A DNA stretch of 52,500 bases, the filler included, from Sphacelaria rigidula (Eukaryota): NCBI GenBank assembly GCA_964200075.2. It is 4 parts of 4 records of this genome, joined end to end, with 100 filler letters (N's around TTAATTAATTAA, not from the genome) between each part and the next. Parts side by side here need not be neighbours in the genome. Positions count along the whole stretch, not along the records: positions 26,302 to 39,351 come from CAXNAA020003202.1; 3 more parts are not named here. The stretch is one strand, 5' to 3'. The notes under the pieces were generated by a model. It made no database searches and was not told the origin of the DNA. It saw nothing but the letters and a program-made list of their open reading frames with translations. Position numbers and translations under genes: made by a program. Positions 1 through 52,500 of the stretch are shown here, piece by piece. Every line of letters begins with the position of its first letter. The stretch's first letter is position 1.

Positions 1-634
1 AAAAATATGTCTTGACCAATCAGCGTCTTTCCAATTGTTCCGAAATCGAAAACACGAATTCCAAGCCCAATTTCCACCGAATCTCCACATGATTCCAATC
101 GTAGTGACCGTCATCAGCTTGGGAATCTAACGGGAGAAACAGATTTGGAAACGGTTCCAACGGGGTCGAATTTTGCCCAAAGTCGTAATGTTTCGATGAT
201 GTGGAGCTTTGGTGTCGTCTAATTTCCACTCATGATGCCGTACGAAAGACTCACGGAGCCTCGAGACGATTTCCCTTTTATCTGTCGCAGAAAAGCTCAG
301 ATCATCCTCAAACTTGGCAGTTCGGTGGGTATTGGTGCTCAAAATGGAAAAATTATTTACTCCGCAAGTTTTCAAAGTTCCTCCGTTCTCTACCGGCTTC
401 CGGGGGTCCCAGCATAAAGACCCCAGGAAACCGGTAGATAATGCCCCAACACTACAATTTTGACATCTCAGCGTTGGGTGGTATCCCAAGGAACATGTGC
501 ACCAGTTTTCGCTGCTCAACTCGAAAAACTGAATCGGCTGGGTCGTTTACCGTGAAAACATCCCCCATAAAGGGCGATTCCGTACTCTAATCAAGTAATT
601 ACAGACTTTTTAATACTTCAGCGCACGTTTTGGC

Positions 635-897
635 ATTTCCTCACGCCGTTTTTTCGAGTTAGACCACGAAAATCTGCACACGTGTTCTGGAGGGCACTAT
701 CTATAAGTCGAGGACCGTTTTTTTTGGGGTAGCTTTTTATCCAAGGTCGCGGTTGACCTACTTGACACGGGGAGGGGTCAGATCCCGACTATCTCGACAC
801 CAAAAAAAAAAAAACGGTCTTCGAGTTTTAGATAGTGCCCTCAAGAACATGTGTGCAAACATTCGTGGTCCAACTCGAAAAAACGGCGTGAGGAAAT
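635..897. mobile_element. Palindromic (fold-back) MITE-like element, ~260 bp
   Basis: 635-~730 (atttcctcacgccgttttttcgagttagaccacg...gagggcactatcta) is the reverse complement, with a few mismatches, of ~798-897 (tagatagtgccctc...cgtggtccaactcgaaaaaacggcgtgaggaaat). No coding capacity. Confidence 0.7.
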
Positions 898-1667
898 CCC
901 GGGCAATTAATTTTGGGCGTTCAACATGAACCAGCTCGTATCTCAAGGGCAATCACGCCCGCACTCACATGTTCTAACATAGTACAAACAGGAGTAACTT
1001 TGCACCGGCCGAACAGAGTGCCCAGCAACGGGCAGAGCCCTGTTCGCTTTATGGAAGACGAACCAACCAACACACCGTGAGGTTTTCAACGGTGTGGAGA
1101 CAGCACCGCGTGCCGGCTTCACACTATTTTCTGCAGAGACGAACACAACAACATCGCAGCTCAGGCAATCTAAAAACCCTGTTAGCAATGTTTACGCTCA
1201 CAGTCAGTACAGATAGTGACAGCTTCAGCACACAGGGAGGCGTGCGAGTGCAACTGTGTTTTTGCTGCGGTACAGTGAAATAGGACACGTTCCATGTTCG
1301 AGTCCTTTCCCTGATTTTGAACAGGTCTTCCGTTTTTGATGGGTGCTGAGTTCGAGCGCTCGGACAAGATCGTATTTCACATTGAGTTACCCCTATCTGC
1401 GTGTGGAAGGTCTGGCTTATTGTGTTGCGGGCTTCGTCCGCTAATCGAATTTCTTGAATTCTGTCCCCGGTACGTCTTGAGTTTGCCTTTTTTCAGGTGA
1501 AATTGATGCTGATTCAACAGGTGACCTGTGATAAAGCCTGGTATAGATATAGGCCTAGCCTATATATACCCCCCTATACTATATGATATTTCATGTACCT
1601 TAGTCATGTTTTTTCGGAGGGTATATGATATATTATGATTTTTTTTTTACTACATATCATATACTCT

Positions 1668-2100
1668 TGTGGTGAGCCAAGCTCTCGGAGGCTTTATGGT
1701 TTTGAACTGAACCAGTTCTAGTTTGAAAATATGAATGTATGCATCGGGGAATCGGGGCAAAACATGAAGAATAATCCTTGCCAGGAGTACAGAAATGGTT
1801 TTGTGGTGTTTCAAGGCCCAGTGAGCATTATCCTGGCTACGGGCCACAAGCACGCTGACGTATTCTATGTTGAAGTAGTAAAAGTAAGAAAAAAATTGCA
1901 TTCCAGATCGGAAGGTCAGAGCAGAAGAGGGATGTTGAAGGGTAGATTCACGAAATAGGGCGTCATTCCATCATGGTTTGGACTTCGTACAGCATAAACC
2001 AGCTTTTGGGTGTGTTTGACGACTGAAGAGTGGATTCTTTTAGAGTTAACATCACAGGTTAGGTGGGCAAGTACGATTGAAGAGATGGAGGGGCACAGAG
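1668..2100 (+). repeat. 5' LTR of the Gypsy element (at least 433 bp; may extend to ~2390)
   Basis: Starts tgtggtgagccaagc and aligns without gaps to 12489-12921, with about 15 substitutions counted by eye. CACA at 2094-2097. An alternative end ...tgaca at 2390 is followed by a PBS-like tggcgatcg at 2392. Confidence 0.9.
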
Positions 2101-2410
2101 GTGACGACCGAAAGGTTTTCAGTCTTCACCCCCGCGAGTCACTCTCTTATTTTACGGTCCTCGGTTTCTGGTTTGAAGATTTGTTTTGCGTACTTTTTAT
2201 GGTATTATAGTGCAACGACATCGGGGCGTCACCAGTAATATACTCGAAAGAAGAATCAAAAATCCTATTTTCACATCGTGGCATATCAGTGCCCGCATCT
2301 CTCTTGGACTGTGTTTGAACAAGACGGTTGACCTTCATAAAAACAGTTGAACCTATATTTGGGAATAGAGTGAAAACTTAAACCCTGACACTGGCGATCG
2401 ACGGTACTCT

Positions 2411-5400
2411 GTGGAGGAAGTTCAGCATGGTCTGCGCAGCACAGGTCTTCAGTTCGACACTCCGACTACCGAAATGTCCGGTAAGAGCGATCGCTCCGTG
2501 TGTGATATGGCAGTTACAAGCAGGGTCCAAACAAGGTCACAACGTAGGGCAGCAAATGAAATGTCACGTGGTACAACCTTGACTGCAGTAACCAGTTCAA
2601 ACGTGTCGGATGAATCAGAGACGGGAGAAGGACGTAGTGAGGAGTCAGTTGAAAGCGCGTCGGACTCGGAACCGAGGCTTCCAGCAAATTCAGGGATCAA
2701 CACTGGGGGGGGAAAGCATTACAGAGAAACTTTCGGCACTCCACCCTCATCGGGACAATGACAAGACAGGCGTAGAGAATAATTCGTCAACAGATGATGG
2801 AAATAACTCGCGTCGCGTAGCAGATGTAGGATCAGTTTTTACCCCTGAAGGCGGTCGAAGCCCCACCGATAAAACAACGTCGGCGCTTCACGCCCCCAAC
2901 ACAGATGACATGAAATGTGTTGAGAGCCTGACTGTAACAGGGGCGGGTATTCGCATTGCAAAGGTTGTCGACAGAGATGGACAAAAGCGGACTGTAGAAA
3001 CGTCATGTGTCCCAACCTCTGTTGAACCGGACAGTAACATGTCCACTGTGCCACGCCATAATATTGAAACTTCACAACTGCCCAGTGCTGTGTATGACAT
3101 GCTGGTGGGTAGCAATGTGAGGGCGCCCCCCGGTGGAAATAAAATGCGTGATAGTGTTTGAGTTGAATCATCCGGTGATGTGAACAACATGCTTGCTGGT
3201 AGCAATTTGCAGTCACCCACGAACACGGATGACATGATTGTGGGTGACCAGGCAAAATTAGGTGGCGATGCAGAAATGATAGAAGGTACTCAGGTGCCAC
3301 TGTCCAGATCTCATGAGAAACAAGATGGAGACGATGAGCAGAACAGCGAAATATGTTCAGGCCCGAGAGAATCTCAGGGTGACTCAGTGGCCCACTTTCA
3401 CACGCCAAGAGTAGAACAAAGTAGTAGAAAATTGATTGCATCGGGAGTAGTTCAACAGATTGTGAAACTCCACAAAACGGAGGCACAACTACGATCGATC
3501 CTGTCTGACATTGAGAGTAGCGATGGTAGCATGGCACGTTCGAGTCAAGAACCGAGGAGATGTATTAGAACGCAGGGGGCAGATGCTGCATCAGTACAAG
3601 CAGAACAAACAAAGCGGACAGATCAAGGTTTTCAGCCTGTCGGTTGTTCTTCGTTGCCCCCCCAGTACCGTGAAATGTCACCAGAACCGTTAATGACCAT
3701 GTGTGCTACCTCCGTTGATGGTAATGTACATGCCTCTGCAGACACTGATGCTTGCACGATCTTTGGCGGCAAATCGTCGAGCTCGTCGGTGATCGGACTG
3801 CCGGGGGTGACGGTTCCAAGCACCACGCGCCCCGAGGAGGCTCTTTCCGCCAGCCCAGCAAACACGATGACTACTCCGGCTGCGACGGCCATCGAGGTAA
3901 CGAAACCGTGTATAGTGGTGGCAAATGAGGGTGCACTTTTTGAAAACACCTTTGCAAGGGTTGACAAACCTCTTGTAGTAGTTTGATGTGGTGGAACATG
4001 TCCGTCAAGTATTGGACTCTTTGTCGCATGCGGATAGATGCCGAGTGTTGGGATTTGACGCCCATGATGGAAGTCGCTCATGCAAGATGGTCACTGCGCC
4101 GGGGGGAGTCTATACCCCCATTCCGTCGGTTCTGACGAGACCCCTGTTGGCTGATGAAGAAAACAGAGGGGGTGAATTCATCCTCGGCACAGCGGCTGCT
4201 GTAGCTAGAGTTGAAAAAGGGCACGCGACTTGCGCCGAGCGGTCAAATCTTTCAAGTAGTCTGTCCTGCCTGAACGGTCAGGACACGGACGGAGACGAGA
4301 CTCTCGCGTGGGTGTTGCATAATGCTGAACTCCGTGCGGCGGCTCGTAGGAGCAGACAATCAGCAGCGACAGTAATGAAGGATGAAGCCCTGGCTAAACG
4401 GCTTTCTGAAATTCCAGCTGTTGAAACGGCTCGGGTAGCTAACATCGCTGAGCCTGTCCTAGGAGTGAAACAGGAGGCTGACAGAGAGTGGCAGCTGTTA
4501 GGAAAGGCATCGTGGTCACATGCGCAGGCAGTGAAGTCAACACCCGCTGCAGCCAGCAAACCAACTCCTGTGTTTTTGCCTCCAACGTTTGCGTTACCCG
4601 AATTCCTGGCTCATACTGCAAGACGCGAGTTGCGTGCAGGCGGATACGAATTCCGTGTGGCTGAAGGTGGCGGGAGGACTGGCAGGGGGTCGGAAGGATC
4701 TTTAACAAGGGACCGCCGAGGTCAAAGTCGGGTGCACCCTTGTGGGAGTGGCCTTTATAAAACAAGGTACGACTCGGAAAAAGCTGGTGTCATGGGTTTG
4801 TTGGTAAATTTGATGGTGGAACCAGAAACCACGTTTGCAACTTATTTATCGGGGTTGAGACTGTTGGTGACGAACGTGCAAAGTGTTGGTCGAGAATTGG
4901 CGCCGGGAAATGGCTCCATCCAGTCAGCGGTGAAAAATGGCATTGATGATCAATTCCCCAATATTTGTGCACAGGCTTTTGCGGGTGGACACCATCAACC
5001 TCTCCCCTTCAATGATGTTGAACGAATGATGAAAGCTCTTCGAGATTTTGACACAAATACCTCGGTGACTGTAGCAGCTAAGCGTTTCGGCACAGGGAGC
5101 GTCGGTGGTATAACAACCAGGTCCAGACATTTTGCCAAAGCGTTGCATAGCAAAAAGTTTGGGGGAGTCATGGGCATTGACGAGGTGTACCGAGAGGAAG
5201 ACACAGAAATGCAGCATGTAAACTCAGTCGGTCAGAAAAATAACCACCGTTTCGGGAGAAGGGGTAGAGATCCCCTTTTTATGAACCATTTCACTATCGT
5301 ACGAAGCAAAAGACGCAGCGCGTGAAGCATTCGGTCCTTGCTGTTTGAACTGCGGTAGCTCGGAACTCCTTCTGGCCCGAGACTGTCCGCAAGAATTCAT

Positions 5401-6946
5401 GAACAAATCAGGCATTATTCACCATGAAATCGGGGAAGGGCCCCCACAAGAAATTTCTGAAAAATGGCGACGATGGCAGCACCGCTTGTGTGCGTACCAT
5501 CGTAATAGAAACAAACCCTGAAGGTGCAACGATGAAAATTGGGGCAGTTCATCGATAGCACTTCAGCCCGTATTAAGTATTGGAGGACCTGACCCTCTCC
5601 CAAAAGCTGCGAATACTAATGTCGACACTGGATCTAGTCCGCTCAGTCCAACTGGCTCGTCCTTGCGCGGGAAGACTACTAGTTGGGGGGACGAGGGAAA
5701 AACGTTCCCACCGGGTAAGAATTGTGGTGCCGATGGAACACTGAAATCCAACGTAAGGACTGATCATCCGAGGGAAGGAAATTCGAAGGTTGCAAAGACA
5801 TCACAATCCTGTACAGGTCAGAGTGTCAGCCAGTCTGTAGACACTTTAATGCAGACGGGTGCAAGTGGGGCCTTAGCGTGGAAATCTTGGAAGACATTTC
5901 AGTCTGGCCGTCGGAATAGTGCATCGATTGAGGGTAGCTCCCCTAGTTGCGCACATATTCTAAGCGATATTTTATGTGAAAGTAAAACATCGAGTGCAAA
6001 GCCAGGCAGCCGAGATGAATCATTCGAACCGTCGGTTGTAACTAGAGTTTTGGATGGACCCGAGGCGATTGTACAGTCGCAGAGTAATGAGCATCCAGTA
6101 GGAAAAGTAAGCATCCAGGGTGAGGCAGGTGAACCGCGTGATCGAGTTAGCACTGAACGTAGTCCTCGATACCCATTTGGACCGGGGAACACACGTAGAG
6201 ATCGTACCGCCGCATGTTCTACCGTGCGAGACAAAACAACTCGCATCGGCAGGAACAACAGTAATAGTAGGAACCTGGTTGGTCGAAGTGACATTACTCC
6301 CGCTGAAACTTAATCTTCGACGACTCACGGCAAATCTGCCCGCAGCAGCCGGGATGATAGTAATGCTCTGGTAGGGGAAGAAGCAAATTGTCCCGCCGAG
6401 ATTTCCACTGTGCATGAAGAGACAAAACGCACCAGTTCGACAATCAGTAGCATTGGAGTGGGTGAAGGTGACATTTCTCCGACCAGAGATCACGATGTTC
6501 GTAGCTCAAGAGCTCACAACAGTCGGGACAACAGTGGTGAGAATCAGGGGGGATCAAGCTTGGCTGGTCCTACTCTCGATCTGGCAACCGTACACGAAAG
6601 TGGATCGTCTGCCAGTGGTAATGATGTGCAGGCATGCATGACTATTGATTTCCCCGATAAAACCGTTCGAGAATCCCAGGATATTTCACGACAAACAGAT
6701 CGTGATGAATCTTCGTGTTACGTAGTGCCTAGGGTAGCTGTAGAAAAAGGTAACGAACCAAGGGGGATCCCAGTAGGAAGTATTTATGCATTGGATCCCC
6801 GAACTGGCAGTCGTTTGCCTACCGGACCAGTCTCCGCCCGCGTACCAGCGACAATATCTAGTCAGGTAGCGCGAGGAAAGAAAGGTCGTCACTTGGAAGA
6901 AATTAACCAAGTAAGGGGAGGGGAAGTGAGTTTGAACCGGAAATAA
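2411..6946 (+). pseudogene. Gypsy gag region and long low-complexity spacer, fragmented
   Basis: Chain of same-strand ORFs (2411-2761, 2610-3161, 3180-3986, 3988-5325, 5663-6313, 6410-6946) between LTR and protease. Degenerate zinc knuckle CLNCGSSELLLARDCP at ~5341-5390. Confidence 0.65.
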
Positions 6947-6955
6947 AGTTCGACC

Positions 6956-9900
6956 TTGGCGCAAATATTCTCTGGCCTAAAGGCAACTAGAACATTGGAG
7001 ATGAAGGCTTTGGTGGACACAGGGAGCCCGGCGACGTTTATTCATTACTCAATATGGAAAAAGATGGTTGACGTTGGGGCAGCCACTATTGAAGGCGTCC
7101 GAGAGATAGACCCGGTATCCTGGGGTGGTTTTAATGGTGTCCTGTTGTGTACTTCTTCACAGGTGCGGTTGAATATCAGACTGTGGCCTAGAAGACCCAA
7201 CCCACGAATGTCCGTTCAGAACGGACGAGCATGTTGAGCAATTAACGCCCATGTTGTACCTGATGGAACAATGCATCATGACATTCTAGTAGGACGTGAT
7301 AGCCTTGGATTATTTCCGGTCAGAACGTATCGTGATGTAAACCGACGCGAAACAGTCATGACTTTGCAAGGAAAAAACATTCACTGTTAATCGTGAGTCT
7401 GCGGAACACGTCCGCACTACTGTTGGTTTCGTTGAACCGACATCTTCAACAGCTCAAGTTACAGTAGTGTACAATGGGTCTCATGATACGATACGACCTG
7501 ATACATTGTCATGGATTCCGGTAAAAGTATGTAACACGGACGGAACGCCCACCAAAAGTGGCTGTTATTATATATCTCTGGATCCAGATTGGTCCCCACA
7601 TGAGATTATCGTAGAAGCAGGTGAATCCATTATCCCTATACGTCATACCGGTTTAGAAGGACATATCTTGCATCCAAACACCACTCTAGGTTCGGCGGGG
7701 GCACCTTTGGTACCATGCTCTCTGAAAAACGTCAAGATTTCTGAAACAAAGAACCTGAAACCTGAGAAGATACTCACGGTTGACCAAAATTTAGAGGAAC
7801 CTCCAGTAATGGCAGGTTTGACAAATGAACAACAACGAACATTCAAAGCTATGTGGGTAAAGCTTCCCGTACATATGCGAAAAATAAAGTTCGGGTTGGA
7901 AGGCGCGCATTGGCCAGTTGAGGACATTGAAAATTTGAGGGAACTTTTGTGCAAATATTAACATGGATTTTCAAAGGACAAGATGGATTTGGGGTATTGC
8001 ACGGTGGATCCGTTTAGGATTGAACTCAAACCGGGGACAAGGCCTGTCAAACAGCGCCCATATCGTCAAAACCGGGCGCTTCAAAAGAAGGTGCAAGTGG
8101 AAATTGACTGCATGCTCGCAGCAGGCATTTTACGGAGATCATATTCCAACTGGAGTAGTCCGCTCGTGGTTGTGAACAAAGCGGATGGGTCCATTCGAAT
8201 TACGTGCAACTACAAGAAGCTAACTGATAGTACAGTACTTCCGGTGTTGCCCATTCCGATTATTGAGAAACTTTTGGATGAATTAGGGGGTGTCAAAATA
8301 TTTTCATGTTTGGACATCACCTCGGGTTACTTTAATGTGGCTATGCATCAAGACTCAATCCCGTTAACGGCGATTTGTAGGCAAAGTGGTCTCGATGAAT
8401 GGTTAGCTATGCCGATGGGTTGCGGTGGAAGTCCGGGTTGATTTCAGGCAATCATGGCGAGAATATGTGATGGGTTGGAACGATGCCGTCTATATATTGA
8501 TGATGTGTGTACGTTCAGCGGAACAGGTAGACAGCATGTAGATGACTTGGAGGGTCTTTTTCAACGATTGACCAAGTACAACCTCAAGTTTGCACCGAGA
8601 AAAGCACGTGTTGGGATGAAAGAAACAAAATTTCTGGGACATCACATATCGGCTGAGGGAATTTCTCCTGATCAGGACAAGGTGCAGGCTTTAATCAAAA
8701 TGCCAATGCCAGCCGATGTATCTCAGCTCAGATTGCTTTTGGGAGGTTTGGGGTACTACCGTAAATTTATTCCGAGAATGGCTGCGAGACTAAAACCTCT
8801 CACACAATTGTTGAAGAAGGGGGTTGAGTTCCAGTTTACTCAAGAACACGAAACGATAGCCAAGGAGATGTTATCATCCTTGACCGGTACGAACGTTTTG
8901 GCATTTCCGAACTACGGAGATGCATCTCTGGATGGTCTGGGCGCGGTGGTGGAACAACGCCAAGAGGATAACACAGTTCGACCTCTTATTTTTCTCAGTC
9001 GAGGAACACTCCCCAACGAAAGAAATTGGAGTGTGTTCGAATTAGAGGCAGCGGCTATCGTGTGGGCCATCAAAAAGAGCAGACGACTATTCTACGGAGT
9101 GCCGTTTGAAATCTATACTGATCACCAACCTTCGCGAAATTTATTGAGCCTTGCAGAAAAGGTTCCGAGAGTTCAGCGCTGGCACGACTTTCTAAGTGCG
9201 TACACTTATGAAATTAAGTACAAGCCAGGACGCGTGAACGCGAATGCGGATATGTTGTCTCGTTTACCACAGCCGCCGGATGATAATGATATGTCTAGGG
9301 ATGCCCGAATAACGGACCCGGGAAACATGGATGTCTATTTTATTGGCGCTGGTGAAATATGGCCGAGAATTATAAACAAAACTCGACCAGGGGTGGACAT
9401 GTAGGGTCGGTTGGGAGTACCCACGATTCAAACTTGAATGGGCTAGACCCTGGATCGTTTTTTAAATTGGGGAAAAATAAGTAAGTGCAGTACCGCTCAC
9501 GACCTCTGAAAAAGCTGACCTAAAATGGATCGAGCTACAAAGAGCGAGGAATAGTATTAGGGCACAGGTGGAAAGTGGAAAAGTGAACAAGTCTTCGTAC
9601 GTGGTACAGGATGACACACCATTAATTGCTACACAGATTAGTGACATGATCAGAGGACAATGGGAACAAGGATTGACTTTGGATGCATGTCCGATCACGG
9701 AAATTGGGAGAAGACTGCTACAACCTCAGGAACATAGAGCGATGTTGGTCATTGAACCCACGACCAATGAAGGAAGTAGTAGTGCGGGGCCATTAACAAC
9801 GGTACCACCGACTCTGGAAGCAGAAGAAGCCTGTCATTTTGTGGAACGTTTATGTCAGAAATCGGCAAACGATTGGGCGCGAATACAGCAGGAAGATCTC

Positions 9901-12024
9901 ACGTCGAGGACAGTCATCGAATATTTGAACAAACGAGTGACGGTGTTGACGAAGGATCAAGAAAAAGGGGTTCCCACACGAATTGACCTATCCGAGTTCA
10001 AAAGATTACTGAAACAGGGAACACTTTCAGAAATATCGGACGGAGGTTGATTATTAGTAAAAAAGCAGACACCAATGCCCAGTCAACTGGACCGAAACCC
10101 GGGACAATTTGAGAGGTATTTGGGAGAAGAGCCAAGCAGAACGTATGTGCCACTGCTTTTGAGACCTTGGGTAATGGATCAAACTCACAAAGAAGCGATT
10201 CATTTGGGTGAAGGTATCACGTTATCTTTGTTGAAGCGATATTACTGGTGGATTGGGATGGAGGACAGTGTTACATTCTGGGTCAGGAGATGTTATACAT
10301 GTCAAGCTCGGAAAAATCCAAGAGATACAGCACGGTGGCCACTTATTTCCTTACCCCTGCCGAGTCAACCAGGGCAAATGGTTTCGTTTGATTTGTTGGG
10401 CCCGTTAACAAAATCAACAAAGGGGAATACATACATTTTTTTGATGGTAGATCTGTTTAGTAGACATGCGGAAGTGTATGCCCTCATCAAAGAAAAGAAA
10501 ACGGCGGAAGGTTGTGCGAATATTCTAGCGCACCACTACATCCCGAGATGGGGATGTACTCACACGCTCTTGTCGGATCGAGGAACGGAATATACAGCAA
10601 AAGTGGCAAGGATAGTCTATGAGATGTTGGGGGCCGTGAAACGATACACGAGCGCGTATCATCCACAAACTAACGGGATGGGGGAGCGACTGAACCACAC
10701 GCTATGTCAGATGTTCTCGTACCTAGTGGCACATGACCAGAAAGACTGGGATAAGCTATTGTTACACGCAATTTCTGCACACAACAACAATGTAAGTAGA
10801 GGAATAGGGTTAGCGCCGAACGAGGTGCATATTGGGAGATATCCAAGGTTACCCATGACCATCCTAGAACGAAGTGGTGTGGTAGGACACCAAGGCCTGA
10901 AGACGGACCAACTTGAATATTTGCAGTTGATGAAGGATCGTCAAACCAAAGCATACGATCTTGTAAGACAAGAGGACTTTCTGATAAAATCCAAACACGA
11001 GGCAAATAATGAGCAGGTGAAAGAAGCTCTAAATCAAAAGCCAAAGTGGGAGATAGGCAACTGGGTTTTTGTGTATGACACCAAGGGTACTATCATGTCA
11101 GGGGGAACTGCGGTACGCGAAGGGGGAAAAACAGCCTTATCGTCGAAACTATCGCATTCTTGGCGAGGGCCGTACGAAATCTTGGTGGTGGGACCAGGTA
11201 TTTCGGAAAAGGGTGAGCTAGTGGGAGAAAAACTACTGTTGCTTGAACTCCGGAAAAATGAGCTAGGGGCAATCATGAGTCCCCGAGTCTCTGTGTTGAG
11301 ATGTAAGCGGTGCTTCAATCCAAAAGATGAACCGGAGCCACCGAAGTCTCCACCCTGGGGTTTAAGTCGGTATGTGTTGAATCAATATTCGGAACTATCA
11401 CCTCCGTTACAAATAACCGAGGAAGATGTGTCGATAAAGCTGGGCACGTAAAGGCTGAAGCCCGCGAAAATTGTGAGTCACCGTCTATCTCGTGGTTTGG
11501 GGGGAAAACTCTCAGTTCCGTATCTATTATATTGGGAGAATTCGGAGAGGCCCAGGTGGGAACATGAGGAGGACATAAAACAATATGGACGGGTAATTTT
11601 GACGTACTGGATGGGAAATCCCAGAATGGAGAAGCCAGACGACTCGAAGTATCGAAAATACCACATAGATTTGGCAAGACGAGCGGAGGCTAGAGAACGG
11701 GGAGAAATGTTTGTGACTCAAGGCTATGAGTTGAGAAGCAATGTCATTGCTGGTCCTCATGTGTATGACCCGCAAATTGTCGGTTGTTATATATATTATC
11801 GAATGCAGTCGGCAGGATGGCTTCTAGCCCAGGTGATGGGACTTCAAGAGGATGCGGCGATACACAGGCGCCCGCACACTTTGAGGATGTTGGATCTGGG
11901 GAAGAGGTACAACGTTCACCTTTCACTGGAGAATTTGAACGCATCGAGGAATCAAGTGGGGGACTGGTGCTGGCATGTTCATGTGCAGCGCGTTGTTTCA
12001 AAATTCTTTGAACATACGCTGTAG
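6956..12024 (+). pseudogene. pol: Gypsy pol (aspartic protease, RT, RNase H, integrase, chromodomain), interrupted by stops and frameshifts
   Basis: Protease ALVDTGSPATFI (~7007-7042). RT motifs SNWSSPLVVV, LDITSGY, MPMG, LYIDDV. RNase H DAS..GLGAV, ELEAAAIVWA, YTDHQP, NANADMLSR. Integrase H..IHLG, C-x2-C, SFDLLGP, LSDRG, YHPQTNGMGER, GPY motif. Chromodomain-like VSHR...YLLYWEN...WEHEEDI at 11473-11610. Confidence 0.95.
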
Positions 12025-12488
12025 CTGGAACGCTGGAGGAGACCACCGACTATCATCGGAATTGAAGACGGGCGTCACAAGATTCTAGATAATTGGGGGG
12101 GGGGTTGGCATCGGTACACGACGACGAGAAGGAGATGAAGCTGCGCCAGGAGAACGATGAAATAGCTAGACTAATTCTCTTACTTTAATTGGAGTGTTTT
12201 TCTTTGTTTTACTTTGAAGTTGACTGTTGGAATAATCGTGTAGGTTGAACACGGGCAGTATCTTTGAGGAAGGGGACCGATTTGTGGAGTTTGGGGGGAA
12301 TAAATCAGGGTAAAGTAGCACATGTACATTTTCTGGGAGTCTATTTTGTAGTACTCAAGGATTAGGGACAGCTGGTTGGAGTATCAAATGGAAATATCGA
12401 GGCACATCAGAGTTCTGGCGTTTTCAATTAGTTTGTTCACCGAATCATCTAAACAAAAGATGAAATTTAGGTTCACAGAATGGGCTGA

Positions 12489-12921
12489 TGTGGTGAGCCA
12501 AGCTCTCGGAGACTTCATGGTTTTGAACTGAACCAGTTCTAGTTTGAAAATATGAATGTATGCATCGGGGAATCGGGGCAAAACATGAAGAATAATCCTT
12601 GTCAGGGGTACAGAAATGGTTTTGTGGTGTTTCAAGGCCCAGCGAGCATTATCCTGGCTGCGGGCCACAAGCACGCTGACGTATTCTATGTTGAAGTAGT
12701 AAAAGTAAGAAAAAACTTGCATTCCGGATCGGAAGATCAGAGCAGAAGAGGGGTGTTGAAGGGTAGATTCACGAAATAGGGCGTCATTTCATCGTGTTTT
12801 GGACTTCGTACAGCATAAACCAGCTTTTGGGTGTGTTTGACGACTGAAGAGTGGATTCTTTTAGAGTTGACATCACAGGTTAGGTGGGCAAGTACGATTG
12901 AAGAGATGGAGGGACACAGAG
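12489..12921 (+). repeat. 3' LTR of the Gypsy element
   Basis: About 96-97% identical (by eye) to 1668-2100. Similarity stops after cacagag, 130 bp before an assembly spacer. Confidence 0.9.
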
Positions 12922-13051
12922 TTTTCTGAGTGTCGAGCTTGTTGATCGATTTCTCGTCCAACGCGCTTTGGGGATGTGTGTGGTGTTTTGTCGTCCCATT
13001 TATTCTGGGCGCCAATCTACCCTTTTCGGGATATGTGGGCGCATCAGCCGG

Positions 13052-13151
13052 NNNNNNNNNNNNNNNNNNNNNNNNNNNNNNNNNNNNNNNNNNNNTTAAT
13101 TAATTAANNNNNNNNNNNNNNNNNNNNNNNNNNNNNNNNNNNNNNNNNNNN
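13052..13151. other. Artificial contig spacer (44N-TTAATTAATTAA-44N)
   Basis: Identical 100-bp construct occurs three times. TTAATTAATTAA gives stops in all six frames. Confidence 0.97.
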
Positions 13152-15637
13152 GGTTCTCATCCTCAATCAATAGCACCATCCTCAATATAGATGATTGGCT
13201 GTTTACAGCAGTATCAGCGGCATGTAACGTAACGTGCCGGGTACATGGGTAATGTCGCACGACGAAACGTGGACCGCCTCCCGCACGAAAAGCAGCAGAA
13301 GCAGCAGCAGTATCAGTATCATATTTATTGCCAGTAAATGTACGCGGCTGGAGGTGGGTCTGAATCAGCCGGTGCCGATGCTGGTGGTGCTGCTCTTCAT
13401 CTTAGGCGGTCCGCGTTACGACCGTGCGACAACACCCACGCACCTTGCGAGTGACAGTCACCGTGCTGGACAGCGCTGGGTACGTACTACCCGCCGATGG
13501 GTCCATGCTTACTCGGCGAAGTTGTTGGAGATATGGCTGTGCGCATCTCTGTGTAGGAGCTGTGCACATGGAGTGTTCCCCACTCGTGGTTACTACAAAA
13601 AGAGAGCAGCTGATGCATACCGTATACAGTCCGTTCAGGTTCTAAAAAACACTGCAGAATTGTGTCGTGTTCAGTATGGTATCCTGTACTCCATATAATG
13701 GGGTCACGTTTTGAGCAGTTTGTGGGAAAGTCCTGCTTTTTTTTTTTTCAAAGTATTTAAAAAAAAACGAGACAGTTTTCTGTCACAGAAATCTAATGCC
13801 GAATCTGGAATAGCCTGAGACAACAATCAATTTGAAGATTGGAATGCGTCTGATACAAACGATTGTCCACCATTCAAAGGTGAGCATATTTTGAACAAAG
13901 TGTACACATATCGTGACCCTCACATGATCAGCACTTGATTTACAGCTCGACCCATGTTTGTTCCCCGGGGGAGGTAGGCCTCGGCGGTTGGTGAGTGGTG
14001 CCTCGGGTTTGTAGTTCATCGTCCCCTGCGCCACATGCGACTTGCCACGTTACGTTGCCCTTGTAACGGGCTGTCCTGCAGAAGTGCGAGAGATCATGTT
14101 TTTCAGGAGCTCCGAGGACACCTTCTAGGTAAAAACATTCATTCGAAAATGTTCTGCTGGGTGTGGTATCGAAGTGACAAACTGCAGGGTGCAATTGCTG
14201 TTCTGTCTTGTTGTGCCGTTAGTACTTCTTCGTGTTGCGGATCAGACAAACCTCGAATGTAGATACTTCATGTTATTTGACACTCCGGCGCCTGAACCTT
14301 CTGGTGAGATCTCCGCAGACATTTCCTGTCTCCCCTCCTGCCAAGGCACGTGTGCAAACCACTCAGCGTCGAAAATCCGAACCCGGGAAACACCGCATGG
14401 CGTCGCCGCAGCCACAGCACTGTGTCCCAACATCCAACAGTAAATCGCTCTCCTCTATAAAAACATACACATCATACCAAACACATTGCCGTCGCCAAAA
14501 CAACGCGAACGCCAAGCGGCCGCGAATATCCGTCACAAGAGTACCTACGAAGATTGTGGCACGAGCAAAAAAAATAATGGAACCACGTCTGGGATTCATC
14601 CATCAATTGAACACGCTAGTTCAACAGATTCACACCCCCTGCGCGATTCAGGGACTATGCTGCATTCCTAGCTCTCCAGTTCCACCATACAAGCAACAGC
14701 AAGACTTACCCCAGAATTTCACAACTGAACAACCGTAAAAACAGGAACGCGACAAAATTTCTCTAGAACAAACAACGTAAGCCTTTCCAGGCTTGTCCAG
14801 TGCATTGTAATTCGTACGAGGCCATTGAATTAACCACGACGCACATCTTGGAGAAAGAACGGGATTATGATTTAAAAAACAGGAGGAGTATCAATGAGCA
14901 CCACTGGGTTAACCACACTGCTTCGCTTTCACCATTTGGTTATTGGATGGGGCGACATCGCCTTACGGCAGAACCGGCAACGCAGTCGGCACTAAAAAGC
15001 GGCAAAAATCTTCCCGATCCAACCTGAAATTCAAGCAACCCCAAATGAGCTTCCGGCCCCTCCGCCCCCGGCCCCTCTGTGATCATTTGTTCGTTGAGTT
15101 TCATTTGTGATTTGTACTCATCTCCGTCCGCCTCACCTTTACATACGATGAATTCAACACTACAAAAACGGTATCACTGCCCACACAGCGAGTGGCACAA
15201 CAGCTCACAACAACTACGGTGTCGCAAAACGCAGCGGCTGCCGCTACACCGGTACACAAAGAAAAAGAGTTCGTCGCATTAGCCACCACAGTTCAAAGTA
15301 TCCACACTCACCTTTCCCCCCTGCTATTCGGTACAATACTCCACTTCTTCAAAGCTTCAATACTCCGGGAATAAGACCCACCACAGAGCTCCTCGAACAA
15401 TAATCCAGCTGTATGCCCGCTTGAGCACATATCATTTTTCGAACTCCCCTCCCCGACAGGTGTGCGCCAACTCCCTGATCTTTGATTGAGGTATTATGTA
15501 CCCAACGCGCTATACCATCCGAATTCACCTCACCTCACCACTCCCCACATATTGCACCAGCGAAGAGTGGCTCACCTTTCGCACTAACAACTGACGGCTG
15601 CATCGGTCAGCGGCCAACACACGAACCGTATAAGAGG

Positions 15638-16837
15638 TTAAATAATAGTCACGACTCTGGCACCCTGCCCCAGCGGGCAAGGGCACGGGGACCGCCTCCG
15701 GGCGCCGCGTTTTTTGCCAGGCCATGTATCGACGCCGTAAACAGCGTGGTCGAACATGCAGCCGACCATCAGCTGTTGCAGGGTCGATGGCCACGATACC
15801 CCACCTATCGCCTGATTGAAGCAATGCCCGAACACCGCCTGGCGGAGGCCTGACGGCCAGACAACGGTGTCCAACGGCTGGTTGAAGTGATACCCGAATC
15901 GTATCCGCACAAGCGTGGACGGCCACACAACGCCGTGCACGGGTTGGTTGAAGTTGGCCCCGAACGTCAACCGCCGAAGGGTGCTTGGCCACTCCACGGC
16001 GCCGATGGGCTGATTGAATTGCCGGCCGAAGGACAGCTGCCGAAGGGCTGGCGGCCACGATACATCCGCACTGCTGATGGGTTGGTTGAAAGTGTCTCCG
16101 AAGGAGAGGTGCTGCAGGGAAGGCGGCCACTGGACGGCCGAAATCGCCTGGTTAAACTCGTACCCGAACGAGATCTTCCGCAGGGCAGACCCCGCCGGCC
16201 ACAGCACCCTATCGATCGGTTGGTTGAAGTACCACCCGAACGTGAGCGTCTGAAGCGACGGCGGCCACGTTACTTTTTCCACGGGACCGTTAAACGCGTC
16301 CCCGATGGATAGTTGCTGCAGCGATGCCGGCCACTTCACGCGATCGATCGGCTGGTTGAAAAACGCACCGAACGTCAACCGCTTCAGGCTGGCGGGCCAC
16401 ACCACCTTGTCGATCGGCTGATTACACGCGTCTCCAAACGTCAGCTCGCGCAGCGAGGCAGGCCACTTGACCGCCTCCACGTTCCGATCCAACCCTCCTC
16501 CCACAATAAAACATTCTACCCCCATCAGTCGACCGACGCAGCTCGACAGCACCTCAAGCGGAATCTTCCACGTTACAGTGCGCGGAAGCACAAGCGGCAC
16601 GCGGGTCGGCTTCTTCGACCTGCGCGTGTTGTGTATTGGCTTTGCGATCGGCGGAGGCGCGGGCGCCCACAAAGCTCGCGGCGTGCGGTCCAAAACTCGC
16701 ACGTGCAGCGTCCGGAACTTTCGGCAGGCTGTGCAAAAACTCAGCGACGCCAATTGGAGATCCTTAGTGGACATGAACGATCGATCGCCCCCGCAGGTCT
16801 GCTCTACGACAATGGTGAAGGCGTCCAAACATAGCAA
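15638..16837 (-). CDS. FNIP/IP22 (22-aa LRR-like) repeat protein; start codon uncertain
   Basis: About 11-12 tandem repeats of consensus LxxLxFGxxFNQPIxxVxWPxS in one open frame. N-terminal segment is loosely F-box-like. ORF starts at TTG. The upstream ATG at 16848 is out of frame; the first in-frame ATG gives MSTKDL. Confidence 0.85.
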   Translation of the reverse strand: MLCLDAFTIVVEQTCGGDRSFMSTKDLQLASLSFCTACRKFRTLHVRVLDRTPRALWAPAPPPIAKPIHNTRRSKKPTRVPLVLPRTVTWKIPLEVLSSCVGRLMGVECFIVGGGLDRNVEAVKWPASLRELTFGDACNQPIDKVVWPASLKRLTFGAFFNQPIDRVKWPASLQQLSIGDAFNGPVEKVTWPPSLQTLTFGWYFNQPIDRVLWPAGSALRKISFGYEFNQAISAVQWPPSLQHLSFGDTFNQPISSADVSWPPALRQLSFGRQFNQPIGAVEWPSTLRRLTFGANFNQPVHGVVWPSTLVRIRFGYHFNQPLDTVVWPSGLRQAVFGHCFNQAIGGVSWPSTLQQLMVGCMFDHAVYGVDTWPGKKRGARRRSPCPCPLGQGARVVTII

Positions 16838-19800
16838 CTCCGCTTCATAAATTTAAAAAACATACAATTCAAATGGAGCGTATGCGCAGAGTGCGGCAAG
16901 GGGAGAGAGGGAGAGGGGGGAAAGGGGTTGCAGGTTCAACCGTGGTGCTATTCAGCGAAATAAAAACGCGTGGTCATGCGGTTCGCTGGACGAATATCCA
17001 AATATGTGAAGTGGCATATCTCACCAACGGCAGAAGAAGACTTTGAAGTTCTCACGTCGACATGGGTGAACGTGAAATCTCCGGGCGGAAGCACGCACCG
17101 GAAGCAGGCCGTACCGAGTCGGGAGATCTATCCATCTCACGGTTTTTCTAACCTCATACGTATATCATATCGACTTAGGCAGGAGACGATGCTCAAAAAA
17201 ACGAGAGGCAATAGCCACGAACTTTGCAAATCGGAAAGACAACACTTGCAGACAAACAAAGATATTTACGGAGCAAGCACCGGTCTGACATGAACTCGCT
17301 GTTTATTTCAATACGACATATTCGATACGACCGCAACATTCAGGACTTTATTTTTGTTTCGTTTTGCTTCCTTTCAACTTTCAACGTGTGATTTTGCTTG
17401 ATTGATTGTCGCATTTTCACTGATCCTCAGGAGTCATGATCCAGTCGTGGTCGTTGTCCACATGATAAACGTACCCGAGACAAAACAAAACTGAAACGCT
17501 CGCTGAAGAAAGGTGAAGAAGACAAAGAAAAAACAAACAGAACACAAAGAGAGTGGAGTACGAAGAGGAGACAGAACAGAAATGCACAACGGCAACGAAA
17601 AAAGAGAGAAGAAATAACCTAGATTGGCCGGTCGCTGCCACGTGGCTTCGGTGGAAGCATGTTTGTGACAGATACAATCGGTAGCGGCAGGACCCTCAAC
17701 ACGGACGTGACCAGCGACCGCAGGAACCATACATCTGAAAAACTAGTGTTCGTACGATCCGTCCGGTACAGCACAAATACTTGTGGGTGAAATTAATTCG
17801 TTAATTTGAGCCGTATGAACCAGAGGTCGAATCAAAAGTATAGAAGATGCACACGTGTCATTCGTGCTGTTATTCGTGCGTTCACGACGCATCACTCACG
17901 TGAAACCATGTACAGAGGTGAGCGGTCCAACTATTTCGGGGGGTTTCGGGGGTTTTCTCGCGTCCTACTCTTCGATAGAAGTCGAAATTGCTAGTGTCAG
18001 TAGATTTTGGTACAACGCAACATATCATTCTCGAAACAAAGTGCCCGAGTGAGTGTATGTTGGTGTTATCGGGCGAAACGAGTAAATACCCCGTTCATCA
18101 GGAGGGTGTTATTGACCGTGAAATACAGTTTTTCGGCCCTAGTGCAATGAGTAGGCAGAATTTCAAAAAAACGAAACCGTACATTTCTTTAGAAATGTGA
18201 TCAGGGCGGGCTCGATCGACCGAAAATACAGGAGAGTACGAATCTGGGCTGAAACGTGGCAGGACCCCCGATGCCTGGTCAGCCCGTAAGTCACTTGATT
18301 TTGATAACAGATGAATTTTTTCTCTTGGAATGTGGAGCGGATACAACTATCTTCAGATTCCCGATGTGATGAGCGGTGGCAAGCGAAAAGAGCCGAAGAA
18401 AATCGCCAATTACGAAAAAAATCACAAAATGTCACAAAATGAATAGTTAGACCGCCCACTACTGAAGTGTGATTTATGCTCATGGCTCGTGCTGTATGAA
18501 TCACGGGCGCAGGGAACACACGAATGATCCGTGCGACCGAATGATATGCAGGGAGGGGTACCTACAGTCGGACCACCCACACACACGGCTCCGGGTTTTT
18601 GCAAAGAATTGTACAGCACTAATTACAGGTGGGCAAGATGACATATGATCTGTGCTCTACAAATCACTTCCGGTGAAAATGAACGTATCGCTAGGGCTGT
18701 AAGAAATACGAGCGGGGAAGTATATGCGAAAACACCGTACTGAACGGTATCACCAGCGAAAAATGACGCATGAATGACAACGTTTGTCCGAATCACATTA
18801 CTGATTCCGTTCGAAAGGTGCGTACGGACGAAGCATGACTTGCTGTGTCTCATCAGCGCATCACGATAAACGTCTTTTTTAAACCAAAATATGACCACAG
18901 CGCAATACGTCTCCAGACTGCAGACTGGACGCTACAGCTAGACTAAACCCAAGCTATGTTCGCATCTTGTCATGCTCCGGCGCCGAAAACGATAGGACGT
19001 GAGTCACACCAAAAGCATATTCGGGCGACAGTCGACGCAGTGCGGGAGTGTTCGGTCATGATCCAACCCAAGACCGTAGCGAGAAAAAAAAAAGAAGCCG
19101 ACAGTTCCCCAAAAGAATGCAGCTACTCCACACTGAATCCTCCTGTTCACCTTGGTGCGCCTTCATGTCGATCGCATCAAAATCTTGCACAGCTGTAGCG
19201 CCATCTCGCACCATTTTTCTGAATCAAATATCGGTTGTTCACCGCGTGCTGATGGGTCTGCACCGCCAGCGTCGTCTCTCCAGCGCCGACCGGCCTCCGT
19301 TTCCTGAGGAACATGGGTTTCAATTTTGTTCAGAGAGGGAGAGAGAGGAGCAGTTTGATAGGAGTAAAAGAATATTTGGCGTGCCTTGTTCTCGAAAACT
19401 CAACTTGGGCTTCGCGTCGCACTTTTCGTGTGACACAGCTGCGCCCGGTGGCCGAACTGATACAGCAGCCTCAAATTACACAGTTACGAGTTCGTAACCC
19501 GATATGACCAGCTTTTTTGTGAGTTAACTGACCTTTTTTTTGTGCATAATTCGGCATTTTTTTGCCCCCGTTATATGACGTGGTTCCCGTTTTTTACAAA
19601 TTTTTTAGAACCAACGATTTCCCTTCAGTTGCAAGAGGTGATTACTGCGTTTTCGTGCGACGCCTAGTCCAAAACATTTACGAAGCGGTTTTTCTCGCGT
19701 CAGGGTGGCTTTGGATTATTGTTCAGGGCCTATCTAAAGCATCCGTCTGCTTCTGGGGAGGCCCCAGTGCAGGAAATGCACAATCAGCACTTTTCTTTCC

Positions 19801-20433
19801 TCCCCAAGTGTGGAAATTGATCACCAGTGAGAATTGGATGGAGAACAAGCGTTGCAGCGCGGTCCCAGGTGAACAGAATAATACGTGGTACCGATGGTTT
19901 TCCTGTAACTGGACCGCCAGATAAGCGGAAAATAATGCAAAGGTGCGGGAGTATTGACGAAATCGACGGTGTGTACATGTAAGGCTAGGGTGAGCAGTAT
20001 GTGGGTTGATCGCTCGATACGCGGGCTCATCCGGGGGAAGGAGAATTCTCACAAGTCAGGACGACTCGCATATCACGATGAAGCGCGATTATATTATCCA
20101 CGCGTCAACAGCACACACACCACGTACAGTGGGATGAATAGCACACGTGAATGATGGTTGGAATGCACATTTGAAGTGACCCGTCAATAATCTTGCACCT
20201 GTTCACCAAAGGCGAGCGCAAATGAAACCCTCATTCTACAACCAACACACCCGACCTAAAATATTACCAGCATAACATTACCGAGCACTCGTCTTGATCC
20301 TTCCACTTCGCGCGTGTCGACGGAAACACACGCCACCGCCCGTCCGGGAATAGCGTCATCATGCAATCCCATCTTATGCACGGGCATGGACAACCCGCCC
20401 CCAACCGCTGACCCAAGGACCCAAGTTAACGCA

Positions 20434-20468
<35 letters not shown>

Positions 20469-21061
20469 ACCCCCCCACTAACCCCCCCCCCCCCCCCCCC
20501 CCCCCCACCCCCCTCCTTATCCTTGGCACCCATGAGTCAGTGTATACCCGTGGCTGTCTTTTGAAGCCGCGAGATCAAAACATTGAAGAACTCATGGTGG
20601 GCTGTCATCCGTAACGATCATCAGTACGCTTCGACCCGACAAACAGTTGCAGGGTGCACCCCACCCTTCATGCGACTCGCCGAGCACACGACGGCGCGTA
20701 GCGCTTCGTGATTTCGAGCCTGATCCGTCACCCCCAGCCTAGAACTATTTCCTCAAGTTATGAACATACCATCTCTCACGGAAAGAAAGGATGAACGTTA
20801 TACTCGTCATCAGAACCCTGTTACTACCCGATGTCACCAGTCTTCAGAGGAGAAAAGCTCTACCTTTCGTAGCCACTAAACTAAACCCTTGCATTTCATC
20901 ATCTCGTATCTCCTGGCAAAAAAAAACATACCTTCTTTCACTTTACATTCGTGGTCAGCACCCTCTCATTACCCTACATCACCCCGCAAACAATACAAAG
21001 ACAACAGCCATTACTTCAAAGACAACCTAATACCCTCCGTCCTCTCCCTTGATAGAAGCAT

Positions 21062-23921
21062 TCACTGGCGCTCAATGAACGCCGACTCCATGTCGATGAT
21101 GTTGCGGTGTGCTTTCGATATCTTCCGCATTTTCTCGAGCGTGTCCTTGCTGTCGGTCACCCCCTCGTTGTCAAGGGTAAAGTATGCCCAACAGAAGTCC
21201 CGCGTGCGTCGTGCAAAGCGGCGTATTCGCTCCAGCGTGAGGAAAGTCTTCCCGCGTAGTGACCGCACTATGTTGCGGTGCAGATTCCTCGGGATTTCTT
21301 CATTGTTTTTGCGGCGATACACCTGTTTCGAGTTCTCCCAGGAATAGTCTATCCCGACGTCGGCAACTTCCCGATAAAACTTCGGCGACATCAGAAGGAT
21401 GTGTCCGCGGCTCTCGGCAACACTCTGCAGCGCACTCTTCTCCTGCTTGAAATCCGGCAAATTAGCGAGTACAGGGGTGGCGTTCATATCTGCAGGTACT
21501 TTATCCGACGTGAACATACCTGGCTTGCACAAGCCACGCTCTCACAACACTTGCTTGATGCCCTCGGGTGCCCCAATATAGCCCATGTCTACAACTTCTT
21601 CTCGCACTCCCTGTCACCACCTGCCTGTGAGCCCTGCCCCCCCCTCCCCCCCCCCCGACACCCGGCCTTTGGACGACTTGTCGCTCTTGCGCTGTATCCT
21701 CCTCTCGATCCGGGACTTAGGGGCGCCCCAGTCGTAAAACGGAGGCGGGTCATTCGTCGAAAATGACGATGTCTGCATCCCGCCCACTTTTGGCTTCGAC
21801 ACAACTGTGTCCACTGTGACCCCGCACAAAGTTCGTGCTCCAAGTCTCCCCGCCCAAGTGTATCTCCGCTTCTTCGCCCAGACAGCCATCGGTAATGTTC
21901 GTGTCACGCATTTTCCTTTGTTTCCCCTCCCCACTTCAAGTTCATGTTCGGCACATGAAGACCATCTTCTCGAAACTTGGCGTGCCGGGCCGAGTGGCCG
22001 ACCTCCATGACGATTTGCGTATCCTCAGTTGAGGCGCTTCGAGGCACTCCAGCACGTCCATCACCTAAGCCTCGAACTTCTCATAGCCCCAGTATCCTTC
22101 TTTGTTCTTCCCAGGCCGGAAGAATCTCACACCAGGGGTTCCCTTCAAGGCTGCGCGCCCCCGCTCCTCTCGGAAGGCATTAACACGCTCCAGCTCTGAT
22201 TTGGACAATGGCGGACCGAAATCATGTTTGTCTTGAAACGTTGACACCATCTCCCCCGCCCCTTCTGTCTTCTCCCTCATCCTGCGCACTCCCTAGACCA
22301 CCCACGTTCTTCACCGTAACGCATACGATTTGAAGTATGATTTGTCTTGCCCAGAGTGAAACACTCTTGACTTGCACTTACACGTGTCGGGCGCATGGTC
22401 GTACTCACAGGGAACAGCTGCGGCTGCACTGAAGCGAACGCTCGTACAAGCACCCGCTGTTCCCAACTGTCGGCGTAGCTCATCGTGCCGAGCGTCGGAG
22501 CCGTTGCCCAGGAATTCGACGTGGACCTCGATGTAGCTGATACCATTTACCTGGTTATATGTGTCGGCCCAGAACGCCTCCTCGCCCGTTTCGCGCATCT
22601 CCTCGAACGCGGCAAGCTCTTCCGGCGTCAGGTGATCCTTCCTCACCAAATACCAGCAGTGCTGCCGCAGTTGAAGTGTCCACCTCTTCCTCACGTACTC
22701 CTTACGGCTGGCGACAACGTTCGGCCTCTCCTTGCCATCGGTGTCGTAGGACTGCGTGTTTTGCTCATACTTGCATCTCAACTTCCGCATCCACACGTTC
22801 ACCGTGGACGTCGAAATAGGGAGGCCAAGACCATACTCCGTCAATTTCGCCATTCCTTCCCGCGCCAGTAGTCCGTTGTTGATGTAATTGTGGGTTGCAC
22901 GTGTCGGTACACGCTTCTGCTCCTTCAGCCAAGTCAGCAGTTGTAGCCGGAGATCGTCGGAGTTCGGGATCCAATCCCTCTCGTCCTTGCCCCTGCCGTC
23001 AACCTAGAACTAGCCGCCGAGGTCCCGGAACTGACGAAGCCATGCGATAATGGTGTGATGGTTGAGACCATGCACCATATCCTTCGATACACGTTCGGCT
23101 ATCAACAACAACTGCGAAGGCGTGCGTCGAATGAGCTCTGCATCATACAGTGCTTCGGTCACCACTTTATCCGCTGCCTTCTGCGCGGCTGGCGTGCGAG
23201 CACAATTGTGTTGGGCTTCTTTGACGCGTTTGAGGCGAGAGAGTTGCAATAGATCTCGGTCACGTATGTCGGCAATAACTCCTTTCACCGCTAAAGCCTG
23301 ACGTCTTGCGCATCGGAGTATGCCTTCGACCCATTCTCGTTCCCCTCTTCTTCCGTCGCAGACTGCCCCATGATATCCCTCACTGAATCGTCGATATCAT
23401 CAACGCAACTTAGTGAGGTGATCTCACCCAAAAGCGCGTTCTGTAGTCGTGCTAGTTGAGACTTCGTTCCCTCCACACGTGACTCCATTTCTCGCACACG
23501 CTTCCGAACGTAGCTTCGGCGCTTCTGAAATTCCTTGTCCACCTTTGGATTATTTTTCCGCCATACTCAGAGCCTCTGACATCATCCATTGTCTGCGTGT
23601 CACTTTATAACCCTGTGTCCGCTTTTTCCGAATCTCACGCCGTTGTACAGCATTGAGTCTACCGATAGCGTTCAGCGACTTTCCTGTGGAGAAGGTGGAG
23701 AGGGACACGAAAGGGCGAAAAATGTGTGCTTGAACTGCATGGGGAACTCGCCACTCTGAAGCCGCCCACAACATAACGGTCGTGTCGACGATGAAGCGAC
23801 GAGGGTTATTGGAAGCACAAATATCGAGAGGACCGTGCTGCACAAATGTATCGCGTATCGCACGGTGCACGAAGTGGAGGCCGTCAACTCTGCCAGTGAC
23901 ATTGTGCGCAGTTGTGCTCAA
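21062..23921 (-). pseudogene. Degenerate DDE transposase of the IS630/Tc1-mariner-like group
   Basis: Colinear motifs across broken frames: VNVWMRKLRCKY, HSGQDKSYFK (first D), PGKNKEGYW, VMEVGHSARHAK..DGLHVPNMNLKWGGEQRKMRDT (second D replaced by G), GIKQVL*ERG, PDFKQEKSALQ..ESRGH..LMSPKFY.EVADVGIDYSW..SK..YRR. Inclusion of the 23010-23921 ORFs is inferred from strand and adjacency only. Confidence 0.75.
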
Positions 23922-25628
23922 GGCGGATCTCGGGGGCCGCTACTTCTGATTCCTCAAATGCTTGTTGCTTTGTTTCGATTCCACGTCCTCACATCGGCAT
24001 TCCACCAAGTGGCGATCATGCTGCGTACTCACGGCCCATACGACCTCCACTGGAGAGCTGTGTATCGACGGTCAAGACAGGAAAGGCATCCAGTCGCTGA
24101 GTGAATCACCCGTAGTAGGCGAAAATATTGTCTGAAATGATCAAGGTCTCGTTGAAAAGTAATAAACATGAACACCGCAGCGTGTTTTCGACGGTGAGAC
24201 CGTTTCTTACAGCAAAAAAAAAAGGCTGTGTCGGAGAAATGCCCCTTTGATCCTTTCATCATGGTTGTTTGGCAGAATGCGGGCCGTGGCGGATTGATCC
24301 TCTCCCGGAATATTTGTCATGCTTTCTACGGGGGCAATAGCGCACTTCCCCGGTCCTTATGTGCGTGCAGATTTACCCTTCGCCTGATTCTCGATTTTTC
24401 TTCAGTACTTCCACAAATATCGAGTTGTCGAGGACAGTACGAGTTCTTTCCCGACGCGTCAAACATTATTGGTGCTCCTAAAAAATCGGAAATCAGACCA
24501 CAAGCTAGACTGGGCGCACTCGAAAACGGGAAAATGCGCTACAATCATGTTGGAACGCATGGCACACAATACAGCGCCGAATTTCCCGTGGCCCGTATTC
24601 CGCCTAAGAACTGCGATGAAAGGCTCAAAATGGGCAATTCTCCGAGAGCCCGTTTTTAGACTACAAGAGGTTGTCTTCGTACAGTACGCAGATCATGCTG
24701 CAAGGAGTGTTTTCGTGTACAGTGTGTCATACCATGTGACTGCCATCTGCATATGAAATCAAGCGGCGCAACCATCCCTGCTATATCTTCACGCAGTTGA
24801 GAAGAGCGCTGTTCCACGGTTGTACAGGAACGTTGCATATCTGTATGTCCATCGCAGGGCTGAAAACTCCGCGCTTTGTGCACGACTTCATCTTCACACA
24901 CGAAGATAGCGAGTACACGAGGCGGCGTTGCGTGGCGTGCGCTGCCTCCTTCGTGACATGAGTAACAGAATTTCACGAAACGCGTCAAGAGTACATCAAC
25001 ACGGCTACCCCGTAGCCCATACTTCGCACACGGTAAGAGAACGAGGGCATGTACGCGTTGTGGAGACAGCTTTCAGGTCGTGTGCAGTCGAGCACCTGCA
25101 ACACTGATAGCCGAAATGTAGGTATCCTAAGGAAAATGACCACATGCACGATGTCATGCCCGTATCAGCAGTAGCGGTGCCCGCGTCTCAAGACACAGTC
25201 GTGCACGCGCTGTAGGAGCTGCACGGCGCTTTTGCTTCGACCAGTTCTCATGTCGAGCACGACCAACAACCTGCTATCGCAGAGTCTGGCCATGCCTTTT
25301 GCAGGAGCATGAACGGGGCGGAGGCAGTGCCAATTTCGCTCGGCAAACATAACCTGTAAAATTTCGGACGAACACTGCACAAGCGTTGCAGCATCACACC
25401 AGCTCTCGCCATTCCCATGAACTTGCCTTTCGGGAGTGGTCGCTCACGTTTCCTGCTGTTAGACAACGACATCGAGTGATGTTGTAGCGGTTGCAGAACT
25501 CTTCGGCCGGCGCCCTTAACCCTACGCCCAGCTTCGAAGCTCAACCTCCACCCGCGAGCCTCTGCTTCTGCTTCCTCCCGAATTTCGAAGGGTCTCGACC
25601 ATTTGGTGGCGGTCTTGCTTTTGTGGGG

Positions 25629-25664
<36 letters not shown>

Positions 25665-26201
25665 ATGGCGCTGTTCCAAGCAGTACTTTTCCCTTGGACG
25701 ATGATATATGACATTCGGCTCTGACGTCCTCTCCCATGATGGAGCTGTTGACGAACTTGATGCCATCTTGCAGCAGTACAGTACCAGTCAGTCTGCTTTC
25801 GGCTGCGCATATCTGGTGTTCGCCTGCCTGTGCGGCGAAACTTCCTATCGTGATTCCCCCGCATCTTGTGAAACGAAACGTCTCCAGACACGCCATCACA
25901 CAACGACTTGGGAAGTACTCGGTACTCAATGCAGTACAATATCATTACCGCCAAAACTGCACCAATCGAGCAGCGGCGGTGCCGTGTGTTACCAGGTTAG
26001 TCTGTAGTTCACAGGGATATGCTCAAATCGCGCTGATTTGGGAAACTTGAGGAGTTATGGTGTGGCTGGCCCAGCTCGTAGCAACAACTAATCGTTTGCA
26101 AAGCTATTGGGGGGGGGGGGGGGGGGAGGAAACCCCCCATAAATAATCATGGTTGGAATAATGGAGAAAGTTTTAATTGTTGTAAAAAAAGGGGAGTTGA
26201 A

Positions 26202-26301
26202 NNNNNNNNNNNNNNNNNNNNNNNNNNNNNNNNNNNNNNNNNNNNTTAATTAATTAANNNNNNNNNNNNNNNNNNNNNNNNNNNNNNNNNNNNNNNNNNN
26301 N
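26202..26301. other. Artificial contig spacer (44N-TTAATTAATTAA-44N)
   Basis: Same construct as 13052-13151. Confidence 0.97.
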
Positions 26302-28707
26302 CTCACCGCCCTCTACAGTCACTCTCCTTCACTACCATCAGTTCTCTGTTTTAAGAGGAAACTGCGAGTTCTGTTTTTCTTGGTCAAATAAAGCGCCCAT
26401 TCAACCATTTGTCTCACTGATTTATTCTGAAGCAGCGGAAGCAAGTGGCCTGATCAACCACGGTGCAACCTCTGCACACTACTGTTCGCTGAACAGTAGT
26501 TGGTCTGTCGTAAGGACAGTGCTACGATCACGAATTATTCCAACAGCTTTTGAGCCATCGATTGGCGACCACGTAGGTCTTCAGGTCATCAGCCTTCGCT
26601 TCGAGACTACGTCGGTCAGCACCAGCGAGGGGACTTCCCATCAAGGTCGTCACGGCAGCTAAAAATAAAAATTGAGAAGAGCCCTATATTCATACTTCTT
26701 CTTTGATCAAGGTTTTAGGTGAGATAAATTCTCACACATACTGTAACAAGATGAATAATCAAGGAGAGCTATATGTTGCACAGCTCATCAGGAGCATCAG
26801 GAAATTCGACGGAACAAATTCCTCGAATGGAAGCGCAGGACGCGCGCAATGATTTCCCTCACACATCCTGGGATTTCGGATATAATAAATGGAAGTAAAC
26901 GTCCCGCGGAAACTTTTGATGACGTGGAGCACACTCAAGGTGCCCAATCAGTTCCAGTTGCACGACCCAGGTCAAATCAACTCCGCCACACACCCACTCC
27001 CAAGGAACCGCGCCGTCTTCATCTGAAGAGGCAGCCGAAACAAGTGATCCAGTTGGGGACCCGCTGGCTGGCAGCGGAGCGGACTTCTCTTGGGAGGATA
27101 CACATCTAAGAGTTGTGGTGAACAGATCTGAAGTTGATGATTGGGATCGCTGCAACGAACAGTTGTTCAATATACTATACTTGACAACTACAGGCCCAGC
27201 GAGTAGTTTTCTTCTTCGCTTCGAGCCGAAGGGCCACGCAAGACGGGATGGCAAAAATGCATGGGAGGCACTGGTCGGTAAATACGAGGACTTTTCGAAG
27301 AAACGTCGGCGTATTCTTATGCGTCAGCTAGATAACATCAAGATGTCACCTGGCCAAGATCCTGACGTGTTTTTGACCAAGATCTATGAACTACGTGATC
27401 AGCTGGTGTACATGGGTGAGCCCATTTCAGATGATAGACTCACAGACATCGTGGTGGAAGGCTTGACAGATGAATACGACAGGATAAAGTATGATGCGGA
27501 GCGTGACCCAGACTTTGGCATCTCCGACATCAAAGTAACAATGAGGAACATGTATTCAAATTGCGTCGCACGCGGAATTTTGTCGAAGGGAATACGCGGC
27601 CGTGATTCCGCCATGATAGCAACCACACCTCTCGATTCATCTGCAACACCTACAAAATTTGCTGGGAAACGTTTTTCCTGCGGTCGGCCTGGACACCAAA
27701 GCCGAGACTGTCGCTCGAAACGACAACCGAATAGCAGGAGCAGGGCTGTAAAATGGTGCAGCCTGCATCGTACAGATAAACATGACAACTCCGATTGTAA
27801 GAGTCAAATCACTAACGGTGCTGCGCCGACGAGTAGCAGCAGGAACAACAACTACCAGAACAAGAAAAACCATCGCCGTCGTAACAACACGCGCAACAGC
27901 AACAACAACAACTCCGACTTCGGCACGAATAACACCATCAGCCATCCGAATCAAGCGAATACCGCCACCATGGACCCTGCGTCAACCACTTCTTTTAACT
28001 ACTGTTCCTTCCAATGATCAAACTCAAGACACCAGCGGATCTTCATCTTCAACATCGATTGAAATATGCGTGCCACCAAGTAGTGTGGGCTGTACCTTTT
28101 TTGCCGATCCTGTGGACAAGAACATGACTCAGCTATCGTCTTCGATATCATTCAAGATGGTACGCGACTCCGGGGCCAGTCATCACTACATCGACGATCA
28201 GCTACTTCCTAACATTGAAGAGGAGATTATGTGAAACTCGATCCTCCCATGAGAATTCTGACAGCAGGTCGTCATATCCTGAGCGGAACAGGAAAGGGAG
28301 TACTCCACTCCATCGTCTGTGATCAGCAGGGTAATCAACACTCCGTCCGTCTTCCGGCCATTATTGTTCCGCGTCTAGGGAAACATAATTTTTCACCAGT
28401 TGAAGCACTCACAAGAGGAGCTTCAACCGTGTTCTCCGTCGACTGCCACGTCGACCTTGGAAAATTCAATATTCCAATACACACCGACAACAACAACGGT
28501 ACGCTCCACTCCATCAACATGAAGATTGTTCGGGACTCAAGAAATGCCAAAACAAACACCGGGTCAGCATTTACGACTAAAGTAGTGTCCGGGGAATTTA
28601 TGGGGATTGGCACAGCATTATCAGCAGTAGTACCTCCCTCGGACATCAAATCGACAGGAGCAGTCAATATTGCCGAACCATCTTTGATATTTTTCGCAGA
28701 ACAGTGA
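26302..28707 (+). mobile_element. Ty1/Copia LTR retrotransposon, 5' fragment (LTR end, gag, protease); no recognisable integrase or RT
   Basis: Putative LTR end ...ccaaca (26545) followed by gcttttgagcc, resembling the GGTTATGAGCC-type Copia PBS. ATG at 26751 gives MNNQ...RKFDGTN/FLEWKRR across a frameshift. UBN2-like gag DGKNAWEALVGKY...EGLTDEYD. Knuckles FSCGRPGHQSRDC and WCSLHRTDKHDNSDC. Protease DSGASHHY at ~28166. Confidence 0.85.
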
Positions 28708-31620
28708 CAAGACCGTAAGATTCAACGAGTAGAACGAGAATGGGTATAAACTACAGTAAAACTAATAGATCTTCATGGGTCAAGCCTACATCTGCATATA
28801 ACAGAACGAGGGGAGAAAAGCCAAACTTTTACGAAAAGAACAAACGTGTCGACTTCAACGGACGAGGAGATTACAACAGAAGTTCAAGAAGATCGACAAC
28901 TTCACCGCAGAAGAATCGCGATCATCCTTCTCGTCACCGTCATCATTACCATCATCAACTACAGCACCAGCACCAGCCACAAAAGCATCAGCAGCCCATA
29001 AGGTACGACATCAGGGCAGTTTAGGCGTTATAGAAATAACAACAGAGTATGCCAGAGAAAAACTTGGCATCAAGAAAGCAGACTCATCATCAGTACTCCA
29101 GCAGGTGCTAGATACCCTACCTGCAGACGTAAAAAGCGGGGCAGTTCAACCTCCAAGGGACATCGCACGCAAAATGCGCGGTACAGAAAATCCCAACCAG
29201 CCAACACGATCACAACGAAAACAAATGAAGATCATCTGCTTTTTCAAGAAGCAACCATCCCAAGCGACTCCAACAAGCCCGAGAATAGCATCCACTATCA
29301 AGAAGCCAGTATCCAGAGACACGTCTTCAGCGCACTTCAGCATCATCACCAGAAACATCACTCACGTCGGAGCACAGGGCATACAACAGCATAGTCGCGT
29401 CAAGTGAACCTCCGGTGTTTCATTTGAAACGGAACACTTCGTGCGATTAGGTCGCCGCGCTTCACCCTTCAGGATTTCACACCACCACTACATACTGCAA
29501 CAACCACGACCGAGTGAGGGCACGGAATAAGGGGAGCAGCTATACTACGACACCGCCCAGAACGGACCGAATAAGATCAACGTACGCCACTACAACACCA
29601 CACATTGTTAGCCATAAAACGAAATGGTTGATCGGTATCAGGGCAATATAACACGGTACGTACTTGATTCGTATATATTACAATGTATGTACTGACTTCC
29701 GTATAGGATATATGTATTGACTTGCGTACAGTACAGAATCATAGGACTGCGTACAGGATCTTGATTTATTAAAATTACTGTGTGTCATGAGTACACCGTA
29801 TGTACTCAACTAGTTTACCAAGCTGTGTACAGAGGCTTATGTTTGCGCACTAGGGCAACATGCTTTGAGTCGAGCAGCAACTACAGTAGGATACGCAGTT
29901 GACACCGCTCCCGACGAGACTGTCTACGTAAGACAGAGATTCAGATTTATCAATCGTCTTTTAGTCATGAGTGCGCACTGTTCACAACATGAGTACTATA
30001 TCTGGATTTAAGGTTGTTGAGTACCAGAGTACATGTGCTTTGATATTTGCATGCCATGTGAAGTGCTGTATGTTGCGGGAAAACCTTTGAATTTATAGCA
30101 GGCACCAAAAGTGTGATGCCATGCAAATAGCCCGAGTACTTATGTCTAGGGATGAAATTCCACGAGTGACGACATTTCTTGAAGTAAACGGGTACACCTG
30201 TACGCATAATAAACAGACTGATTTCTACACATCAGCTCAGCGTATCTTGGATGATTCTTTGGTTTGATTTGAGCTGAGTTTTACCCATCAGTACAGCGTA
30301 CCTTGTAGCTGATTTTTTGCACATCAGTACAGTGTGCTTTGTGGTACTTCTTGTTCATTTGTCTAGTTCAAGATTTGATTGAAATTTCATTTGCTTATCA
30401 AGCTTTCACGTTTTGATGCGCACTCTTTCAGTGTTAGTTCGGGGTTTCTGACAGCCACTGCTACACCTACCTGTGTGATACATGGCCAGTGCGCTACAAT
30501 TTATGTGCTTCGTAAAGTGCCCTATTTCTTTCGTGAAGCGTGTTCGTCATTGCTAAAATGTACACGGATAGCGCTGAGAGGGATAAGCGGTAGCAGGGGG
30601 AGGGGAGGAAGTGTCCTTCTCAACTATTTGCATGCCGCGGGATGTTGTGGTTTGAGTCGGGACAGGGCATTTCAAAGTTGTGAGACATGAAAATACGGAA
30701 GCCTGAAAGATGACCGCTCAGACCCATCAATAGCCCTGAAGTTGATTTCACCTCACGGTTTATCGTCGCGCCACTTGACAACTCCGTTGTTGTACCACCT
30801 TGTGCGTAAGGTAGCTGTTGACCTTGTACCTTTTATCGCTATCCCTTTGCCCTGTGTCTACCGCCGCGTGGGCGTAGGTGTTAGAGGTCTAGCAGCTACG
30901 GTGATTAATCTGTGGCAACAACGGGGTACAAACGGGCTAGACTCGAAAGACAATAACGTTCTCTCATCGTGAGGGAATAAAGTGGGAAGGAAAATCTTGA
31001 AGTGCGAGTTACAACGGACGATACCCATGAGAGGTACGTACGATAGCGAACTACTACGTTTTTAGACAGGGAAACTCCCAATTCATGTAGCCGCATAAAC
31101 GAGCTAAGGAACACATATCCATCCGCTTCCACATGTGATGACACCCCGGTGTCAGCTCCACAATTGTGTAGTCGCAAGCTATACTATCGTTCCTGGTGAG
31201 CCTGCCATGGTGTCTCTGCAGCCGTCAGAAGTACCTGGGAGGAGGAGTTGACGGACAGGTGTGTTGAGAAAAGGTCCTTGGACGCTTCTCTGTGGTCGCG
31301 AAGGCTGACGCTGGTGGAGAATAAGCCGAGCAGACACGCTGCAATAGGAGTCAAGTCAGGAGATGGTGTTAAGAGTGCCGCTTGCGGGCAAAACAGTCCA
31401 GGACAACCCACCGTGCAGAACGGTCAGTAGAAGAGAGCAGCAGCGAGAGGTGGCTCTTCACCACGTCCCACTTTAGACCGAGATGTCGAAGACAGTACCA
31501 GCGACCTACATTGTCATCTACGACGCCGTTACACTTGTCCCATAACCACACACGAAGCACCACGTTACGAAGCGCTGACAAAATGGGCTCCAAAGCCTCA
31601 CCTCCTTACACTTTGTGAAA

Positions 31621-31976
31621 ATGTCACAGATACCGCTGAGCTAAACAGTCGACGCCGACTGTTTAGCTCAGTGGTGGTATCTTTGACATCATAACAAAAG
31701 ATAATTCCGGGGTTCGACTCTTCCCGCGATCATTCCTTCTAGACCAGAGATACTCGGGCTATTTTGTTAAGAAGAAGCACAGATATCCCGCTTGTACCAT
31801 GAATTTGACCAGGCGCGGCGCTGATGACAGCGGCAGCAACCCTGACACGAACACGAGTGTCCGATGGCTTAACAGTCGGAAGGGTCGCAGGATTAGCTTT
31901 TGCTAAGATGTCACAAATACCACCGAGCTAAACAGCCAGCGCTGACTGTTTAGCTCAGTGGTATATGTGACATCTT
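31621..31976. repeat. Pair of ~70-bp palindromes (31621-31689 and 31905-31976); the first overlaps a tRNA-like A-box/B-box
   Basis: atgtcaca-ataccrcygagctaaacag-[loop]-ctgtttagctcagtggtat-tgacat occurs twice. TAGCTCAGTGG at 31664-31674 and GGTTCGACTC at 31711-31720. Confidence 0.75.
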
Positions 31977-32600
31977 GAAAATGTGGACATGGTTCCTGCA
32001 ACCAAACGCACGCCTTACAGTCGCAAAACACAGTATCCGTGCTCCGTAGGCGGTGCGCAACTACATTTGCCAATTCAATCCTCCTCCCTGCTCATACGTC
32101 TGCCAGGACCACTTCGGGTAGTTACTACTCAGGAAGAACATCCGTTTGCGTGCCAAGTTTGGAGTGTCCTTCTGATTATGATCCTGTCCGCTCAAGATGC
32201 AATCGTAGGGAGAAATAGTCCAGCTTATCTCATATAATACTTGGCCAAAAAGGTACCTTAAGGCGCATGTTACGTCGGTCCACGCTGCGGTGGAATTGTT
32301 AATGACCTACAACAAGGTGTCCATATTTTGTGCATAATGCAGTAGGTAGAACAATATCACGTGACCGTCTTGTTCCATTACATACCCTGGGATGACTCAA
32401 TCGGAGCATGAGACGCCAAGATATGCGCCCCCTTGCCACTTGTGGTGTGGAAGAGAAGAGACGCGAGACGCTGTGCCTTGGCCCAGGCACAGCAACTCAC
32501 GTGAATTTGGGGGCTCTCTGAACGGACAAAACCTTTGGTCAGTTCGACTTGGGAGGCGAGACTACACCGAAGTATGCCCCCCCTTCTCATGACATCAACA

Positions 32601-32870
32601 TATATGGCACTTTCTACCATCGTCCCCCCCCCCCCCCCAAAGTGCCTGGTTTGGGGAGGCCGAATCTTCACGTAAATCGAAATGGGAAAAGCCGAGCACA
32701 ACGAGCAGCTGGGAATCTCCACGTTTGGGTTCGTTCTCGCCAATGTCCTCCATATGAGGCGCTTCATGCAGCCTGAACACAAACATCAGGCGATGTATGA
32801 CCATATTTTTATCAACACTTTTGGTCTGGTTTTGGGGGGGAGGGAGGGCTATCGTAGAAAGTAGTATATA
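32601..32870. mobile_element. MITE-like element with ~40-bp imperfect TIRs
   Basis: tatatggcactttctaccatcgtccccccc...aaa at the left end matches the reverse complement of tttggggggg agggagggctatcgtagaaagtagtatata at the right end. Confidence 0.55.
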
Positions 32871-34815
32871 GGCTTTTTGTGAGATTGCATGCTACCCGGA
32901 ACGGGTAAGTCAATGGTCGCCTCCACTATTGCACATGATGAAGCTGCCTGCTGCGCTGATCACACCGAGTTCCCAGGTGACCCAAGCCACTAGAAGCTGG
33001 GACAGAAGTGTCGTAGGGCACAGTTTCCTAGCTGTTGCAAATGAGCACAGGCTTTTTCTGTCCTCATACGAGTAACAGTACTCGTTATCTCTAAGGCTCC
33101 AGAACTACGGCGGTCGACCGCGAACCACGCTTGCGCTTGACAGAACCACTTGGAGACGCAGTGCCGTCGGCGTTCTCAGATTTTTCGATACTTCAAGGGT
33201 AACGTATTCGGCTCAAGAAAAGATGTATTGTTCAAGCTTCCTGACCATCGCTGAGTCTAAGTAGAACGGAACATTTAGTAAAATACACGAGGTTAGCAAA
33301 ATCCTCCGTGCATCGGCAAGAGGATACGCGCAGCTCACTTGATACTTCGTGTTCTGCGGTTGCAAGTTATGAACCAGGGAAACAGATTGGTTGATTCCTT
33401 GATACCACGGATTTGCCTCCAGCGACCGAGGAATTTGAAAGTGTGGCATAAATAGAATAGTCTGGAATTAGCTCGTCTGCCAGCTGCGTATCGTGCGGGA
33501 AGGAGCGAGTGCATGGCTACATTCACGGCACCCATTGAAGCTGACTGCGGTGATCACAACACGTTCCGAGGTGGTCCACATGCCAATAGCAGCTGGGAGA
33601 TATATATTGACCCACACAGTTGCAAAGCTGCTTCGGACAATACAAGCGCTTTCAGCCCGCGTGAAAAGTGTTCTTACTCCCAAACGCTGTGCAACCAAGG
33701 GGGCTCACCCTCGTCCTCGCTAGTAGTGATAGGACGACTTGAACACGCGATGTGGTCAGCGCACGACAGTTTCTTCGTGCGCCATGAAAATCACCTTCCG
33801 CTTCATCCCGTCACCTGGACACGCGATTGTGCAAGACAAGAGGAGTGGTTGACCATGATGTCGAAATATGTAGCCGGATGATACTATAGTAGAAAGCGCA
33901 AGTGAGTGTACTCGTGGTGTCCAGTCATTACAGTATGTGACGTCGCCATTTAATCATCTGGTCGTCGCCGGGTGGAGTAAGAAATATGGGCGACGGCCCT
34001 TCAGCACACGACGATCCACGCAAGCTGGCCATACCGTCCTTGGAGACGACTGATATGTCAATGGCGGCTAGGGGAGAGGCACTGATGGACACAGCAGTAT
34101 GCCTGTGTCAGATCGCGGGTGCTTCAGCCCACGCCAAATGTTGGCGCTGCAAACAGCTGTGCGCCTACGGCGGTCAACAACTGTCCCCGCTAGTATGGAC
34201 GCCACGACTGGAAACTATGATGCCATCGGACGCACGAATATACCTTGGGACGTCGTGCAAAATACGCTCCGCTCTATCCCGTCGGATCAACTCACACGAC
34301 GCCCGGGATACAATACATGGTCCCCTCGCAGGCCACTGAAACGACGGGAAACTAAAGGTAAAAACCACCTATGCAACAGCCAAGTTAACAATAACACTGT
34401 GTTTCGATGTAGCATACTCATCGATCCGCCTCCCAACTGGAGAAATATGATAAACGGCGACCCTCACGGCACACACCGAAGCTGACTGCGCTTATCATAT
34501 CGTGTATCCAGATAATCAACGTGCCAACACAAGCATGGACACAGACGTCGACCGACACAGTTACAATGATGTGTCGGAGTACGGGCGCTTTCCTTCTGGT
34601 GGAAAGAGCTCGGACTCCCAAACGCTGTGCCACTACGGCGGCCTACCGCCGTGCTCGCTGGTATCGACAGGACCACCTCGAAACACGATGTGGTCAGCGC
34701 ACGCAGGACTCTTCGTACGCCATAGGGATCACCTTCTGCTTGATCCCGTCACCTCGACACGTGGTGGTGTACGACAAGCGGTCGGGTGGTTCGGTGTTAC
34801 CACCTCCACACACAA

Positions 34816-35260
34816 AAACACGGGTTTCGACAAATTGGGGATGGATCTTTCATCGGGGATGAGAAACGGGGAAAAATCAAATATCCGTATCCACACTTGA
34901 TCTTCGAAATATGGGTCCGTTTCTTCACCTACTCATAGTTTTTGACAACTGCTACGCGCCATAGAGATTTGGGCTTCGACCACCAAACGTGTGGGGTCTT
35001 AGATCAGAAACCCATTTCGGGATCATTTTGACGTCCGTTCGGACACCCGGGATTCCCCTAAATGGGTTTCTGACCTAGAACCCCAACGTTTCCGTTATCG
35101 AAATTCAAATTTCAATGGCGTGTAGCAAGTGACAATAACTATGGGTAGGTGGAAAACAAGGACCATGTTTCGATTTTTTGGTGTGGATGCGAAAATTTCC
35201 ATTCTCCCGGTTTCTCATCCGCAATGCAGAATACATACCCGATTTGTAAGATGCCGTGTT
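34816..35260. mobile_element. ~445-bp fully palindromic MITE inserted in an array unit
   Basis: Ends aacacgg...ccgtgtt. Nested inverted pairs gatgagaaacggg/cccggtttctcatc, cacctactcatagtt/aactatgggtaggtg, cagaaacccattt/aaatgggtttctg. Splits the unit motif cacacacaa|tattactacatgac, with CAA present on both sides. Confidence 0.85.
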
Positions 35261-37451
35261 CAAGACTACTATATGACAAGAGTCAGGCCGACCAAGGTGT
35301 AGGGAGCCCTCTACGAGTCATCCAGCAAAACCCGATAGGTCGACGAGCGATGTCTTGTCGTGTACAGTGCAGAAGCGCACATTCACTCGTCGTATGGCGT
35401 GTCATGCGGGGACGACTAAGTCGACGGCGACCCTCACGGCACACACCGAAGCTGACTGCGCTGATTATATCGTGTTCCGAGGCGGCCCACCTGCCAAGAC
35501 CAGCTGGGACACAGACGTCGACCGACACAGTTACAAAGCTGGTTCGGAGTACGGGCGCTTTCCATCCGCGTGGAAAGGGCTCGGACTCCCAAACGCTGTG
35601 CCACTACGGCTGCCTACCCCTGGGCTCGCTGGTATCGACAGGACCACCTGCAAACACGATGTGGTCAACGCAACGCAGGACTCCTTGAACGCCATAGGGA
35701 TCACCTTCGGCTTGATCCCGTCACCTCGACACGCGGTGGTGTACGACAAAGGGTCGGCTGGTTCGGTGTTACCACCTCCACACACAATATTACTACATGA
35801 CAAGAGTCGGGTCAACCAAGGCAACGCGCACATTCACTCGCCGCATGGCGTGTCGTGCGGACCGGACCAAGTCGACGGCGACCCTCACGGCACACACCGA
35901 AGCTGACTGCGCTCATCATATCGTGTGTCCAAGTGATCAACGTGCCAACACCAGCTGGGACACAGACGTCGACCGACACAGTTACAAAGCTGTTTCGGAG
36001 CAAGGGTGCTTTTCATCCGCGTGGGAAGGGCTCGGACTTTCAAACGCTGTGCCACTACGGCGGCCTACCCCCGGGCTCGCTGGTATCGACAGGACCACCT
36101 CGAAACACGATGAGGTCAGCGCACGCAGGACTCTTCGTACGCCATAGGGATCGCCTTCTGCTTGATCCCGTCACCTCGACACGCGGTGGTGTACGACAAG
36201 GGGTCGCGCGGTTCGGTGTTACCACCTCCACACACAATATTACTACATGACAACAGTCAGGTCGACCACGGTGGCGGGAGTCCTCTACGAATCACCCTGA
36301 AACGCACCGGTGAGTCGACGCGCCATGTCTAGTCGTGTACAGTGTCCGACGTGCCCATTTACTCGCCGCGTGGCAGGTCGTGCGAAACCGGACCAAGTCG
36401 ACGGCGACCCTCACGGCACACACCGAAGCTGACTGCGCTGATCATATCGTGTGTCCAGATGATCAACGTGCCGACACAAGCATGGACACAGACGTCGACC
36501 GACACAGTTACAGAGCTGTTTCGGAGCAAGGGTGCTCTTCCTCCGCGTGGGAAGGGCTCGAACTCCCAAACGCTGTGCCACTACGGCGGCCTACCCCCGT
36601 GCTCGCTGGTATCGACAGGAACATCTCGAAACACGGTGTGGTCAGCGCACGCAGGACCCTTCGTACGCCATGGGGATCACCTTCTGCTTGATCCCGTCAC
36701 CTCGATACGCGATGGTGTACAACAAGGGGTCGCGCGGTTCGGTGTTACCACCTCCACACACAATACTACTACATGACAAGAGTATGGTCGACCGAAGTGC
36801 AGGGAGCCCTTGACGAATCACGCTTAGTCGCACCGGTGACCCGATGCGCGATGTCTTGTCGTGTACAGTGTCCGACGTGCCCATTCACTCGCCGCATGGC
36901 GTGTCGTGCGGACCGGACCAAGTCCACGGCGACCCTCACGGCACACATCGAAGCTGACTGCGCTTATCATATCGCGTGTCCAGATAATCAACGAGCCAAC
37001 ACCAGCTGGGACACAGACATCGACCGACACAGTCACAAAGCTGTTTCGGAGCACGGGCGCGTTCCATCCGCGTGGGAGGGGCTCGGACTCCCAAACGCTG
37101 TGCCACTACGGCGGTCTACCCCCGTGCTCGCTGGTATCGACAGGACCACCTCGAAACACGATGTGGTCAGCGCACGCAGGACTCTTCGTACGCCATAGGG
37201 ATCACCTTCTGCTTGATCCCGTCACCTCGACACGCGGTGGTGTACGACAAGGGGTCGCGTGGTTCGGTGTTACCACCTCCACACACAATATTACTACATG
37301 ACAACAGTCAGGTCGACCACGGTGGCGGGAGTCCTCTACGAATCACCCTGAAACGCGCCGGTGAGTCGACCCGCAGTGTCCAGTCGTGTACAGTGTCCGA
37401 TGCGCCCATTCACTCGCCGCATGGCGTGTCGTGCGGACCGGACCAAGTCGA

Positions 37452-37498
37452 NNNNNNNNNNNNNNNNNNNNNNNNNNNNNNNNNNNNNNNNNNNNNNN
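37452..37498. other. Assembly gap (47 N) inside the tandem array
   Basis: N run without linker. Sequence on both sides covers the same part of the unit, so true copy number is unresolved. Confidence 0.95.
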
Positions 37499-38424
37499 GC
37501 AAATGTCCAGTCGTGTACAGTGTCCGATGCGCCCATTCACTCGCCGCATGGCGTGTCGTGCGGACCGGACCAAGTCGACGGCGACCCTCACGGCACACAC
37601 CGAAGCTGACTGCGCTGATCATATCGTGTGTCCAGATAATCAACGTGCCAACACCAGCTGGGACACAGACGGCGACCGACACAGTTACAAAGCTGTTTCG
37701 GAGTACGGGCGCTTTCCTTCTGGTGGAAAGGGCTCGGACTCCCAAACGCTGTGCCACTACGGCGGCCTACCCCCGTGCTCGCTGGTATCGACAGGACCAC
37801 CTCGAAACACGATGTGGTCAGCGCACGCAGGACTCTTCGTACGCCATAGGGATCACCTTCTGCTTGATCCCGTCACCTCGACACGCGGTGGTGTACGACA
37901 AGGGGTCGCGTGGTTCGGTGTTACCACCTCCACACACAATATTACTACATGACAACAGTCAGGTCGACCACGGTGGCGGGAGTCCTCTACGAATCACCCT
38001 GAAACGCACCGGTGAGTCGACCCGCAGTGTCCAGTCGTGTACAGTGTCCGATGCGCCCATTCACTCGCCGCATGGCGTGTCGTGCGGACCGGACCAAGTC
38101 GACGGCGACCCTCACGGCACACACCGAAGCTGACTGCGCTGATCATATCGTGTTCCGATGCGGCTCACCTGCCATGACCAGCTTGGACACAGACGTCGAC
38201 CGACACAGTTACAAAGCTGTTGCGAAGTACAGGCGCTTTCCTTCTGGTGGAAAGGGCTCGGCCAAACGCTGTGCCACTACGGCGGCCTACCCCCGTGCTC
38301 GCTGGTATCGACAGGACCACCTCGAAACACGATGTGGTCAGCACACGCAGGACTCTTCGTACGCCCTCTGCTCGATCCCGTCACCTCGACACGCGGTGGG
38401 TGTCTTGCAATGCGTGAGAGGACC

Positions 38425-38597
38425 GCGTGCTCATAGGACCGCATCGGAATATGAACATCCTTATGGTGAGGGTTAGGGTCGGGGTTAGTGTTTGGGTTGT
38501 GGTCAGGGGCGTGCTACCTGCAGGGACTGACCCGATTGGTTTCGAAAAACGTCGATCCTGGGGTGTTTCGAACTACGGTGCAGTCCTCTCAGCACGC
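38425..38597. mobile_element. Small MITE-like element containing degenerate telomere-like (TTAGGG) repeats
   Basis: Left end gcgtgctcataggaccgcatcg matches the reverse complement of right end cggtgcagtcctctcagcacgc. Internal gtgagggttagggtcggggttagtgtttgggttg at ~38467-38499. Confidence 0.65.
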
Positions 38598-39170
38598 TAT
38601 TCCCTCACGCATTACAGTATGACACGATATCGTCGTGTATGGTGCCAAAATACACCTACAAATTGTTTCAGACACCATCCATAAATGTTTTCGTGGTGTC
38701 CAGTCGTTACAATAGACGATGTGCTGTCTTACCGTCAGATCTTGCGTCACCCGACAATGAGCATGTAGGGGTAGTCCTTGGGACGTATGACGAAGCTACC
38801 CGCGCCGATCCCATCATCTGTGAAGGGTCCCCACATGCCAGAAGCAGCTCGGAAAGAGGCACTGACGGGCACAGCAATATGGTTGTTTCAGGGCACGAAT
38901 GTTTGAGCAAAATTCCGACGTTCAGATGTCTAAAATTCGCCAAATTAGTAAGTATATCGGATTGAAACCAAGTTTGGATGTAATTCCCACCACCATTCAA
39001 TAGGGTTGGAAATCGCACTAAGTTCCATATTCGTAACACCAAAAAGACATCTGACAACAAATTGTGCGAATTGAGGCTTAACTCCGAGATGAGGCTCAAG
39101 CCTAAGACAGTGCTTTCCTGATACTTTCAGCAATGGTGCCCAATGACGTTTTTCTCGGCCTAATGCCCCT

Positions 39171-39351
39171 CGATCGCCTTGATACTTTTTCAGCGCAATT
39201 CACCAACTTTTTGAGCTTACAGCGCTGACCAAAACCGTCATTTCCCCCCCCCTTTTTTGAGGGGAGTAATATCAGGGAAAATGACGGTTTCGGTCAGCGC
39301 TGTAAGCTCACAGAGTCGGCGAATTGCGCTGAAGAAGTATCTACGCGATCG
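39171..39351. repeat. Long inverted repeat (~75-bp arms) running into a contig end
   Basis: cgatcgc...tgagcttacagcgctgaccaaaaccgtcatttccc pairs with gggaaaatgacggtttcggtcagcgctgtaagctca...gcgatcg. Confidence 0.8.
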
Positions 39352-39451
39352 NNNNNNNNNNNNNNNNNNNNNNNNNNNNNNNNNNNNNNNNNNNNTTAAT
39401 TAATTAANNNNNNNNNNNNNNNNNNNNNNNNNNNNNNNNNNNNNNNNNNNN
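39352..39451. other. Artificial contig spacer (44N-TTAATTAATTAA-44N)
   Basis: Same construct as 13052-13151. Confidence 0.97.
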
Positions 39452-42400
39452 TTCCCACCCCCCAAAACCGGGGCCAGAGACTCTTTTTTTTTTTTTTTTT
39501 TGCAAGCGGGGCCCCCCCCCCCCCCCCCCCCCCCGCGATACAGCTGTCGTTGGGATTGCGAGCTTACCTTACGCTCAATACGTGGTTGATGTTGGCAGAT
39601 TAGTGACGTTCTCTCGTTGCCTCATAGCACCAAGACATTTGCATACAATATATTTCTCAAGGCTAATTCTGCGCACACACACACAAGTTAAATCTCCGAG
39701 TTTTGGTGTTGTTCGTGCCGCCTGTGCTGTGTCTGTGTTCGGGAGTCCTCGAGCGTCGAACAAATCTTGCACCCATCTCCGCCGTGTTCTCCCCATAAGG
39801 GGTCGAATCTCAGCCCAGCTGGCATCGAATATGCAAGGAATTTGCAAGCTGTAACAAGCTGTGACAAGAGCGGCTCCCACAGTCACAAGTAGGTTTATTC
39901 CCGTCGACTCATCGGGGGTGCAAAGGCGCAGAGGTACGGTCGTTCAGGCGGCCCTCGTCTGACACTCCCGTACGCGCACGTAACATGACGCCCCGCGCGC
40001 AGTCTTTTGTTCAGTTTCGTGCAGGAGACCAAAACAAACCTAACGTTTAGCGCTGTTGCCGCCTTTTGTGGCGAAAACGTGTGCTCCAATACCTGTACGA
40101 TCGCTTTCGTTTTCTTGTTTTCGTTTTGTTTTTGTGATGGAACCACACGGGGGGAAGAGGACGCCGGTGGTTTTATAGCCCTCTAGACACCCCGCGTGCT
40201 TCCCGAGGAATATTTTTGTCCATCAACTCTTCGTCCTGATACTCAACAAGAAACAGATCTCATCGGAGAAGCACGATGGCTGGACCAGCCTCTAAGAAAA
40301 CGATAATTTTCAAGGCTCGCCCGAACCCTCGTCCCGAGAAGGGGAGGCCGTCAACCTTCAGGCACTTGGATTGGACTTCTAGTTGCCCAAGTTTCGAGTT
40401 ACCTCTTTGACCGGCGGGGCACGCATATCTTCGATTTCGAAATCAAGCGCCAGAGTTTCTCGCTCGAACACAGACTAGAAGGAACCTCGAATCCAATGTG
40501 TAGAACGTCGTCATTCGAAAATAAAGAAGAGCGATGCTTGTGCTCGCTGGCTCTGCTGACAGGTTCGAAGACGCCGTGGTTGTTGTAGTTGTCGTGTGTA
40601 ATCCCAAAGCCTGACGTCACCTGAAATAATCAAGAGCGTTTTTTTGCCGCGATACGTGGAATCGAATAGCTCCCGAGATGGGTTGATTATTGCAGTGATG
40701 GTTGGTATAGCTTGGCGTTGGTGCAAAACAGACGCGATAAGGAAACATGAGACGCATAATCTAACCCCCGATTGAATTCTCAGTGGCACCCGCCACACAC
40801 GCGTGTCAGCCAGCAATACCGGAGCATCGTATTCAGTACGTGACCTCCTTGGCAACAAAGTGTAGAAGAAACTGGCATATATTGCGTGCTCTACCTCTCC
40901 ACTCGGAAGCAAGCTTCAGCGAATGTTTTCTTCGCGGGATCTGCAGACAGGGTCACCCTTAGACAGGGATCATCGCCTCGGAACGGTTTCATTAGCAAGT
41001 AGTCCAGGAACATCCGAGGGTCTCCAGAGGGCAGGGATGTGGGTTTCAACAGGGTGTTGTGGGCTCGTTCGCTGAAGAGCTGCCAAGCTCACCAAGTCAA
41101 TCAAACAAACTTGTTTGGAAATGTCCCACAGAAACTCATAAGCCAGGAACGTGGCCCGAGAGGGAGGATTGTTTTTGGCCAATCAAGGCTATCAAAATGG
41201 TCACTTTGTTCCGCTACAGGTCGACTACACATTGACTACAGGTAGACTTGAGCTGGACTATATCGCTACCTCGCCGTATCTCTCGTTCTTGTCACGACAA
41301 TTCAACCGTAGATGACATAAACACAAGAACAAGGTGCTCTTTACTCTGCTTGTTGTGTTTGCCGCCTGCCTGACCCCTCATGTGTTGCCAGTATAGCTTC
41401 ACACTCTCTGCAATGGTTGTTGTGGAACATTAAGCACAGACATCAGCAGAATGCAGTAGACCGTAATCAGTGGACAGCGATGGCACGCTGACTGCTCCTT
41501 GCCGTTGTATCCAGCGCGAAGACATGGAGCACACATACGTACTGAGGCTGCATGCACGTAATAGACTGCGGGCGGGTCAAAACCGGTCAGGGGTATTCCG
41601 GGATTACGTTCATTTAAAGACGTGTTTGTTGTAGCGAGGGAAGAGCTGTTCTGGACCCCAAATGTTGGATAGTCCATCTCGGTTAACGTGCCGGGGGGGT
41701 CGCTGTCTAAGGGTTGTACTTCGTCGTGGCTCATATAGGGGCCGCCGACAATCCAGTGGGTAGCTTCAAATGAAAGTAAGTACTACGTAGTATTAAAAAA
41801 AACGATCGATATTTATCCCCAACGGATTCGCAAACAGCTTCGAGGATGTATCGTCAGGTGCATCACACCTCCGATATACTTTTGCCGATATATCTTCGAC
41901 ATATGTTCGTCCCTTGAATATGTCGACGCCCCGTGTTGTTTGTCATGGTACCGGTTCCTTTAGCATAGTTCGTGCTCGGCATATATCGTCGCAACATGTT
42001 TTGTTGGTCTCTATTTCGATGCATGACCACCTACGGGTAGATGTATCCATCGCTACACACTTTGAAGCATGTTTAGGTGGCAGCTTCGTCTCGTACACTT
42101 GCCGGCATGAACCCACTCCACCTCGACCAGGTGAACAACACATGTAATGCAGCTACAATACTTCCAACTGGATATTTCACACAAATGATCTGTGTCATCA
42201 AGACTCGAAAATGTGCCGTCTTTAATATAAAGGGGTGGTCATGTCATGTAAATTTACCGACCCGGTCTGAGGCGTGAAGTTTAAATGACGTCTATGGGAT
42301 CGAACACCTCGATAACCTACCGCGGAGAAACGCCGTTGTCGACGTTCCCCACGTGCAACGGTACTGCACTGCACTGCACTGTACTGTACTGTATGTGGTC

Positions 42401-45400
42401 ATGTCAGCGTGGTGAGTGGGTAAATAAATTGTGGCCTCGACAGCCGCCATATTTTCGGATTCCCAAGTGCGACGATGAAAAAAAAACTTCAAGATAACGC
42501 ATGTATGATACAGGAAGAAGGCGAATAAAAACATGCAATACCAACCAAGACGGAAAATAGCGAACACAATTTGCTGAACATCGACGCTGCCTGGCTCATT
42601 ACATCGTATCAAACACAAGAGGCTAGTCTTGTATCACCACATAAATACCGTTTCCTGTAGATTTTATTGTACGGTCCCTCAACCCAACCAAACATCGTAG
42701 AAAAGGACAAGTTGGCTTCGAAACGGAAAAAATTATCAGATCAGATAAAGCCGTTTCTTCTGATTCGGAAGAGGACCCTCGGGAAATGTTCCAGCCTAGA
42801 TGATGTCCAAACAATTCACGGTTAGGACAAATCAAGACTTATGCGAATTGACTCCTCGCGACATGACAGGAGTCAACCTGTATTCAAGTGTTGGTCCCGC
42901 CTGCACCCGACGGTAAATATCAAATTCAGTACAGTCATCTCAACGGCATACAGATGTGGAGAAGAGTACGACCAATGCAAGGCCCATGTCATGACAAGAT
43001 TCAACGATGTGCCGACTCTTTGTCCCGCACGGAGGCATACAAATGACATAGATATAGATGCCATTCACGCCTCATGGGAATTGTGGGTGGCATGTACAAT
43101 CGATCCATTACGCATTTTTCTACATAGGGTCAACATGTGTCCATGATCTACCCCCAATGACCTGGAGGCAGGAAACGGGTACCGTTGACGGTGTACTGTA
43201 CGACACAAAAGCTCGAAACCGGTATGAATTACAAATGATGTACGACTCGTATGACTTATTCGTTGAAATAATGACCATGAGTTGAATCACGATTTTATAT
43301 GTCCTAACCGTGAAAAAATTTCATTCGAGACCTTTCATGGAGAGAATGTGTTCTAGATGGGGAGTTTCCACCTGATCTATGTTTTTCCACGTCTATCACG
43401 TTGAGAAGAACGATCCGTTCTCGGAGACATCAAATTTTGTCGGAACATACCACCTAGATCGCCTTCATCAAGTTTGTTGCAATCAGCTGTACAGGCAATA
43501 CAAACAGGAAGCGCAGTTGCACACGTCGGGTACAGACAGCACACAGTGTACGACGCAACATTGCAATGCACCAGGTGCCACTGTGTAACTGCACAACGAG
43601 TACCCACAGGTATAGCACATAGCTGTGCAGTACGTGCGATGCATGCACATGCGGCACCAGCATACTGCATGGTACATGCAGTGCAGCCGCACAGATAGCG
43701 CACTACACAGTACAGTACATGGCTGCAGACAACGGACAGCACAGCAGCCGCTGTTTTGGACACCGAGTGGATCATATCATGGCGAGTACCACGACAGGCG
43801 GGATACCTGTGTTGGCTTACAACTCGCCAATCATTTTCAGAGGTGTCATGAGCTGTTTGGAAAACTGTTGTCATCGGGAAACTGTCACTGCCCGATCTTC
43901 TTGCAGACTCTTTGAATCGTAGGAAGCTGTCCCAACGAGAATAGTGTATGAACGACTGATACGGACAAACGGTATAGTAGCCTATCTTGCTTGCCCGTGT
44001 ACTAGTTCGTTTTTACTACTGTCTCATTTGTTATGGTTACCATCATCGCTGCTCAAGCACTGTGACGACGGATCTTCGCAAGACGGGGCAAAAGTGAAAT
44101 TTCCTACTTCAACCAAACATGCGGCATATTCATCCATGTGCAATGCAGTATGGAGTGATCGGTACGTACTCGCTCACCATTTATCGCAGGGCAAAACAGG
44201 TTTTCAGCACAAGTGATGATCAGCTTAACGAGGTACAGGTCATCCTGAATGTTAGGGTATCTTGATCTCAGCTCCAGGATCGATTCAGTTGCTCTCTTTC
44301 AGTGGTGGTTTTGAATCTCATGTCTCAGGTCACTTCGTTCCCTTCCATAGGAGTAAAACCAGGGGGCCGGCTTCCACCGATTCTGAAAGAACCGAGTTCA
44401 AGCCGGATGTAAAGAGGCATGTTCATGTAACCGTCTTTGTACGGGCTCAAACATCCTCCCCCCTGACTGCGGCACATTGCCAGTTCCCGCAGTCAGCCCT
44501 CCGGGACTTCTCCATCAGATTAGATGGGCCCATCATTGTACTGCCCTTCCTCCATCTATGCCGCGATCCAGAACACGACAATGCATGATGACTATTTTCA
44601 GAAATCGAACGTAGTTTAAGGTGATATTTCAACCTCTGAGTCACACCTGATACGACTGCCGCGAGTTTTTATGGCGTCTTCACCGTGGGGCACGAGTGAT
44701 TTCATGATATTTGCGCCGTATGGTATGTAGTTTTTACTGTGCAGTACGATGTGGTACACGAAATCTGCCCTACAATACAATACCGCACAGTACCAGATAT
44801 TCACGATACGGTTTCCACTGTACACGTCACCTGTGTTTTCCCCTTTCCGCGATATGATGAGGTGCTCTATCCCCACATCTGTGCGTAATTCATGAAACGT
44901 TTTCATGTACCGCGGAGAACAATCCCAGGCAAATTTAGGCTCGCTTGGTTGGTGTTCTCTCGCTAAAACCGCCAGTCCATGTCTCACCTCACCTATCAGC
45001 GAAATATTAGTGACATCTAAATATTTACCGTAAACTCTGCTGTTCCATTTGTGGCATGACGTTGTTATTTTCGCTTGTTTCCACAGTTGTTCCTCGAGGG
45101 CCGTGTTCACGCGTGAATTTGTCCTTCACTGCTTGGTAACGCTCATCCCCTCCTCAAGGTGCGCTTCGCTCTCGGTGATTGAGTGCGAGCCAAATCCGGC
45201 GAAAACCCGGCGCTCTCCGCCCCGGCGTTGTAGCGATGCGAGGTCGATGGTCTTATGACTACGGCATGCATGATGATGAGTACACCCCCCCTCAAGGTGC
45301 ATCTTCTGCGCGCGTGTCCCTCAGGACGGCTCAAGCCATCGTGTTGTGATGTCGATTCCTCCTCGTCAAGTGATCGGGTTGTCGCATCCTTCTTCCCGTT

Positions 45401-46928
45401 CGAAAACGAACGAGCCTCTTTGTACAGCGCACTGTTCCGTTTCACGCTACAGATCTCGCAACAATCGCGAAATGCTATGAAGTTGACTTCTAGCCACAAG
45501 AGATACTCTCTTCCAGGCCGTGGTTTAGCCCTGAGAAGTTCTTGCAATCATTTCCGGTGCATGTATCACAGCTTTCAGCGTCTCTCCTGCTGTACCCCAA
45601 ACATGGCAGCGGCGCCCTTTGCTCGCGTTTCCATAATGTATGCTCCCCGCTGGATCCTACCTCGAACTTGTCACTCCACACGTTCAACCTGTTACCGGAG
45701 CAGTCCTGATGCCGATACACCAATCACTGTGTTACTTAACTGCCCCACGTGGACAATGGACGCACGAGCCACAGCAACTCTATTCCCTGTATATCCACAG
45801 CTCCACACGTTCATCGCAAGGCTCGTCGACATCCGTCTTGTGCCATGCCAATGACCTAGACCGCAGGACGCCGGATAATGAATGTATTTCGCAAGAGTTC
45901 TTGTTGCTGCACTGAGGCGTCCAATCGGAATATTCCGGGGCCCAACCCCACACCACGAGCTTCTTTGACCTCATACTGCCCAGCCAAAGAATCATGAAGC
46001 TCACTAGTTAGAATTTTTATTCAAGGGGTCGGCAAAAATGTATCATCAATTTCGGAGAGGGGAGCATTCCCCATTCGCCCCGTGTTCGATTGTGTGTGGT
46101 TTTCCGATAGAGGTGGCGACAGGAGCAAATGATGACAGCACAGCGTGCTGTCATGCCGCCTCGCGAGGGCCGTAATGCGGGTGCAGTAGCATGAGTAATT
46201 TTCCGGTCAATGTCGATAGCCACAACACCCCGTGTTCTGTTCTCTTTGCCTATCCGCATTCGATAGGGTGGTATCTCCTAACAGCGCATGACAGTGTTCT
46301 AAATACGTGGTGAATCGGCGTATGCTGCACACAGCTTCAGCATTTCGCTAGTGTGGGCTTTTGGCTTCAAAGGTTTATTGCTGAGGGATATTACTGACAT
46401 GAAGTGGGTGCCTAGCTTTTGTATCCCCCCAATGTGAGGTGCACAGAGCAGAGTAGTTGTTAGCGCGTCATCTTTAGAGTAAATGTGATGCGTGGAAGAA
46501 CCATACAAGCAATCTCGGCACCCTTAATCTCTGTACCTGTTCAGACCTGAAGGTGCCTTCCTGTCTTTGGTCGTCCCGACGCGCGGCAATCACAGTATCG
46601 ACACTTCGCTTCTTATCGAAAAAGCGCTCCCCCCCTGGAGCGACGGTGCCAGAGCAGCAGTCCTTGTCATCTGGCGACTCAATGATTGCCTTGTTCGTCC
46701 ACTGCAGTCCACGTGCCTAATTGCGACCACAATACGATCTTGACAGTTGACCTACCTTTTACACAAGCAGGACCTAATGTTACCTTCGGTGATTGGTTGG
46801 TGCAGGCTGCTGCTGGATTGGTGAGTTTGTCCCCGTGAACGGATTGGAGACGGTGTGGATTGCAGCAGCAGCAGCAGCAGTGAGACTACCGCAGCCTTGA
46901 CCCCTTCTCTGGTATAGTCGTGGAAGGG

Positions 46929-47210
46929 ATGCCTGCTTCATGCACTCGCACGGGTTGAACCACAACGGCATTATAGGCCGTAGCGAGTAAGCGGGAAGAA
47001 AAAAGAGGCGGAATTCTTCGCCGTATACGAGTGGGCGGGAAGAGTCGATGAAGTAAGCAGATGGTGCGCGTGGAGGGCTGCTCCACTTACTTCAAGTAGA
47101 GCCGGTGGCAAGAAGGCAGAGTTCTGCGCCACACACATCCGAGCGGGGATGGTCAATGTAGTACGCACAAGGTGCGGGGAGAAGAGCTGACAAGATTCCC
47201 CTCGATCGGT
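46929..47210 (+). pseudogene. Decayed 5' repeats of the EsV-1-7 gene
   Basis: ATG at 46929 reads MPASCTRTG*TTTAL*AV..., then KEAEFFAVYEWAGRVDEVSRWC, EGCST, and KKAEFCATHIRAGMVNVVRTRCGEKS* in shifting frames. This is two further repeat units with stops and frameshifts. Confidence 0.7.
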
Positions 47211-49427
47211 GCAGCCGGTAGCAGGAAGGCGGAGTTCCGCGCCACACACGCCCGAGCGGGCATGGTCGATTTGGTGAACAAGTGGTGCACAGAAGAGGGC
47301 TGTTCTAGACGAGCATCGTTCGGTGCAGCCGGTAGCAGGACGGCGGAGTCCTGCGCCAGGCACACTCGAGCGAACATGGTGAATGTAGTACGCACTATGT
47401 GCGGCGAGGAGGGCTGCTCCACGCAAGCATCGTTCGGTGCAGCCAGCGGCAGCAAGGCGACGTACTGCGCCACACACGCGCGAGCGAGCATGGTCTATGT
47501 AGTGAGCAAGCAGTGCGCAGAAGAGGGCTGTTCCAAATCCCCATCGTTTGGTGCAGCCGCCGGCAGGAAGGCGGAGTTCTGCGCCACACACGCTCGAGCG
47601 GGCATGTTCAATGTGACAAGCAAGCGGTGCAGCGAGGAAGGCTGCTCTAAACAGCCATCGTTCGGTGCAGCGAATGGCAGGAAGGCGGTGTTCTGTGCCA
47701 CACATGCGCGAGCGGGCATGATTAATGTGGTGAACAAGCGTTGCAGCGAGGAGGGCTGCTTTATACGACCATCGTTTGGTGCAGTCGGTGGCAGCAAGGC
47801 TGAGTACTGCGCCACACACGCCCGAGCGGGCATGATCGACTGGTTCAATAAGCGGTGCGTAGAAAAGGGGTGTTCCAAACGAGCATCGTTCGGTGCAGCC
47901 GGTACCAGGAAGGCGGAATTCTGCGCCACACACGCCCGAGCGGACATGGTCAATGTAGTACGCAGTATGTGCGGCGAGGAGGGCTGCTTCACGCATGCAT
48001 TGTTTGGTGCAGCCGGTGGCAGGAAGGCGGAGTTCTGCGCCACACATGCCAGAGCGGGCATGATCGATGCGACAAGAAAGCAGTGCGGCGAAGAGGGCTG
48101 CTACAAATACCCTTCATTCGGTGCAGCCGGTAGCAGGACGGCGGAGTACTGCGCTGCACACATCCGCTCTGGCATGATCGATGTGAGAAGCAGGCGGTGC
48201 AGCCAGGAGGGCTGCTCCACGCAAGCATCGCGCGGTGCACCCGGTACCAAGAAGGCGGCGTACTGCGCCATTCACTCCCTAGCGAGCATGGTCTGTGTAG
48301 CAGGCACGATGTGTGGCGAGGAGGGCTGCTCTAGACGACCATCGTTCGGCGCAGCTGAAGGTAGCAAGGCGGAGTTTTGCGCCACACACGCCGGAGCGGG
48401 CATGGTCAATGTGAGAAGCAGGCGTTGCGGTCAGGAGGGCTGCTCTAAACAGCCATCGTTCGGTGCAGCGAATGGCAGGAAGGCGGTGTTCTGTGCCACA
48501 CATGCGCGAGCGGGCATGATTGATGTGAGAAGCAGGCGGTGCAGCGAGGAGGGCTGCTTTATACGACCATCATTCGGGGCAGCCGGTGGCAGCAAGGCTG
48601 AGTACTGCGCCACACACGCCCGAGCGGGCATGGTCAATGTAGTACACACGAGGTGCGGCGAGGAGGGGTGCTCTACACGACCATCGTTCGGTGCAGCCGA
48701 CGGCAGGAAGGCGGAGTTCTGCGCCACACACGCCCGCGTAGGGATGATCTTCATGCACGGCAATGGACGTGCCTCGCAGCGCTGTTCGAAACGGGTGCCG
48801 GAGCACCGGGGTACCTACCATCAAGTTGCACATCGCTTGACCCTGGCGTCTGATGCCGCAGGACATATCCGAGGGAAAAAACGCCCGAATGATGACTCAA
48901 CCGTAGGAGAGACTGGCATCGGTATCGACGGACAAGGTAAACGATCAAGCCATCCGTCGGATGCCGGTCCTACGACAAACGATAGTGGGTGTAACGCTGA
49001 TTCTCGCCAGACCTCGTGTGCCGTTAGTGCTGGGCGACCGGGTGCGAATTCTTTGGCCACCTTGCCTGCCGTCTCGGGACAGCCCCCCGGCGCGGCGGCA
49101 GTAAATTGTGTTTCTTCTGGTGGGATGGTGACGCGCGTGAAAGTGAACATGGAAACGACTATTGCGCCTGCGCGAGTCGATGAGGGGTCCACAAGTAGCT
49201 ACCTGCCTACTGCGCAATTCAGTAGCTGCGATGGCATGGCCCTTGGCTCCCGCAGCACGACCAGAAACGGGAGCGTGGACTGCAGTATCACCGATAGAAA
49301 GGACACAAAACGGCTACGCCGGACGGCACGGGTGAAGTCACCATCCGATGTGGCCGCTGGGGATGATGTGAAATCTGCAAAGGAGGAAACCGATGTGAAG
49401 TTCGAATTGAATGTGTCTGGTGTCTGA
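47172..49427 (+). CDS. EsV-1-7 cysteine-rich repeat protein (38-aa C-x4-C...C-x2-H repeats) with a low-complexity C-terminal tail; true start uncertain
   Basis: 13 complete repeats plus 1 partial repeat of CxEEGCxxxxSFGAAxxxKAEFCATHARAGMxxV at an exact 114-bp period in one uninterrupted ORF. This matches the EsV-1-7 motif known from Ectocarpus siliculosus virus-1 and brown algae. Confidence 0.9.
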   Translation: MRGEELTRFPSIGAAGSRKAEFRATHARAGMVDLVNKWCTEEGCSRRASFGAAGSRTAESCARHTRANMVNVVRTMCGEEGCSTQASFGAASGSKATYCATHARASMVYVVSKQCAEEGCSKSPSFGAAAGRKAEFCATHARAGMFNVTSKRCSEEGCSKQPSFGAANGRKAVFCATHARAGMINVVNKRCSEEGCFIRPSFGAVGGSKAEYCATHARAGMIDWFNKRCVEKGCSKRASFGAAGTRKAEFCATHARADMVNVVRSMCGEEGCFTHALFGAAGGRKAEFCATHARAGMIDATRKQCGEEGCYKYPSFGAAGSRTAEYCAAHIRSGMIDVRSRRCSQEGCSTQASRGAPGTKKAAYCAIHSLASMVCVAGTMCGEEGCSRRPSFGAAEGSKAEFCATHAGAGMVNVRSRRCGQEGCSKQPSFGAANGRKAVFCATHARAGMIDVRSRRCSEEGCFIRPSFGAAGGSKAEYCATHARAGMVNVVHTRCGEEGCSTRPSFGAADGRKAEFCATHARVGMIFMHGNGRASQRCSKRVPEHRGTYHQVAHRLTLASDAAGHIRGKKRPNDDSTVGETGIGIDGQGKRSSHPSDAGPTTNDSGCNADSRQTSCAVSAGRPGANSLATLPAVSGQPPGAAAVNCVSSGGMVTRVKVNMETTIAPARVDEGSTSSYLPTAQFSSCDGMALGSRSTTRNGSVDCSITDRKDTKRLRRTARVKSPSDVAAGDDVKSAKEETDVKFELNVSGV

Positions 49428-52400
49428 TATGTCTCGTCACGTGTCCGACCCTCTCCCGCCCGCGAGAGAGGTGGACTGGTGAAGGGACGGATTCAACGCT
49501 TTTTTCCCTGCTGATTTTTGGCAAAGCGACGGTGCGAGTGAGGTATCTGCGCGCAAGGGATGGGCGGAGTTCTATTAACGGGCAGCTTTCTTTATAGACC
49601 GCGAGACTGTGCGTATACGGCTGTGAAGTATATCTCACACCTGAGGAAAGTAAGTGCACCAGTAGATATGGACGTGGTAGATGGTCCAAGTGTGCAAGAA
49701 GGAACAAAAATCGGTGGCGACAAGGTTGAGGGTTTTCAAGTTCAAACAACAAAGTTGAGAACGTCTGAAGTAGAGAGGAATGGAGGGGATAATGGATAAC
49801 TTTTCACGTTGAAGCTTTACCCTGGTCCCCTTCCTACTTCGTGTCTGAGATGGGCTGATATGAGAGTAAAGGTCAAGACGGGATGGGCGACTGCAAACTC
49901 AAAAATGTGCTACATACGTGGGATCTCTGGATGCTTTGCCGGCTCTACGCCAGATTGCTTCCTTCCTCGGGTAAGGCTACCCAGGCGTTCGAGGAGGACG
50001 GAGGTAACGCGGTCGGGTGGAATCTTCGTTCAGAGTCGAGTCGATTCTAGCGAGCATGAGGTAGACTTCTCCAACTCATATCCAAGATTTTTGTTGTTGC
50101 GTATTTTGTTTTGTACAGGAGAGAATCGGGTGAGGAGCGGGGGCGGGGAGTGAAGTGATCACGATCTTGGGGTACGCAAGAACCAAAACCCAAGAGTAAA
50201 AAAAAGTATGTATCTTGTTTTTCACTGGGCACTGTGCAGTAAAAAGTCATCATCGTGCATGGGGACGGTTACATGCTGTGCGCAATCGAGCCGTAGTGGA
50301 CGGCTCCATAACATGATTCGCCGTCCGATGTCCACGATTTTCGAAGTGCGTGCTCATACCTCAAGACCAGATATTTTTGTACATGCCATGATGGAGAGAA
50401 GCTAAAGACGCGCACCGGCGTAGTATGGTAGTCATTTTCATGTATGGGCCAACACGGGGTTCATCCGCGCACTTCAGTTGCGCTCGCGAATGAAGAAGCG
50501 AGAATATTTTGTGTTTAGATGCCTCTCTGAATACATGAACTTGACAAAGAATATTTGCCAAATGATCGTTTTCTCGATCGTATTTTCTGTTCCGCTGCGA
50601 AAAACGGGGCCTCGTGTCAGAGTAAGAAAGGGTCTTCTGAGGTTTTGTCTCGCAATGAAAAGCGGTCCCCAATCAATCCGGGTAGTTATGGTGGTAGCAG
50701 GAGTAGTAGTAGAAGCAGTAATGTGGTGGTGGTAGTAATGGTGCCACTTTGCGCCGCAGGTTGACGGCACAACCTCATCACCCCGCGATCCATCAAGTCA
50801 TGCAACGCAGCAAATGAACCGAAATCGAAAGAAAATGACTGCACTGTTTCGTCATCGTGTCTCTTTTCATAGCACAAGGACTAGGTTGAAGGTACAATGA
50901 AACCGTTGCTACGTTTGGTGTTGGGAAGGGGGCGTACTCTCCAGTTTCATGACGGTTGACACGATTTCTGGCCCCCAACCAGGGAATATCGCCACCACAT
51001 GTCTTCGACGTTTGAATTACCCCACTGAGAGGAGTCTAGATCACTTATCGCTTCGCTTGGCTCTGAGGTGTCTAGAATAGCCCTGAAACTAAATACAGCT
51101 GGACACGAAATGCGTCGCGCGCAGGTTTTTCGGGCACAAAACCTGCAGACACCGCATTTTTTGTCCAGCCGTACTCTTGTTCAGAAGCCACTCTCGAAAC
51201 CTCGGACCCACTCGAACCGGGGGAATATAGGCTACAGACTCCTTCATGTGGGGTCATGCAAAACGCCCAAAAGATTTCATGGCGATGTTCCCTCTTCACA
51301 CGAGGGCATGTAGCACCCTGTGGGGCGTCTACAGGGTTCAGTCACCCTGCGCAGTGGTTTCTTCGACAAGCACCCTGTATGGTGTCTGCAGTGTTTTTTC
51401 GAGCTGCACAGCGTGCTCCATGGGGTCTCACATCCGGGTGTAGCGCTGGCCCATGCCAATAGGCTGCACCGTGATTTTCTGCTGTGCTAAGCGTACTTGT
51501 CACAAAACTAAGTAGCAGCGGTCAGTATATTGGGGGGAAAACACTCCGAATAAACCGTTAGGCCAAACCTTGAGCTGACATCTAGTTGTCGCGAAAAATG
51601 AAAGTCGACATTTGAACCAGGTACATGTGTGTGGGGAGCGGAAAACATGCACGTCTCCTATACATCATCATAACAATCACAGGAGATGTATACTTGAAAA
51701 AAGTCAAGAACACTCACATCACGGTCTGGGCGCCTCTTTTTTCCCGAGGCTCTTTGTTGCAAAACCCCGTCGATCACGAATGTCTAGGTCTTAGTGTGCA
51801 CGCTCAGATAACCTTTGGACTGGAGAGGGCGCCCATATCGTGGCATTACTCAACAATGTTCGGGACATTTAGGTACGCGTTCAACCCGATAATGATGTGC
51901 ACATTCCTATGCGTCCGTGTACACGTTCAGAAATCAACGATTTATCAGTATGTGCCTGCGCGCATGGCGTAAACTGCAACCGAGGCTGCTGCTGAAACGC
52001 TTTTCCCCTGTGCGAGTGATTGGCAGCATGTTGAAATTATACTACTAGAGCATGCGTTCAAAATCGAGCTCTATGGCCCATAGAACGAGCCTCTCAATAG
52101 AATTCATCGTATCGAAATATATGGCGTGAACCAAGGGTCGGTCGAAAAACGATTCGGGGACGCATTGGCCCCAAAATGACGGAAAATGAGTTTTTTAGAC
52201 GGGATTGACCCAGCCTGCAGTCCCTTACCTCATCGCCGAGAAGTTGGCAGATGCGGTCAGCTGCCGTGTACAGAGATCCTTGACGTGGAGACCGCTGAGA
52301 TGGCGGATACTCCGCCCGTCCAACACTCATAACTTACCGTGATGACATATACGGTATTGTATGTTCCGTATCGTGTGCCTCGAGTGCTCACTAGTAGTCT

Positions 52401-52500
52401 CGGCCGATTTGGCGAGACGTCATGGAACAGCCGATTTTATATTTTGGGGTTCATACAAAATATGGGGCTGAAGTGGCATATCTGTCTTGCACGAAAGACC

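What the first reader, a model, noticed from the sequence alone, without database searches (positions are those of the whole stretch)
34455..38399. Tandem array of ~400-nt imperfect hairpins: candidate small-RNA precursor cluster
Seen: each 524-bp unit folds back on itself. The apex is ctttcca-tccgcg-tggaaag (35558-35577). Outward pairs are ggagtacgggc/gctcggactcc, cctgccaagaccagc/gctggtatcgacagg, tgcgctgatcatatcgtgtt/aacacgatgtggtcagcgca, ggaccaag/cttgatcc, gcgtgtcg/cgacacgc and cttgtcgt/acgacaag, followed by a ~100-120-nt spacer. The two arms differ from each other far more than units differ from each other, with dispersed mismatches and G:U-compatible changes but colinear register. At least 7 apices are present. 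The unit length is not a multiple of 3 and the ORFs are not conserved, so it is non-coding. Established: brown algal miRNAs come from long fold-back precursors. Inference: an amplified polycistronic hairpin-RNA/miRNA locus, or a satellite born from an ancient fold-back element.
Basis: partly seen in the sequence, partly recalled or inferred. Interest (0 to 1): 0.75.

Follow-up and report, generated by a model that had tools for sequence, protein, structure and literature searches.

The report
Amplified array of gene-derived hairpins
In what is likely a brown alga, a 524-base unit that folds back on itself is repeated head-to-tail, probably 15-40 times; one arm looks like a remnant of a protein-coding gene, and the array likely makes hairpin RNA that would be cut into silencing small RNAs, though no RNA has been shown.

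Summary
The fold-back array is real and larger than reported. Eleven copies span 32.9-38.9 kb: seven young (85-96% identical) and four old edge copies (50-70%). Contig depth suggests about 16-33 near-identical units, collapsed in the assembly. The arms are about 63% complementary (z 10-16 in the young copies tested) and come from one inversion older than all the duplications.

Four signals point to function. The minus strand folds better, and G:U wobbles favour it (24:9 in the main unit; neighbouring MITEs 33:45). The young units and copy B evolved more slowly than the three copies that lost or lack the fold-back.

Against function: covariation is weak, no source or target gene was found, and transcription and small RNAs are untested. 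The best reading is a gene-derived hairpin-RNA/siRNA array like Drosophila hp-CG4068 (0.4). Rivals are an inert satellite (0.33) and repeated exons with intronic antisense copies (0.15). A strict miRNA cluster or a MITE-derived satellite fits poorly.

The parts
32898..33214 (-). Old copy A, both arms, fold-back no longer significant; frameshift and stop in the codon-like frame
   Evidence: nhmmer E 4e-28; 55-61% to U; arm z 1.1
33444..33899 (-). Old copy B, fold-back still detectable, codon-like frame open
   Evidence: 65-70% to U; arm z 9.5; RNA fold z only -1.2
33918..34283 (-). Old copy C, fold-back no longer significant, stop in codon-like frame
   Evidence: nhmmer E 2e-21; arm z 1.0
34452..34815 (-). 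Young unit U1 (outer left arm missing); its spacer resumes at 35261-35325
34817..35260 (.). High-copy MITE-like fold-back inserted in the spacer after U1; a 3-bp CAA duplication appears to flank it (read by eye)
   Evidence: inverted arms of 205 nt, 72%; very high depth in runs; junctions printed
35350..35821 (-). Young unit U2 (holds the apex at 35558-35577)
35823..36323 (-). Young unit U3 (shortened junction with U2; spacing 451)
36325..36850 (-). Young unit U4
36851..37375 (-). Young unit U5
   Evidence: RNA fold z -1.7 on plus, -4.4 on minus
37377..37498 (.). Start of a further unit followed by a 47-N gap, the likely site of the collapsed copies (inferred)
37503..38026 (-). Young unit U6, the majority type; the high-depth contigs differ from it at one base (37731)
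   Evidence: depth 2759 vs 72-94 single-copy in X1; self-closing 554-bp contig in X4
37545..37895 (-). Predicted colinear hairpin of U6: 5' arm about 37721-37895, 3' arm about 37545-37715; 135 pairs, longest helix 13
   Evidence: -187 kcal/mol on minus vs -155 on plus
37591..37698 (-). Codon-like core of the left arm (about 35 codons), with excess change at third positions; no known protein relative
   Evidence: searches
38028..38399 (-). Young unit U7, truncated by a MITE-like fold-back at about 38404-38618
38680..38910 (-). Old copy D, left arm only, two stops in the codon-like frame
   Evidence: nhmmer E 5.7e-10

Best explanation
The locus is a head-to-tail array of 524-bp fold-back units that likely arose from one old inverted duplication of a probable protein-coding fragment, and it is likely transcribed from the minus strand into chained hairpins of about 350 nt that Dicer would cut into small interfering RNAs. 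Shown: the array, the fold-back, left and right arms forming two separate clades, depth-based amplification, a minus-strand G:U bias, faster change in copies A, C and D, and third-position excess in the left arm only. Inferred: (1) the inversion put an antisense copy 5' of a sense fragment on the minus strand; (2) selection kept the duplex in the U/B line while the edge copies A, C and D decayed; (3) unequal crossing-over recently amplified one unit type, which would raise small-RNA dose; (4) guides from the 5' arm would be antisense to the parent coding family and would silence it or a foreign relative through Argonaute. The target is not identified.
For: Minus-strand fold z is -2.9 to -7.8 in 7 of 7 young units and beats the plus strand in 6 of 7. 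Wobble counts favour the minus strand in 10 of 10 copies, which are not independent. U6 gives 24:9 against 33:45 in four neighbouring MITE-like fold-backs (Fisher p 0.004). Relative-rate tests put more change on A, C or D than on U6 or B in 17 of 17 triplets, 12 with p<0.05, and A and C are the copies that lost the fold-back. The right arm differs between U6 and B at 40/167 sites against 26/57 at left-arm third positions (p 0.004). The left-arm three-base pattern survives a scan over windows and phases (p 0.005-0.055 in 8 of 8 left-arm tests, 7 below 0.05), while the right arm shows none (p 0.29, 0.47). An Argonaute (Piwi-domain) gene is present in the genome. Drosophila has tandem hpRNA arrays with variable copy number and gene-derived arms (PMC10317233). 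Ectocarpus has 65 extended palindromic loci that give multiple small RNAs (PMC4513859).
Against: Covariation is weak. There are 5 doubly changed pairs against 1.9 +/- 1.2 (9/500 shuffles) on a structure derived from the same sequences. Cis-versus-trans pairing is 9:4 for U6-B and 18:19 for A-C, and paired columns do not co-vary in conservation (rho 0.03). Among U1-U7, variants that break Watson-Crick pairs are common. U6 and B have changed equally since they split (5 of 5 triplets not significant), yet B no longer folds better than shuffles (z -1.2). No source or target gene was found in the own genome or in protein collections. The codon pattern lies in the arm that would be the passenger on a minus-strand RNA, not the guide. 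U1 folds better on plus by z-score. The RNase III search found no Dicer domain (it matches exon by exon in a fragmented genome).
Confidence: 0.4

Rival explanations
1. An inert satellite. An old inverted duplication of a gene fragment, perhaps once functional, was caught in a tandem unit. Unequal crossing-over homogenised the centre and let the edges drift, and nothing is made from it today.
For: The copies are near-identical at the centre (one contig carries most of the depth) and diverged at both edges, the usual satellite pattern (recalled). The neighbourhood is rich in TEs and MITEs, with MITE insertions into the array. Covariation is weak and pair-breaking variants are common among young copies. 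No target was found. One stray 160-bp fragment lies elsewhere.
Against: Neutral concerted evolution should not slow a lineage, yet U and B are closer than A, C and D to the opposite arm and to the other copies. The wobble bias is absent from the neighbouring DNA-level fold-backs. Biased conversion that 'freezes' satellites (recalled) or an earlier function could still produce both signals.
Confidence: 0.33
2. Each unit holds one short exon of an unrecognised repeat-protein gene on the minus strand, plus an inverted intronic copy of it that pairs with the exon in the pre-mRNA. This would resemble the repeated LRR exons and inverted intronic copies of brown-algal ROCO genes.
For: Third-position excess is confined to a core of about 105 nt in the left arm: minimum changes 0.63/0.83/1.20 by codon position, none beyond it. 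The core frame is open in U1-U7 and B and broken in A, C and D. The reading strand matches the wobble strand. An AG precedes the core in 4 of 5 lineages and a GT follows it in 5 of 5 (read from the alignment). Inverted intronic exon copies are documented in Ectocarpus (PMC3341825).
Against: The candidate donor is unlike four real donors from this genome's Argonaute gene, and the acceptor is only 45-55% pyrimidine. The peptide has no relative and its codon composition is unlike two real genes of the window. First positions vary less than second. Young copies show no third-position excess (11/7/14). No Pfam hit in 101 of 101 flanking ORFs of 62 aa or more.
Confidence: 0.15
3. A canonical miRNA cluster: each hairpin yields one precise 21-nt miRNA/miRNA* duplex.
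For: Hairpins are colinear, and 208 of 330 21-mers in U6 have 17 or more paired bases on the minus strand. Some brown-algal miRNA clusters arose by local duplication (PMC5381526).
Against: The fold-back is about twice the 170-183-nt mean, and known clusters are mostly pairs. No 21-nt block stands out in conservation or pairing. No Rfam match lies in the array. Extended hairpins were excluded from the validated sets by their authors.
Confidence: 0.09
4. A satellite made of tandem MITE or fold-back transposon copies.
For: Several MITE-like fold-backs lie within and beside the array.
Against: The unit has no dispersed full copies; the only match outside the array is one fragment cut through the right arm. 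The genuine MITEs nearby are very high-copy. A spacer of about 120-170 bp lies outside the inverted arms.
Confidence: 0.03

Closest known systems
Drosophila hairpin-RNA (hpRNA) clusters hp-CG4068 and hp-tHMG-cluster (PMC10317233; passages read)
   Same: Head-to-tail local hairpins in tens of copies (20 in D. melanogaster, 9-14 in sister species; 13 in the tHMG cluster). Arms derive from gene fragments and copy number changes quickly.
   Different: No homology is expected, and the lineage is unrelated. Those loci have Dcr-2-dependent 21-nt reads and identified targets, whereas here neither is shown. The arms here are only about 63% complementary.
Ectocarpus 'weak candidate' small-RNA loci in extended palindromes (PMC4513859; parts 2-4 of 9 and passages read)
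   Same: Hairpin regions of several hundred bases, in brown algae, giving several small RNAs.
   Different: Not described there as tandem arrays or as gene-derived in the parts read. Their sequences are in a supplementary figure I could not see, so homology is untested.
Validated brown-algal miRNA loci (PMC4513859; PMC5381526, parts 2-3 of 6 read)
   Same: Long imperfect fold-backs.
   Different: Mean length 170-183 nt, 75% inside genes, almost all single, and no coding-gene origin detected. This array differs in length, copy number and apparent origin; whether it lies inside a gene is not known.
ROCO LRR-exon arrays with inverted intronic exon copies (PMC3341825; passages read)
   Same: Brown-algal tandem modules with a coding-like core and an opposite-strand copy, plus inactivated copies.
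   Different: The core here is not an LRR or TPR and has poor splice signals. No host gene was found, and the inverted copy sits at a fixed place in every unit.
Complex satellite DNA with an internal inverted repeat (general class, recalled)
   Same: Homogeneous centre, diverged edges, variable copy number, collapse in short-read assembly.
   Different: Strand-biased wobble pairs, unequal rates between copies and codon-like variation are not expected of a neutral satellite.

Membership tests
hpRNA / endo-siRNA locus | Long intramolecular hairpin from one strand | tested here: met
   Predicted only: 135 colinear pairs, z to -7.8 on minus
hpRNA / endo-siRNA locus | Transcribed as a single-strand precursor | not testable with these tools
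   No run on record as RNA holds the stretch
hpRNA / endo-siRNA locus | Dicer-dependent small RNAs of about 21 nt from the duplex | not testable with these tools
   No small-RNA reads available; Piwi gene present, RNase III domain not found
hpRNA / endo-siRNA locus | Arms derived from, and complementary to, a target gene or TE | tested here: inconclusive
   Codon-like variation in one arm, but no source found
hpRNA / endo-siRNA locus | Structure conserved by compensatory change | tested here: inconclusive
   5 vs 1.9 expected; cis:trans 9:4 to 18:19
brown-algal miRNA | [quoted passage not shown] | tested here: met
   299 of 330 21-mers of U6 on minus; not discriminating
brown-algal miRNA | miRNA and miRNA* reads, 2-nt overhangs, precise 5' end | not testable with these tools
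   No small-RNA data
brown-algal miRNA | A distinct conserved miRNA/miRNA* block | tested here: not met
   Sliding 21- and 25-nt windows show no block that stands out on both arms
satellite DNA | Head-to-tail array of homogenised units | tested here: met
satellite DNA | Neutral, strand-symmetric change | tested here: not met
   Rate differences, wobble bias, three-base pattern
MITE | Dispersed high-copy insertions with terminal inverted repeats and target-site duplication | tested here: not met
   One 160-bp fragment outside the array; the search counts are lower bounds
repeated-exon gene (ROCO-like) | Frame-preserving exon with good splice sites inside a host gene | tested here: inconclusive
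   A 96-nt AG..GT-bounded stretch exists by eye, but the donor is poor and no host gene was found

The most novel reading that the evidence does not exclude
A brown alga has independently evolved a Drosophila-style hairpin-RNA cluster. A captured coding fragment and its inverted copy were kept as an RNA duplex while neighbouring copies decayed, then amplified to tens of copies whose number differs between samples. This would be a dosage-tuned silencing locus aimed at a gene family or invader not found in this assembly, and the first gene-derived small-RNA hairpin array that I could find reported for this lineage (searches).
Probability: 0.3. Interest if true: 0.75.

Novelty: new variant of a known kind. 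Interest (0 to 1): 0.5.

Why it matters
Two studies of brown-algal small-RNA loci found few clusters and no origin from coding genes (PMC4513859, PMC5381526). A gene-derived hairpin array in tens of copies would be a counter-example. It would parallel the fly hpRNA clusters, some of which police genetic conflicts. The locus is easy to test: one small-RNA library decides between the main readings, and the graded old copies give a built-in record of how such a hairpin is born, kept and lost. If it is silent, it is a modest satellite with a fossil gene fragment.

Tried and rejected
Expression: no RNA holder was listed. Three runs of the same species label, guessed to be RNA, left the array units without cover while MITE-like repeats were covered. 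The tool's own caveats make this no evidence either way, and PMC10317233 notes that RNA-seq under-represents hairpin arms.

Rfam: 4 matches in 30-42 kb, all on the unrelated fold-back at 39.2 kb and all below gathering score. Tandem Repeats Finder missed the array because its period limit is 500.

Plus-strand peptide frame: I first suspected it. It had no relative and no synonymous excess, so I dropped it.

Minus-strand peptide: no candidate or no hit. The 3 hits of the 1.84-billion search are short matches in repetitive low-complexity ORFs. The Atlas gave no usable hit. Viral contigs: 5 pattern matches, none confirmed. Metagenomes: 117 loci matched a 20-nt pattern, none extending beyond chance (best E 0.007). 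Weak own-genome hits L035, L036 and L038 were not confirmed.

FNIP or EsV-1-7 genes of the window as sources: no tblastn hit below E 0.1 outside the array. Resemblances to RING, SWIM or MULE cysteine motifs were recalled only and found no support in Pfam. A Helitron origin was considered from memory; no conserved termini were seen. Earlier findings: three look-ups, nothing returned. Pfam scan of flanking ORFs covered 28.8-33.45, 38.4-39.35 and 39.46-47.15 kb, not 17-26 kb (only three ORFs there were scanned).
Full report
Setting. The window is eukaryotic and rich in repeats. It holds LTR-retrotransposon RT/RNase H/integrase and copia-type gag remnants, an FNIP-repeat gene and an EsV-1-7-repeat gene (5 of 15 ORFs hit). 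The array lies on contig C3202 of a 244-Mb, 27,214-contig assembly. No Pfam family hit 101 of 101 stop-free ORFs of 62 aa or more in the flanks scanned.

Observation. All 13 quoted motifs are present and the apex is at 35558. There are seven young units, U1-U7, 85-96% identical. A profile search adds three older full copies on the left (A, B, C) and a left-arm-only copy on the right (D), 50-70% identical to U. A MITE-like element splits the spacer after U1 and another truncates U7. The only relative outside the array is one 160-bp fragment, L009, 81% identical (these searches give lower bounds). In four runs from three samples of one study, single contigs of the U6 type have 33, 30, 24 and 16 times the depth of neighbouring unique contigs (ranges 13-38). 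One 554-bp contig closes on itself at 524 bp. So the assembly probably collapses tens of near-identical units. Depth is a rough guide, X1 and X2 are one sample, and that sample may be the assembly's source.

Fold-back. Left arm against reverse-complemented right arm scores z 10-16 in the five young copies tested, 9.5 in B, and about 1 in A and C. In a tree of all 21 arms, left and right arms form two clades (100/100) and the right arms share the same small deletions. One inversion therefore preceded every duplication. The minus strand folds into one colinear stem (U6: 135 pairs, -187 kcal/mol, against 95 pairs and -155 on plus). Its z-score is -2.9 to -7.8 in U1-U7 and better than plus in 6 of 7; U1 is the exception, and B is not significant on either strand (25 shuffles each). 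Two adjacent units folded together keep mostly local hairpins (349 of 376 pairs).

Signs of selection. Transition mismatches between arms are G:U on the minus strand more often than on plus in 10 of 10 copies (U6 24:9, U2 23:15, A 23:17). Single-copy binomial p values run from 0.017 to 0.44, and the copies share ancestry. Four neighbouring MITE-like fold-backs give 33:45 (Fisher p 0.004 against U6). Using the opposite arm as outgroup, A, C or D carry more change than U6 or B in 17 of 17 triplets (12 with p<0.05; for example 49 vs 11), while U6 and B do not differ in 5 of 5. U is also closer to C than A is, on both arms, which argues for slow change rather than arm-to-arm conversion.

Against selection on pairing: direct covariation is weak. 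One search gives 5 doubly changed pairs against 1.9 expected, on a structure taken from the same sequences. The four-point cis:trans counts are 9:4 (U6-B), 15:7 (U6-A) and 18:19 (A-C) among 8 pairs examined. Conservation of paired columns is uncorrelated, and many young variants break pairs.

Coding trace. Differences among left arms, and between left and right arm, cluster at every third base. Of the two frames sharing that third position, the plus one has conserved stops. The minus one is open over about 35 codons in U1-U7 and B and broken in A, C and D. Synonymous excess in that frame has p<0.05 in 4 of 10 comparisons involving a left arm (best 0.003; U2-B 0.40). Across five lineages the core shows 0.63/0.83/1.20 minimum changes by codon position, and the right arm shows none. 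After correcting for the choice of window and phase, p is 0.005-0.034 with a U copy included and 0.044-0.055 without. The pattern stops at the end of the core and is absent among young copies (11/7/14). No protein relative was found and no parent gene in the own genome. Codon composition and the candidate splice donor are unlike real genes of this genome. I read this as probable coding ancestry, not as a working exon.

Mechanism. The reading strand of the coding trace and the strand favoured by wobble pairs are the same. The simplest functional account is a minus-strand RNA of chained hairpins, each made of an antisense copy (5' arm) and a sense gene fragment (3' arm). These would be diced to small RNAs against the parent family, with dose raised by recent amplification (0.4). 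Every step from transcription onward is inferred. It is awkward for this account that the codon pattern lies in the would-be passenger arm and that no target is found. An inert satellite carrying fossil signals (0.33) explains the homogeneous centre, diverged edges and weak covariation, but not easily the rate differences. Repeated exons with intronic antisense copies (0.15) explain the one-arm codon pattern best but lack splice signals and a host gene. A strict miRNA cluster (0.09) and a MITE satellite (0.03) fit poorly.

Comparison with what is known. It would work like the Drosophila tandem hpRNA clusters: hp-CG4068 has 20, 9, 14 and 10 copies in four species, and the tHMG cluster has 13 gene-derived hairpins (PMC10317233; 12 of 21 passages seen). 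Membership is not established, because transcripts, Dicer-dependent reads and a target are untested or missing. For brown algae, PMC4513859 (parts 2-4 of 9 and passages) and PMC5381526 (parts 2-3 of 6) report mean fold-backs of 170 and 183 nt, few and small clusters, and no coding-gene origin. The first also reports 65 weak loci in extended palindromes, whose sequences are in a supplementary figure I did not see and which could include a relative. PMC3341825 (passages) documents inverted intronic exon copies in ROCO genes. PMC12477816 (passages) reports 21-nt small RNAs on TEs and does not contain 'hairpin'; bioRxiv 10.1101/2024.02.19.579948 (passages) contains neither 'miRNA' nor 'hairpin'. 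Six literature searches (other papers seen only as listings) showed no tandem hairpin array in a brown alga. The library lacks most subscription journals. Satellite edge divergence and 'frozen' satellites are recalled, not looked up.

Verdict. The feature is real and richer than first described: an amplified, gene-derived fold-back array with moderate evidence of past or present RNA-level constraint and no expression evidence. New variant of a known kind; interest 0.5.

Noticed in passing
window 34817-35260, 38404-38618, 39054-39351, 32600-32872: Four different high-copy MITE-like fold-backs in and around the array, with depth up to about 10^4-10^6 in a DNA-like run. The one at 39191-39331 gives the only sizeable Rfam score (MIR5062, 53 bits, gathering 140), probably because it is a near-perfect inverted repeat.
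   Followed up: partly
window 31609-31675 and 31899-31985: Two related short palindromic elements of 64-70 bp (84% alike), 287 bp apart.
   Followed up: no
L009:1501-1672 (G000:C2721:10092-10263): A lone 160-bp fragment of the unit (outer right arm plus spacer, 81% identical) on another contig, cut mid-arm.
   Followed up: partly
window 35465-35500 and 38143-38178: U2 and U7 share a left-arm patch that resembles old copy B more than the other young units do, and U1 and U4 share another patch. This suggests patchwork gene conversion among units.
   Followed up: partly
window 47172-49427: Intronless 751-aa ORF with 14 EsV-1-7 cysteine-rich repeats on a 114-bp tandem period; a degenerate repeat seems to lie just upstream (about 47060-47170).
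   Followed up: no
window 15638-16837 (minus): FNIP-repeat ORF with at least 6 repeats and no intron in the repeat region.
   Followed up: partly
window 8454-11451 and 27115-28017: Fragmented LTR-retrotransposon remnants: RT, RNase H and integrase at 8.4-11.5 kb, and copia-type gag with a zinc knuckle at 27.1-28.0 kb.
   Followed up: no
window 21062-23500 (minus): Several broken ORFs of 150-180 aa with no Pfam hit in the ones scanned; possibly a decayed transposase-like gene.
   Followed up: no
window 13052-13151, 26202-26301, 39352-39451: Contig joins written as 44 N, a 12-base palindromic linker and 44 N, at a regular 13,150-bp spacing; adjacency across them is a scaffolding product.
   Followed up: no
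L182 (G000:C32, about 32280): One intron of the Argonaute gene appears to start with GC rather than GT (read by eye).
   Followed up: no
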